Position numbers and translations under genes: made by a program. The notes below the pieces were generated by a model. The model ran no database searches. It was not told the DNA's origin and saw nothing but the letters and a program-made list of their open reading frames with translations. From NCBI GenBank assembly GCA_030390025.1, contig CM059431.1:124808001-124872000 (forward strand): a DNA stretch of 64,000 bases. Reading direction: 5' to 3'. Source of the DNA: Squalus acanthias. Taxonomy: Eukaryota. Position 1 is the first letter of the stretch; each line of letters begins with the position of its first letter. Positions 1 through 64,000 of the stretch are shown here, one piece after another.

Positions 1-2444
1 CACTTAACAGCCCAAGCCTGAACGTCGGACAGGTCTTGTTGCATGCGGGCATGGACTACTTCATTATCTGAGGAGTTGTGAATGGCACTGAACACTGTGC
101 AGTCATCAGCGAACATCCGCATTTCTGACCTTATGTTGAAGGGAAGGTCATTGATGAAGCAGCTGAAGATGTTTGGGCCTAGGACACTGCCCTGAGGAAC
201 TCCTGCAGCGATGTCCTGGGGCTGTGATGATTGACCTTCAACCACCACAACCATCTACCTTTCTGCTAGGCATGACTCCAACCAGTGGAGTGCTTTCCCC
301 CTGATTCTCATTGACTTCAGTTTTACTAGGGCTCCTTGATGCCAGACTCGGTCAAATGCTGCCTTGATGTCAAGGGCAGTCACTCTCAAATCACCTCTGG
401 AATTCAGCTCCTTTGTCCATGTTTGGACCAAGGCTGTAATGAGGTCGGGAGCCGAATGGTCTTGGTGGAACCCAAACTGGGCATCAGTGAGCAGGTGCCA
501 CTTAATAGCACTGTCGATGACACCTTCCATCACTTTGCTGATGATTGAGAGTAGACTGATGAGGCGATAATTGGTCGGGTTGGATTTGTCCAGCTTTTTG
601 TGGACAGGACATACCTGGGCAGTTTTCCACATTGTCGGATAAATGCCAGTGTTGTAGCTGTAATGGAACAGCTTGGCTAGAGGTGCGGCTAGTTCTGGAG
701 CACAAGTCTTCAGCACGATAGCCGGGATGTTGTCGGGGCCCATAGCCTTTGCTTTATCCAGTACGCTCAGCCGTTTCTTGATATCACGTGGAGTGAATCG
801 AATTGGCTGAAGAGTGGCTTCTGTGATAGTGGGGACCTCAGGAGTAGGCCGATATGGATCATCCACTCGGCACTGCTGGCTGAAGTTGGTTGCAAACACT
901 TCAGCCTTGTCTTTTGCACTCACGTGCTGGGCTCCACCATCATTGAGGATGGGGATATTCTTGGAGCCTCCTCCTCCCATTAGTTGTTCAATGGTCCACC
1001 ACCATTCACGACTGGATGTGGCAGGACTGCAGAGCTTTGATCTGATCCGTTGATTGTGGGATCGCTTAGCTCTTTCTATAGCGTGCTGCTTCCGCTTTTT
1101 AGCATGCATGTAGTCCTGTGTTGCAGCTTCCACACCTCATTTTTAGGTACACCTGGTGTTGCTCCTGGCATGCTCTTCTGCACTCCTTGTTGAACCCCTG
1201 GCTTGGTGGTAATATGCCAGGCCATGAGGTTACAGATTGTGGTGGAATACAATTCTGCACCTGCTGATGGCCCACAGTGCCTCATGGATGCCCAGTTTTG
1301 AGCTGTTAGATCTATCCCATTTAGCAAGGTGGTAGTGGCACACAACACGATGGAGGGTGTTCTCAGTGTGAAGACGGGACTTCGTCTCCACAATGGCTGT
1401 GCGGTGTTCACTGCTGCCAATGAAAGATGCATCTGCGACAGGTAGATTGGTGAGGACGAGGTCAAGTATGTTTCTCCCTCATGTTGGTTCACTCACCACC
1501 TGTCGCAGGCCCAGACTGGCAGCTATTTCCTTCAGGACTCAGCCAGTAGTGGTGCTACCGAGCCAATCGTGCTGATGGACATTGAAGTCTCCCACCCAGA
1601 GTACATTCTGTGCCCTTGCTACTCTCAGTGCTTCTTCCACAATGTGTTCAACATGGAGGAATACTGATTCATCAGCTGATGGGTGGCGGTAGGTGGTAAT
1701 CAGCAGGAGGCTTCCTTGCCCATGCTTGAACTGAAGCCATTAGACTTCATGGGGTCTGGAGTCAATGTTGAGGACTCCCAGGGCCACTCCTTCCCGACTG
1801 TATACCACTATGCCGCCACCCCTGGTGGGTCTGTCCTGCCGATGGGACAAGACATACCCAGGGATGGTGATGGAGGAGTTTGGGACATTGGCTGAAAGGT
1901 ATGATTCTGTGAGTATGACTATGTCAGGCTGTTGCTTGACTAGGCTGTGGGACAGCTCTCCCAATTTTGGCACACGTCCCCAGATGTTGGTGAGGAAGAC
2001 TTTGCAGGGTTGATTGGGCTGGGTGTGCCGTTGCCATGTCCGTAGCCGATGCCAAGGTCGATGCCGGGTGGTCCGTCTGGTTTCATTCTTATTATTTTGT
2101 TTCGTAGCAGTTAGTTACAACTGAGTGGTTTGCTAGACCATTTCAGAGGGCAGTTAAGAGTCAACCACATTGCTGTGGGTCTGGAGTCACATATAGGCCA
2201 GAGCAGGTAAGGACGGCAGATTTCCTTCCCTAAAGGACATTAGTGAACCAGATGGGTTTTTTACGACAATCCGATAGTTTTATGGTTACCATTACTGATA
2301 CTAGCTTTTTATTCCAGATTTATTTATTAACTGAATTTAAATTCCCCAGCTGCCATGGTGGGATTTGAACTAACGTTTCTGGATCATTAGTCCAGGCCTC
2401 TGGATTACTAGCCCAGTGACATTACCACTACGCTACCGTTCCCC
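1..2444 (-). mobile_element. CR1-group LINE, copy A: tRNA-derived 5' head, then APE endonuclease and RT; 3' part runs out of the window
   Basis: Minus-strand ORFs 1740..1973 (APE: PDIVILTESYL...RQDR...GGG) and 255..1133 (RT: AMGPDNIP, QFGF, ALDIKAAFDRVWH); 5' end reads GGGGAACGGTAGCGTAGTGG; homologous along its length to copy B. Confidence 0.93.
2361..2435 (-). promoter_or_regulatory. Type-2 Pol III internal promoter (A box + B box) at the 5' end of LINE copy A
   Basis: Sense A box TAGCGTAGTGG (2435-2425) fits TRGCNNAGYGG; B box GTTCAAATCC (2370-2361) fits GTTCRANNC; copy B keeps the B box at 2483-2492. Confidence 0.85.
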
Positions 2445-2447
2445 TTG

Positions 2448-5400
2448 ATCCAGAGGCCTCGACTAATGATCCAGAGACATGAGTTCAAATCCCACCACAG
2501 CAGCTGGGGAATTTAAATTCAGTTAATTAAATCAAACTGGAATAAAAACCTAGTAACAGTAATGGTAACCATGAAACTATCGGATTGTTGTAAAAACCCA
2601 TCTGGTTCACTAATGTCATTTAGGGAAGGAAATCTGCCGTCCTTACCTGGTCTGGCCTATATGTGACTCCGGACCCACAGCAATGTGGTTGACTCTTAGC
2701 TGCCCTCTGAAATGGCCTTGCAAGCCACTCAGTTGTAACAAACCGCTGCGAAACACAACTGGATGGATCACCCGGCATCGACCACGGCACCGGCTACGGA
2801 CACGGCAATCACACACCCAGCCCAGTCGAACCTGCAAAGTCCTCCTCACCAACATCTGGGGACTTGTGCCAAAATTGGGAGAGCTGTCCCACAGACGAGT
2901 CAAGCAGCAGCCTGACATAGTCATATGCACAGAATCATACCTTTCAGCCAATGTCCCAAACTCCTCCATCACCATCCGGCAGGTTTGCCAGGACACACCC
3001 AGGGATGGTGGCACAGTGGCCCTGGGAGTCCTCAACATTGACTCCAGAAGTCTCATGTCTTCAGGTCAAGCATGGGCAAGAAAACCTCCTGCTGATTACC
3101 ACCTATCGCCCCCCCTCAGTTGATAAATCAGTACTCCTCCATATTGAACATCACATCATTTGGAAGAAGCGGTGAGAGTAGCAAGGGCACAGAAAGTACT
3201 CTGGGTGGGGGACTTCAATGTCCATCAGCACGATTGGCTCGGTCGCACCACTATTGACCGAGCTGCCTGAGTCCTGAAGGACATAACTGCCAGTCTGGGC
3301 CTGCGACAGGTGGTGAGAGAACCAACATGAAGGAAAAGCCTACTTGACCTCGTCCTCAGCAATCTACCTGTTGCAGATACATCTGTCCATGACAGTAGTG
3401 GTAGCAGTGACCACCGCAGAGTCATTGTGGAGAGGAGGTTCCGTCTTCACACTGAGGACACCCTCCATCATGTTGTGAGGCACTACCACTGTGCTAAATG
3501 GGATAGATTCAGAACTGATCTAGCAGCTCAAAACTGGGCATCCATGAGGCACTGTGGGCCATCAGCAGGTGCAGAATTGTATTCCAACACAATCTGTAAC
3601 CTCATGGCCCGGCATATCCCTCACTCTACCATTACCATAAAGCCAGGGGACCAACCCTGGTTCAATAAGGAGTGTGGAAGAGCATGCCAGGAGCAGCACC
3701 AGGCATATCTAAAAATGAGGTGCCAACCTGGGGAAGCTGCAACACAGGACTACATGCATGCTAAAAAGCGGAAGCAGCATGCTATAGACAGGGCTAAGCG
3801 ATCCCACAATCAACGGAGCAGATCAAAGCTCTGCAGTCCTGCCACATCCAGTCATGAATGGTGGTGGATCATTAAACAACTAACGGGAGAAGGCGGATCC
3901 ATCAAAATACCCATCCTCAATGATGCTGGAGCCCAGAACGTGAGTGCAAAAGTCAAGGTTGAAGCATTTGCAACCATCTTCAGCCAGAAGTGCCGAGTGG
4001 ATAATCCATATCAGCCTACTCCTGAGGTCCCCATCATCACAGATGCCAGTCTTCAGCGAATTTGATTCACTCCACATGATATCAAGAAACAGCTGAACAC
4101 ACTGGATACAGCAAAGGCTATGGGCCCCAACAACATCCCGGAATCGTGCTGAAGACTTTTGCTCCAGAACTAGCCGCGCCTCTAGCCAAGCTGTTCCAGT
4201 ACAGCTACAACACTGGCATCTAACCGACAATGTGGAAAACTGCCTAGGTATGTTCTCTCCACAAAAACCAGGACAAATCCAACTTGGCCATTTACCGCCT
4301 CATCAGTCTACTCTCAATCATCAGCAAAGTGATGGAAGGTGTCATCGACAGTGCTATCCAGCGGCACTTACTCACCAAAAACCTGCTCACTGATGCCCAG
4401 TTTGGGTTCCGCCAAGACCACTTGGCTCAAGACCTTGTTACAGCCTTAGTCCAAACATGGGCAAAAGAGCTGAATTCCAGAGGTGAGATGAGAGTGACTG
4501 CCCTTGACATCAAGGCAACATTTAACCGAGTGTGGCATCAAGGAGCCCAAGTAAAACTGAAGTCAATGGGAATTGGGGGGAAAACGCTCCACTGGCTGGA
4601 GTCATACCTAGCTCAAAGAAAGATGGTTGTGGTGGTTGAAGGTCAATCATCACAGCCCCAGGACATCGCTGCAGGAGTTCCTCAGGGCAGTGTCCTAAGC
4701 CCAACCATCTTCAGCTGCTTCATCAATGACCTTCCCTCCAACATAAGGTCAGAAATGGGGTTGTTCGCTGATGACTGCACAGTGTTTAGTGCCATTCATA
4801 ACTCCTCAGATAATGAAGCAGTCCATGCCCACATGCAACAAGACCTGGACGATGTTCAGGCTTGGGCTGATAAGTGGCAGGTAACATTCATGCCACAGAA
4901 GTGTCAGGCAATGACTATCTCCAACAAGCGAGAGTCTAACCACCTCCCCTTGACATTCAATTGCTTCACCATCACCGAATCCCCCACCATCAACATCCTG
5001 GGGGGTCACCATTGACCAGAAACTTAACTGGACCAGCCATATAAATATTGTGGCAACAAGAGCAGGTCAGAGGCCTGGTATTCTGCAGCGAGTGTTTCAC
5101 CTTCTGACTCCCCAAAGCCTTTCCAACATCTACAAGGCACAAGTAAGGAGTGTGATGGAATACTCTCCACTTGCCTGGATGAATGCAGCTCCAAGAACAC
5201 TCAAGAAGCTCGACACCATCAAGGACAAAGCAGCCCGCTTGATTGACACCCCATCTACCACCTTAAACATTCACTCCCTCCACCACAGGCATACCGTGGC
5301 TGCAGTGTGCACCATCTACAAGATGCACTGCAGCAACTCGCCAAGGCTTCTTCGGCAGCACCTCCCAAACCCGCGACCTCTTCCACCTAGAAGGACAAGG

Positions 5401-5680
5401 GCAGCAAGCGCATGAGAACACCACCACCTCCAAATTCCCCTCCAATTCACACACCATCCTGACTTAGAAGTATATCGCCAATCCTTCATCGTCGCTGGAT
5501 CAAAGTCCTGGAACTCCCTCCCTAACAGCACTGTGGGAGTACCTTCACCACACGGACTTCAGCGGTTCAAGAAGGCGGCTCACCACCACCTTCTCAAGGG
5601 CAATTAGGGTTGGGCAATAAATGCTGGCCTTGCCAGCGATGCCCATATCCCATAAACGAATAATAAAAAAATAAAAAAAA
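2448..5680 (+). mobile_element. CR1-group LINE, copy B: near full length (~3.2 kb), lacks first ~40 nt including the A box; 3' stem-loop and A-rich tail
   Basis: Continuous APE-RT remnants; 3' end GCTGGC-CTT-GCCAGC hairpin inside a GGG..TGGGCA/TGCCCA..CCC stem, then AATAATAAAAAAATAAAAAAAA. Confidence 0.94.
2839..5607 (+). pseudogene. Single APE endonuclease + reverse transcriptase ORF of LINE copy B, broken by frameshifts and stops
   Basis: VLLTNIWGL, TESYL, YRPP, VGDFN, LDLV, SDH (APE); GVPQGSVL, FINDL, LFADD (RT); ends HHHLLKGN* at 5605-5607. Confidence 0.92.
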
Positions 5681-6082
5681 TCCTGCAGTACGGAGAATTG
5701 GTTATGAACTAGACAAGTAAAAGCAAAATATCTAGATATGAATATAGTAATAGCCTCGACCTTGCTTGTGCCCAGAGGAAACTAACTACAATTCAGTGTG
5801 ATAGACTTAGTAGCACTGAGTTCTCTTATCAATTTGCCTTATATACAGCTATTTTTCACTTATTGATGTAATCATGCAATGAGCCAATCTATCGAGTTAA
5901 CTGTTAACAGGAAACCAGTGGTCACTTTTGTTTGTGGTTTTAGAGCTGAAAATACAGGTAGCTTGATTCAATCCTACACCCAGGAAGAGACAAGTTCGCA
6001 GCTAAGATAATGTGGGACTAATAGTAGCTACCAGATCAGTAAAGTATGATCTGCTTTTGTCTATGGAATAAAACTTTTCAAT

Positions 6083-8545
6083 GAACTTAGGAATAAAGGA
6101 ACAGGAGCCGGCCATTTAGCCCCTCTAGCCTGTTCCGCCATTCAATGTGATCATGGCTGACCTGCGACCTAACTCCATATACCTGCATTTGCCCCATATT
6201 GCTTAATACCTTTGGTTAACAAAAATCTATCAATCTCAGATTAAAAATTAACAATTGATCTAGCATCAATTGCTGTTTGCGGAAGAGAGTTCCAAACATT
6301 GTTTCCTAATTTCACGCCTGAAACGTCTGGCTCTGATTTTGAGACTATGCCCCCTAGTGCATGGGGGAGAAATTGGCCTCCTTTGCGCCTCCCGTTAGCG
6401 CCTCCGGGAGCAATAATGAGGCACAAATGGGTTTGCGACTCGGCGTGGCGAATTGAGCGACGCCCGCGAAATTCACTGCCGCTTTTGTGCTGGCGTTAAG
6501 ACTCAGCGCCTTGGTTCCTAGCGTCCCAGTGATCGTGACGTCATCTGGTGCGCAGTGCCCTGTTATCGCCCCGGATCTGAAATTCGTTTCCGCCCCCTGC
6601 AGCATTGCCGGGCGTCAACAACGGCAGCTGCAGGAGGTGTTGTCACCGCAAATGGCCTCTTGGGGAGCAGTAATTAAAAGCAGTGGTTGTCAGATAAGCC
6701 AAAATTTTATTATCACCCCTAGTGTGCTGTTTTTTGAATTTTTACATTCCATGATTAATCAGCCCTGCACTCTCTTAGAGTGCTCTTCGTGAATCGCAGG
6801 AGCTGTCGCCGACCATTCCCAGCCTTACCTTTAAATGACCTCAGCATTGGCCCTTCCCTTTAAGGGAGGGAAGGAGCCTGTGAATCTGGCATCGCTGCAC
6901 GGGACATTGTGCAGCGCTCTGCCGCTACTGCCCCTCTTGCTCCATTTAGCATTCCAAGAGAAGTGGTAGTGCTTGATTTAAAAGTTATTGGCCCAAACGG
7001 GGTCTACACAATTTCTAGCCCCTAGAGTCCCCAACCAGTGGAAATAGATTCTCTCTATCTATGCTATCTGTTCCCCTTAATATCTTGAAAACATTTGATC
7101 AAATCACCTTCTAAATTCTAGAGAATACAAGCCTAATTTGTGAAATCTCTCCTCGTAGGTGAACCTTGAAGTCCGGCTATCATTCTGGTAAACCTTTGCT
7201 GCACTCTCTCCAAGGCCAATATATCCTTCCATTAGCCTTTTTGATTATTTTCTGTACCTGTTCATGACATTTTAATGATCTATGTACCTGGACCCCCAAA
7301 TCTCTTTGGACCTCCATTGTTTTTAGCTTTTCACCATTCAGAAAGTACCTTGTTTATCCTTTTTAGGTCCAAAGTGGATGACCTCACATTTGCTTACATT
7401 GAAATCCATTTGCCACAGTTTTGCCCATTCACTTAATCTATCAATATCCCTTTGTAATTTTCTGCTTTCAACTACACTGCCTAGAATGCCGCCTATCTTT
7501 GTGTCATCGGCAAATTTAGATATGTGGCTTTCTATCCCATCATCTAAATCATTAATAAATATGATGAATAGTTGAGGCCCCAACACAGATCCCTGCCAAT
7601 TAGAGTACCTGCCCATCCTTACTCTCTGTCTCCTGCCGCTCAGGCAATTTCCTAACTTGCCTTCAATTCCATGGGCTTCAGTTTTAGTTAACAGCTTCTT
7701 ATGCGGGACTGTATCAAATGCCTTCTCGAAGTCCATATAAGTAACATCCATAGACATTCCCAAGTCCACTACATTAGTCATCTCTTCAAAATATTCAATC
7801 AGGTTCGTCAGGCATGACCTACCTTTTACAAATTCATGCTGGCTCTCTCTGATTAGCTGGAAATTTTCAAGCTGTTCACTCACAATATCCTTAATTATAG
7901 ACTCTAGTAATTTCCGACAACAGATGATGGGCTAACTGGTCTATCATTCCTTGGTTCTCCTCTCTCACCATTCTTAAACAATGGAGTGACATGCACAATT
8001 TTCCAATCTAAAGGAACGGTTTCTGAATCGAGAGAACTTTGGAAGATTATAGTTAGGGTATCTGCAATGTGCTAACCTATTTCCTTTAAAACCCTGGGAT
8101 GGAAACCATCTGGTCCTGGGGTTTGTCACTCTTTAGTGCCATTATTTTCTTCATTACTGTTATTTTACTTACGTTAATTTTGTTGAGTCCCTGTCCCTGA
8201 TTCAATATTAGTTTCCTTGGGATGTCTAGCATGCTCTACTATATATACTGACACAAAGTAATTATTCAACAGGTCCGCCATTTCCTTATTATCATTGACA
8301 ATATCATCGATATCAGTTTTTAAGGGGCCAACATTGCTCCTGACCAGCCTTTTTTCCTAATATAATTGTAAAAAACATTTGTGTTGATTTTGATATCCCT
8401 TGCAAGTTTCTTTTCATGCTTCCCTTCTGTAGCTCTTACTATCTGTTTTGTCACCCTTTTCTTTTCTTTCTATCTTTCCCATTCCCCAGGATCAGTGCTA
8501 TTTTTTGCATTTTTGCATGCTTTATCTTTTAGTTTTATGTTTTTC
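6083..8545 (-). mobile_element. CR1 LINE, 5'-truncated, split by a MITE
   Basis: ORF 7338..7883 (SQHEFVKGRSCLTNL, DFEKAFD, QGSVLGP, KFADDTK); CR1 3' UTR at 6083-6360 resumes at ~7023. Confidence 0.9.
6363..7022. mobile_element. Non-autonomous Harbinger-type element (MITE) inserted in CR1
   Basis: Termini GGGGGAGAAATTG ... CAATTTCTAGCCC; CpG-rich with repeated (T)AGCGCC motifs; CR1 sequence continuous across it. Confidence 0.75.
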
Positions 8546-8924
8546 TTGAGTACTACTTTGGCCTTCGCATTGGGCCGCCAAGATTGGCAATGGTTAGCTT
8601 ATGCTGATTCTCTGGGTTACTACTTACATTGAATCTTGTACCTTTCCCCAGTGATTAATGCCCATGAGGTCTGTTGATCTGTAAGGGAGCTAGCTTTAGC
8701 AGTTTGCATATTTTCATCACTGTCCTGATCTAAGAGCCCATGATAAGTGCTTCAGCTCTGCAGTACTCCAATCAAACTTGAACATGTACCTCCTAGAGTC
8801 TCACTGGCAGTTGCTGAAATACTTTGGTAAACTCCTCTGTGTGTAAAGCTTAAACTAATGAAGAAAGTATATTAGAATAAATTTTATGGATATGGTCTAA
8901 TTAATTAATTGCAAGAAGTAAAAA

Positions 8925-9000
8925 ACTCCCTGCTTATCCTAGTGTCCTGGCCAATATTTATCCCTCAATAAACATTATCTGGTCATTATCACATTGCTGT
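8925..9000 (+). mobile_element. Deu-domain SINE, 5' piece (continues at 11328)
   Basis: GTGTCCTGGCCAATATTTATCCCTCAA...TTATCTGGTCATTATCACATTGCTGT, matching the SINE bodies at 20078 and 21435. Confidence 0.8.
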
Positions 9001-11327
9001 AGATAGGTATGAGGGGCGACTTGGCTAAGGTACATTGGGAAACTACATTAAAAGATACAATAGTTAGAGAAGCAATGGCTAGCTTTTAAAGAATAAATAC
9101 ATAATTTACAACACATATACATTCCTTTAAGGCACAAAATCCCCACAGGAAAAGTGATCCAACTGTGGCTAACAAGAGAAGTTAAAGATAGTATTAGATC
9201 AAAGGAAGAGGCTTATAATGTTGCCAAAAAGAGTAGTAAACCTGAGGATTGGGAGGATTTTAGAATTCAGCAAAGGAGGACCAAGAAATTGATAAAGAAA
9301 GGGAAAACATAATATGAGAATAAACTAGCGAGAGACATAAAAACAGATTATAAAAGCATCTATAGATATGTAAAAACAAAAAGATTAATGAAAGTAAATG
9401 TGGGTCCATTACAGGCTGAGACAGGAGAAATTATTATGGGAAATAAGGAAATTGCAGAGAAATTAAACAAATCCTTTGGGCTGGATTTTGCCAATGGGAG
9501 CGCGTTGGAGGTGGGACTGCTGCTTGTCGGGTTTCAGTCCTGCCTCCATTGACTTCTGGCCAAACCATGCTATTTTCCCTTGATTGACCTTGTTAAGACT
9601 GCCCAGCGACTCTCCAGGGCTGGCAAAATCCAACCCAGTGTGCCTGTCTTCACGGAAGAAGACGCAAAAACCTTCCCGGAAATAGTGGAGAACCAAAGGT
9701 CTAGCGAGAATGAGGAACTGAAGGAAATTAATATTAATAAATAAATAGTATTGGAGAAATTAATGGGACTGAAAGTTAATAAATCCCCAGGACCTGATGG
9801 CCTACATCCTAGGGTTTTGAAAGAGTTGGCTATAGAGATAGTGGATGCATTGGTTGTCATTTTCCAAAATTCCATTGATTCTGGAACAGTTCCCGCGGAT
9901 TGGAAGTTAGCAATGTAACCCCATTATTTAAGAAAGGAGGGAGAGGGAAAATGGGGAACTACAGACCAGTTAGCCTGACATCAGTAGTAGGGAAAATGCT
10001 AGAATCTATTATTAAGGACATGGTAACAGGGCACTTGGATAATAATAATAAGATTGAGCAGAGTCAACATGGATTTATGAAAGGGAAATCGTGTTTGATG
10101 AATCTGTTAGTTTTTTGAGGTTGTAACTAGCAGAATAGATAAGGGGGAACCAGTGGATGTGGTGTATTTGGATTTTCAGAAGGCATTTGATAAGGTGCCA
10201 CACAAGAGGTTATTAAACAAAATTAGGGCTCATGGGATTGGGGGTAATTTACTAGCATGGATTGAGGATTGATTAATTGGCAGAAATGGAGAGTAGGAAT
10301 AAATGGGTCATTTTCGGGTTGGCAGGCTGTAACTAGTGGGGTACTGCAAGGATCAGTGCTTGGGCCTCAGCTATTCACAATCTATATCAATGACTTGGAT
10401 GAGGGGACCAAATGTAATATATCCAAGTTTGCAGATGATACAAAGCTGGGTGGGAATGTAAGTTGTGAGGAGGATGCAAAGAGGCTTCAAGGGGATATAG
10501 ACAGGCTAAGTGAGTGAGTAAGAACATGGCAAATGTAATATAATGTGGAGGAATGTGAAGTTATCCACTTTGGTAGGAAAAATAGAAAAGCAGAGTATTT
10601 TTTAAATGGTGAGAGATTGGAAAATGTTGGTGTTCAGAGGGACCTGGGTGTCCTTATACACGAATCACTGAAAGCTAGCATGCAGGTACAGTAAGCAATT
10701 GGGAAGACAGGTGGTGTGTTGGCCTTTATTGTAGGAGGATTTGAGTATAAGAGTAGAGACGTCTTACCGCAATTATATAGGGCCCTGGTGAGACCACACC
10801 TGGAGTATTGTGTACAGTTTTGGTCTCCTTGCCTAGGGAGGGATATACTTGCCATAGAGGGAGTGCAACAAATGTTCAGCAGACTGATTCCTGGGATGGG
10901 GGGATTGTCTTGTGAGGAGAGATTGATTGTCTGGGCCTATATTCTCCAGAGTGAAGAGAAATGAGAGGTGATTTCATTGAGGCATGCAGGGTTCTTGCAT
11001 GGCTTGGCGGGGTGGATGCAGGGATGATGTTTCTCCTGACTGGGGAGTCTAGAACCAGGGGTCACAGTCTCAGAATGAGGGGTCGGCCATTTAGGACTGA
11101 GATGATGATAAATTTCTTCCCTCAGAGGGTGGTGAATCTTTGGAGTTCTCTGCCCCGGAGGGCTGTGGAGGCTCAGTCGTTGAGTGTATTGGATGGATTT
11201 TTGGATGTTGGGGGAGTCGAGGGATGTGGGGATGTTGCAGGAGGGTGGAGTTGAGGTGGAAGATTAGCCATGAAATTATTGAATTGCTCGAGGGGCCAAA
11301 TGACCTACTCCTGCTCGTATTTCTTAT
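9001..11327 (+). mobile_element. CR1 LINE (RT and 3' end) inserted into a SINE
   Basis: ORFs 9900..10118 (GNYRPVSLTS, SQHGFMKGKSC), 10269..10517 (QGSVLGP, FADDTK), 10716..10964 (LVRPHLEYCVQFWSP). Confidence 0.93.
9478..9636. mobile_element. 159-bp Harbinger-type MITE nested in CR1
   Basis: 16-bp terminal inverted repeats (TIRs) GGGCTGGATTTTGCCA / TGGCAAAATCCAACCC (1 mismatch). Confidence 0.85.
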
Positions 11328-11480
11328 GTTTGTGGGAGCTTTACTGTGCGCAAATTGGCTGCCGCGTTTCCTACATTACAACAGTAACTACACTTCAAAA
11401 AGTATTTCATTGGCTGTAAACCTCTTTGCTACGTCTGGTGGTCATGAAAGGCGCTATTTAAATGCAAGTCTTTCTTTTCT
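11328..11480 (+). mobile_element. Deu-domain SINE, 3' piece with L2-like tail
   Basis: TTGTGGGAGC...CAAATTGGCTGCCGCGTTTCCTACATTACAACAG...AAAGGCGCTATTTAAATGCAAGTCTTTC; joins directly onto 8925-9000. Confidence 0.85.
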
Positions 11481-11489
11481 TTATGTTGT

Positions 11490-12336
11490 CTCTTACCTCT
11501 TTAGTCGGCCATGGCTGTTTTTTTGACAAGTAGAGCGCTTGCCTTTCAGGGGTATAACTGGTTCTGTATCACAATGGCCCCTATTTTCTGATCGGAGGCT
11601 TTCTGCGTGCGGATGCCTCTGATCTGGAAAAAAATCTATGCCCTTACCTGAGGGCTCCGGAGGTCCCGACACTTCCGCTCCCGGGCCTCTCCATGACCAA
11701 ATGAGCAGAGGCCCAGGTATCCCAGGGGCGCATGTGGTTCGCAAGCGTCCCTGGGATCGCGTGGGCCATGGGGAACCAATGGAAGAAGGGAATCCCCCTT
11801 CACACTTTTGACAGGTCTCTCAGCATAGACCTGTCAAAAGTATGAATGGGGATCACTCAAAAAACACACTAAAACATTAAAAAAAAAAAAATTTAAATCA
11901 TGTTAATAAAATTAGTTAAAATTACATTAAATTAAATATTTTAAACAAAAATGTAATTTTTTGAAAAAAATAATTCAAGTTTTTTATGGGGCTAAAAATA
12001 AACTTACCTTTTTTAAAAGTATTTTAAAATTATAAATGAATGGGAAAAAAAATATTTTTTTACTTTTTTAAACTCTTGTGCTGGTAAAAGCAGGCCTTAC
12101 CAGGCGTAAGATTTTTAAAGGTTTTCAGCGGGCGGAGGTTCTACAGAAAGCGGAACTCTCCACCCGCAGAGGCCTTTCTCCAGGACAGGCGTGCGATCTA
12201 TCAAGAGGATTCTTGACAGATTGGAAGTGCCGGTTTTCAGCGCATGCGCTTCGCATGCCTGAAACCGGCACTTGCGAGGCCCCTACGGGTGTGTACACAG
12301 CTCGTACACACCCGTAGGGATAAGAAAATACGGGCC
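11490..12336. mobile_element. Hairpin-rich non-autonomous DNA element with a Harbinger-like right end
   Basis: Ends GAAAATACGGGCC (TIR-like); several internal inverted repeats; left TIR not found. Confidence 0.5.
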
Positions 12337-12347
12337 AATAATTTTTT

Positions 12348-12990
12348 TTTTAAATCTCCCACTGAACTTCTGTCGTTTTACCCATTAACAGATTTGCCCA
12401 GTTTACTGTGGACAGTCTCTGTCTCATCCCGTTGAAGTTGGCCTTACCTAAATCTAGAATCTTTGTAGCTGTTTCGCATTTCTCCCTTTCAAACACTACG
12501 TTGAACTCAATCATGTTATGATTGCTATTAGATAAATGTTCACGCACTGTTAGGCTGTTTACTAAATCTGGCTCATTACTCATTGTTAAATCTAATATGG
12601 CATGGCCCCTTGTTGCCTCTAGGACATATTGTTGCAGAAAACTGTCCCGAGCACACTCAAGAAATTCACTACCTTTCTGATAGGTGCTAGTCTGCTTATC
12701 CCAATCTATATGAAAGTTAAAATCCCCCATTAAAACCACTCTGCCTTTACAACATGCTTGTCTAATCTCTGCAGTTATACAATCTAGCACTTCATAGCTG
12801 CTACCAGGGGGCCTATACACAACTCTGGCTACAGTCGTAAATCCTTTGCTTTTTGTTAATTCTACCCATAACGTCTCCACTGCCTGCTTACCTCTCGTTA
12901 TATCCTCTCTTATCATTGTAATGATTGCATCCTTAATCACTGAGGCTACTCCTCCCCCTCTACCATTTTCCCTAACTTTCCTGTCAAACT
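12348..12990 (-). pseudogene. CR1 APE endonuclease fragment
   Basis: GRGGGVA, ETLWVEL, VYRPP, MGDFNF, AILDL in ORF 12350..13024. Confidence 0.9.
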
Positions 12991-13199
12991 TTGCATCGTG
13001 AAGTGTTTCATTGCAGATTCTCAAACCTAAGTTATTTAAGATTATAAACTAAAAAGTGGAAAGGATCATAATACTCAAATTGGATAGGTCTAACAAGTTT
13101 TCTTTTCTTACCAACGTAGCTGTATGATACATGTTCATGTAATCGCTGTTCTCTGTACAATATTTCGGACTTATCACTGTATCTCCTCTGAGCAATATT

Positions 13200-13960
13200 A
13201 ACTTCTACCTGTGTTTCTCTCCTTATAAGACAAGGTGGATAATAACCATGGATGACAACCTTGTAGTGGAGGAGAGCTACACAATTACTGGCCCCTTAAT
13301 TGCTTTGAGAAGGGACCACTTGGGGTACTTGGCACAAAGGCTAAAGAAGGGGTCAAAGATGGGGAAATTGTAGGATTCCCTAAGTTGAGGGCTAGTAGCA
13401 TTTTTATCAAGCTCTTCATTCTTACTCTAGCAACTTACTCACTCACTGCCATCAATACATACATTCAAGGACAAGAAGTGGTGCCAAAGTCTAATGGAAC
13501 TCATTTTGCATGTGATTCAACCATTGTAATACAAGGTTTTTTTTCTAGATATACAACATGGGCAATCTCATCAGCCTACTGTCCCAGCCCTCCTAAGCAC
13601 TTTGCCAGTGCAGGTAAGATACACCGAGCCTGGGGTGTTGATTCTTTTTATTGCCCTTGTAATGGTCCATCAGAAGGAAGGAAGGAAGGAAGGGAATAAG
13701 TGGGAGTTGAGATACAGCATTGGACAACCTGTGGTTTGATTATTTTATGAGACAGATGACTGTCCATGCATTGGGGGCCATGGTAGACTTGGTGTGCACC
13801 CATGGATTGACAGATGGGAATGATGTTCCTGATGGATGCCTGAAAGGAGCCTGACAAGTAAAAGTTGAAAGTAGTGGTTACCTTTGCTGCCAATGGCTGG
13901 AGGTCTGCTTGAAGCATGCAATACAACCCAATCTCAGCTTCCCTAATAAAGCACTACTTC
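13200..13960. mobile_element. Old Harbinger relic: Myb-gene exons (+) facing a transposase fragment (-)
   Basis: Minus ORF MLQADLQP..AKVTTTFNFYLSGSFQ resembles [16 protein letters not shown] at ~62395; plus exon after TTTCTCTCCTTATAAG reads DKVDNNH..SGG like Myb exon 2; clean AG/GT exon 13549-13613. Confidence 0.6.
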
Positions 13961-13989
13961 TTGATGCATTGATACTGCCAAAATGAGTT

Positions 13990-16412
13990 ATAGAATCATA
14001 GATACTATCCTCCTTACTGTTTACTATATTTCCAAGTTTCACGTCATCTGTAAACTTTGAAATTATGCTCTGTATATCTAAGTCCAGGTCATTAACATAT
14101 ATCAAAAAGAGCAGTGCTTCCAGCACTGACCCCTAGGGGACACCACTGCACATTTCTCTCCAGTCTGAAAAACAACCGTTCACTACTATTCTCTGCTTTT
14201 TGTCCCTTAGCTCATCTCGTATTCAGGCAGCCACTGCCCCTTTAATCCCATGGGCTTCAATTTTGCTGACAAGTCTATTATGTGATACATTATCAAATGC
14301 CTTTTGAAAGTCCATATACACAACATCAACCAAATTACTCTCATCAACCCACTCCATTACTTCATCAGAGAACTCAATCAAGTTAGTCAAACACGATTTG
14401 CCTTTAACAAATCTATGCTAGCTTTCATTTATTAACCCATATTTTTCCAAGTGCTAATTAATTTTGTCCTGGATTGTTCTCCATAAAAGTTTCCCCACCA
14501 CTGGCATTAGACTGACTGGCCTGTAGTTGCCAGGTTTATCCCTCTCCCCTTTTTTGACAGGTGTGTAACATTTGCAATCCTACAGTCCTTTAGTACCACT
14601 CTCATATCTAAAGAGGATTGGAAAATTTAGGACATAATCTCCACCCTTACTTCCCTCAGCAACCGAGGATGCATCCCATCTGGACCGGGTAACCTTTTTA
14701 CTTTGAGCGCTGTCAACCTTTTATGTACCTACTTTTTATCTATTTTGATCCTATCCAAATTCTCTATTACCTCCTCCTTTACTGTGACATTGGCAGCATC
14801 TTCTTCTTTAGTGAAGACAGGTGCAAAGTATTCATTTAGTACCTCAGCCATGCCCTCTGCCTCCACAAGAATATCTCCTTTTTGGTGTCTAATCAGCCCC
14901 AACCTTCCTTGACTACCCATTTACTATTTATATGTTTTTAAAAGACTTTAGGGTTCCCTTTTATGTTACCCACTAATCTATTCTCATGCACTCTCTTTGC
15001 CCCTCTTATTTCCTTTTTCAGTTTTCCCCTGTACATTCTGTATTCAGCTTGGTTCTCTACTGAATTGTAAACCCGACATTTATCATAACCTTCCTTTTTC
15101 TGTTTAGTTTTAATCATTATATCTTTAGTCATCCAGGAAGCTCTAGCTTTGTATGCCCTTCCTTTCCCCGACAACAACAACTTGCATTTATATAGAGCCT
15201 TTAACATAGTTAAAGTCTCCCTCCTGGGAATGAGTCTAGTCTGTACCTAAACTATCTTCTCTTTGAAGGCTTCCCATTGTTCATTTACTGTTTTGCCTGC
15301 CAATCTTTGATTCCAATCCACCTGGGCTAGATCCCTTTCGAACTCTAGTTGAGTATTTTCATATTTGATTTTTCCTCATCCTTTTCCATTACTACTCTAA
15401 ACTTAATGATATTGTGATCATGGTTTCCCAAGTGCTCTCCCACTGAAACATGCTCCACTTGCCTCACTTGATTCCCCAAAACTAGATCCAGCACTGCCTC
15501 CTTCCTTGCTGGACTGGAAACATGCTAATCAAGAAAGTTCTCTTGTACACAGTTCAAGAATTCATCCCCCTCTTTGCTCTTTACACTGTTACTATCCCAG
15601 TCTACACTAGGATAATTGAAGTCCCCGATATCACAACTCTAAAGTTCTTGCATCTTTCTGCAATTTGCCTGAAAAATTGCTCCTCTTTCACGTTCCTACT
15701 ATTTGGTGCCCTATAGTATACACCCAGCAGCATAATAGCTCCTCTATTGTTCCTTAATTCTAACCAAATAGATTCTGTCTTTGAACCCTCAAGTAAATCA
15801 TCCCTTTCTAGTGATGTAACAGTATCTTTGATCAATACTGCCACCCCTCCTTTTTTTCTTCCCTATCTTTGCTGAATACATTGTAGCCAGGAATATTAAG
15901 TACCCATTCCTCCTCTTGTTTAAGCCAGGTCTCTGTTATTGTCACTATAACATAATCTCATGTTGCTACTTATGCCTGCAGCTCCCCAACCTTATTTACC
16001 ATGCTCCGTGCATTTAAGCAGATGCAAGCTAAACTCATCTTAGCCTGCTCCCCTGTCTGATCCCTCCTATTTCTGAACAACTCTGTATTCTAATGCTGTT
16101 TGTCTCTCACAGTCCTCTGTGCACCTTGTATCTCCTCTCTAATGCTTCATCTTGTTGCCCCTCCCCCAGCCAAATTAATTTAAACCCTCCCCCACAGCAC
16201 TAGTTAACCTCCCTGCGAGGACATTGGTCTCAGCCCTGTTGAGGTGCAACCCATCCATCCTGTACAGGTCCCTCCTGCCCCAGAACTGGTTCCAACATCC
16301 CAGGAATCTGAAGCCCTCCCTACTGCACCATTTCTGCAGCCATACATTAACCTGTCTTATCATACTGCTCCTATACTCATTAGCATGTGGCACTGGGAGT
16401 AATCCAGAGATA
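13990..16412 (-). mobile_element. CR1 LINE with ORF1 C-terminus, APE and RT N-terminus
   Basis: ORFs 15602..15844 (ESIWLEL, GVYYR), 14938..15207 (NIKGNPKVF), 14729..14920, 13878..14126. Confidence 0.88.
16175..16410 (-). pseudogene. CR1 ORF1p SGNH/GDSL esterase-like domain, C-terminal part
   Basis: ISGLLPVP...NVWLQKWC..EGFRF...DGLHLN...LAGRL is typical of CR1 ORF1. Confidence 0.85.
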
Positions 16413-16734
16413 ATAATACACAGGTTATTATATTTTTGATGATGTATTAGTGAAGTGGCAAAATCTTGCAATATTACTATATCTATCAATATGTAAGCTG
16501 AAAAGTGACTAGAATTAAATTGTGAGGTGCAGAAAAATAATGCTTTTGAAAACTTACCACTAGTTGTCAAATCTATCTATTTTCACTTGAAATTTGAGAA
16601 TTATTTCAAAAACTCTTATTCTTTTTATCCTCCTTGTTAGCATCCTCTTCATAGCTCAATAAATCAAAAGTCCAGAATCATCTTTGTTGTCCTTCTCAGA
16701 ATCCTTTCTACTGTACTTTAGGTCTGGTTTTAAC

Positions 16735-17400
16735 CATGTTTTCCAGCATGTCAATATCAATTCCTTGTTGTCAAAGTGCTGATATAACTCTGTGCGACCA
16801 TCTTAAAATTTCATCTGTTTTCTCACACGACTTGGTGCCATCCGATAACTTAATTATTTTATTTTTAAGAATTTTGGATATTAATATTGTGAACAGCAGT
16901 GGTGCCAGGATTGACCTGCGGGACCTCCGCTGCTCACACTGCCTGATTAAAACTGTTATAATGAGTCTTTTGTTTCCTGTTTTTACCCAGTTTATTATGC
17001 AATTCACAACTCTGCTTTATTTAAATAGCTTTCACTTCAGCCACAGGTCTTCTCTGAGACACCTTAGAAACTGCCTTCTGAAAGTCAAGATGTACAATAT
17101 ACACCACATTAACACCAATTACCAATTCTGCTACATCCTCAAAAAATTTCTCTAATTTTGTTTGGCATAATGTGTCTTTCAAATAACCATGGTGTCTTAT
17201 CTTTACTCTCATTAAGTGCTTTTGAATTGCTTACTTTATAATAGATTGCAGTGCCTCTTCCACTATCGATGTCAAGCTGACAGGTCTATAGTTACCAGGA
17301 TCACGCTTTGACCTTTTTCAAAAATTGGAACAACATTAGTTACATTCCAATTTGCTCGCACTATTCATATATTTAATAAGCTTTGAAAAAAAATCAGCTG
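16735..17400 (-). mobile_element. Old degenerate CR1 RT fragment
   Basis: VVYIVHLDFQKAVSKV; ILAPLLFTILI; reverse complement of an NYRPVSLTS-type segment near 17270-17295. Confidence 0.7.
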
Positions 17401-17659
17401 CAGCACTCTATTTTCATTTCTTTAAAGTACTCTTGGAAAAATGCTATATAGTTCTATTCGCATATGGGCATTCAAACACTCCTATTTTTTGTTCCAATTC
17501 TCTCCCCTTTTCTTGCTTTCTCTTCCGAAGCTGATTGCTTAGGCTGAAATATGGTCTGGTACCTCACTCAAGTGCTCACCCTTTGCATGCAAGGCAGACT
17601 AATCAAATGCTTCTTGCGTTTTGTGTGGCTGCACTCATCCAGGCAAATGGTGAATATTC

Positions 17660-20080
17660 TGGTACACTCCTGACCTGAGCTTTAGATGGTGGAGAAGCTT
17701 TGGGAGGTGAGCAACTCATTACTAAATACCCAGCCTTGGCCCTGCCCTTGTAGCTAATGTGATGATATGGCTAGTGCAATTAAGCTTCTGGTTAATGGTG
17801 ATCCCTAGGATGTTGATAGCGAAGGGCTTGGTGATAATTGTGCCATAGAAGGTCAGGGGAGATGGCTGAGCTTTCTCTTGTTCAAAATGGTTATTGCATG
17901 GCATTTACGTGGTGTGGATGTTACCTGCTATTTGTCAGCCCAGGTTTGGATATTGTCCAACTCCTGCTGTAGGTTAGCATGGGCTGCTTCTTTATCAGAG
18001 GATTTGTAAATGCAGCTGAGCTCTGCAGAATCATCGGTGAACAACCCAATTCCTGACTTTACAATAGGGGAATGGTGTTTATGAATCAGCTGAAGATGGA
18101 TTGGCCAAGGACGCTTCCCTGAGGAACTCCTGCAGCAATATCCTGGAGTTACAATGATTTGCCAATGACAGGCATAACCATCTTCTTTTGTGTCAAGTAA
18201 GCCACTGTAAAATTTTCCTTTTGACCTCCATTGACCTCAGTTTTGCCATGGCAACTTGATGTTCCACTCACTCGAATGCTGCATTTATATCAAGGACAGC
18301 AACGTTCACCTGTAAAGTTTCGCAATTATCGCGATTCGAAATAACAAGAGAGAAGCAGATTCGTTTGATCAGTTTTATTAAACGAAATGCTGTCCTGATA
18401 ATAAAGGACACAGAAGACTGTAAAATGGCCGCCGCGCATCGTGGCAGAAGCTTCCAGAGATACAGTGGGCAGACAAGATGGCGTTGAATAAACATTCAAT
18501 ATAAGATTGGATCATACTCGATAAACACTGATAAAGACAGGATGCAACCCGTTTGCATTTGTGACAATAGCAAAGATATAAGTGCTGGAATCATTTTCCA
18601 TGCACAAGTAAGGACCATTGTACTGGGCAATCGAAGGCCCATCCAGACACATCAATACACAAATACCCCCACGGCTCTACAATGAGAGAGACATTGACGG
18701 GTGATTAAGCAAGTATTCGGGGGCCCCCAAAACCAGTCAGGGAGACGATTCATACGATCCTGGCTGGGTCAACAATGGGGAAAACATTAACGGATAGTTG
18801 GCCAGTTTCAGGTGCTACCGAAACCCGTTAAAGAGAAGAATCGCCCCATGCTGGGAGTTTTGAGCGCCAATATTACACAAAGGACAAACATTAAGATTTG
18901 AGCGGGAGATAAGGGAACACAGCACTATAACTATAGTGAACAAATGTCCATCGGTCTCTTGATTCGACTCTTATTCTCCCGGCTGGCTCTGATCCTCGGG
19001 TATTGCTCTGCTGGACGAGCAGCCCTCTGTGTTTCTCTGGACTTTGTTGACTCTTGACTCTTAGCCGTACTGGTCGGTTATTCGAATGTTGGGTGGAGCT
19101 CACTCGGAACGAGCCGACCCGAAAAGGGCAAGTAACCGGGTGCACCATCCCGAGTGTCGGTAAACGGTGTCTGGACCCGAAGGCCCGAAGAGACGAGACG
19201 AGACGAGAAGAAGAGGAGAAGAATCCACGTGCCGCCACGGTCAGGAAACCCCGACCGCGCCCGAAAATATAAATACAGAACTCATCTTTGAATTCTACGG
19301 GTTAATGCACGATCCGGTTTGAGTCCTGTCGAGTTCTTCATGACAACAGGGAGTCTGGCCTGCTTGTTGCAGCAGCGAAAATAAACAAGTTGGGTACAGA
19401 GACCCTTCCAAACACGTGACAGTCAGGCGCTGCAGCGAAACGAGCCGAGTGCCTCACTTTAAAATTCTCCGAAGTAACACGAGCGGTGAGCATGTTTCCC
19501 GATCCTACAAATCTAGACGTAGTGTAGGTATTGTTAAGGGAGGGTGGTTATTAAGGTTAAAGTATAATGTGTTCCCCTTTTTACGATGTGCCGTGCGTTC
19601 TTCATTTCCATAGACCAAGCTTTATGAATGTATGTATACTTGTACTCTCGTTAATTTGTGCCTATGACATGTACTTCATGATTTTGGACGCTATGCAATA
19701 AAGATTTCCATTTTGTACTATTCAACCGGGTCTATTTGAGTTTTCTCTGCATTACTGCTCCCTGCACCTAAGTCCAGTGTTAGAACCGTAAGGGCGAGTG
19801 GGTCGAACCACTCACAGGTGCTTATTGCAATAAGGCTGGCCGGAGACCAGAGCAAGCAATAGTATTAGGCAACGAAGGCCTAACCTCGCACCAGCACCGT
19901 CTGAGACACAGGCACAAACCCTTACACACCACTTCTTCCATATTCAACTCTTGTATCCACGATGGGATCAAGGTGGGAATAAGCTCTGGACATGACTGAT
20001 TCTTAAAGTAAGCATTGGTGAGCATGTTATTGATCGTCATATGCTGCTTGATGGTACCACTAATGACACCTGCCATCATG
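17660..20080 (-). mobile_element. Older, degenerate copy of the same LINE family as copies A/B (RT region), split by a solo LTR at 18311-19926
   Basis: CCCTGAGGAACTCCTGCAGC and AVLDINAAFE before the LTR; GVISGTIKQH...LTNAYF after it, contiguous in LINE coordinates. Confidence 0.8.
18311..19926 (+). mobile_element. Solo LTR, 1616 bp (ERV or Gypsy type)
   Basis: TGTAA...TTACA termini; perfect 4-bp TSD CACC (18307-18310 / 19927-19930); TATA-like ATATAAA ~19267; AATAAA ~19697; no internal genes. Confidence 0.88.
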
Positions 20081-20385
20081 TTGGAGGTGCCGTCTTTCAG
20101 ATGAGACGTTAAACTGAGGACCTGTCTGCTCTCTCAGGTGGACGTAAAAGATCCCTTGGCACGTATTTCGAAGAAGAGCAGGGGAGTTATCCCCGGTGTC
20201 CTGGCCAATATTTATCCCTCAACCAACATAACAAAAACAGATTATCTGGTCATTATCACATTGCTGTTTGTGGGGCCTTGCTGAGCACAAATTACAACAG
20301 TGACTCCACTTCAGAAGTACTTCATTGGCTGTAAAGCGCTTTGAGATGTCTGGTGGTCATGAAATGCGCTATATAAGTGTAAGTG
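20078..20385 (+). mobile_element. Deu-domain SINE, 5'-truncated
   Basis: GGTGGACGTAAAAGATCCC...GTCCTGGCCAATATTTATCCCTC...GCGCTATATAAG. Confidence 0.85.
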
Positions 20386-20507
20386 AGGAGACTGATAGTG
20401 TCATAATTGCCTGAGTTAGGTTTATCCTATTCTTTGTGGATATAGCAATAAAGGACAGAATGTATGGCTTCCAAATGGCAACCTAATTGCATATGCACAC
20501 GCTTATC

Positions 20508-21058
20508 CATAGAATCATAGAAGCTTACAGCACAGAAGGAGACCATTCAGACCATCGTGCCTGTGTTAGATCTTTGAAGAGCAGTCGTGTTTAGTCCCAC
20601 ATTCCCGCTTTTTGTCTGTAACCCTGTAATTTCCTCATCCTCAAGTTCCTGTTCAAAAACCTTTTAAAATATTTATGGAATCAGCTTCCACCACCTTTTC
20701 AGGTAAAGCATTCCAGATCCCGACAACTCTCTGCATGAAAAAATTCTCCTTATCTACTCTCTAGATCTTTTGCCAATTATTTTGAATCTATGACCTCTGG
20801 TTATTGACCCACTCACCAGAGGGAACAGTTTTTTCTCTATCTACGCTATCAAAACCTCTCATCATCTCGAAAACCTCTATCAGGTCACCTCTTAACCTTT
20901 TCTTTTCCAAGGAGAATGATCCTAACTTTTCCAACCTCTCCTCATAACTGAAGTCCCTCATCCCTGGAAACATCCTGGCAAACTCCTCTGTACCCTTTCT
21001 AAGGCCTTTCCATCTTTCCTGAAGTGTGGTTCCCAGAATTGTCCACAATACTCCAGCT
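20508..21058 (-). mobile_element. CR1 3' end
   Basis: CATAGAATCATAGAA tail (reverse complement of (ATTCTATG)n); SYEERLEKLG..LEKKRLRGDLIEV. Confidence 0.88.
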
Positions 21059-21059
21059 G

Positions 21060-21152
21060 AGGCAGGGGCCCCGACTCAAAACGTTGAGTCTGCTTCTCTC
21101 TCCTCGATGCTGCCTGACCTGCTGAGTGTTTCCAGCGTTTTCTGTTGTTATT
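21060..21152 (+). mobile_element. Degenerate Penelope pseudo-LTR fragment
   Basis: AAACGTT...GATGCTGCCTGACCTGCTGAG..TTCCAGCGTTTTCTGTTGTT, homologous to 22630-22706. Confidence 0.7.
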
Positions 21153-21434
21153 ATACAAACAAAGCTGATTGTAAAACTGAAATTAAGTGGTTAATGGGAA
21201 AATTGTTAAAAAGGAAAATAACAAATCTTTTGAAGGTACTACAAGCCAAGTTGACCATGCAAAAAACTCCTCATTAGCATTTAGAGGATGGTCCATTTAA
21301 AAGGAGGAACTGCATATACCAGAAACATTCAACCTGTATTTTTCTCTTTACAGATGCTGACTGACCTCCGGTTCAGCACTTTCTGGTCTTATGCTTTCTT
21401 TCCTCTCTGTTCTATTTGCTTACCCTTTCTTAGG

Positions 21435-21857
21435 TATCAGCCGTGGCTCAGATGTAGCACTCTCGCTTCTAGAGTCTTAAAGTTGGAGGTTCAAGTCCCA
21501 CTCCAGAGACTTGAGCGTAAAATCTAGGCTGACACATCAATGCAATACAGTCAGAGAGTGCTGACTCTTGGATGAGATGTTAAACCAAGGCGGACATAAA
21601 AGATCCCATAGCACTATTTCGAAGAAGAGCAGGTGAGTGTTCCTCAGTGTCCTGCCCAATATTTATCCCTCAACCAACATCAATACAACAGATTATCATG
21701 TTGTCGTCTGTGGTACTTGCTGTGTGCAAATTGGCTGCCATGTTTCTTACATTACAACAGTGACTACACTCCAAAAATACTTCAATGGCTGTAAAGCACT
21801 TTGAAATGTCCTGAAGTCATCAAAGATGCTATATAAATGCAAATCTTTCTTTTTTCT
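21435..21857 (+). mobile_element. Full-length tRNA-derived Deu-domain SINE (SacSINE1/AmnSINE-like)
   Basis: A box TGGCTCAGATG, B box GGTTCAAGTCC, conserved body, L2-type tail GCTATATAAATGCAAATCTTTC. Confidence 0.85.
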
Positions 21858-22461
21858 TCATCTATTCTTTTAATTATTTATTTTTACATTGATTCAAATT
21901 CAGATCCTAGGGATGAAAGGACAGTACTTTAATTCAATGTGTCACCCATCTCATATTTGTCCATATATTGAAATATTGAATCCCAATCACATTAACTTGT
22001 TTTATATTTACCCCCTGTCGATATCACTCTTGCCCAGAAGATTTTTCTGTGCCTTCATTTATACATTTTACCTTCCCCCAGCATCGTGATATTGACAGTT
22101 TCATCTTTCTTCACATTGTCTAATGTCCTAAATTTATTTGATTTTTTTCTCCTTCATTCATTTACCATGATTTATTTTTTTGACCTTTTGCTTTTCCTCC
22201 CATGATACTTAACAGCCTTCCAAAAATCTTTACTTTGATCACTACATAAATAACTATTACCTACTGGTGTAATATATTATACTTTCATTGATTTGATGAC
22301 AAATTTTTCTCCCTTGTTTTCCTAAAATAATCCGACTCACATTAAACTAATGGGGGGAGAAATTCGATAGCAAAATACTGCGGATGCTGGAAATCCAAAA
22401 TAACAACAGAAAATGCTGGAAAAACTCAGCAGGCCAGGCAGCATCCGTGGAGAGAGAAACA

Positions 22462-22500
22462 GAGTTAACGTTTCAGGTCGAAGACCTTTCGTCAGAACTG
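22462..22500 (-). ncRNA. Minimal type-I hammerhead ribozyme motif (Penelope)
   Basis: Sense CAGTT-CTGACGA-A-AGGTC TTC GACCT-GAAAC-GTT-AACT. Confidence 0.75.
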
Positions 22501-22604
22501 GTAAAAAGCAGGAAATGAAATAGATTTAAAGCAATGAAATAGATTTAAAGCAAGTACAACCTTGTTATACTTGCTTTAAATCTATTTCATTTCCTGCTTT
22601 TTTC

Positions 22605-22643
22605 CAGTTCTGACGAAAGGTCTTCGACCTGAAACGTTAACTC
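22605..22643 (+). ncRNA. Minimal type-I hammerhead ribozyme motif (Penelope)
   Basis: CTGACGA 22610-22616, stem II AGGTC/GACCT, GAAAC 22631-22635, GTT 22636-22638, stem I AGTT/AACT. Confidence 0.75.
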
Positions 22644-24861
22644 TGTTTCTCTCTCCACGGATGCTGCCTGGCCTGCTGAGTTTTTCCAGCGTTTTCTGTT
22701 GTTATTAGGGGGGAAAAATTCGGTTGGTTAGCGCCTCCAGGCGGCGCTAACGGGGCGCTAGGAACTTAGCACCCGAGTGCGGCGATTTTAGTGCTGCTCG
22801 CGAAATTGACCAGTCATTTTGCGGCGGCGCTAGACACTACCGCCACGATCTCCTGCTCCCGCAGATCATGACGTCAGTCAAGCGTGCAACATCCTGGTAG
22901 CGCCCCAGACCGGATATTGAGTCGTGCCCCCTGCCTTAGCGCCTGCTGCTAGGTACGACAGGTAGAGGGGAACGTTTTCAAGTCGGGAAGGGGCTGGGGG
23001 AGCGCTATTTAAAGGTGGGCGCTTCCTGCCTTTTCTTGTCCGCAAAATATTTGGTTTTAATGCTGTCCTAAGGAGTTTTGGCCCTCAGCACCACTTTTGA
23101 GGTTCCTAAGCGCCGAGCTCTTTCCCTGGGCCTATCCATTAGTGCTTCTAACACAATTGCTTTCGAGTTCTCTCCAGGCCGACATTCAAGGCTGCAATGA
23201 GCAGGGAGTGGCTGGCCAGCAAGATGGTTTCTCTCCTTTAAGAACTGGATGGCGCCAGTCTGTCTGGCTTCCATGGTAACTGGCATCGCCTGAGCTTCGG
23301 TAGCGTTCTGAGGTAGCACCTCGCTCCCTGACGTTTGCGCCTTAAGAGAGGTGTGTAGCGCCTGATTTAGCGCTCAAATCACCTCCAGGGGCGATAGAGG
23401 CAAATTTTGCAGTCAGAGGCGATAATTAGCGCCGGGCGCTAAACTTTGCGCCTGGCCAATATTAGCGCCCCAAAATGGGCGATACTGAATTTTTCCCCCA
23501 TGTTGTTTGTTTCAGTGCACCCATTTTCTTATATACAAGGACCATCCTTTCCCTTTTCCGTGTACATTCAATAATCCAGGTACTTTATTTGCATCAGCAT
23601 TAATGCCCTCTACTTCTTCATTCCCAAACATATAATACCTTTATTTATTATATAAGTAAAATAATAGTTAAATAGTATGATCCTGAGGGAAGGAAAAACC
23701 AGAGCTAGACTTGTTTTGATCAATATGGCACAAAGCTAATTCCTTCAATCTTTCCAAAGTCAATTATGTACGACTTCAGTAAATGGTTTGTTGAGATTAA
23801 CTGAGAAATTTTAAATGTAATATGCTGCAAAGTAAATAACACTATTATTTTTATATATTAAATTATTGCAAGAAAATACATTTCTCCTCCTCCAAAGGGA
23901 GAATAATGTCTCCCTGTAAAGAAATAAGTTGTAAGTGCATTTGTAAACTGGATAAAAACTTTTCTTTTAGTAATTGTTATTAAAGATTTTTGGAAACAGA
24001 AAAAAGCTCCAGTGAACAGTGAAAGCAAGCAGCCACTCTGGCACCCCTTGTCACTCATTATCTCACGGGATCTCAGATTATGAAGCCAGGAATTTAATCA
24101 GCCGCCCATATCCATTTTTAGCAGTCAAACAAGGTTTCATGGCCAAGAAATGAAATGTGATGTAATGATGTTTGTCTGTTAAGTGTCTTCACTATACCTT
24201 GTAAGTAAAAAATAATATTTAGTAAATGGCTATTCACATCTATTGGAAATTAATCAACCTGCCAACAATCTTTAGTTTTATTACCTCCCACATGTTGGGA
24301 AAATAGGAAGATTGGACTAAAGGGAGGGAAGAACAGGAAAAAAATTGACTTTATCATTGATATTTTGTAATCTCTATCCTGAACCTTTTAACTTTATGCT
24401 TTGTTGTTTTATATGTGGCAACATTCCTCAGAAGTTCACCTTGAATGAGTGGGGAAGGATGTACTGAAGCAGATATCTCAAGAGAAGGAGAATGAAAGTG
24501 GTCATGTAATGGTAGAAAGGAATTTTAGAGGTATGAAGGGGTATCAGGGATCTTGGATACAAAGAAAAAGTAGGAGGAATTTTTGAGACATTGGGGAATT
24601 TTGGAATCAGAGAGGAAGCAAGTGGAAGTCCTGAAGGCGGGCGCATACCAGAGTAGGGAAAATGAACTCTCCCATTAAGTCCATAATATTTTCGAAATGT
24701 GAAAATATATCCTTTACTCTGAAGGAATAATTGAATTTTCATACTTCTAAGTACCTAGGAAGGGTTATATGTCCTGAGAACAATTATTTAATATCTGTAA
24801 TAGAGTTGTAGAATGTACTACTCCTAAGAAAGAGTGTGTATGTGCAACTGACAGAAAGACT

Positions 24862-25747
24862 GGCCAGAATTTTCCAGGAGGTCAGGGGGCGCGATCGGTG
24901 GCGGGGCAGGTGGGAAAGTGTTTTTTTCCCCCAGCGGGTCGGGACTCCGCTGTGAACCCGCCGCCACATGCCTTTCCCAATGTTGGGTCTGTCAGTGCTG
25001 AGCAAACCCGACACACAGCAGCGGGGGACCCAATTCAGGTAATTCGTGGCTTGTTTAGAGAAACTTAAGAATGATTTTCAGCTTACCATTTGCATTTGAC
25101 AGCTCGCTCATGGGGTCTACGCTGGTCATGGACCATGTCAAGTTGAGGCGGGAGTTCAGTGGCCATTGAATCAGCTGTTGAGTTGAAAGCTTCAAATGTA
25201 CAGTAAAAGCTCCCACCGTACAGAGATATCTTCCCTCAGCCACAAGCATTTCCACAACACCTTCACCAAGCTGCAAGTCTTTACACAAGTCTCCATCCAG
25301 TCTGACCTCATTACCTCTCTCACCATTGACAGATCACTTCTGACATCTCTACTTCACCTGCCATCTATTCCATCAGCATGGGTGCCCTTTAGACTCTCTC
25401 ACCTTAGTCCTCAGAATCCCACCACGATCAGCTCCAACACCAGCAGCACCAGTCACACCAGCAGCAGCCGCAACAACACCAAACTTCTTCACAAACACCT
25501 GATGCTGCACAGGACTGAGGGCATCACCACCCAACCACATTGCTGCCCAGGAGGCTAGGGATGGCCTCAGCATGGCCAGATTTATTTCACTTGATGCTGT
25601 ACACCCTGGTTGCCACATGATGCGCCAGGTTGGCACCACTCCACACCAACACCATAAAGCATCCCTATAATGTCCAAGCCATTCCTTTCACACTCATCAC
25701 CTGACCCGCCACCGAATGCGCCCACTGATCCGACGAAAAATTCCCCC
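24862..25747 (+). mobile_element. Harbinger internal-deletion derivative
   Basis: GGCCAGAATTTTC ... GAAAAATTCCCCC termini; CAG/CAA-rich transposase 5' remnant shared with 27036-28809. Confidence 0.75.
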
Positions 25748-25879
25748 CTTTGTCTTTTCTACAATATCATACTGGATTGTCAGTTGTCCCGTTGTCCATT
25801 GAATTCTTCAACATTTGACAAGAACTCATCCTGCCCAGTATTAAATGTTTGTCATTACAGTGCCCCTTCCAAACTGTAT

Positions 25880-26612
25880 GGCCAGAATTTTCGGGGGTCC
25901 ATGCGGGCGCGATCGGAGGCGGGTCGGGTGGGAATTAAGTTGGAACGAGTCGGGAATCTGCTGTCATCCTGCCCCCCATGGGCCTTTCCCTTGGGCGTGT
26001 TTGCCAGTGCGGCAGTGACCCAAACGGCAGAGGTGGGCGACCTAATTTAAATGATTATCAGCTTGTTGTCAGACCCTTAATCTCCTTTTATAGCCTACCT
26101 TTCAAATTTCCCTGCATGATCACGGGATTCACGCAGCTCGGGAACCATGTCTGTCAACCTAAGGTGGGACTGGAGTGGCCATCGACCCAGCTGGTTAGTG
26201 CACAGCATGGAAAGTACAATAAAAACTCTCACCTCACAGCTGATCACTTTCCTCAGGCAGAAGCTGTTGCTGACTGCATTCCCAGCACAGATTTAGCTTT
26301 CTAGAGGCTGCAAGTGTTTCAGCAATGTCGCCATCCAGTGTCATCCCCAATTGATAGAACCTATCACACCATTTACAGATTGTTTCTCTCATCTCTACTT
26401 GACCTGCCATCTATTCCATCAGCATGGATGCCGTTTATACTGTCTCACCTTGGTCCTCAGAATCAGACTATGATCAGCCCCAACACCAGCAGCACCAGGC
26501 ACACCACCAACCTTCTCCTCAACCACCTGATGCTGCACAGGACAGAGGGCATCAGTGCAGGGCTGCACCGTGCCGGAGGCGGTACCCCCAACACAAGGTA
26601 TACAGGCAGAGG
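25880..26612 (+). mobile_element. Harbinger left end with transposase N-terminal remnant, truncated
   Basis: GGCCAGAATTTTC start; RRRYPQHKVYRQRMSF matches [16 protein letters not shown] at ~62215. Confidence 0.8.
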
Positions 26613-27035
26613 ATGAGCTTCTTTTTAAGTGATAGCTGCATTTTTTAAATATTTCAATTCCCTCTACATTTATTAAATTGTACATTTGACAATAATATTT
26701 TTTAAGTCTAGAACCACATTAATGGCTCTGTGTATAAATGCAGCTTGCATTGTGATATTGAATTACATAGACAAGGAAAGTGCAGGGACCAACTTAATCT
26801 GTACGGAGTTGGTTGATCTTAATCAGAGTGACAGTAGATATGCTGTAATTGGTCTCAGCATCCCTTGGCTAGGGTTTAGAAATGTTGGTTGGCGTTTCTG
26901 CTACTGGTTTGAAACTAATGACTCTTGCTGGAAGTGTGCCTGTCTGGATTCTGGATGAGCAAAACTTTGGTAATGAGTGTGGTGGTTCCGATGACCAGAT
27001 AGTCTTCTGTTATTCACTGTTTAAGCTCACACATA

Positions 27036-28809
27036 GGGCTGAATTTTGCCAGCGCTCAGAGGGTGGGTTCGGAGGCGGGTCCGCTGTCAAAATGGCTGTG
27101 ATTGACAGCGGGGTGGAAGTCCGCTCTGAACCCGCCTCCTTGTTAATTTCCCAAGTGCCGGCTCTGCCTACAGTTTGCAGACCCGGCACTAAGCGGCAGG
27201 TCAGGCAATTGAGATAATTAAGAAGCTGCTTAAAGGTATTTAAGCAGCATTTTACCAGCTCCTAACGATTTTTCCCTGTTTTTTTATGAGGTTCCTGGTG
27301 CTCGGGGATCACGTCAGGTAAATGTGTCGGGTTCTCAATGACTCTGCATTGCTGTGAATAGTTGACAGCTGCAAAAGTGGTATAAAAGCTATCATTTCAC
27401 AGCTGTTCAATTTCCAATCTTAGATGCTGGAGCCTTCAGGATTTGGAATACACTTTTCAGCTTTATGGAGGTGTGAAGTGTTTGGAGCAAACCCTCTATC
27501 CAGTGTCACCTCCTTGGAGCAACCTCTCTCACCATTGACAGATCGCTTCTGTCATCTCAACTTCTATCCCATCAGCATTGGTGTCCTTGAAAAATTCTCA
27601 CCTTGGTCCTCAGAATAGGATCATGATGAACCCCAACACCAGCAGCACCAGGTACGCCAGCAGCACCAACAACATCACCAACCTTCTCCGCAATCACCTG
27701 ATGCTGCACAGGACACAGGACATTAGTACCCAAGCACATTGCTGCCCAGAAGGCCAGGGATGGCCTCACCATGGGCAGATTTACTTCAGTTGATGCTGTG
27801 CACCCTGGCTGCCATATGATGCGCCAGGTTGGCAACACCCCACATCAACACCATAAAGCATCCCTACAATGCCCAAGCCATTCCTTTCACACTCATCACC
27901 ATTTTTGGGGTACCGTTATGTTTCACCATTCATTGCAACTCACTAAGCCACTTACAAAGGTGTACACAGATCTGTCCAAGAATGCAAGTTGTTGAAAATG
28001 AAGATTTCAATGTATGACAACACATTAGCAGAAACTTTACATGGACATTGGTGATAAAACCCAACTGTCTACCCTTGTGTGTTGTTAGTTGGTATGATTG
28101 GACAAGGATGAGGGTGAGTGTGAGGGGTGGCTAGTGAGATGAAGTGATAATGTAGATAGAGAGGGATGGGTGGAGGTGCAAAGTAAGTTGGTGTGAGTAA
28201 GGATGTGCAGGAGTAGGGTAGGGAAGGCAAAGTGATGGGGATGTGATGAGTGGCACAGCAGGATGAGGTTGAGTTTGGCTTTGCATTAACGTTTTGTGAT
28301 CCACTGAGATCATTGAAACGTTTGCGCCACTGCAGCCAGGTCCACCTGACGACATCCCTGCTTGTGTCCTCCTGTGCAGTGTGCAACCAGGCTGCGTTGG
28401 TCTCCTGGGGAGGTCTTTTCCGCCCCTTGGAAGGGAAGAGAACTTCCCTGCGTGCTGTGACTTCCTCCATAAGCATATGGAGGGCATAATGGGAGAGCCT
28501 GGGTGCAGCCCTGCACCTTTGTGCAATGCTTGTCAGTGTTTGCAGCACCTCAATGCTGCAGAACACTGACAGCACAACTGTCAAAATGATTGTGGACATG
28601 GTCCCTATAAGGAAACCGGCTGATGACGCGTCATCAAATGACGTCATCAGACCCGCTTCCTATTAATTGGCCGGGAACCTCGCAGGGTGGGCTTAACAAG
28701 CTCCATCAACGGAAAATCTTGTGGAGGCCGGGATTGAGACAGATGCAGGGTCCCCACATGCCCCGGACGCCGCCCGCCCCGGACCCGCCGAGGTTGGAAA
28801 AATCCAGCC
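27036..28809 (+). mobile_element. Harbinger deletion derivative keeping the transposase 5' remnant (+) and Myb/SANT exon 1 (-)
   Basis: TIRs GGCTGAATTTT / AAAATCCAGCC; minus ORF RAAPRLS..ALHMLMEEVTARREVLFP...AW...W..RKRFNDL (Myb/SANT-like). Confidence 0.85.
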
Positions 28810-29545
28810 TGTAAATAATGGTTGTTGAGATGAGATAGTGGAGGGTAATTATGATTGTGGAATGATTTCCCAGGATAAATCACTACCTATAGCGGGGTAA
28901 GGTGTGAATATCAAAGGAAGGTGGAAAGATTAAGAACAATTCTACATACTCCATACCCTCTTCTCTAAAAGTAGTGTAAATGAAATAATAACCAATCAAT
29001 ATGTGGAAGAGATGCTCTTTTTGAACATAAAGAATAACCTATTCAGAGCAACAGAATGTAGGAAAATAAGCCTTAAAATGTTGTTGTATTATTTCATCAT
29101 GCATTCAAATCAAATTTCCCTGTCTGCTATTTCAACAATTAACCAATTTGAAATAAACAAGCAAACAGCTCAATTAAAATAGTGCAAAATGAATTAGGTA
29201 CACTTTAACTTTCACAAACACTTTAATATTGCACAACATAATTCATAGGTTAGAATTCACAGACTCAAAAGTCAATGCCCATAACACCGAAGGGAATGTA
29301 TTTTTTAATACTTTGAGTTTATTGCACAGAAACTAAACTGTGCAACATTATATCAACAACAAAAAAAAGAATTTGCATGTATATACCACCTCTAACATAG
29401 AAAATGTCCCAAAGCACTTCAGAGAGGAGTGAGAAAAAACTGATGCAATCCTGGAAACACTTAACATGATTGTATCAAATTCCTCTCTCTGCTATGTTAT
29501 TGCATAAGGGGTAACTCCTCCATTAAAATAAATTGAACACATTAA

Positions 29546-30676
29546 GGCCGAGAAATTTGGGGTTTTAGCGTCGGCTGTTAAGGCCCATTTTGATGAACTC
29601 ACTTCCGCCCGCTTCTGGCGGGTCCCACAGCGGCCACCGTTTTGGGGATCGATAGTGCTGGCTCCAGATATTTAGATTAGGCAGATCGTGATGTCAATGA
29701 GTGTGCAATGTTGAATTGAGGCACGATCTGCCATTTTGGACATCGTCGCTCCATTTAACGTCCTCTCCTAATCACGAACAGCTGACCAAACGTTCAACAG
29801 CAGGAAGGAGCCCCCAGCAGCGCTATTTAAAGAGATCCTCAGCAACTTGCAGCTGACTTGCTTTTTCAGTTCTGCTGGCTCTGTCTATGTTTGTACTACT
29901 GTTTGGAGCTTTCTAAAGTTGTTTAAAGTTGCTGAGGTCACAGGGAGTGTTGCTGCAAATGGAAAACACCTTGCTTTTCATTTAAATGCTTTTGTTCACA
30001 CCACTTGCTCCCAGTCATGGGGGCTCTACTAGCAGTCCCCCTCACATTGAGTATGATAGGGAGATGGAGCAGAGGCAGCGAAGAAGAGGACAAGATGCTT
30101 GCAGAGGGAGGAGGAGGGGGACTTTCAGCAGGAGGCCTTACCCACCTAGGATCTTCTGAGAGCACTTCCCCTACCTGCACTTAAGCCTGGAGCAGTGTAT
30201 TAGGAGACTCACCAAGGAGCTGGTCACAGAACTCTGCCATCTCCTTGGTGAAGCGTTTACCTTTGAAAGCCTTTTGCCCCCATGCGGGTATAGGACATCC
30301 CGTCGATGTTGAACCCCCAGGACCAAAGGCTTCCAGTGCAGTGTCTGAGAACCGTTTTGCCCTTTCTCTAGTGTGTTGAGCCATGGCTTCTTTTCACCTG
30401 ACAATGAGGTGCTTCTGTAACAAAGCACCTCCCCTTTAAGTAGTGGAGAGAGCCTAGGCCACTCTTTATTACCAGTAGACTGCACCCGCTATTGGCCCCC
30501 CTGTTGAGGGCTAAGCCTTTCAGCAGCGCGTTTAGCGCTGAGATCAGTGCTGCAATCATGTAAAGGAGCAGGCAGCACAAAATTTGCTTGCTGCTTGCAC
30601 CACTTACAAGGGGTGCAGGCAAATAGCGCTGGGCCATGCCCCTGCTCATTTTCGGGCATTATCCAATTTCTAGGCC
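29546..30676 (+). mobile_element. Non-autonomous Harbinger with canonical TAA TSD
   Basis: TAA|GGCCGAGAAATT ... AATTTCTAGGCC|TAA; internal transposase-start and Myb-start (RAKRFSDTALE) remnants fused. Confidence 0.9.
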
Positions 30677-30936
30677 TAAAGTGTTTGTATGACCGTATCA
30701 CACAATTTAATTTTCAGCCTGATATTTTTCTATATACCATCTCTCCGAAGGTGATTGCTTTATTTATATCACATGTTAGTGTATTATAATAATAGGAAAC
30801 AGTGTTTCCCGTGATTGAGGTCATTTGTCGCCAATAACATCAATTAGAGATTGCCTCTAAACAACTAAAAATGTGCTGGGGTTTAGCAAATAGTTAGAGA
30901 AGTGCAGTGTTCTGCACATGGTCAGGTCAAATGCTA

Positions 30937-31478
30937 AACAACAACAGCAGCAACAACTTGCATTTATATAGTACCTTTAACATCGTAAAATGACCCAAGG
31001 TGCTTCACAGGAGCGTTATCAAACAAAATTTGCCGCCGAGCCACGTAAGGAGATATTTGGACAGGTGACAGGTAGGTTTTAAGGAGCATCTTCAAGGAGC
31101 AGAGAGAGGTAGAGAGGTGGAGTGGTTTAGGGAGGGAACTCCTGAGCAGCTGAAGGCATGGCTGCCAATGATCAAGTGATGTAAATCGAGGATGTGCAAG
31201 TGGCCAGAATTAAAGAAGCGCAGACCTCTCGGAGGGTTGTCGGGCTGGAGGAGGTTACAGAGATAGGGAGGGGCGAGGCCATGGAGGGATTTGAAAACAA
31301 GGATAAGAATTTTAAATTTGAGGCGTTACTGGACTGGGAGCCAATATAGGTCAGTGAGCACGGGGGTGATGGGTGAACGCAACTTGGTGCGAGTTAGGAT
31401 ACGGGCAGCACAGTTTTGGATGAGTTCAAGTTTACGGATGGTGCAAGGTAGGAGGTCGGCTAGGAGAGCATTGGAACA
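30937..31478 (-). mobile_element. L2 LINE 3' fragment
   Basis: (CAA)n-CTTGCATTTATATAG tail; homologous to 31577-31980 and 60066-60421. Confidence 0.8.
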
Positions 31479-31576
31479 TACATACACCGTACAGAGAAAA
31501 TAATTAAAGCTAGTGGTAAAAGAAAGCGATCTGACTGTTTAAGAGCATCAAACTTTCAAGATCCAGGACGAATTTC

Positions 31577-31980
31577 AACAGCAACAACAACAACAACAAT
31601 TTGTATTTATATAGAGCCTTTAACGTAGTAAAACATCCCAAGGTGCTTCATAGGAGTGTTATCAAACAAAATTTGACAATGAGCTACAGAAGAAAATATG
31701 GTCAAAGAGGTGGGTTTTAAGGAGCATCTTAAAGGAGGAAAAAGAGGCGGAGAGGTTTAGGGAGGGAATTCCAGACCTTAGGGCCAAGGCAGCTGAAGGC
31801 ACGGCCGCCAATGTTGAAGCAATTAAAATCAGGGATGCTCAAGAGGCCAGAATTGGAGGAGTGCAGATATCTCAGAAGGTTGTAGGGCTGGAGGAGATTA
31901 CAGAGATAGGGAGGGGCAAGGCCATGGAGGGATTTGAAAACAAGGATGAGAATTTTAAAAATGAGGCATTGCTTAAACTG
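31577..31980 (-). mobile_element. L2 LINE 3' fragment (second copy)
   Basis: Same (CAA)n tail and body as 30937-31478. Confidence 0.8.
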
Positions 31981-31984
31981 AGAA

Positions 31985-32640
31985 GCTATAACTAAGGTTA
32001 ATAGGGTCCTAGGGTGTATTCACAAGACAATTCATTGTAAAGCAAAGCATATCAAACTATCCTTGTGCAAGACCTTGATTGAGCCTCAGTTAGAATACGG
32101 TGTCCAGTTTTGGTCTCCTCACATGGTGGGGGATATTGAGGCTTTGGAAAGGGAGCAGTGGAGAGCTATCAGATGAATTACCAGTTTAAAACACCTTAGT
32201 TACCTAGAAGGGCTTTAGAGAAGCATAGACAGAAGGGGATTTGATCAAGGTTTATAAAATAATGAAGGGTCTAGATTGTGTTTATGTAGACAAATATTTT
32301 CATCTGAATAGGTTAAGGAGGACCAGTGGTCATGTAAGGACAGAACTAGGCTGGATGTCAGGTGGTTCTTCTTTTCCCAGAGATTAATGGACATGTGGAA
32401 CAGGTTGCCTGCTCGTGTGATGAATGCTGGTTCATTGTATTTCTTCAAGCGAGAGTTGGACCTGTTTCTGGCTGAGGTAGACATCCTGTAACGTAAATCA
32501 GGGCCAATGTGATCTCTTGGACTTGTTTTGATTGTCTAAGGGGGTAGGAGAGGAATTTTCCCAGGTTTTGTTTGCCAATTAGCTTGTATTTTTATCTGGC
32601 TTTTCACCTCTCCCAAGCAATTACATGGCTCCAGGGGGGG
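31985..32640 (+). mobile_element. Old CR1 3' fragment
   Basis: PQLEYGVQFWSP-like segment at ~32085-32120; degenerate CR1 C-terminus. Confidence 0.7.
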
Positions 32641-35246
32641 TGGGGAGTGAATGGACCAGTAGGTCTTTACCTGTCCATCATTTTTGCTCCTATAAACCAC
32701 TGCTTATCAAAGCCATGTACAATGTTTATGATACCATTCTGCAGCACTAACACAGACTTGCACATTCAGTGTTAAAGCTGAGGGATTCAAATAAATGACT
32801 TGATAATTATGGTCGATGACACACTAGAATGTAAAAATAAAGCTGGGCCATTCAAATGTTAGAGATGAAATTGAACTAGAAAACCAATTAATAGCATATG
32901 TAAATTAACAAAAAAAATCCATGAAATTGCATATTATGGTTTTTTTTTATTTCTTTTGTTTGGTAAAGCAAAGCGCAAGGCAATAAATCACAAAGTTGTT
33001 GGTGATGTACATTTTTCTTCAGAATGAAACTTGTGACAGACCGTGGTTCGAAGTGATAAGCTGAGGCTGTTGCAGTAGATCCATTCAGTCCTGTTCAAAT
33101 CACTGCTGGCAGTTTAGGAAGAGATTTTTGCTTCTTTAACCCCTTCCATTCTGTCAGGCAATTATTGATGGATATTATGCTAAACTGATGTGGCTTTTAG
33201 CCACAGTGTAGCCAGTCAGGTTTTAGTCTTGGAGAATATCAGTTTTGGATGCCTCAAAGCTGTGCAAATGCATTCTGTTTGAACATTTTTTTCTCTTTTT
33301 TTTAAAGTAAAGATATTGAGATAGAAGGAAATTGCAAAAGTGGTTCAAGTCATGCGTGGAAGGGCAATCAATGCAAAGTTGTCATCTGGTGATGGGTGAA
33401 CTGATATGGTATTACATTTTTCATAATAAACCAGATTAAAGTGCATGCAGATTGTTTCAAGCAGACAGGTTTCAGATATTTTGGCAGTTAGCCATAATGT
33501 TAATGTTACATGAATATAGGTCTCTTATAATTGCTAAAACATGGCGCAGTAATGTCACGTGATAAGAGTTAAACCAAAATCTCTATTAATCACATTTGAA
33601 CACATAGCAATCTGAAATTTCTAAACTGCTTCAAGCAGCCAGCTGCATCTGGGTGCATCTGTTCTAGGTGCTTGAAAATATATTATTGGTGTCCTCGGTA
33701 ACAATTAAATATGTGACAAAAGGTTCAAATCAAACTCCTTCCAGGTGCATGTTGTCAACTTTTCAGTTCAAGTTGATGAACTCAATCCTTCAGCAAGATT
33801 TCATGCTTCATACTGCACTAACACTCAATAAAATAACCAGAATAGTAGCTAGATCATGACCAAGGTTTGATGTTAAAACAAAACATTAGGTTAAGAGTAA
33901 AATTAGACACTAGAGCTGCCATAAGAGTTTGAAACTTTTAAAATCCAGCATAGGTCAACACTTTTTTAAAACTTAAGTTGCTTTTAGCCCCATGAGATAT
34001 GTTAATATTGAATATCAAATTGAAGTTTCATGCAGTTCTGATTTTATGCAACCAGATCTGGCTAAGGACAAATATGGATTTGGGCTGTAAATACTTAACA
34101 ACATCTGCTTGATATATCTGGTGGTAGTAAAAAGGTACTTTAACTCCAGTCACCTAAAGAGAAGCAATTGAAGTGTAGACATTAATGGTCCATTCAGAAA
34201 TGAAATTGAAGACAGAAGATTGATCTTAGGAGGTTGCTGTCAGTGCATGGGCATTTTCAGACAAACACATTCCTGAAAGAGGCTGCTCACTTTTGAATAA
34301 TTTATCCTTTTGCAATGTTTTGATTTGTTTGTTATTCAAAACTTGAAAGCATAAGTAACTGTGGAACGAGCAAAGGAATTTTGACCCATCAAGCCCATTT
34401 ATTGAACAGTCCTTGTACAATCTGCTCTACCCCAGACCCTATGCAACCCTTCTAATCTCATTAGGCAAGGCTATGCAAATTGCTATCTGAAAATTAAATC
34501 AAATAAAACTCAAGAATATCTGTCCAGCATTACACATGACATCATTCATGCTTGATCGGTTACCCATGGCATGATATTTCCATGGTTTTAGTAGCTCTGA
34601 AACCAACATGTTTCATACAACACTGGGACATTCCTATCTCTACTTACCCTGAGAACACTCAATCCCATTACCAACTACCATTCAGCATTATTTTAGTTGG
34701 GAGTGTATTCCACACATGCATTACTATGCACGGAAAAAATCCTTCCACCCTCTCTTGTCTTGCTCGATGCTTGCGGGCATAAACCCATGTCATAGCACTC
34801 TATGATGCAGCACATTAATGCTCCAATATTCTACGCCACCATAATACTTTACCAAACCATATCAGTGCTGACTTTAAATGGATTCCCTAAGGGCTCAGCA
34901 GCAACAATGCTCTGTTCAGCTAGATAAGGCGGTGAACAGCTGAACCATATAAACCAGGAAAGTCCAAGCTTGAGTCTCCACTCAGTTTTGAATTGGTTGA
35001 TCCCAATGGGTTGTCAATGGAGGTACCAAAATTAGGCTCAGTACCCATGAGGAAGTAAAAAATTGGGTAGAAATCCAGCTCATTATCCAGAGATCCCTGC
35101 TGCAAGTGGGTATATGTGGACAACTGTTGAATAAATGCACAAACACTTCAGGTTTACAAGTGAAGAGCAGACACTTGAGCAAGATATTGGAGGGAGCCCG
35201 GTATCAATGGAATTGTGCTCTACCGAGGATTGAAAGTTGTCAATAG

Positions 35247-36969
35247 TGTAAGGGATTCCTGACCCTGCGTGTCTCGCGGCCTGTGAGATTCACGTGGCTC
35301 TGTGCAGCCTGTATGTCAGTGCGGGTCTAGGCCTTGTTGCCTGTTCTGGTCTCCAGCCAGTCTGGGAACACTAGACACACCTGTGAGTGGTTCGAATCAC
35401 TCTCCCTTACGGTTCTAGACACTGGACTTAGATGCGAGAGCAGTAATGGAGATAAAACTCATGTAGACTTGGTTTGAATGGTACGAAATGGAAAATCTTT
35501 ATTGCATGATACTTAAAATTATGAAATACATGTCATAAGCACAGATTAATGACAGTACAATCTTACAAACAGTTATATAGTCGATCTTAGGGAAACGAGG
35601 AACGAACGGCACAAAGTAAATAGGGGCACACATTACAAATATCCTTAATCCTTAAACCCTCCCCTATCAATATCTATCCTAAACTAGCTTCGTAGGATCT
35701 CGAGACTCATGCTCACCACTCGTGATAACTCGGAGAAATTCCGAATAGCTGATCGGATGTTTTTCACCGCAGCACCCACGTGTCGGTCAGGAGATCTCCT
35801 GGTCCCACTTGTTTACTTGCTTCTGCTGCTCCGGCTAGCAGGCTGGACCGTCTGCTGTGCTGAAGACCTGTGTTGGTTGGCTTAACAGGTACTCTTGGAG
35901 CACAGTTGTCAATATCATCGATACGATGTGTTTTCACGTTCCAATCTCCTTGGACACAGTCCCGTTATCGTCGATGCAATATGTTTTGTTAAAAGTTCAA
36001 AAGAGAAATTTTCCTGGCGAGGAAAAACTTGGCTAATCGACCTACAGGCGCGGTCGGGATTTACTGACCGTGGCGATGGATATGGTCTTCCTCTCTTCTC
36101 ATCTCATCTCATCTCATCTCATCTCATCTCGGGCCTTTGGCTCCGCTGCCAGTTACCAACATAGGTCTTCGTTACGCGACACGAGGTAGATCCGAACGGA
36201 TCAGAAAGTTCAACAGTCTTTTCAGAAGAGGCAACAGGCAAGCAGAAGCCCAACTACGAGTACACAGGAGCAGCCACGAGGTTACGAATCGACCGGATAA
36301 AAGCACAGGAGCAACCGAGCGAATGCAAGAGCAAGAGAGAGAATGGACGGTTTGGAGCCTGCAATTATAGTGCAAAATCTTCCGTTTCCCGCCCAACTAT
36401 AATGTCCATTCTTTTGTTTAGGGTTTGGCGCCCAAATGTCTTGTATGGGTGATCTCCGTTCTTAATGGGTTTCGGGGCTACTCGTAAATGTCTGAGTACC
36501 TGTTAATATTTCTCCCATTGTTAAATCGGTCGGTGTTCTCCCTGGAGGGGTTTGGGGCTTCCAAGTGTCCTGTATAACTACCTGCTAACGGCTCTCTCAT
36601 CGTAGAGTCGTTGGGATTTTACATATTAATGTCCTTTGGATGGGCCCTTGATTACTCGGTACAATGGCTTTCCTTTGTACCTGGGAGACCGATTCCAGTA
36701 TCTATGTTTATACTGCAAACCCATAATGTCTCGTGTATTATCTTCACTGTGCTGCATCTTAATCGATCTTGCACAAATGTTTATTGGAACGCCATCTTGT
36801 CTGCCTGTTGAAAAGTCTAGAATGTTCTGTCACGAGGTGCGGCGGCCATTTTACAGGCTGCTTGTGTCCAATTTAAACCTGCCAGCATTCTGCTGAAATA
36901 AAAGCTGTTTGAACGAAACTTTGTGTTTTCTCCTTATTAATCACATCGCGATATATTGCGAATTCTACA
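35247..36969 (-). mobile_element. Solo LTR, 1723 bp, related to 18311-19926
   Basis: TGTAA...CTACA termini; perfect 4-bp TSD ATAG (35243-35246 / 36970-36973); shares blocks with the other LTR in reverse, e.g. CACCTGTGAGTGGTTCG..CCCTTACGGTTCTA..CACTGGACTTAG and GCGGCGGCCATTTTACAG. Confidence 0.88.
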
Positions 36970-38382
36970 ATAGAGGGGTGAGGCAGAGAGTAAATTTACA
37001 GCAAAAAGGAGGGGGAGAATAAAACAAAATAGGATCAGTTCTATTGACTTATTTCTGGATTGTACTGGGATAAATAAACAAAGTTCAGAGAATTGTTACT
37101 GGAACGGTATATAAATGTGCAATGTCATTCAATTAACAATTCTGACTGCATGTAACATCAGTGGAATCACAAGAAAAATTATTGATGAGTTAAAAAAAAA
37201 TAGAAATGATTATGAAAAGGAGTAATGTTATAAGCGTAGCATCCATTCCTGTCCTAAATTGCTTCACCAGTCAAATATATTTCCTGTTAACTTGTATGTT
37301 TATTCATAACTAACTTTATTAATTTTACAGATATATTTGCAAAAGCAAATTCTCAAAGCAGGTCCATGAATACTCATGGTACCAGTGTTAACTATATCTG
37401 AGTAGAAATGTAAGTAGCACAGTGACAATTAGCAGAAAAAATGTTTCCAAATGGCTTGCCTTCCACTCAGCATTGATCCCTATCATAAAAGTTTAATACA
37501 TCATGTTGCATTCACAGCATATTCCAATTAAATTTTCTTTGATTCCATTTTGACCATAGTCTGAAAGGTAAAAGGACACGGTGAAGATTTAAAGGCATTC
37601 TAAGCAGCTCCTAGCTATATTGACATGTTACCCTTGCCTCATATATTCGTATGGAATACTTGATAACCTTGCTGCAAAAATCAATATCCAAATTAATTTA
37701 AGAATGCCATTTGATCCTCATGATCAAAGTGGTCTAAATTAACTCAAAAGCATCCATGACAGGTCCTAAGATATTCTTTCAGATAAATACATTAAGAATG
37801 TCATGGGGATGTCTGTGTGAGGCACAGAAACAGGCATTAAGGGGTTTGACTGGATCTTTTACTGGTGATACTGCTTGCAAGGGTTGCCAAAATGTTATGG
37901 CAGAATGTACAGACTGCAGCTTGATGCAAGTTTTCACACTGGCACACACCAGCTTCAGTCAAGGAAAAAGGGGCTGCCTGTCCCAGGAGGAGAAAGGTGG
38001 GTCACTGTAGACTGTGGTCTAGTTAGTGGAAAAATGACAGTGAATAAATGAGGATGAAAAGCTGGTTTTGTGCAAGGATAAAAGTCGTTCTTTTGTTGGA
38101 AAAACTGTTTTAAGTGAAGAGCGAAATGAACATGGAATGCATTTTAGCTGGAGTGAAACTGAGAGCTCTAATTACAAGTAGTGATGGAGATGATTGTATA
38201 CTGTGTGGAACATGATGCTTCCTGAACTGCTGGAACTGTGGAAGCATCAAGCTAGGGGAGGTATGGACAAGTAATGTGTCATGTAAGATTAAATAAATAT
38301 TCTGGAGTTTTATTTAAAATACATTTGTTAATCTTTTTCTCAGTTGATGAAATCAGGTGGAATCAATGATAAAACGGCTCTT

Positions 38383-38624
38383 GGGACACATTTTCCTGTT
38401 CCTATGATTGGGCATATTGGATCAACTGGGCATAGCAAATAAAGGAAACTTGGGCGGAGAGGATTACACACCCAAGAGGGAGTCTGCCCGATTTTCTATC
38501 CATTGAATTGGAAAATCGGGCGGGTTCCTTCATGAGCATGTGATTTTCCCTGTCTCATTTTCTCCTATTCACTGCACAAGGGTTATCCAATATGCACAGG
38601 TGCAAGAACAGAAAAATGTGTCCT
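38383..38624. mobile_element. Palindromic MITE, ~240 bp
   Basis: GGGACACATTTTCCTGTTC / GAACAGAAAAATGTGTCC ends; inner arms GCATATTGGAT/ATCCAATATGC and GCCCGATTTTC/GAAAATCGGGC. Confidence 0.75.
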
Positions 38625-39811
38625 CTCATCTCATTGCTTTTGCAGAATGGCTACTGTGTTTTGCCTGAAGAAGAAAAGTTACTGCACTCCAATAGTAATT
38701 CATTGTGTGAATGCCTTTGAGACACGTTAAGACACTATATAATGCACATTTTTTTATCCTTCAGGGTCTGTTAAAGGAACAGGCTTGATGGAATGAATGC
38801 TCTTTTGTTGTTCCATGCTTTCTTATATTCTTTTGTTTAAGAACTACCAACCTTTTGGTTCATGCAAGTAGATGTATTCCAGGGTAATACATTACCCTTC
38901 TTATTATGCAATTTTTGAATTGCTACTAATTAGAACGTAATAAAGTGTTTACTGGTTATATGCGGTGTATTTTATTTCTTGTTTCGGTTGATACACGCCC
39001 ATTAACTACACCGCATATACCTTCACCTTCAAACTAAAAAGTTAAAAGTGAGGGCTTTTAGTTACATCACTGATTATCGAAAATATGTTTCCAGTGTGAA
39101 TTGCAGTAATAAATGACATGGGAACTATCCATTAAAATGATCATCAGCGCATACAGAGCATAGTGACACCATTACATCACAGAAGAGATCAAGAAGTATA
39201 ACCGTTATTATAAGGACAATTTTAATGGGTTATTTAAATGTTCTGCTTTTAACCAGTTCATTGGCGTCACTGCAGTTGCTCAGGGAACATTCTGTCATTT
39301 GGTCTTCCATTTTCTCTAATGCATGGATGAAGGAGAAGTAGCTGTTTCAGGTTTTAAAAATTCATCACTTTCTAGAATACCCTTGGAAGTCAGTTCATCA
39401 TCTTTATTATTTGCAGTATGTTTTGGGCTATTTTGGTGAACTATAATTTTTACCCAAGTTAAATATTACAGTACAGTGTTTACTAATTAAATTATCCTTC
39501 ATGATTAGTTTGCTGATATGGAAAATAAAAATAAATATAATCCAAACCTTCCTGAAAGTAATTTGAAATATAAATCCAGGCACTCCTCCATTATAATCAT
39601 ATGAAAGATTATGAGTAGGGGAGGAAAGAATCAATGCAGTTTGTTTAATTTTCACAAAACAGAATTAGCAAAACTCCAACAGTGAAAACTGTTCTTTCCC
39701 ATAAAAAACAGCTGTTAACATCTTTACTTTAATGCTGAGCAATATTTTATTCAAACAAACCTGTGCTACAGCATCTGTCTGTTTAACTGTTTTAAATTGA
39801 GTCTTTACTAT

Positions 39812-40215
39812 ACGTCAGCTTGACTCAGTTGGTGGCACTTTCACCTCTGATGCAGAAGGTTAAAGGTTCGAGCCCCACTCAAGGATTTAAGTACATTATC
39901 TAGTCTGATACTTCAATACAGTAATGAAGGGGTTTTACCTTTGGGATGAGAAGTTAAACTAAGGTTCGGTCTAGGTAGACATAAAATACCTGATGGCAGT
40001 ATTTAAAGAGCTGGGTGTTGTCGTAATCAATATTCCTTCCTGAACAAAATAGACTAAATAGTAATTTATCTCATTCGCTGTTTTTGAGATCTTGCGTGTA
40101 AGCTGGGTGTTGCTCCCATGTATATTTATATAAAAACAGTGACTATATTTCAAAATAATCCATTGGATTTGAAGTGCTTTGGCTTGCCCTGAGTAGTAAG
40201 ATGCTGTTTAAATGT
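39812..40215 (+). mobile_element. Degenerate Deu-domain SINE
   Basis: TGACTCAGTTGG A box, GGTTCGAGCCC B box, decayed body. Confidence 0.7.
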
Positions 40216-40704
40216 ACGGCATGCACAGTGCAGTGGGGCTCAGCACTTTGTTTGATTTATAGAAACAGCATCAGTTAAACTCTCAAAGCACGATAACCAA
40301 GATACTGTATACATTTCATCAGGATCATTTTAATTAGATTTGACTGATAAGACAGTTTTTTTGCTCAGCTTATTATGAATTAAATGGGTTACAGACTTTG
40401 GGTAATTTTCACAAATCAAATACACAGCATGTGATTCTTCCTAGTTCTATAAATCACAGTGTAAAATGTCATAAGATTTTAAAAAAACAGTTCTGACGAT
40501 TCCAGCATCATTAAAGTCTGGATGCAAGTCTCTAGAGTAAGCAGAATAAATGACTAATATACACAAAGCAATATCTAATGTTAGCTTATAAAATAATTAA
40601 TCATTACTTCACTGTTTTTGTAAAGGGCAGTTCAATGATAATGGTATTTTCTGTATGGAAAGTTTAGCACAAAGAGTCTGTTTTACTTTGCAGTCTTACT
40701 CCAT

Positions 40705-42466
40705 GGCCGCGATTTCGCCTACCGAGGCGGGCTAAGTGCGGCCGAGATAGGTGGCGGACTGCAACTCCACTCCCGGTTCCATCCCGCTCTGTTGAAGTGA
40801 TTTTGCCCTGATTGGGCTTGTTAAGCCCGCCTGCGAGGTTCCCGACCAATTAAAAAGAAGCGGGTCTGATGACGTCATTTGATGATGCGTTATCAGCTAG
40901 TTTCCTTAAAGGGACCATGTGCGCATTCATTTTACCAGTTGTGCTGTCAGTGTTCTACAGCATTGAGGTGCTGCAAACACTGACAAGCACTGCACAAAGG
41001 TGCACGTCTGCACCCCGGCTCTCCCATGACTTCCTCCGTATGCTTATGGAGGGAGTCACAGCATGCAGGGAGGTTCTCTTCCCTTCCAATGGGTGGACGA
41101 GACCTCCCCAGGAGACCAATGCAGCCTGGTTGCACATTGCACAGGAGGACACAAGCAGGGATGTCGTCAGGAGGACCTGGCTGCAGTAGCACAAACCTTT
41201 CAATAATCTCAGTAGATCATGAAACATTACTGCAAAGCCACACTCAACCTCATCCTGCTGTGCCACTCATCACATCCCCATCACTCTGCCTTCCCTACCC
41301 TACTCCTGCATATCCTTACTCACACCAACTTACCTTGCATCTCCACCCATCCCTCTCTATCTACATTATCACATCCCCATCTCACTAGCCACCCCTCACA
41401 CTCACCCTCATCCTTGTCCAATCATACCAACTAACAACACACAAGGGTAGGCACTTGGGCATTTTAGCCAATGTTAATGTAGAGTTTCTTCTAATGTGTT
41501 GTCAAACATTGAAACCTTTATTTTGAACACTTTGCCTTCTTGGACAGATTTGTGTGCACCTTTGTAAGTGGCTTTATGAGTTGTAGTGAATGGTGAGACA
41601 TAAGGGCACCCCCCGCAATAGTGATGAGTGTTAAAGGAATGGCTTGTCATTGTAGGGATGCTTTATGGTGCTGGTGTGGGGTGGTGCCAACCTGGCACAT
41701 CATGTGGCAGCCATGGTGTACAGTGTCAAGTGAAGTAAATCTGGCCATGCTGAGGCCATCCTTGGCCTCCCGGGCCACAATGTGGTCAGGTGCTGGTGCC
41801 CTGTGTCCTGTCCAGCATCAAGTGATAGCAGAGAAGGTTGGTGTTGTTGTTGGTGCTGCTGGTGTGCCTGGTAATGTTGGTGTTGGGGCTGATTGTGGAG
41901 GGATTCTGAGGATCAAGGTGAGATTTTTTGAAGGGCACCGATGCTGATGGAATAGATGGCAGCTGAAGTTGAGATGACAGAGGTTGTTCCAAGGAGGTGA
42001 CAGTGGATAGAGAGTTTACTCCAAACACTTCCAAACTGCATAAAGCTCAAAAGTGTGTTCCAAATCCTGAAGGCTCCAGCTTCTCAAATTGGAAATTGAA
42101 CAGCTGTGAAATGGTAGCTTTTATACCACTTTTGCAACTGCCAACTATTCAGAAGAATGGAGAGTCATTGACAGCCCGACCTACTTACCTGACGTGATGC
42201 CCGAGCCAGGATCTCTTGAAAAAGCTGGTAAAATGGAAAGTAGAAGGTAAAATAGTGTTTAAGTACCTTTTAACAATCTTTTAAGTATCTGAATTGGCTC
42301 ACCCGCCGCTTGGTGTCGGGTCTGTAACGCGCAGACAGACCCGACACTTGGGAAACTGACATGGAGGCGGGTTGACAGCGGGATACCACCCCGCTGTCAA
42401 TCTTTTCGATTTTGACAGCGGACACGCCTCCGAACCCACCCTCTGAGTGCCAGCAAAATTCCGGCC
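40705..42466 (-). mobile_element. Harbinger deletion derivative, same family as 27036-28809, opposite orientation
   Basis: GGCCGCGATTT ... AAATTCCGGCC; Myb exon 1 on + (ORF 40869..41189 closely similar to 28069..28647). Confidence 0.87.
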
Positions 42467-42820
42467 CTTGTGTGTAAAAGTGAAGCTGTTTCTGCTCGGG
42501 AATGAAAAATGTTAAAGTGTTAAAAAAAACCTGATATTTACTTTGTAACATCATCCTTCAAATGAATGGTGACATGTTTGAAAATGAATGGAAGGTCATC
42601 GACCTGAAACGCTCGCCCGGATATTAATATGAAGGCAGCTTCCGAGCTGGGTGGTGGAGTTGTGTGGGTGAATCCTGGAAGTCAAATAAATGGGTAGGAA
42701 TCTGTGATCTCAACTCAATGGTACCAATGAATTTTGACTTCCGGTTTTCGCAGCTCTAAGCTTCGCAGAGGGAGTGATGCGCATTCGCAGGACACGATGT
42801 GATCTCTAATTAAAGGGACA

Positions 42821-43093
42821 ATGCACGAATGGAAGTTGAAGGTGTTTAGAATGTATGGTGGACATAGAGCAAGTGCAGCACCCAGATTTAATGATGGCTC
42901 ACTGGAATTGCTGTTGGGAGCAGTCAGAAGCAGGAGGGACAGACTTTTCCCCAGCAATGGGAGGAAGAAACCTATGGCTCTCACCAAGAAGGCTTGGGTG
43001 GAGGTAGCTGAGGAGGTGAGCAGCAGGAACGTTGTGCCTCAGTGTTGGATACAATGTAGGAGGTAGTTTAATGACATACCCAGGTCAGGAAAA
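42821..43093 (+). pseudogene. Harbinger Myb/SANT-like gene exon 1 (duplicated at 48631-48894); later exons at ~44994/46588-46740 and ~46883-47760
   Basis: AAPRFNDGSLELLLGAVRSRRDRLFP...KKAWVEVAEEV...QCRR*FND then donor AAA|GTGAGT; one premature stop. Confidence 0.85.
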
Positions 43094-43360
43094 GTGAGTA
43101 CATTTGCTGATTCAACTACATCCTGTGCTTTAAGCCCCAACCCCTTTCACTTTGTCTTACTAAATGTTCTCCATCACATCATTTTTCACACCCACTCAAC
43201 TTTCTACAGCACCCAGCCATCACTTTCCATGCACTTCATCACCTCCCCATTTATCCATCCACTTTTGCCACTCATCCCCAATCCTAATGCAATGTGATGC
43301 ATCTGTCTAATAGTCACCCTCACCGAATGCACTGCATCCATCAGGTGAATACCTAATACG

Positions 43361-44951
43361 ACAGCAAAATACTGCGGATGCTGGAAATCCGAAATAACAA
43401 CAGAAAACACTGGAAAAACTCAGCAGGCCAGGCAGCATCCGTGGAGAGAGAAACAGAGTTAACGTTTCAGGTCGAAGACCTTTCGTCAGAACTGGAAAAA
43501 AGCAGGAAATGAAATAGATTTAAAGCAAGGATAAAGCTGGGAAAAGGGGGAGGGGATGAAAGAACAAAGGGAGAGATTAAGAGACATTGAGAGACATTAA
43601 GAGATGATCAAGGCAAGAGGAGGTGTTGATGTAACAGGTTGAGGCTAAATGAAGTGTGAAATGCACTGGCAGAATGAAGGACAGCTGCCAGCTTCTGGGA
43701 GGAAAAAAAAGGGTGGGGGCAAACAAAAGGGTGGATGAAAAAATAAAATAAAATATAAATGTGATAGGGGCTGAGGTTATGATCTAAAATTGTTGAACTC
43801 GATATTGAGTCCAGAGGGCTGTAGGGTGCCTAAACGAAAGATGAGGTGCTGTTCCTCGAGCTTACGCTGAGCTTCCGTGGAACAGTGTAATAGGCCGAGG
43901 ATGGCGAGGTCAGAGTGGGAGTGGAGCGGAGAATTAAAGTGACAGGCCACTGGGAACTCGGGGTCCCCCTTACGGACTGAACGGAGGTGTTCCGCAAAGC
44001 GGTCACCCAATCTGCGTTTGGTCTCCCCAATGTAGAGGAGACCACATCGTGAGCAGCGAATACAGTATACTAAATTGCAGGAAGTACAAGTAAAACGCTT
44101 TTTCACCTGGAAGGGGTGTTTGGGGCCCTGGACAGTGGGAAGAGAGGAGGTATAAGGGCATGTGTTGCATGTCCTGCGCTTGCACGGGAAGGTGCCGGGC
44201 GAAGGGGAAGGGGTGGTGGTAGAGGAGTGCACTAGGGTGTCGCGGAGGGAGCGGTCCCTGCGGAATGCTGAAAGGGGAGGTGAGGGGAAGATGTGTTTGG
44301 TGGTGGGATCACGCTGGAGGTGGCGGAAATGGCGGAGGATGATCCGTTGAATGTGGAGGCTGGTGGGGTGAAAGGTGAGGACAAGGGGAACTCTATCGTG
44401 GTTCCGGGAGGGAGAGGCAGGGGTGAGGGCAGAAGTGCGGGAGATAGAACGGACACGGTCGAGGGCTGTGTCAACCACAGTCGAGGGGAATCCTCAGTTG
44501 AGGAAAAAGGAAGTCATGTCGGAAGCACTGGTATGGAAGGTGGCATCGTCAGAGCAGATGCGGCGGAGACGGAGAAACTGGGAGAATGGAATAGAGTCCT
44601 TACAGGAGGCGGGGTGGGAGGAAGTGTAGTCCAGGTAGCTGTGGGAGTCAGTGGGCTTGTAGTGAATGTTAGTCAATAACCTATCCCCAGAGATGGAGAC
44701 GGAGAAGTCGAGGAAGGGAAGGGAAGAGTCGGAGATGGACCATGTGAAGCTGAGGGAAGGGTGGAAATTGGAAGCATAGTGAATGAAGTGTTCTAGTTCA
44801 GGGCGAGAGCAGGAGACAGCACCGATACAGTCATCAATGTACCGGAAAAAGAGGTGAGGGAGGGGACCTGAGTAGGACTGGAACAAAGAGTGTTCTACAT
44901 ATCCCACGAAAAGGCAGGCATAGCTAGGACCCATGCGGGTACCCATAGCCA
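43361..44951 (-). mobile_element. Penelope-like element (Neptune-like), 5'-truncated: RT C-terminus, GIY-YIG endonuclease and pLTR
   Basis: AMGTRMGPSYA, FRYIDD, YKPTDSHSYL; linker CKRRTCNTC; LVYCIRC..CGLLYIGETKRRL..RF.EH; one in-frame TGA at 44494-44496. Confidence 0.93.
43456..43494 (-). ncRNA. Minimal hammerhead ribozyme motif in Penelope pLTR
   Basis: Same core as 22605-22643, sense to the Penelope ORF. Confidence 0.75.
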
Positions 44952-44997
44952 TAACCTTCACTCACTCACAGGTCTTTTTTTTGCCCCTTGTAGGAGT

Positions 44998-46587
44998 AGA
45001 ATGGATAGCTAGCTGGTTTCAGGGGTAAAGGGTAGCTATTCAGAGTGGCTGAAGGTGGGAAGTGGGGTCCCACAAGAACCAGTGCTGGGACCAATGCTGT
45101 TCACTATTTATATTAGCGATTTAGACTTTGGAATCTAAAACACAATTTCTAAATTTACAGATGACACTAAATTCGGAGGAATAGTTAATACTGAGGAGGG
45201 CTGCAACAAATTACAAGGCCGAGATTTTGAGGCACAGCAGGATGAGGTTGAGTGTGGGTTTGTACTAATGTTGCATGATCTACTGAGATCATTGAAATGT
45301 TTGTGGCACTGCACCCAGGCTTGCCTCACCACATCCCTGCTTGTGTCCTCCTCTGCAATGTGCAACCAGGCTGTGTTGATCTCCTAGGGAGGTCTCTTCC
45401 ACCCACGGGAAGGGAAGAGGACCTCCCTGTGTGCTGTGGGAGAGCCTGGGTGCAGCCCTGTGCCTTTATGCAGTTATTGTCAGTGTTTGCAGCACTTCAA
45501 TGCTGTAGAACACTGACAGCACAAGTGTGAAAATAAAGTTGGCCATGGTCCCTTTATGGAAACCGGCAGAAAACGCGTCATCAAATTACGTCACCAGAGT
45601 CACTTCCTCTAATTGGCCGGGAAAAGCGCTGGGTGGGCTTAACAAGCCCTATCAAGAGAAATGCATTTCAGGCAGCGGGATGGAGCCAGCAGCGGGCTTG
45701 GGAGCCGGCTCCGACATCGCCCGCCACGGACCTGCCAAGGTCAGCAAAATCGCGGCTCAAGACATTAATAAACTTGCAGAATAGGCATATAATTGGCAAA
45801 TGAATTTCAACACAAATAAACGTGAGGTATTACATATTGTTAAGAAAAAAAAGGAGGTTACATATTACTTGGAAAATAAGAATCTAAATGGGGTAAAAGA
45901 GCAAAGGGATCTTGGAGTACAAATATACAAATCACTAAAAGTAGCGATGCAGTTTAATATGGCCATATAAAAGGAAACCAAGTACTAGGGTTTATTTCTA
46001 CAGGGATAGAATTGAAAAGTAGAGAAATTATGCTAAACTTGTATCGAACCTTGGTTAGACCACACTTGGAGTATTATGTACAATTCTGGTCACCATATTA
46101 TAAAAAGTATATAGAGGCACTGGTGTGGGTACAAAAAAGACTTACAAGGATGATACCAGAAATGTGAGGGTATACCTATCAGGACAGGATGAATGGGCTG
46201 GATCTCTTTTCTCTAGTAAAGAGAAGGCTGAGGGGGTGACCTAATAGAGGTCTTTAAAATTATGAAAGGTTTTGATAGATGAGACACACAGAGAATGTTT
46301 CCAATTGTGGGGAAGAGCAAAATTAGAGGCCATCAATATAAGATAGTCAACAAGAAATCAAATAGGGAATTCAGAAGAAACTTCTTTACCCAGAGAGTGG
46401 TGAGAATGTGGAACTCGCTACCACAGGGAGTGGTTGAATTGAATAGTATAGATGCATTTAAGGGGAAGCTAGATGGTTATACTGATAGAGTTAGGTGAGG
46501 AAAGACGGGAGGAGGCTCGAGTGGAGCATAAACGATTGGGTCGAATGGCCTGTTTCTGTGCTGTATGTCCTATGTAATCCTATGTAA
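44998..46587 (+). mobile_element. CR1 3' part inserted at the start of Myb exon 2
   Basis: [14 protein letters not shown], LVRPHLEY, FFTQRVVRMWNSLP; tail CCTATGTAATCCTATGTAA. Confidence 0.9.
45217..45757. mobile_element. Harbinger MITE nested in CR1, TSD CAA
   Basis: CAA|GGCCGAGATTTTG ... CAAAATCGCGGCT|CAA; contains a Myb exon-1 remnant. Confidence 0.88.
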
Positions 46588-49161
46588 GAGAGGGCAAAAA
46601 CACAAGGGCGAGGGAGAGGACTAGAGGTGGGCACCACAAATAGTCACTAACAGATGCAGAGGAGGAGGTCCTGGAGAAAAGTAGCACATCTGTATCCCTC
46701 TCAGTCGGAGATGGAGTGACAGGGAGCTCGTAGGTAGCTGGTGCCAGAATTACAAATATATCTGACACACATATGCTGACTTTATTTCATCAATGACTGG
46801 ACAATGAGAAGACTGAGTATGGTGAGTGTCAAGATTGTGACTTTGCCACGACTAAATCTTATCCCTTTCTTTTGACTTCCAGGACCTTCATACATACAGC
46901 AAGTGTCACAGGATATCCATGAGGTTGATTCCTCAGAGGACCTTACTCCTTCTGAGAGTGAACCATCACAGGATGTACAGCCATGCACCAGCGCAAATAC
47001 TCGCACTTCTATGGCGAGTATTTGCGCTTGGGGGGGGCGCAATCCACTCGAAGCTCTGTGCAGCTGGACATAAATGCTGAACCCCGGGGGCTATCGTTGA
47101 GAAGGAGAATGCTAGAAGTGCATCAGCAACTTAGTGAGGTACTAACAGACATGCCACACAAACTCTCCACAATAGCAGGGAGGCTGAAAGGGTCCAACTC
47201 AATTGCTTGTGGATTGGTGACGCAGGGAATTGCGACACTATCTGCCATGGAGTGAGTGGCCGCCTCCATGGAGCTTCAAGCATGGCTCTCAAATGAGTCC
47301 ATGCAGGCTATGTCCACGGCCATGCAGAAGATGTCTACTGCCTTAAACAGGATGATAGACACCGTATCAGTGGCCTTACAATGTGCCACTGAGCTCCACC
47401 AAGCTGGTCTGCAGCAGAGTGGTAGGAGTGATGTGGCGCTGGCCCAGGAGAGGGATGATGGCAAAAGGGGACATGGAAGTGGGAATTCCACTCAAAGTGC
47501 TCCCACTTCCCACCCGTTGTCCCCCCACCCCCCAGCCATTACCCAACATGCTGCCTCGTCTCCCCATGGACGAATCTGCCCCAGCACAGGTGAATGTGGA
47601 TCAGTCTTTAGCAGGGCCCTAAGGGGTTCCAAAACCAGGAGAGCATAGGCCAAAAGCATCTCAGCAGTCAAGGCAGGATCTGAGCAGCCTGCCTTACCTC
47701 TGCTGAAGCCACACGGGATGCACCATGCAGAAACAATAGGAAGCATAAGGTCAAGAAATTGTAATTCACCAAGGGTATGCACATGTGTTTAACAAATGTT
47801 ATATTGTTAAGTTTCCTTTTTTTTATGATGGCAGATAAAATATATTGATTAGCAACATTTCCATGTCTTGCCTATTATTGCATCCTGAGTGTCAACTTGC
47901 CCTTTAACTTGCTTCATGATGAATGTCAATATATGACAGGACCCATTGGGCGGATGTGCAATGGGCGGATGAGTGGTTCAAGGACTGTTTTATCTAAAGG
48001 GAGGGGTGGGGGGCGGGGTGGTCCTGGTGGTAGGAGTGGATCGCAGGATTCCATTTCTTATGTTTCACACTAGGTGTACCTTCGCAATATATGGGCAACC
48101 CTGGCATCCCGGGCAGCAATATAAGGGGTTGGTCTGGCAAAGGATGCCCCACCTTCTTCCTCCTCCTCCTCATCCTCATCAATGTTCTTCTCATCCAAAG
48201 ATGACTGATGAGCACCTTCGTCCTCCTCCACCTGAAATCCTCTCTGCTGTGCTGTGATGGCCACAAAATTCCGGCCCTTGTGTGTAAAAGTGAAGCTGTT
48301 TCTGCTCGGGAATGAAAAATGTTAAAGTGTTAAAAAAAACCTGATATTTACTTTGTAACATCATCCTTCAAATGAATGGTGACATGTTTGAAAATGAATG
48401 GAAGGTCATCGACCTGAAACGCTCGCCCGGATATTAATATGAAGGCAGCTTCCGAGCTGGGTGGTGGAGTTGTGTGGGTGAATCCTGGAAGTCAAATAAA
48501 TGGGTAGGAATCTGTGATCTCAACTCAATGGTACCAATGAATTTTGACTTCCGGTTTTCGCAGCTCTAAGCTTCGCAGAGGGAGTGATGCGCATTCGCAG
48601 GACACGATGTGATCTCTAATTAAAGGGACAATGCACGAATGGAAGTTGAAGGTGTTTAGAATGTATGGTGGACATAGAGCAAGTGCAGCACCCAGATTTA
48701 ATGATGGCTCACTGGAATTGCTGTTGGGAGCAGTCAGAAGCAGGAGGGACAGACTTTTCCCCAGCAATGGGAGGAAGGCTCTCACCAAGAAGGCTTGGGT
48801 GGAGGTAGCTGAGGAGGTGAGCAGCAGGAACGTTGTGCCTCAGTGTTGGATACAATGTAGGAGGTAGTTTAATGACATACCCAGGTCAGGAAAAGTGAGT
48901 ACATTTGCTGATTCAACTACATCCTGTGCTTTAAGCCCCAACCCCTTTCACTTTGTCTTACTAAATGTTCTCCATCACATCATTTTTCACACCCACTCAA
49001 CTTTCTACAGCACCCAGCCATCACTTTCCATGCACTTCATCACCTCCCCATTTATCCATCCACTTTTGCCACTCATCCCCAATCCTAATGCAATGTGATG
49101 CATCTGTCTAATAGTCACCCTCACCGAATGCACTGCATCCATCAGGTGAATACCTAATACG

Positions 49162-50753
49162 ACAGCAAAATACTGCGGATGCTGGAAATCCGAAATAACA
49201 ACAGAAAACACTGGAAAAACTCAGCAGGCCAGGCAGCATCCGTGGAGAGAGAAACAGAGTTAACGTTTCAGGTCGAAGACCTTTCGTCAGAACTGGAAAA
49301 AAGCAGGAAATGAAATAGATTTAAAGCAAGGATAAAGCTGGGAAAAGGGGGAGGGGATGAAAGAACAAAGGGAGAGATTAAGAGACATTGAGAGACATTA
49401 AGAGATGATCAAGGCAAGAGGAGGTGTTGATGTAACAGGTTGAGGCTAAATGAAGTGTGAAATGCACTGGCAGAATGAAGGACAGCTGCCAGCTTCTGGG
49501 AGGAAAAAAAAGGGTGGGGGCAAACAAAAGGGTGGATGAAAAAATAAAATAAAATATAAATGTGATAGGGGCTGAGGTTATGATCTAAAATTGTTGAACT
49601 CGATATTGAGTCCAGAGGGCTGTAGGGTGCCTAAACGAAAGATGAGGTGCTGTTCCTCGAGCTTACGCTGAGCTTCCGTGGAACAGTGTAATAGGCCGAG
49701 GATGGTGAGGTCAGAATGGGAGTGGAGCGGAGAATTAAAGTGACAGGCCACTGGGAGCTCGGGGTCCCCCTTACGGACTGAATGGAGGTGTTCCGCAAAG
49801 CGGTCACCCAATCTGCGTTTGGTCTCCCCAATGTAGAGGAGACCACATCGTGAGCAGCGAATACAGTATACTAAATTGCAGGAAGTACAAGTAAAACGCT
49901 TTTTCACCTGGAAGGGGTGTTTGGGGCCCTGGACAGTGGGAAGAGAGGAGGTATAAGGGCATGTGTTGCATCTCCTGCGCTTGCACGGGAAGGTGCCGGG
50001 CGAAGGGGAAGGGGTGGTTGGTAGAGGAGTGCACTAGGGTGTCGCGGAGGGAGCGGTCCCTGCGGAATGCTGAAAGGGGAGGTGAGGGGAAGATGTGTTT
50101 GGTGGTGGGATCACGCTGGAGGTGGCGGAAATGGCGGAGGATGATCCGTTGAATGTGGAGGCTGGTGGGGTGAAAGGTGAGGACAAGGGGAACTCTATCG
50201 TGGTTCCGGGAGGGAGAGGCAGGGGTGAGGGCAGAAGTGCGGGAGATAGAACGGACACGGTCGAGGGCTGTGTCAACCACAGTCGAGGGGAATCCTCAGT
50301 TGAGGAAAAAGGAAGTCATGTCGGAAGCACTGGTATGGAAGGTGGCATCGTCAGAGCAGATGCGGCGGAGACGGAGAAACTGGGAGAATGGAATAGAGTC
50401 CTTACAGGAGGCGGGGTGGGAGGAAGTGTAGTCCAGGTAGCTGTGGGAGTCAGTGGGCTTGTAGTGAATGTTAGTCAATAACCTATCCCCAGAGATGGAG
50501 ACGGAGAAGTCGAGGAAGGGAAGGGAAGAGTCGGAGATGGATCATGTGAAGCTGAGGGAAGGGTGGAAATTGGAAGCATAGTGAATAAAATGTTCTAGTT
50601 CAGGGCGAGAGCAGGAGACAGCACCGATACAGTCATCAATGTACCGGAAAAAGAGGTGAGGGAGGGGACCTGAGTAGGACTGGAACAAAGAGTGTTCTAC
50701 ATATCCCACGAAAAGGCAGGCATAGCTAGGACCCATGCGGGTACCCATAGCCA
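49162..50753 (-). mobile_element. Duplicated Penelope copy (extra frameshift near 50018; hammerhead motif at 49257-49295)
   Basis: Near-identical to 43361-44951. Confidence 0.93.
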
Positions 50754-50799
50754 TAACCTTCACTCACTCACAGGTCTTTTTTTTGCCCCTTGTAGGAGT

Positions 50800-52389
50800 A
50801 GAATGGATAGCTAGCTGGTTTCAGGGGTAAAGGGTAGCTATTCAGAGTGGCTGAAGGTGGGAAGTGGGGTCCCACAAGAACCAGTGCTGGGACCAATGCT
50901 GTTCACTATTTATATTAGCGATTTAGACTTTGGAATCTAAAACACAATTTCTAAATTTACAGATGACACTAAATTCGGAGGAATAGTTAATACTGAGGAG
51001 GGCTGCAACAAATTACAAGGCCGAGATTTTGAGGCACAGCAGGATGAGGTTGAGTGTGGGTTTGTACTAATGTTGCATGATCTACTGAGATCATTGAAAT
51101 GTTTGTGGCACTGTACCCAGGCTTGCCTCACCACATCCCTGCTTGTGTCCTCCTCTGCAATGTGCAACCAGGCTGTGTTGATCTCCTAGGGAGGTCTCTT
51201 CCACCCACGGGAAGGGAAGAGGACCTCCCTGTGTGCTGTGGGAGAGCCTGGGTGCAGCCCTGTGCCTTTATGCAGTTATTGTCAGTGTTTGCAGCACTTC
51301 AATGCTGTAGAACACTGACAGCACAAGTGTGAAAATAAAGTTGGCCATGGTCCCTTTATGGAAACCGGCAGAAAACGCGTCATCAAATTACGTCACCAGA
51401 GTCACTTCCTCTAATTGGCCGGGAAAAGCGCTGGGTGGGCTTAACAAGCCTTATCAAGAGAAATGCATTTCAGGCAGCGGGATGGAGCCAGCAGCGGGCT
51501 TGGGAGCCGGCTCCGACATCGCCCGCCACGGACCTGCCAAGGTCAGCAAAATCGCGGCCCAAGACATTAATAAACTTGCAGAATGTGCATATAATTGGCA
51601 AATGAATTTCAACACAAATAAACGTGAGGTATTACATATTGTTAAGAAAAAAAAGGAGGTTACATATTACTTGGAAAATAAGAATCTAAATGGGGTAAAA
51701 GAGCAAAGGGATCTTGGAGTACAAATATACAAATCACTAAAAGTAGCGATGCAGTTTAATATGGCCATATAAAAGGAAACCAAGTACTAGGGTTTATTTC
51801 TACAGGGATAGAATTGAAAAGTAGAGAAATTATGCTAAACTTGTATCGAACCTTGGTTAGACCACACTTGGAGTATTATGTACAATTCTGGTCACCATAT
51901 TATAAAAAGTATATAGAGGCACTGGGGTGGGTACAAAAAAGACTTACAAGGATGATACCAGAAATGCGAGGGTACACCTATCAGGAAAGGATGAATGGGC
52001 TGGATCTCTTTTCTATAGTAAAGAGAAGGCTGAGGGGGTGACCTAATAGAGGTCTTTAAAATTATGAAAGGTTTTGATAGATAAGACACACAGCGAATGT
52101 TTCCAATTGTGGGGAAGAGCAAAATTAGAGGCCATCAATATAAGATAGTCAACAAGAAATCAAATAGGGAATTCAGAAGAAACTTCTTTACCCAGAGAGT
52201 GGTGAGAATGTGGAACTCGCTACCACAGGGAGTGGTTGAAGTGAATAGTATAGATGCATTTAAGGGGAAGCTAGATGGTTATACTGATAGAGTTAGGTGA
52301 GGAAAGACGGGAGGAGGCTCGAGTGGAGCATAAACGATTGGGTCGAATGGCCTGTTTCTGTGCTGTATGTCCTATGTAATCCTATGTAA
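50800..52389 (+). mobile_element. Duplicated CR1 copy with nested MITE 51019-51559 (TSD CAA)
   Basis: Near-identical to 44998-46587. Confidence 0.9.
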
Positions 52390-53876
52390 GAGAGGGCAAA
52401 AACACAAGGGCGAGGGAGAGGACTAGAGGTGGGCACCACAAATAGTCACTAACAGATGCAGAGGAGGAGGTCCTGGAGAAAAGTAGCACATCTGTATCCC
52501 TCTCAGTCGGAGATGGAGTGACAGGGAGCTCGTAGGTAGCTGGTGCCAGAATTACAAATATATCTGACACACATATGCTGACTTTATTTCATCAATGACT
52601 GGACAATGAGAAGACTGAGTATGGTGAGTGTCAAGATTGTGACTTTGCCACGACTAAATCTTATCCCTTTCTTTTGACTTCCAGGACCTTCATACATACA
52701 GCAAGTGTCACAGGATATCCATGAGGTTGATTCCTCAGAGGACCTTACTCCTTCTGAGAGTGAACCATCACAGGATGTACAGCCATGCACCAGCGCAAAT
52801 ACTCGCACTTCTATGGCGAGTATTTGCGCTTGGGGGGGGGGGGGCGCAATCCACTCGAAGCTCTGTGCAGCTGGACATAGATGCTGAACCCCGGGGGCTA
52901 TCGTTGAGAAGGAGAATGCTAGAAGTGCATCAGCAACTTAGTGAGGTACTAACAGACATGCCACACAAACTCTCCACAATAGCAGGGAGGCTGAAAGGGT
53001 CCAACTCAATTGCTTGTGGATTGGTGACGCAGGGAATTGCGACACTATCTGCCATGGAGTGAGTGGCCGCCTCCATGGAGCTTCAAGCATGGCTCTCAAA
53101 TGAGTCCATGCAGGCTATGTCCACGGCCATGCAGAAGATGTCTACTGCCTTAAACAGGATGATAGACACCGTATCAGTGGCCTTACAATGTGCCACTGAG
53201 CTCCACCAAGCTGGTCTGCAGCAGAGTGGTAGGAGTAATGTGGCGTTGGCCCAGGAGAGGGACGATGGCAAAAGGGGACACGGAAGTGGGAATTCCACTC
53301 AAAGTGCTCCCACTTCCCACCCGTTGTCCCCCCACCCCCCAGCCATTACCCAACATGCTGCCTCGTCTCCCCATGGACGAATCTGCCCCAGCACAGGTGA
53401 ATGTGGATCAGTCTTTAGCAGGGCCCTAAGGGGTTCCAAAACCAGGAGAGCATAGGCCAAAAGCATCTCAGCAGTCAAGGCAGGATCTGAGCAGCCTGCC
53501 TTACCTCTGCTGAAGCCACACGGGATGCACCATGCAGAAACAATAGGAAGCATAAGGTCAAGAAATTGTAATTCACCAAGGGTATGCACATGTGTTTAAC
53601 AAATGTTATATTGTTAAGTTTCCTTTTTTTTATGATGGCAGATAAAATATATTGATTAGCAACATTTCCATGTCTTGCCTATTATTGCATCCCGAGTGTC
53701 AACTTACCCTTTAACTTGCTTCATGATGAATGTCAATATATGACAGGACCCATTGGGCGGATGTGCAATGGGCGGATGAGTGGTTCAAGGACTGTTTTAT
53801 CTAAAGGGAGGGGTGGGGGGCGGGGTGGTCCTGGTGGTAGGAGTGGATCGCAGGATTCCATTTCTTATGTTTCACA

Positions 53877-54755
53877 CTAGGTGTACCTTCGCAATATATG
53901 GGCAACCCTGGCATCCCGGGCAGCAATATAAGGGGTTGGTCTGGCAAAGGATGCCCCACCTTCTTCCTCCTCCTCCTCATCCTCATCAATGTTCTTCTCA
54001 TCCAAAGATGACTGATGAGCACCTTCGTCCTCCTCCACCTGAAATCCTCTCTGCTGTGCAAGGTCTTCCTCCAGGATGCTGCAGATACCTGCCACCACCT
54101 GATGTGACAGCCTCAGCCTGTGGAAGCACTGCTCTTCCGAGAGGTCAAGGAAGCTGAACCTCTGTCTGTAAACCCTGTGACATGGGTAGTGCCTCCTGCG
54201 ACCTTGGACCCTCTCCTGTCCACCTCTCTCCTGTGCACCTCTCTCCTGTGCACCTCCTCCTGTGCACCTCACTCTTGTGCACCTCACTCCTGTGCACCTC
54301 CTTCCTGTGCACCTCACTCTTGTGCACCTCCCTCCTGTGCACCTCACTCTTGTGCACCTCTCTCCTGTGCACCTCCCTCCTGTGCACCTCACTCTTGTGC
54401 ACCTCTCTCCTGTGCACCTCTCTCCTGTGCACCTCCTTCCTGTGCACCTCACTCTTGTGCACCTCTCTCCTGTGCACCTCTCTCCTGTGCACCTCTTCCT
54501 GTGCACCTCACTCTTGTGCACGTGTTGATCCCACCACAGCACCTCGTTACTGCTGTGGATGGTGATGGTCTTCCTCTTCTGACGTGCTGTCAAACACATC
54601 CAACCCGCCTCCCATCCAGATCTTGTCAGTTTGAAAGCCTGCAAGCACTCTCTGCCAGACATTTGCCAAAGGGAGCTGAGACACCAGCTTTTATTCAGAT
54701 GAGACAATAACAAGTTTAAATACCCACCCGAAATGCTGCTCAAACTCACCTCCAT
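53877..54755 (-). pseudogene. Harbinger transposase with an in-frame deletion of the DDE core and a minisatellite-expanded N-terminus
   Basis: [32 protein letters not shown]...ICSILEEDL joins directly to AQQRG...EDEEEEEE...ARDAR..ILRRY*; no DCTH, GDKGY or IEQ motifs. Confidence 0.8.
54211..54521. repeat. 15-bp minisatellite TGTGCACCTC(T/A/C)CTC(C/T), ~21 units
   Basis: Read directly; two 14-bp variant units; partial 4-unit higher-order pattern. Confidence 0.97.
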
Positions 54756-55033
54756 TTCCCTGGTCAGTTTCCCAAGCCCGTGCTGCTCAAATTAAAGTTA
54801 AGTTAAGTTAAAAGTAAATTTCAAAGACCGGATTAATGTCTCCTAAGGACGTTACCAATAACTACCCACCCGCCTGCAATAATTAGGTCCCCGGTTTCGT
54901 CCGTTTCTCACTGGCATCCAAGCCCGCCTCCGTTAAACCCAGAAGTGGCCACGTTGGAGCTGGGTTGCACTCACGCTCTACAAAATAATAATTTTTTACC
55001 TCCCACCCATTCTTGAGGGTTAAAATTTCCCCC

Positions 55034-55140
55034 GTTTACTCTGTTTTTCTCTCCACAGATGCTACCTGACCTGATGAGTGTTTCCTGCATTTTCTGTTTT
55101 TATTTTGGATTTCCCAGCATCCGCAGTATTTTGCTTTTGA
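55034..55140 (+). mobile_element. Penelope pLTR 3' half (5' half at ~42588-42613)
   Basis: GTTTACTCTGTTTTTCTCTCCACAGATGCT...CCAGCATCCGCAGTATTTTGCT. Confidence 0.8.
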
Positions 55141-55605
55141 TTGACAACAATCATGTGGTTGCCTGTTTGCCATATGGTTAATTGTGAACAATATGGAATT
55201 TAGACATTCTTAGAAATTACGTAAAATTGATCAAGAACTTTTCAGGAGAATCTTTTTGGATCGTTGCCTGCTTAACCATGGCAACACAATAACATTTTAG
55301 GTGGTAAGAGCTTTCTCGACAATATAACCACAATTCTGCATCATCTGATAGGAGTTTATCACAACGGTAATTGCCACTCAATCTAATTAAGCCAATCATT
55401 CTGGGTGGATCACATTTAGTCTGCCATTTGTTAGGTTGGTGAAATGAGATTTCAGAATACCAGGGATGTATTAACAGATAAATGTTGTCTTCAGTTTGAA
55501 CCATGCCACAGCCTATGGCTGTAAACTTTTCAGCGCCTATTAATGTTTATGTTACCCGGTTCCAAGGTAAGTGCAGGAGATTACAGTGGCATTGTTCAAG
55601 ACAAC

Positions 55606-55969
55606 CGCCTCAATATTAGCACCCCCATGACAGGTGGGAGAGAATTAGAGGGAAGGGGGAGATGTTAAAAAGTGAAATATTCGCATTTCACATATTTTAA
55701 TCGGGCTCCCACAGTGCAATTGGCAGCCCGATTTAAAATTTACTGTTGCTGCATGGGTTTCCCGGGGGGTCGGGCAACTCAGCGACGAAAGGGAGGTGGA
55801 GCTGCTGGCTCTACAAGAAAAGTGCCTCTTTCTGCACTGCTTGTGGGCCAGGAAGGGCAGGTCCTGCTGTTAAGATCAGCAGGGATTCTGCAACCCCGGC
55901 CTTGCTGGGTGCTTCGGCCATATACGACTTGGCCTGCACCCTCGCTGCCTCCCCGTAAATATCAGGGCC
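55606..55969. mobile_element. Harbinger-type MITE, same family as 56597-57348, inverted
   Basis: CCTCAATATTA start, AATATCAGGGCC end; shared GCTCCCACAGTGCAATTGG block. Confidence 0.6.
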
Positions 55970-56596
55970 ACTATGTCCATCTCATTGAGAAGGTGACAAA
56001 TGCAGTGTTCCAGAGGACTGGCACCTTATTCATTCTCTGGTAGTCCACAGAAACACCTGGCAACCATTTTGTTTCTACTGCAGGTTTTCCCAAGGTGTTG
56101 GATGGATGACATTCACTCCGAAAATTGCAGACAGTCAATCAACGTGAAGGTTTACATCAAATAGAAGTGCTCAGATTCTTCAACACCTGATTAATCTAAC
56201 TTCATCTGAGAGCTTGTGATGCTGCATATGCTAAATAGGTGTTAAGTAGCTGTAAATTGATGAATTTGCATTAAAGTATATGCTCCAAACATTAGCATGG
56301 TGTGTAAAATATTGTAATGCACAAAACAGGCACTACTGCTGTTTTTTTCCATGTTAACTGGTTGTTATACAGGAATTAAAAAGAAATGTGCAAATTTCTT
56401 ACAATATGCTAATTGTTCTCCCAGGAATCAAAGTGGCTGAGCGAATAGGCAATGTTCACGTGGTTATTTGAGCTGCTCAGAGCATTTGGTTATTAGCAAC
56501 AGAAGACTTTAAGTGGCATGTGTGAAGCACTAAGTCAGTTGCCATGATCTCAATGAAGAGTAGTAGTTGAGGAGACTGTGGCTCAGCAAAGATGTA

Positions 56597-57348
56597 GGCC
56601 GCAATATTTGCGGAGAGGTGGGCAGGGGCCGGGGGAAGGTGGAAAACAGCAGAAGAACCCGGCAAGGCCAGGGATGCCGAGGTCATGCTGCACTTAACGG
56701 CAGGACCTCATTAACATTTATTTCTTCCATTTCCCGCCCAGCAGCTGACCAAATTGACAACCTGGCCAGCTGCTAGGTTGAATAACCAGCAGCAGAGGGC
56801 CGCAGCCGAGGACCCTTGGCAACGGTCCACGGCAATTGCGAGGGAGGAACATCGACATTCGGGGCTTGGGGGAGGGTGGGAGGGAAGGCCATGATTGGGG
56901 CTTGGTGAGAGAGGCCATCGAGGCGAGGGGGAGGGTGGCGATCATGGCAGCGGGGAGAGAGAGAAGGCCACGATCAGCAGAGAGGAAACTGAAGGCTTCC
57001 TTGAGGAGCCGGGGGGAGCACTCCTTCTCCTCCTGGACCACAAGGAATGCTGGAAAAGGCATTTATCTTGTGGAGCCGGCAGCTCCCACCACCCTTTCAC
57101 TGCCGGGTTTCTCAACGCCTGGGAAAACTGCAAAATTTACCCAATTGCACTGTGGGAGCACGATTTAAATATGTTAATGAATTGTCATGCCTCTCGATAG
57201 CAGGGCACTCAGATGCCTCAAAACCCACCACTGTAAAAATAGCAATGGGTGCATATGCGGAGGGTTGGGATCATGTTCCCTGTTTTTTCATTTTTAACCC
57301 ACCCCTTGACCCTCTCCTGTCCGCTGTGGGGGGGTTAATATCGAGGAC
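56597..57348. mobile_element. Harbinger-type MITE, TSD GTA
   Basis: GTA|GGCCGCAATATT ... AATATCGAGGAC|GTA. Confidence 0.75.
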
Positions 57349-57611
57349 GTAATCTCTGACCTCAGCCTGTCCATGCAATCAAGAGTCAACGTCCAAATCA
57401 TTCTCTCAGTGGTAAATTTTACATTAAGCATTTGTGTAACTGGATCCTAACAGGTACCAGTTAGAGACATCACACGGATCAATCAGTATTCATTTTGAGG
57501 TAGGTTGGCAAGCAAAGTTTCAAGAGACCTTTCAGGAATCTCAGCTCCTGCCCAGCATCAATAAGTCGTCCTTGAGAACTTTTGCTACATTATTCTTTTC
57601 CAACATGAAGA

Positions 57612-57905
57612 CAGGGGCTGATTAATGCCTGGGCCTACAGAGCCTGTGCCCAGGGGCCCAAGCCAAATGTGGTCACCAGTACACAAAAACATTGCAGGCA
57701 ACATCAGTTTCATTTAAGCAGAATATATTGTGATATAATTTGATTTATTATTAATTCAGTATGTCAATAACCTAAAAGTGTATTTCTCCATGCATTTTAT
57801 TACATGTTTCTGTTTTAATGGATTGAGGGGGGTTGTGTGGAGGGTGCGTTGGGGCCCTGAATGTTCTTGGTGCCTGGGGCCCCAAGAATTCTTGATCCAA
57901 CTCTG
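57612..57905. mobile_element. hAT-type MITE
   Basis: CAGGGGCTGATT ... ATCCAACTCTG ends; imperfect 8-bp TSD CATGAAGA / CCTGCAGA; subterminal GGGGCCC motifs. Confidence 0.6.
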
Positions 57906-58094
57906 CCTGCAGAAGCATAATATTGGTAATGATGTTCCCTTTCAGCATAACAGTGCCACGTAATAGCAGTTTGATGAATTCCAATTTTTCCAGATGTGTG
58001 GCATTTTCCCTAGTACAAGACTGAATACTCAGCTCACCTTTCATGCACTATATTACAATAACCTACCTTTTGCAATAAAAAGGTTTTTGTTTAC

Positions 58095-59420
58095 CTGACA
58101 TACTTGGAGAGGCAAGGATTAATCAAGAATAGTCAGCATGGCTTTGTCAGGGGGAGATCATGTCGACCCAATTTGATTGAATTTTTCGAGGGGGCGACTA
58201 GGTGTGTGGATGAGGGTAGTGCATTTGATGTAGTCTACATGGACTTCAGTAAGGCTTTTTGACAAAGGCCCCGCATGGGAGACTGGTCAAGAAGGTAAGA
58301 GCCCATGGGATCCAGGGCAATTTGGCACATTGGATCCAAAATTAGCTTAGTGGCAGGAGGCAGAGGGTGATGGTCGAAGGTTGTTTTTGTGGCTGGAAGC
58401 CTGTGTCCAGTGGTGTACCGCAGGGATCGGTGCTGGGTCCCTTGCTGTTTGTAGTGTACATTAATGATTTAGATATGAATGTAGGAGGTATAATCAGTAA
58501 GTTTGCAGATGACACGAAAATTGGTGGAGTGGTAAATAGCGAGGAGGGAAGCCTCAGGCTACAGGACGATATAGACGGGTTGGTCAGATGGGCAGAACAT
58601 TGGCAAATGGAATTTAACCCTGAAAAGTGTGAGGTGATGCATTTTGGGAGGACTAACAGGGCAAGGGAATACACAATGAATGGTCGGACCCTAGGAAGGA
58701 CAGTGGATCAGAGGGACCTTGGTGTGCATGTACATAGATCCCTGAAGGCAGCAGGACAGGTAGATAAGGTGGTTCAGAAGGCATATGGGATACTTGCCTT
58801 CATTAGCCGAGGCATAGAATATAAGAGCAGGGAGGTTATGATGGAGCTGTACAAAACGCTAGTTCGGCCACAGCTGGAATACTGTGAGCAGTTCTGGTTG
58901 CAACACTATAAGAAGGATGTGATTGCATTAGAGAGGGTGCAGAGGAGATTCACCAGGATGCTACCTGGGCTGGAGCGTATCAGCTATGAAGAGAGACTGG
59001 ACAGGCTGGGGTTGTTTTCCTCAGAGCAGAGAAGGCTGAGGGGGACATGATTGAGGTGTACAAAATTATGAGGGCATAGATAGGGTAGATAGAAAGGAAC
59101 TTTTCCCCTTAGTAGAGGGTTCAATAACCAGGGGGCATAGTTTCAAGGTAAGGGGCAGGAGGTTTAGAGGAGATTTGAGGAAAAACCTTTTCACCCAGAG
59201 GGTGGTTGGAATCTGGAACTCACTGCCTGAAAGCGTGGTAGAGGCAGGAACCCTCACAACATTCAAGAAGCATTTAGATGAGCACTTGAAACGCCATAGC
59301 ATACAAGGCTACGGACCAAGTGCTGGAAAATGGGATTAGAATAGATAGGGCTTGATGGCCGGCGCGGACACGATGGGCCAAAGGGCCTCTTTCTGTGCTG
59401 TACAACTCTATGCCTCTATA
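58095..59420 (+). mobile_element. CR1 LINE RT and 3' end, relatively young
   Basis: ORF 58367..59050 (SGVPQGSVLGP, KFADDTKIGG, LVRPQLEYC); tail CTCTATGCCTCTAT. Confidence 0.93.
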
Positions 59421-60065
59421 AAGATGGTAAACAACTATGCACAGAAAATTATACAACAAACTGATTGTTTTCTGGGCAGCATTCACAGCGCACTTAAGTT
59501 GATGGAATCAAGGGTTCCATAACTGTTTGAAAGGGAAAACAAGGCTCATAGGAGATATGACTGCCTGATCGGATCAGCTGACACCTTTGAAGAACCCCTC
59601 TATCTCTCAGGAATGGCCCAATAACAAGGCATATAATAGGAACATAGGAACAGGAGTGGTCCATTCTATTCGATCATGGCTGATCTGTACCTCAATTCCA
59701 TTTACCTGCCTTTACTCGATATCCCTTGCTACCCATACCTAACAAAAATCTGTTGAACTTAGTCTTGAAAATTTCAGTTGACGCAGAGGAAGAACCATAA
59801 TAGAGTGTATTTTAGACTACTAAATCAACATTCCAATGTTTGAATTACTGCGAGGTGCTTAGCACCATTATTCTGCCAACTCCAGATTAAGTTGGCAGAA
59901 TAATAAAGGTATGTCGCATGCTGCACAATATTGACATTGAAATGTATAAAAATATGCTTGGCAAAGATGCACAGCAGATGGCAAGACAGGGCTTAGGAAG
60001 AGGGCAAGGATAAATTTGACGTTTGCTGATGGAACAGGAGGGTCAATTTTCCTTCCCTGTTGGCT

Positions 60066-60421
60066 TCCTATCTCTGTAATCTCCTCCAGCTTCACAACCT
60101 TCTGAGATCTCTGCGCTCCTCTAATTCTGGCCTGTTGAGCATCCCCAATTTCAATTGCTCCACCATTGGTGGCCGTGCCTTCAGCTGCCAAGGCCCTAAG
60201 CTATGGAATTCCTTGCCTTAACCTCTCCGCCTCTCTTCCTCTCTTTCCTCCTTTAAGACGCTCCTTAAAACCTACCTCTTTGACCAAGCTTTTGGTCATC
60301 TGCCCTAATATCTCCTTATGTGGCTCGGTGTCAAATTTGGCTTTATAATGCTCCTGTCAAGCGCCTTGGGACGTTTTACTACGTTAAAGGCACTATATAA
60401 ATACAAATTGTTGTTGTTGTT
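60066..60421 (+). mobile_element. L2 LINE 3' fragment
   Basis: Reverse complement of the 31577-31980 family; (TTG)n tail. Confidence 0.8.
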
Positions 60422-62035
60422 GCCCTGACACAAATGGTCAGCAAAAAGGGTCGGAGACTTGTTTCTACCCTTTTAACATACCCCACAGATTTTGGGGGAT
60501 TTCCAGAGCTTTCCTTAGGGGAGCAGAGCTTGGTCTCTGCCTACAGTAGGTGTAGGCCCAATGAAGCCCATTAAACGAGAGGGGATGACATATTCCCCAC
60601 CTCCTGCCTTATTCTCTTATGCGAACACTTGCTGGATGCCTCAGTGCATGCCACCTTGAAAACATGACATTGTGGCCTGCCCCTGAACCCCCAATGATTA
60701 GAGGGTCCATGGAGTTCCAGGGGACAGGCCGAAGACTGCAAATAATGATGTTTTGAATTTTTAATGACCCCTCTCCCAAGTCTAATTGAGACCTCCATCA
60801 GCAGCCAGAAGGCCTCAATCTTCAAGGCTTGATACACACCTGGTGGCCCTGTAGCTGCTCCTTCTGCTAGCGCTAGGCTCTGACAAGAGGTGTGCCTATG
60901 CAGGGGTGTCATCTAAGTGCCTCAGGACAGCAAAGTCAGGCCCTTCCTGACCTGGACAAGAAAATCGAACCTAATATCTCCATTTTTTTTCCATTGAGAC
61001 CTATCTATGGTTCTTGGTGCAAAAAAGGTGACATATTTCCCAGGCTGTTGTCTTGATTGCAGATAAATTAAGGGTGTATATTAACAATAGTAAATAACAC
61101 ATGAATTCAATCTTTATAATGTTCATAATTCATTTATATTTCATTGAGTGCATATGTGCTGTGTAAATATTAATATTATGGTACTCAGCTGTGCTGACCC
61201 CTTGTGCTATGTGTGCCACAGCTCTGTGGATTGTCTGATACTCTATAATTCTATGTGATTGTTAATGGAAGCAGTAGATTTCTGAGAGGTTGCTTAATGG
61301 CCTGCTTATGATTACACTGCTACCTACATGCTGCATACACAGGATGTTGTCCCTGGAAGCCAAAAATAGCCTGTTTTATTCTTACTGAAAGCACTTGTAT
61401 GCTTGCTGCAACTTCTCGTGTCACTGGCCCTGAAACATGTGCTGGTAGGGGCCTGGAAAATTTTAAGCCATCCACCTGTTTTTGTGCTTCATTGTGCATG
61501 TCCCAAATGGAGGCTGGATTTTGCCAGGCCCGAGAAGGCGGGTTTGGAGGCGGGTCAGGTGGGAAAGTTGCCAAAAATGGCGTCAGGCTCCGATCCCGCC
61601 TCCGACCCGCATCTGAGCAACTTTCCCAAATGCGGGCTTGCAGACCCCGTTTCGGTCCCGCCTCAAGAGGCGGGATAGGCCCTTAAGGCACTTAACAACC
61701 ACTTATGTACCTCTATAATGCCATTTTGAGAGGCCTTTCAGAGTTTAACATATTTCCTGTGTGCTGCATGTCTCCCCTGGAACACGCCAGTTAATCCTGG
61801 CGGGCTCACAAGTGGATGGCTTACTAACAGCTGCAGCTCCACCATAAAAACTGAGTTTTTCACAATGATCATTTGCAAGGGCAGAACTTTCTTTTCTCAG
61901 ATCTGGGAGAACTTTTTGCAGGTCTACTGATTTTGGAAGTTTTGAAGCTGAGATCCATCTCCACTGTGACCTCCTGGGAAACCCCTCTCCCCACCTTGAC
62001 TGAGCACTTCTTCAACTGAGGTATATACCTGCAGC

Positions 62036-63240
62036 ATGGGAACCATTTATTTCCTTTCCTCCTGGACCTCAGATTCGGACAAATACCAGCCGCGGCAGCA
62101 GCAGAACCCGAACAACAGCAGCACCAACAGCAGGAGCAACAACAGGAGCGCCAACCTGCTGCTCACCCGCCTGAAGCTGCACAGGCCAGAAGGCGCCAGC
62201 GCAGGGAAGGACGTCGCCGCAGGAGATACCCCCAAAACAGGGTTTACAGACAGAGGATCAGCTACCTCAACATGACTGAGCAGCAGTGCCAAAGGAGGCT
62301 CAGACTTTCGCGAGAGGTAGTGGGTGACATCTGCGCAATGCTGCAACAAGACCTGGAGCCCAGAGGAGCGGGTGGACACCCCTTACCAGTGGCCGTCAAA
62401 GTCACCAACCCACTCAACTTTTTTGCTTCAGGTTCATTCCAGAGATCAACAGCAGACATCAGCGGCATCCCCCAGGTGGCCGCACACACTTGCATCACGC
62501 AGGCAACCGATGCCCTCTTTGCCAACGTACACAATTACATCAACTTCTCCAAGGGTCAAGCAAGTGTAACCGCGCGTGCGGTTGGATTTGCTAATCTGGC
62601 AGGCTTTCCAAGGGTGCAAGGCGTCGTTGACTGCACACATGTGGCCCTTAAGGCACCCCATCACAATCCAGGTATTTTTGTCAACTGCAAGGGCTTCCAC
62701 TCCCTCAACGTGCAGCTGGTGTGTAACCACAAGAAGGAAATTTTGCATGTTTGCACCAATTACCCTGGCAGCTGCCATGACTCCTTCATCCTGCAGCAGT
62801 CTAGTGTGCCTCCGCTCTTCAGTCCACCAGACCAACTTTGCGGATGGCTACTTGGAGACAAGGGCTATCCCTTGAAGACGTGGCTAATGACACCGTTGAG
62901 GAGGCCATCCAACAAAGCTGAGGAACGCTACAACTCCAGCCACATTTCCACCAGATCCATTATCGAGCAAACCATCGGATTGCTGAAGATGCGATTCAGA
63001 TGCCTTGAAAGATCAGGTGGAGCCCTGCAGTATCAGCAGCCAGGGTCTCCAGAATTGTCGTGGTCTGCTGTGCACTTCACAACATGGCACAGTATCATGG
63101 CTTGCAGCTGCCTGAGGTACAAGTGGCTCATTGCATAGGCTCCTCAGATGAGGATGAGGATGAGGAGGAGGAGAGCGACAACGAACAGCTTGCGGAGGCG
63201 CTTCAACCAGCGGCAGCAGCACGCGAGAACATTGCTGAGC
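62036..63240 (+). pseudogene. Harbinger DDE transposase (HARBI1-like), catalytic core intact, frameshifts near both ends
   Basis: ORF 62272..63138: [70 protein letters not shown]-terminus in another frame after ~63035. Confidence 0.93.
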
Positions 63241-63828
63241 CGAGCTGGGAGCGCCCTGCAGCCTCCGACGAGGACTCTCCACTGCTGTCCCTGTCTCCAC
63301 CATCTGCTGATGCTCACTTGTGAGCTGTGATACACCAGGTGACAACATTAATCTATGTCCCGAAGGTCCCACCGAGGTGTGAGTGTCTGCGCTGGTGCTG
63401 GGTACGCTTAATTCTGGTGATGCTACGCCCTCAGAGGTTGCAGCTTCCTCTGAGGAGTCTTGTGGCTCAGGCTGTTCCTCCTGGATAGTGCGGGGGGGCG
63501 GCTGTCGATGGTCCTGTGGGGGAGTAAAGGAAAGAGTTAGACATGTGAGATAAACGTTGCGTGCACATGGAATTGTGCAGATGATCATAAGTCAATCTGT
63601 TAGAGCATCAGAATCAATATCAGTCACTCATGCAATGTCAATGAGAGAGATGAAAAACTATTCTGTCAGCAGCTTGCTCTGATGCGCCCATCTGTCCGTC
63701 CCCCACTTGCACATCCTCCTCGGCTCCCACAATCTCGAGGCCTCCTCCTCTGCGCTGGTGAGCTTGGCTATTGAGGGTGGCCCTCCTCCTGTCTTTGCCC
63801 TTTCCCTCTTATTGTGGGCTCTCTTTTC
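63241..63828 (-). pseudogene. Harbinger Myb-like gene exons 2-3
   Basis: ttgcag|EKRAHNKRERAKTGGGPP (from 63828) and cccacag|DHRQPPP (from 63513); exon 3 truncated against the transposase tail. Confidence 0.8.
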
Positions 63829-64000
63829 CTGCAATGAGGGATACAAGTGGAGTTTGAGTGAGAATGAAGGAGTGAGTGTCGAGAATCCAGAGCATAGATG
63901 CTTAGAAGGGCACAAAGATGGAGTGAGGTCCTCCCTGTGTGATGTAAGTTGTTGTCATAGCATCACAGTGATAGGGAGTGTGAGGCCTGCATAGTCGAAT

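Follow-up and report, generated by a model that had tools for sequence, protein, structure and literature searches.

The window, the whole 64,000-nucleotide stretch of shark (Squalus acanthias) DNA analysed here, contains a protein-coding LINE preceded by a tRNA-like module of the kind that heads SINEs. The locus therefore raises the question of whether this module is the true 5' end of an autonomous retrotransposon family or a SINE that came to lie beside a LINE by accident and, if the former, how the LINE relates to the SINEs that resemble its two ends.

Organization of the locus

Two copies of the element, designated A and B, lie at the beginning of the window, where they abut head to head and look palindrome-like at first sight. 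Their features are as follows.

1..2445, minus strand: copy B, in-window part of a full-length LINE (~3237 nt) that extends to a 3' terminus at window-relative -791
2345..2445, minus strand: copy B tRNA-related head, with two anticodon-arm-like hairpins
2435-2425, minus strand: copy B A box, TAGCGTAGTGG
about 2372-2361, minus strand: copy B B-box-like sequence, TAGTTCAAATCC
2115..2344, minus strand: copy B SINE-type body, terminating in CAGTTGTAAC (2123-2114), a motif that includes the in-frame stop from which the long ORF opens
2446..2467, plus strand: right copy of the 22-nt TSD left by copy B insertion, TGATCCAGAGGCCTCGACTAAT, equal to copy A head positions ~39-60
2446..2738, plus strand: rest of the copy A 5' SINE module (second hairpin, B box and body)
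2481-2492, plus strand: copy A B box, GAGTTCAAATCC, the sole box of copy A inside the window
2739..5607, plus strand: copy A decayed APE+RT open frame, with stops and frameshifts, closing at a TAG stop (5605-5607)
5554..5671, plus strand: copy A 3' tail module, common to the SINE families, comprising the last 17 codons, a ~64-nt 3' UTR and an A-rich end

The first-pass annotation had read the A-box string GGGGAACGGTAGCGTAGTG as the start of copy A and had regarded copy B as a separate copy. The string is the reverse complement of positions 2426-2445 and belongs to copy B on the minus strand, whereas copy A starts in the window at 2446 on the plus strand, at about position 39 of its head. The end of copy A that carries the A box lies 3.3 kb upstream of the remainder, beyond the window edge: its first 57 nt (GGGAACAGTAGCGTAGTGG...GGACTAAT) are found at G000:C7:124807151-124807208, window-relative -849 to -792, and the copy B tail comes directly after this fragment. 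The left copy of the TSD also lies beyond the window, at -813 to -792, and the right copy matches it at 19 of 22 positions. Copy A, the older of the two, is split in its head by the younger, antisense copy B, and a nested insertion with a 22-nt TSD fully explains the layout. Downstream of the insertion, the copy A body ends at CAGTTGTAAC (2730-2739) and the open frame comes next; residues 28-973 are recovered by tblastn at 2806-5604, in a frame broken into pieces.

Derived substitutions common to both copies number 12, against 120 private to copy A and 78 private to copy B, and this small shared fraction indicates that the copies are independent. The 12 fall within the range of 0-15 that copy A has in common with unrelated copies. 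Palindromic duplication or double priming of the pair was ruled out by the substitution counts, together with the presence of the head fragment and the TSD beyond the tail of copy B.

The SINE-type module is the 5' end of a LINE family

In each genome search the best 40 candidates were scored, and the proportions reported here are not copy numbers. All 28 other loci picked with the junction show the same passage from body to ORF, with ~330 nt of head and body leading into the APE+RT frame, and at 22 of them the element begins no more than 9 nt into the tRNA-like head, a count that is unbiased because the selecting query did not include the first 40 nt of the head. Conversely, 26 of 29 loci picked on head and body alone run on into the ORF. 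Altogether, at least 54 other loci carry the same head/body-ORF junction, a recurrence well in excess of chance, and the 400-nt upstream flanks of 23 loci have nothing in common adjoining the head. These observations bear out the earlier proposal, made from the same head joined to the same ORF at the same junction in two copies, that the arrangement is family architecture, and support the conclusion that the SINE-module 5' end did not arise from a chance SINE insertion. All 28 loci are devoid of ORF1. The head-to-head abutment of copies A and B could by itself suggest a local accident, such as a SINE inserted by chance ahead of a LINE truncated at its 5' end, an artefact of assembly or a palindromic duplication, but the recurrence of the junction at 54 or more other loci, the mere 12 substitutions common to A and B and the sufficiency of nested insertion with a TSD leave this explanation with a negligible probability.

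The 14 full-length copies differ by 2.3-5.8% from their majority sequence, which contains a single open frame (332-3250, 973 codons) encoding APE and RT, without ORF1, and terminating inside the ~110-nt tail. Pfam searches on sister copies returned Exo_endo_phos (2.2e-10), Exo_endo_phos_2 (1.3e-10) and RVT_1 (6.3e-36), and the joint presence of APE and RT in one element identifies it as a non-LTR retrotransposon. Its dispersal has the corresponding marks: 5' truncation in 2 of 6 tail matches, an A-rich 3' end and the 22-nt TSD of copy B. TSDs are not regular in the family, since among 17 other copies searched for them short doubtful flank matches were seen in 3 and none in the remaining 14. 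In the majority sequence no in-frame ATG occurs upstream of residue 286. A sensitive blastn search of the 64-kb window found no further copy of the head and body or of the tail. The 3' tail is common to the LINE and its partner SINEs, as in L2 and CR1 elements of the stringent type, and its ending (...AATAAATG...TGAATGAAT) resembles that of L2; this resemblance, along with the literature on shark SINE partners, suggests that the family is L2-like.

Pol III signals and transcription of the full-length element

In the 5' module, a tRNA-related head, whose A and B boxes are separated by 53 nt, leads into a body of ~230 nt. The A box TAGCGTAGTGG (element positions 11-21) and the B box GAGTTCAAATCC (75-85) are the majority state among copies. 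Boxes, spacing and the absence of a T4+ run agree with a type 2 Pol III promoter. A possible kinship of the head to tRNA is hinted at by an Rfam tRNA match that aligns the D arm and anticodon arm but, at 16.7 bits (E 0.28 on 121 nt), does not reach the gathering score of 29. ARAGORN detected no tRNA in the head, an Rfam scan of window positions 1-8000 at E<=1 returned no tRNA and no ribozyme, and the predicted fold of head plus body is no more stable than that of shuffled sequences (z 0.41).

The sense strand of the 3317-nt majority sequence has no T4+ run (0-1 per individual copy) and 15 A4+ runs. The ratio of observed to expected TT dinucleotides is 0.71 in the LINE versus 1.07 in eight other LINE fragments of the window (5182 nt), and these fragments contain 21 T4+ runs, a number inflated because they are old and decayed. 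The absence of T4+ runs is by itself weak evidence (P 0.02 against mononucleotide, 0.23 against dinucleotide and 0.16 against codon-order shuffles). In the coding frame, T|T codon boundaries number 8, versus 24.1 expected, a value as low as this being reached in 0 of 2000 codon-order shuffles, and T3+ runs number 5 versus 11.2 (P 0.0045), while A4+ runs, at 12 versus 11.9, follow expectation in the codon-order test; the avoidance is thus specific to T on the sense strand. Read together with the sharp 5' ends at the head, these features are compatible with Pol III transcription of the whole LINE, and we rate the use of the head by Pol III on the full-length element as falling just short of an even chance. 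Transcripts made by Pol III tend to be short and to lack a cap, which would make translation of a 973-codon ORF from one of them unusual.

The closest competing explanation accepts the same architecture and holds that the LINE is transcribed by Pol II, with the SINE-derived module as the 5' UTR that it uses at present and as its internal Pol II promoter, acquired through 5'-end switching, so that only the SINE derivatives are Pol III units. LINEs in general are transcribed by Pol II and need a translatable mRNA, as Kojima 2018 also states, and they are known to evolve by 5'-end switching, according to a preprint on Nicotiana SolRTE. The sharp 5' ends would equally fit an initiator-type Pol II promoter, the tail contains AATAAA motifs, and the lack of T4 runs, taken alone, is non-significant under the dinucleotide and codon-order nulls. 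This explanation nonetheless leaves the strand-specific shortage of T|T boundaries and T3+ runs unaccounted for when A runs are at expectation, as it does the TT ratio relative to other LINEs of the window, and an intact A/B-box head on a unit free of T runs would be expected to recruit Pol III regardless. On balance we consider transcription by Pol II a serious contender, if somewhat the less probable side of the question. As a separate observation, the AATAAA motifs of the tail would fit Pol II polyadenylation.

SINE families that join the two ends of the LINE

At least two multi-copy SINE families in the same genome consist of the LINE 5' module, to position ~327 or ~370, joined directly to the last ~110 nt of the element. 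Three of eight loci picked by a 130-nt core are such head+body+tail forms. Of the other best matches to locus L093, 39 of 39 run across its type of junction (327 to 3212) at 89-95% identity, and locus L096 was confirmed to have the same head and the same type of junction; the L089 type of junction (~370 to ~3203) is crossed in 36 of 39 matches at 77-90% identity. In addition, contigs of uncertain kind from four public runs contain joints that skip 2884-2967 nt between the same two regions. SINEBase defines a SINE as a nonautonomous element under 700 bp with an internal Pol III promoter. Of the forms described here, L089, L093 and L096 alone, at ~430 nt, belong to it as short and non-coding elements; the LINE, at 3.3 kb and with APE and RT, lies outside it. 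The suggestion in the first-pass annotation that a SINE with both the head and the tail of the LINE might exist is thus substantiated by multi-copy families, which lends support to the idea that the LINE is their parent by deletion.

Three distinct body-to-tail breakpoints were found (327/3212, 333/3199 and ~370/~3203), and SINEs of the L089 type keep LINE sequence 330-370, up to the ATG region, which the other types do not have. Independent deletions of a LINE would be expected to leave such a pattern, and it is probable that the SINE families descend from LINEs of this kind, through internal deletion or through template jumping from the end of the body to the tail. The breakpoints are the one source from which the LINE-to-SINE direction is argued.

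The direction could also have been the reverse, with the tRNA-headed SINE being older and the LINE having captured its head and body by template switching or recombination, so that the SINEs would not be deletion products. SINEs with a tRNA head, conserved body and L2 tail are ancient in cartilaginous fishes, and the catalogued partner L2-2_CM is drawn with the tail alone in common (both from Luchetti 2017). Moreover, SINE copies of the L089 type are 77-90% alike and so look older than the sampled LINE copies, diverged by 2-6%, and an nhmmer profile search of the window and about 290 kb of fetched loci recovered one extra relative, a body copy ~74% diverged, beside L053 and L064. Against capture stand the three different breakpoints and the LINE segment 330-370 of the L089 type, as well as the requirement for a switch precisely at the body-tail boundary of the SINE with no remnant of the tail. 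Older LINE-linked heads also exist, with L095 being ~82% identical and L015 and L016 having head variants in common with the SINEs. We regard capture as unlikely, though by no means negligible.

Derivation of the SINEs from the LINE forms part of the model that we favor, with some reservation: a ~3.3-kb non-LTR family whose true 5' terminus is a ~330-nt SINE module that would carry a portable promoter, with the SINEs as its derivatives. According to this model, the head would serve as internal promoter, setting the start at its own first G, and would be copied along in every full-length retrotransposition. Pol III would use it on the SINE forms and, at slightly less than even odds, also on the full-length LINE, with the sense strand having been purged of T runs against early termination, and translation of the LINE ORF would begin at a codon other than AUG. 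The SINE families would have come about through internal deletion, or through template jumping from the end of the body to the tail. A bolder version, which we put forward as speculative and consider improbable as a whole, holds that the autonomous LINE is itself a Pol III gene, with transcription running from the tRNA-derived head across 3.3 kb free of T runs and translation proceeding in the absence of a cap-proximal AUG; that the conserved-body SINEs of cartilaginous fishes are its deletion offspring; that the SINE body is the LINE 5' leader; and that the tRNA-LINE fusion preceded the SINE.

Relation to known elements

According to Kojima 2018, it is completely unknown how conserved SINE bodies originated, and the Repbase-wide screen of that study found 5' parts of LINEs in SINEs for RTE and Vingi only. 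A full-text literature search did not find a 20-mer of the body, and phrase searches gave nothing relevant on SINE-LINE chimeras or hybrids or on tRNA-derived LINE heads. The co-occurrence of a LINE that bears the complete head and body of a SINE with SINEs equal to this LINE minus its ORF offers a concrete and testable route of SINE birth, for which the proposed order is tRNA-LINE fusion followed by deletion. If the full-length RNA is indeed made by Pol III, the family would represent a coding retrotransposon under Pol III expression, beyond the reach of Pol II-directed silencing logic, and one would have to ask how an RNA with neither a cap nor an AUG start is translated.

The SINE forms and their body may be kin of the Deu-SINEs and SacSINE1. 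Deu-SINEs of the SacSINE1 and LmeSINE1 type, with tRNA head, Deu domain and L2 tail, occur in cartilaginous fishes and coelacanth (Nishihara 2006; Luchetti 2017). In a shark host too, L089, L093 and L096 match them in size, at ~430 nt, and in build, with a conserved body between a tRNA-related head that has A and B boxes and a tail in common with an L2-type LINE. Unlike in those systems, the head and body are here also found on an autonomous LINE, whereas the catalogued partner L2-2_CM is described as having the tail alone in common.

Single-ORF L2-clade LINEs with stringent 3'-tail recognition include UnaL2 and ZfL2-2. The family resembles LINEs of this clade such as L2-2_CM in its length of ~3.3 kb, its one APE+RT ORF without ORF1, its SINE-shared tail and its frequent 5' truncation, and differs from them in that it starts with a tRNA-derived SINE module bearing Pol III boxes in place of an ordinary 5' UTR, and in that its majority sequence is devoid of an in-frame ATG before the APE domain.

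The possession by a SINE of both 5' and 3' parts of its partner LINE has parallels in Bov-B/Bov-A/Bov-tA and in the RTE and Vingi examples (Okada and Hamada 1997; Kojima 2018), and points to an internally deleted LINE as ancestor for the very reason that both parts are present. In that model, however, the bipartite LINE is headless and acquires its small-RNA head at a later step, whereas here the autonomous LINE itself has the head; RTE and Vingi were the sole contributors found, and the LINE described here is not evidently either. For LINE RNA that is not made from the element's own Pol II promoter, R2 provides a precedent (Kojima 2018), with the difference that R2 is part of Pol I rRNA transcripts, has its 5' end formed by a self-cleaving ribozyme and depends on its rDNA target, whereas the present family is dispersed and has a putative internal Pol III promoter.

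Template switching also produces chimeric U6-L1 and tRNA-L1 retrocopies. These share with the present family the fusion of a Pol III small-RNA sequence 5' of LINE sequence, but they are one-off, dead-on-arrival pseudogenes on truncated L1, whereas here the fused module is inherited as the 5' end of a multi-copy family whose majority sequence has an open ORF.

A LINE family with a tRNA-related 5' module

Each search of the 3.7-Gb assembly scored the best 40 candidates, so the counts below are fractions rather than copy numbers. With window 2100-2900 as query, 28 other loci were recovered among the best 40 of 10,664 first-look candidates, and the junction between SINE-like body and ORF is the same in all 28. 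Loci were selected by a stretch of the query from which the first 40 nt of the head are absent, so the set is unbiased as to the 5' end; the element starts no more than 9 nt into the head at 22/28 loci and at positions 36-51 at the other 6/28. The 400-nt upstream flanks of 23 loci hold nothing in common adjoining the head (the two matches seen, of 118 and 37 nt, are at other offsets), and hence neither a different, longer 5' UTR nor an ORF1 was found there. A 326-nt head and body query yielded 29 loci among the best 40 candidates, 26 of which continue into the ORF (L072, one of the 26, coincides with L011); of the other three, L053 and L064 end at position 384 and L067 has undergone rearrangement. 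The first-pass annotation had taken head and body on one ORF for the architecture of a family, and both searches bear this out.

Fourteen full-length copies diverge by 2.3-5.8% from their 3317-nt majority sequence, along which head and element positions are given.

Parts of the LINE (majority sequence)
1-100: tRNA-related head
~100-330: body
332-3250: single open frame of 973 codons
last ~110 nt: tail, common to LINE and SINE forms

The head aligns with the D arm and anticodon arm of the Rfam tRNA model but, at 16.7 bits, falls short of its gathering score (29), and ARAGORN calls no tRNA gene in it. Its anticodon-arm hairpin is present twice, and in consequence the B box lies at 75-85, 53 nt past the A box; both boxes were judged by what we take to be their consensus. 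The frame encodes Exo_endo_phos and RVT_1 domains, and its stop codon lies within the tail, leaving a 3' UTR of ~64 nt. In the majority sequence an in-frame ATG first occurs at residue 286, and none precedes the endonuclease domain; a conserved ATG at position 360 is in a different frame, and at least 10 of the 14 copies share this arrangement (compare window 2739-2870). The in-frame N-terminal leader is Arg/His-rich. We presume the labels L2 for the LINE and Deu for the SINE body.

Four of the 28 loci (L006, L019, L020, L021) are near-complete copies beginning at head positions 36-42, and the first hairpin of the head may be a hot spot of truncation or insertion. L053 and L064 (G000:C1615, locus positions 1359-1882) are a near-identical pair on one contig, with unrelated sequence after position 384 and an inverted, ~74% diverged body copy just upstream, presumably an old SINE relative.

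Searches of the open literature found no paper on a LINE headed by a tRNA-derived SINE, and earlier cataloguing in Repbase Reports or Dfam is possible. A Nicotiana SolRTE preprint documents 5'-end switching in LINEs.

SINE families sharing both ends of the LINE

In contigs of four public runs (library kind guessed), joints skip 2884-2967 nt, from the body end (474-530 of genomic locus L038) to the tail (3372-3445). Eight loci of the window's own genome chosen by a 130-nt core comprise four LINE-linked loci with full heads, one truncated LINE form and three head-body-tail forms. Position 327 is joined to 3212 in L093, 333 to 3199 in L090 and ~370 to ~3203 in L089. Among the best 40 candidates for each query, the L093 junction is spanned by 39/39 other matches (89-95% identity) and the L089 junction by 36/39 (77-90%), the other 3/39 being tail only; the L093 junction recurs in L096, a further complete copy whose head is full. 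The LINE therefore shares both of its ends with at least two multi-copy SINE families, from a small sample of forms examined in full (L089, L093, L096 and partial L090).

SINEs are defined here after SINEBase (PMC3531059). Kojima 2018 (PMC5786205) states that it is unknown where conserved SINE bodies come from, and records 5' parts in SINE bodies for RTE and Vingi only. Luchetti et al. 2017 (PMC5499810) describe SINEs of the SacSINE1 type, with a tRNA head, a Deu domain and an L2 tail, in chimaera, sharks and skate, and show their partner L2-2_CM as having the tail alone in common with them.

Two directions of descent can be considered. That the LINE captured the 5' end of a SINE is the less favoured, even though the L089 family apparently predates the young LINE copies in the sample and SINEs of tRNA head-body-tail build are reported as ancient. 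Repeated internal deletion of LINEs is the likelier origin of the SINEs, since breakpoints vary by SINE type, the L089 type keeps LINE positions 330-370, and L015 and L016, which are older LINE copies, have head variants in common with the SINEs. The earlier suggestion of a deletion parent for a SINE with the LINE's head and tail is supported.

L090 (G000:C1329:404765-405494), a body-to-tail SINE form, is interrupted at both ends by a satellite array of unit ~31 nt (...CCATACCCATTATCCCTACAGGGATAGTCTGTGATGG...).

Possible transcription by Pol III

Most copies keep both the A and the B box, and 5' ends are sharp. Runs of four or more T, which we take to terminate Pol III, number 0 in the 3317-nt sense strand and 0-1 per copy, against 15 such runs of A; observed/expected ratios are 0.71 for TT and 1.0 for AA. 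Eight other-family LINE fragments of this window (5182 nt, sense strand), which are old and decayed, give TT 1.07 and 21 T4+ runs. In codon-order shuffles, T|T codon boundaries were expected 24.1 times and observed 8 times (0/2000 shuffles that low), T3+ runs numbered 5 versus 11.2 expected (P = 0.0045), and A4+ runs matched expectation. The absence of T4 is by itself weak (P = 0.02 in mononucleotide, 0.23 in dinucleotide and 0.16 in codon-order shuffles), and the TTT:TTC ratio of Phe codons, 3:15, is not distinctive. Pol III drive of the LINE is plausible, with a specific compositional signature that falls short of proof. A long uncapped Pol III transcript would be a poor mRNA, which counts against it, and the chance that Pol III transcribes the LINE at full length is put slightly below even.

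Nested copies in the window

Window 1-5680 holds one retrotransposon in two copies, A and B, oriented head to head.

Features of copies A and B (negative positions are window-relative)
-849 to -792, plus: true 5' end of copy A, GGGAACAGTAGCGTAGTGG...GGACTAAT, directly ahead of copy B
1-2445, minus: copy B, full head present
2445-2426, minus-strand reading: copy B head, first 20 nt AGGGGAACGGTAGCGTAGTG
2435-2425, minus: copy B A box TAGCGTAGTGG
2372-2361, minus: copy B B-box-like TAGTTCAAATCC
from 2446 (head position ~39), plus: copy A
2481-2492, plus: copy A B box GAGTTCAAATCC
2730-2739, plus: copy A body end CAGTTGTAAC
after the body, to stop 5605-5607, plus: copy A decayed APE and RT frame
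near 5671, plus: copy A A-rich end

In the 1.2 kb examined upstream of the window, the tail of copy B finishes at -791, and beyond it head positions 1-57 follow in reverse complement. A 22-nt stretch flanks copy B on both sides (TAATCCAAAGGCCTGGACTAAT and TGATCCAGAGGCCTCGACTAAT, identity 19/22); copy B, full-length at ~3237 nt, has therefore inserted with target-site duplication into the head of a copy A that was itself full-length. Since the minus-strand copy B has a full head and copy A enters at 2446, the start formerly assigned to copy A is the head of copy B in reverse reading (minus strand 2445-2426). The SINE-headed LINE is real as a family but was wrongly described at this locus. Of the derived substitutions, 12 are common to both copies, while A has 120 of its own and B has 78; copy A has 0-15 in common with each of 13 unrelated copies. 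By these counts the two are independent of each other, A being the older. The break in copy A at 2446 falls at a head position comparable to the truncated starts and is owed solely to the insertion of copy B.

Other features of the window

Decayed LINE fragments of other families (24-71% protein identity to the 973-codon ORF)
7356-8116, minus
9754-10889, plus
12389-12961, minus
14007-14833, minus
17015-18312, minus
19885-20085, minus
58277-58963, plus

Inverted repeats I13 and I14 are two of these fragments in facing orientation. A weak match to Rfam mir-499 at 6661-6735 (23 bits, gathering score 60, E = 0.34) is probably due to chance. RT-like matches at 45013-45201 and 50815-51003 have equal scores on the same strand at a spacing of 5.8 kb, which suggests a local duplication.

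Follow-up and report, generated by a model that had tools for sequence, protein, structure and literature searches.

A family of LINEs that carry a tRNA-like head at the 5' end is almost free, on the sense strand, of runs of four or more T (T4). No internal T4 is shared among about 40 copies, which extends to the whole family what the first-pass annotation had noticed in two of them. The element has a single coding unit behind the head and a common 5' end, and in its lack of T4 it stands in contrast to the other LINEs that we compared. The absence of T4 is clearly under the expectation from base composition. Set alone against shuffles that preserve composition it is suggestive and not significant, and it concerns a single family examined post hoc. 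From the sequence, we regard selection for read-through by RNA polymerase III (Pol III) as the best reading of this absence, with about an even chance of being correct.

Architecture of the tRNA-headed LINE

The window, the whole 64,000-nucleotide stretch of Squalus acanthias DNA that was analysed, contains two copies of the element (A and B) together with an old relative and two other LINE fragments that served as in-window controls. The features are as follows.

1–2444, minus strand: copy A, comprising the first 2.4 kb (5') of the element, from the head and body through the endonuclease into the reverse transcriptase
700–708, minus strand: site in copy A homologous to the TTTT of copy B; plus strand GCACAAGTC, sense GACTTGTGC
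2356–2444, minus strand: tRNA-like head of copy A, with A box TAGCGTAGTGG and B box GTTCAAATCC; the start of the element lies a few bases 5' of this A box
about 2448–5680 (also given as 2445–5680), plus strand: copy B, a near-full element whose head is without about the first 35 bases
2448–2745, plus strand: remainder of the head and body of about 220 bases in copy B, the 5' part common to a short SINE-like form
2749–5607, plus strand: single ORF region of copy B, AP endonuclease and reverse transcriptase, from tblastn; frameshifts and stops occur here
4157–4160, plus strand: single sense-strand TTTT in copy B, with a copy-specific T at 4159
5616–5621, plus strand: AATAAA, about 40 bases ahead of the terminal T and A runs
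5661–5680, plus strand: 3' terminus of copy B, GAA followed by a T-run (T1 here, T1 to at least T5 elsewhere) and an A-rich run
9001–11327, plus strand: decayed CR1-like LINE fragment, in-window control
17627–18390, minus strand: old relative, reverse transcriptase fragment only, with 50–68% amino acid and 72% DNA identity to the family
58095–59420, plus strand: CR1 fragment, in-window control

The full unit is 3.2–3.3 kb long and consists of the tRNA-like head, the body, a single ORF and a short 3' end. Copy A is cut by the left edge of the window, beyond which the element continues. In the family, the ORF is about 970 aa long and starts near element position 292. Pfam domains on family copies are Exo_endo_phos (7.4e-11), Exo_endo_phos_2 (8.8e-12) and RVT_1 (1.1e-34). 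As expected of a LINE, the element combines an AP endonuclease with a reverse transcriptase and has 5'-truncated copies with a common 3' end. LINEs are ordinarily expected to have an internal promoter for Pol II at the 5' end, a place that is taken here by the tRNA-like head. Four such copies (L070–L073) begin at element positions 1287–2094 and reach the 3' end, and contig depth climbs toward that end. The depth and junction data are contigs of four runs of uncertain kind, from which starts, ends and strand are not readable.

No intact ORF was found among 18 full-length family copies. ORF pieces of 329, 405 and 537 aa from three copies overlap and together span element positions 293–3201. Two long open frames of 971 and 920 aa were considered as intact copies and rejected, as both are chimeras in which a family copy is joined to different LINE sequence past about element position 2676. 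In a protein search the best match, at 43% identity, is without a name, and the Atlas label is just 'jockey-like'. A search with the old relative as query (17600–18400) recovered no separate sister family; all that it returned were 5'-truncated members of the family under study, at 72% identity.

A tRNA-like head and a common 5' end

Most heads in the family contain TAGCGTAGTGG and GAGTTCAAATCC about 50 bases apart, a spacing like that of tRNA genes. The Pol III type-2 consensus is TRGCNNAGTGG for the A box and GGTTCGANNCC-like for the B box, and the variants of both boxes among the heads resemble CpG decay. Of the 18 full-length copies, 15 share a start that precedes the canonical A box by a few bases, and the sequence upstream of that shared start is unrelated between copies. 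A target-site duplication is clear in one of 15 head-bearing copies (L036, 8 bases). The best explanation is that the 3.25-kb unit was retrotransposed as one piece.

The Rfam tRNA model scores the head of one family copy (L047) at 22.3 bits (E 0.73), short of the gathering threshold, which is 29; in the Rfam alignment the D and T arms are aligned and there is a 22-base insert. Neither in the window nor in 49 loci did ARAGORN report a tRNA, a negative that is uninformative because the program also missed the family's own head. A regular expression for the A and B boxes matched one of 82 control loci (L156, inside the ORF region). Its sensitivity is modest, since it matched only two of four decayed family copies.

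T runs in the window and across the family

The counts in the window agree with those first reported. There is no sense T4 in copy A, that is, no AAAA on the plus strand of 1–2444, and copy B has the single one at 4157–4160. T4 or longer runs on the antisense strand are numerous, 12 in copy A and 18 in copy B, two of the latter in the A-rich tail. The two CR1 fragments in the window are rich in sense T4, with 12 at 9001–11327 and 7 at 58095–59420. The TTTT of copy B had been taken for a copy-specific mutation, and it is indeed private, because most family sequences have G at 4159 in four of four runs. The column of 4159 carries T4 in 2 of 39 family copies.

The family dataset comprises 127,373 aligned bases (about 127 kb) from 46 loci and the window, and contains 17 T4 and 575 A4. 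Among 20 copies counted singly, 15 have no sense T4, four have one and one has two. Per kb, source copies have 0 T4 and decayed ones 0.13. An internal T4 recurs at one position in at most 3 of 39–44 copies; a run present in at least half of the copies is found in 15 columns for A4 and in none for T4. Relative to an expectation from base frequencies only (iid), T runs are observed at 1.12 for T1, 0.96 for T2, 0.50 for T3 and 0.07 for T4 or longer, and the ratios for the other bases are 0.96 (A4+), 0.70 (C4+) and 1.33 (G4+). The depletion is specific to T and to one strand, and deepens with run length.

Control LINEs and shuffled sequences

We compared the family with 55 control ORFs: 52 LINE ORFs with a minimum length of 450 aa, taken from 80 metagenome loci, and three in-genome LINEs, this last set being limited to near-intact elements with intact ORFs. 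LINE families without a head turned out not to be T4-poor. Each of the 55 ORFs has at least five T4, and the lowest density is 2.0 per kb. In the 52 metagenome ORFs the ratio of observed to iid T4 is 0.43–2.47. The three in-genome LINEs, with T fractions of 0.204, 0.208 and 0.220 and the same T content as the family, have 6, 8 and 17 T4. L078, the closest relative compared at the DNA level (40% amino acid identity), has 20, and the 949 bases upstream of it contain no tRNA match.

Shuffling gives a less decisive picture. The iid expectation is 4.0–4.8 T4 per copy (mean 4.5). Dinucleotide shuffles expect about 1.9, and for copies without any T4 the probability of zero, P(0), is 0.10–0.22; the figure from synonymous-codon shuffles is 2.16 per 2.9 kb of ORF, from codon-order shuffles 2.35, and from a second-order Markov estimate about 0.8. 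Over all composition-preserving nulls P(0) is about 0.1–0.45, and for the dinucleotide and synonymous shuffles about 0.1–0.15. The synonymous shuffle is well calibrated, the median ratio of observed to shuffled T4 being 1.03 over 54 controls. Shuffled controls and families without a head had both been proposed as checks, and the two differ in outcome: the headless LINEs are not T4-poor, but the shuffles are (about 2 per element), so that against them zero T4 is suggestive and no more.

These expectations raise the question whether composition could explain the lack of T4 as a by-product. On this account the sense strand is poor in T (0.20) and in TT owing to the amino acids and codons used; with about two T4 expected, zero could be luck, the element's RNA could come from Pol II or from read-through, and the head could be a passenger. 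We consider this unlikely, though it is the alternative that survives best. Headless LINEs in the same genome also disfavour TTT and NTT codons: avoidance of TT at the codon level is seen in two of them, L076 and L077, with Phe-TTT ratios of 0.45 and 0.69 versus 0.55 in the family. An AATAAA close to the 3' end likewise speaks for this account. However, none of the 55 controls comes near the T4 density of either the source or the decayed copies, and the depletion is T-specific and grows with run length. The ratio of observed to expected TT dinucleotides (rho_TT) is 0.73–0.85 in the family, at or under the lowest control value of 0.81. A passenger head, moreover, leaves the 15 starts just upstream of the A box unexplained.

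The lineage may instead have been poor in T runs before it gained the head, so that the fusion could work with Pol III, with no later selection against T4. T3 and TT are depleted besides T4, which resembles an old compositional habit and not a sharp cut-off at four. Against this, the only older relative seen (17627–18390) has a rho_TT of 1.12 and 2 T4 in 801 bases, albeit in a decayed copy, and L078 has its 20 T4. For comparison, rho_TT is 1.14 in the decayed CR1-like fragment at 9001–11327. We think such pre-adaptation improbable. Still less probable, and in our view very much so, is that U-runs are avoided for another reason at the RNA level, be it stability, U-rich elements that promote destabilisation or cleavage, or pausing of Pol II. 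This would suit a depletion that is strand-specific and present already at T3, but the 55 other LINE ORFs show none, and nothing in the present analysis points to such a mechanism.

The 3' terminus and possible transcription by Pol III

The 3' terminus is the sole place where T4 or longer recurs in the family. In 12 of 58 copies a run of this length immediately precedes the A-run; the remaining 46 end in T0–T3 or in an irregular tail, and the terminal T-run ranges from 0 to 11 across copies. The AATAAA near the 3' end is also compatible with Pol II polyadenylation.

The family-wide absence of T4, the T-specific depletion and the 3'-terminal T-runs all fit a Pol III unit. Like a type-2 unit, the element has A and B boxes at tRNA-like spacing and an internal stretch without a shared T4. 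From these features we infer the following course. Pol III would make the full-length RNA from the tRNA-derived head, on source copies without T4 anywhere on the sense strand. An internal T4 or longer run would cut the transcript short and be selected against, and transcription would end at the terminal T-run, the place where a terminator belongs. The resulting RNA would be translated. Against the Pol III reading count the 46 copies without a terminal T4, the lack of an intact ORF among the 18 full-length copies, the presence of AATAAA, the fact that RNAs made by Pol III have no cap and are in general short, and a curator's assignment of LINEs to Pol II (see below). The first-pass annotation had proposed selection for Pol III read-through from the T4 counts in the window. 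That proposal gains from the family-wide absence, the run-length dependence, the confinement of recurrent T-runs to the 3' end and the controls, and it loses from the P(0) of about 0.1–0.15 in shuffles and from TT avoidance in headless controls.

A short SINE-like form has the same head and tail, contigs joining 2733–2747 to 5554–5596. As a SINE-like form, it would be driven by Pol III. The 5' part formed by head and body has about ten times the depth of the ORF, and internal-deletion forms fuse head-side with tail-side sequence at varied points. Because the 3' part of the short form begins inside the LINE ORF (which ends at about 5604), the tail is the LINE's own end. The converse nesting, in which the LINE would use one fixed position within a tRNA-derived SINE as its insertion site, with head and tail as target sequence and the absence of T4 unrelated to the head, would account for a short head-plus-tail form but was rejected, since none of four 5'-truncated copies adjoins a head, the 3' part of the short form begins inside the ORF and the deletion junctions vary. 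Returning to the Pol III reading, its fullest version is an autonomous LINE transcribed end to end by Pol III, with a sense strand purged of T4, a terminator and A-tail at the 3' end, and its SINE derived from it by internal deletion. We put this forward tentatively, as somewhat less probable than not.

Relation to known elements

The element resembles tRNA-derived SINEs of the SINE2 class in its A/B-box head, body, LINE-identical 3' end, lack of internal T4 and short head-plus-tail form. It differs from them in that head and body carry a 3.25-kb unit with a complete endonuclease–reverse transcriptase ORF. Elasmobranch HE1/HER1 is an example of a SINE that shares its 3' tail with a LINE. T+ SINEs such as rodent B2, a class associated with Borodulina and Kramerov, reportedly have AATAAA and a T-run terminator in the A-rich tail. 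Our element is similar in having AATAAA upstream and a short T-run directly before the 3' A-run, but the AATAAA is about 40 bases upstream and most copies have T1–T3.

SINEs are described, in the sections of two articles drawn on here, as 100–700 bp long and non-coding (PMC10886601, PMC5786205); at 3.2–3.3 kb and with an ORF of about 970 aa, the present element is neither. The prevailing accounts in the same sections assign LINEs to Pol II and SINEs to Pol III, with Pol III restricting elements to a few hundred bases (PMC10886601, PMC5786205), and a Repbase curator states there that LINEs rely on Pol II and that Pol III sets a limit to the length of SINEs (PMC10886601). TRIMp3 and Cassandra are LTR retrotransposons whose Pol III promoter derives from 5S or tRNA (Kojima 2024, PMC10886601). 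As portrayed in that part of the article they differ from our element in being non-autonomous and at most 1.3 kb long, and their autonomous partners are argued to need Pol II (PMC10886601). In a model of SINE origin, as outlined in part of a later account, a LINE derivative acquires a small-RNA head (Okada and Hamada 1997; extended by Kojima 2018, PMC5786205). Here too the head, a LINE 5' part and a LINE 3' part occur in one element, with short internally deleted forms, but the head sits on a full coding LINE, whereas in the model, as outlined there, it sits on an already deleted, non-coding one. A full-text literature search, outside which Repbase and Dfam entries lie, returned no description of a tRNA-headed LINE. 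If the Pol III reading is true, a coding LINE with a tRNA-type promoter would break the division between LINE with Pol II and SINE with Pol III, its RNA would be a natural 3-kb Pol III messenger, and the element would be the missing full-length intermediate for models that derive SINEs from LINEs. The absence of T4 provides a searchable sequence signature for further such elements in other genomes.

With LINEs of the CR1/L2/Jockey group the element shares the AP endonuclease and RVT_1, frequent 5' truncation and jockey-like reverse transcriptase features; unlike them, it lacks room for an ORF1, has a tRNA-like head at the 5' end, and ends in T(n)A(n) in place of a microsatellite. Members of the CR1 clade have two ORFs (ORF1 and ORF2) and a microsatellite tail at the 3' end; here a single ORF starts at about 292. 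The near-intact in-genome CR1 copy L158, of the same family as the fragment at 58095–59420, encodes a GDSL esterase domain that is absent from the tRNA-headed family. This abundant CR1 has 17 sense T4, whereas the sense strand of the tRNA-headed LINE is T4-free.

A LINE family with a tRNA-like head

Bases 1-5680 of the window contain two head-to-head copies of one repeat:

1-2444, minus strand: copy A, continuing past the left window edge
2448-5680, plus strand: copy B, with a head that lacks its first ~35 bases

The two meet at 2436-2450, where the head of A is complete and that of B is shortened by ~35 bases; this arrangement may have arisen by insertion of one copy within the other's head. 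Searching the 3.7 Gb host genome with the head-to-ORF junction yielded 5828 candidates, and all 40 that were scored showed ~90% identity across this junction. Eighteen of 39 fetched loci align end to end with copy B over 3.2-3.3 kb; the remaining family loci include internally deleted or interrupted ones. The end-to-end alignments and junction matches together establish the unit as a real family, organized as follows:

5' end of the element: tRNA-like head, GGGAACGG, with A box TAGCGTAGTGG followed by B box GAGTTCAAATCC
3' of the head: body of ~220 bases
Element positions ~292 to ~3200: single ORF
3' end: AATAAA, ~40 bases, GAA, T-run and A-run, in this order

Both boxes were judged against the established A box and B box consensus sequences. 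The head matches the Rfam tRNA model weakly (22.3 bits; gathering score 29) and goes undetected by ARAGORN. AP endonuclease and RVT_1 domains were identified using Pfam. None of the 18 full-length copies has an intact ORF; overlapping fragments taken from three copies (329, 405 and 537 aa) span positions 293-3201. Between 14 and 57% of the stretch's 31-base words are present in sequencing runs labelled as eight other organisms, indicating that the family or close kin is common to several species.

We considered whether the head is merely an insertion target of the LINE. Fifteen of the 18 full-length copies share a common start a few bases 5' of the A box, where a tRNA-type promoter would begin transcription, and the sequence preceding it is unrelated between copies; the other three lack the first ~35 bases. 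None of four 5'-truncated copies adjoins a head. There is also a SINE-like short form of ~400 bases, in which the first ~290 bases are joined to the last 85-125 (window 2733-2747 to 5554-5596 in contigs of runs X1, X2 and X10), and its tail starts within the ORF. The common start, the headless truncated copies and the ORF-internal tail argue against a target site and for a head that is part of the LINE itself. Relative to the ORF, sequencing depth is ~10-fold for head and body and ~50-fold for the tail. Four loci (L052, L054, L060 and L065) carry large internal deletions joining 5' and 3' parts at differing points, and may represent intermediate stages linking the LINE with the short form.

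Absence of T4 on the sense strand

Vertebrate Pol III terminates at runs of four or more Ts (T4). The first-pass annotation had described copy A as free of sense-strand T4 and copy B as carrying a single, apparently copy-specific one. Counting bears this out: copy A has 0 sense and 12 antisense runs, copy B one (4157-4160) and 18. At the corresponding site copy A reads GACTTGTGC, and in contigs from each of four sequencing runs most family sequence has G at 4159. Of 20 copies, 15 are free of sense T4; four contain a single run and one contains two. In an alignment of family copies, no T4 is common to at least half of them, as 15 A4 runs are. Across 46 loci plus the window (127,373 aligned bases), there are 17 T4 compared with 575 A4 runs, and T4 at any one position is limited to at most 3 of 39-44 copies. 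The source copies were free of internal T4.

Whether this absence exceeds chance depends on the null chosen. With base frequencies only (iid), 4.5 runs of T4 or longer are expected per element and the probability of none, P(0), is ~0.01. The observed/iid ratio is 1.12 for T1, 0.96 for T2, 0.50 for T3 and 0.07 for T4+, compared with 0.96 for A4+, 0.70 for C4+ and 1.33 for G4+; the depletion is T-specific and stronger with longer runs. Against shuffled controls, in contrast, zero is unremarkable (P ~0.1-0.45): ~1.9 T4 are expected from dinucleotide shuffles (P(0) 0.10-0.22), 2.16 per 2.9 kb ORF from synonymous-codon shuffles, 2.35 from codon-order shuffles and ~0.8 from a second-order Markov estimate. 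The dinucleotide and codon shuffles, controls proposed in the first-pass annotation, retain much of this T-run depletion. A pooled P of 0 from the codon-level shuffles is discounted, as it counts related copies as if they were independent.

Comparison with other LINEs

Comparison between families is a stronger test than shuffling. From 80 metagenome loci encoding relatives (25-40% aa identity), we kept 52 whose ORF is 450 aa or longer and dropped 28. Their T4 observed/iid ratios range from 0.43 to 2.47. In 54 controls, the median ratio of observed to synonymous-shuffle T4 is 1.03 (range 0.53-1.97). Drawing on the 52 ratios, P(0) is estimated at ~0.01 for a family of this length and T content behaving like a random control. 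Three LINEs with long open frames in the same genome, confirmed using Pfam, have nearly the T fraction of the family (0.202):

L076: T fraction 0.204, 6 T4
L077: T fraction 0.208, 8 T4
L158, copy of the abundant CR1 family at window 58095-59420: T fraction 0.220, 17 T4

The control LINEs are therefore not equally T4-poor, each holding at least 5, and a low T fraction cannot by itself account for the absence. L078, the nearest relative for which DNA was available, has 20 T4 in its ORF and no tRNA match in the 949 bases 5' of it. A regular expression for the head, which caught just two of four family copies, gave one loose hit among 82 control loci, and Rfam found no tRNA head on five controls. 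The observed/expected TT dinucleotide frequency is 0.73-0.85 in the family versus 1.08-1.17 in the window's decayed LINE fragments. The CR1 family of L158 gave 784,404 first-look candidates, with copies at 94-95% aa identity; L158 has a 1124-aa open frame combining a GDSL esterase domain, endonuclease and RT.

Interpretation

The family-level absence of T4 is confirmed and unusual among LINEs. The proposal that it reflects selection for Pol III read-through gains from this absence and the contrast with other LINEs, but not from the shuffle nulls. On sequence evidence, the best single explanation, with about an even chance of being correct, is that Pol III terminators were selected against in a coding RNA of 3 kb. 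Composition combined with luck is possible but distinctly less probable: it agrees with the P(0) of ~0.1-0.45 from the dinucleotide, codon and Markov nulls and with the rare use of TTT (Phe) and NTT codons in L076 and L077, which shows that codon-level TT avoidance is not unique to the head-bearing family, but controls of like T fraction all carry T4. That the lineage was already poor in T-runs before gaining its head is improbable, and other readings share the remaining probability.

Translation from Pol III transcripts is possible but inefficient. A literature search, with Repbase and Dfam entries outside its scope, found no report of a tRNA-headed LINE. Two papers by a Repbase curator (PMC10886601, PMC5786205) describe LINEs as using Pol II and Pol III as limiting element length.

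The 3' terminus

T4 or longer recurs only at the 3' terminus, in the T-run that separates GAA from the A-run (12 of 58 copies). Its length, called by script with five assigned by eye, varies from T0 to T11, T1 being commonest, in copies otherwise 95% alike nearby. B2-type SINEs, in the T+ SINE model, end by termination in a T-run followed by A-addition, and the variable run is compatible with such a process. It is also compatible with a Pol II transcript cleaved at varying positions close to a U-rich element, so the terminal run is not decisive. Two loci (L066 and L072) have T10-T11 at or beside the terminus instead of the usual short T-run and A-run.

Other chimeric or possibly young elements

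At L074, a tandem repeat with a ~33-base unit (3742-4101, minus strand) lies directly 5' of a family copy. Downstream, this copy runs into the endonuclease region of another LINE, a fusion that yields a fortuitous 971-aa open frame. Pairs of RT matches ~7 kb apart, with open frames of 1192-1307 aa, occur at three places in the genome (G000) and could represent young LINEs duplicated in tandem or segmentally:

C4:122058965-122066886
C11:65379635-65387558
C4:50968271-50976213
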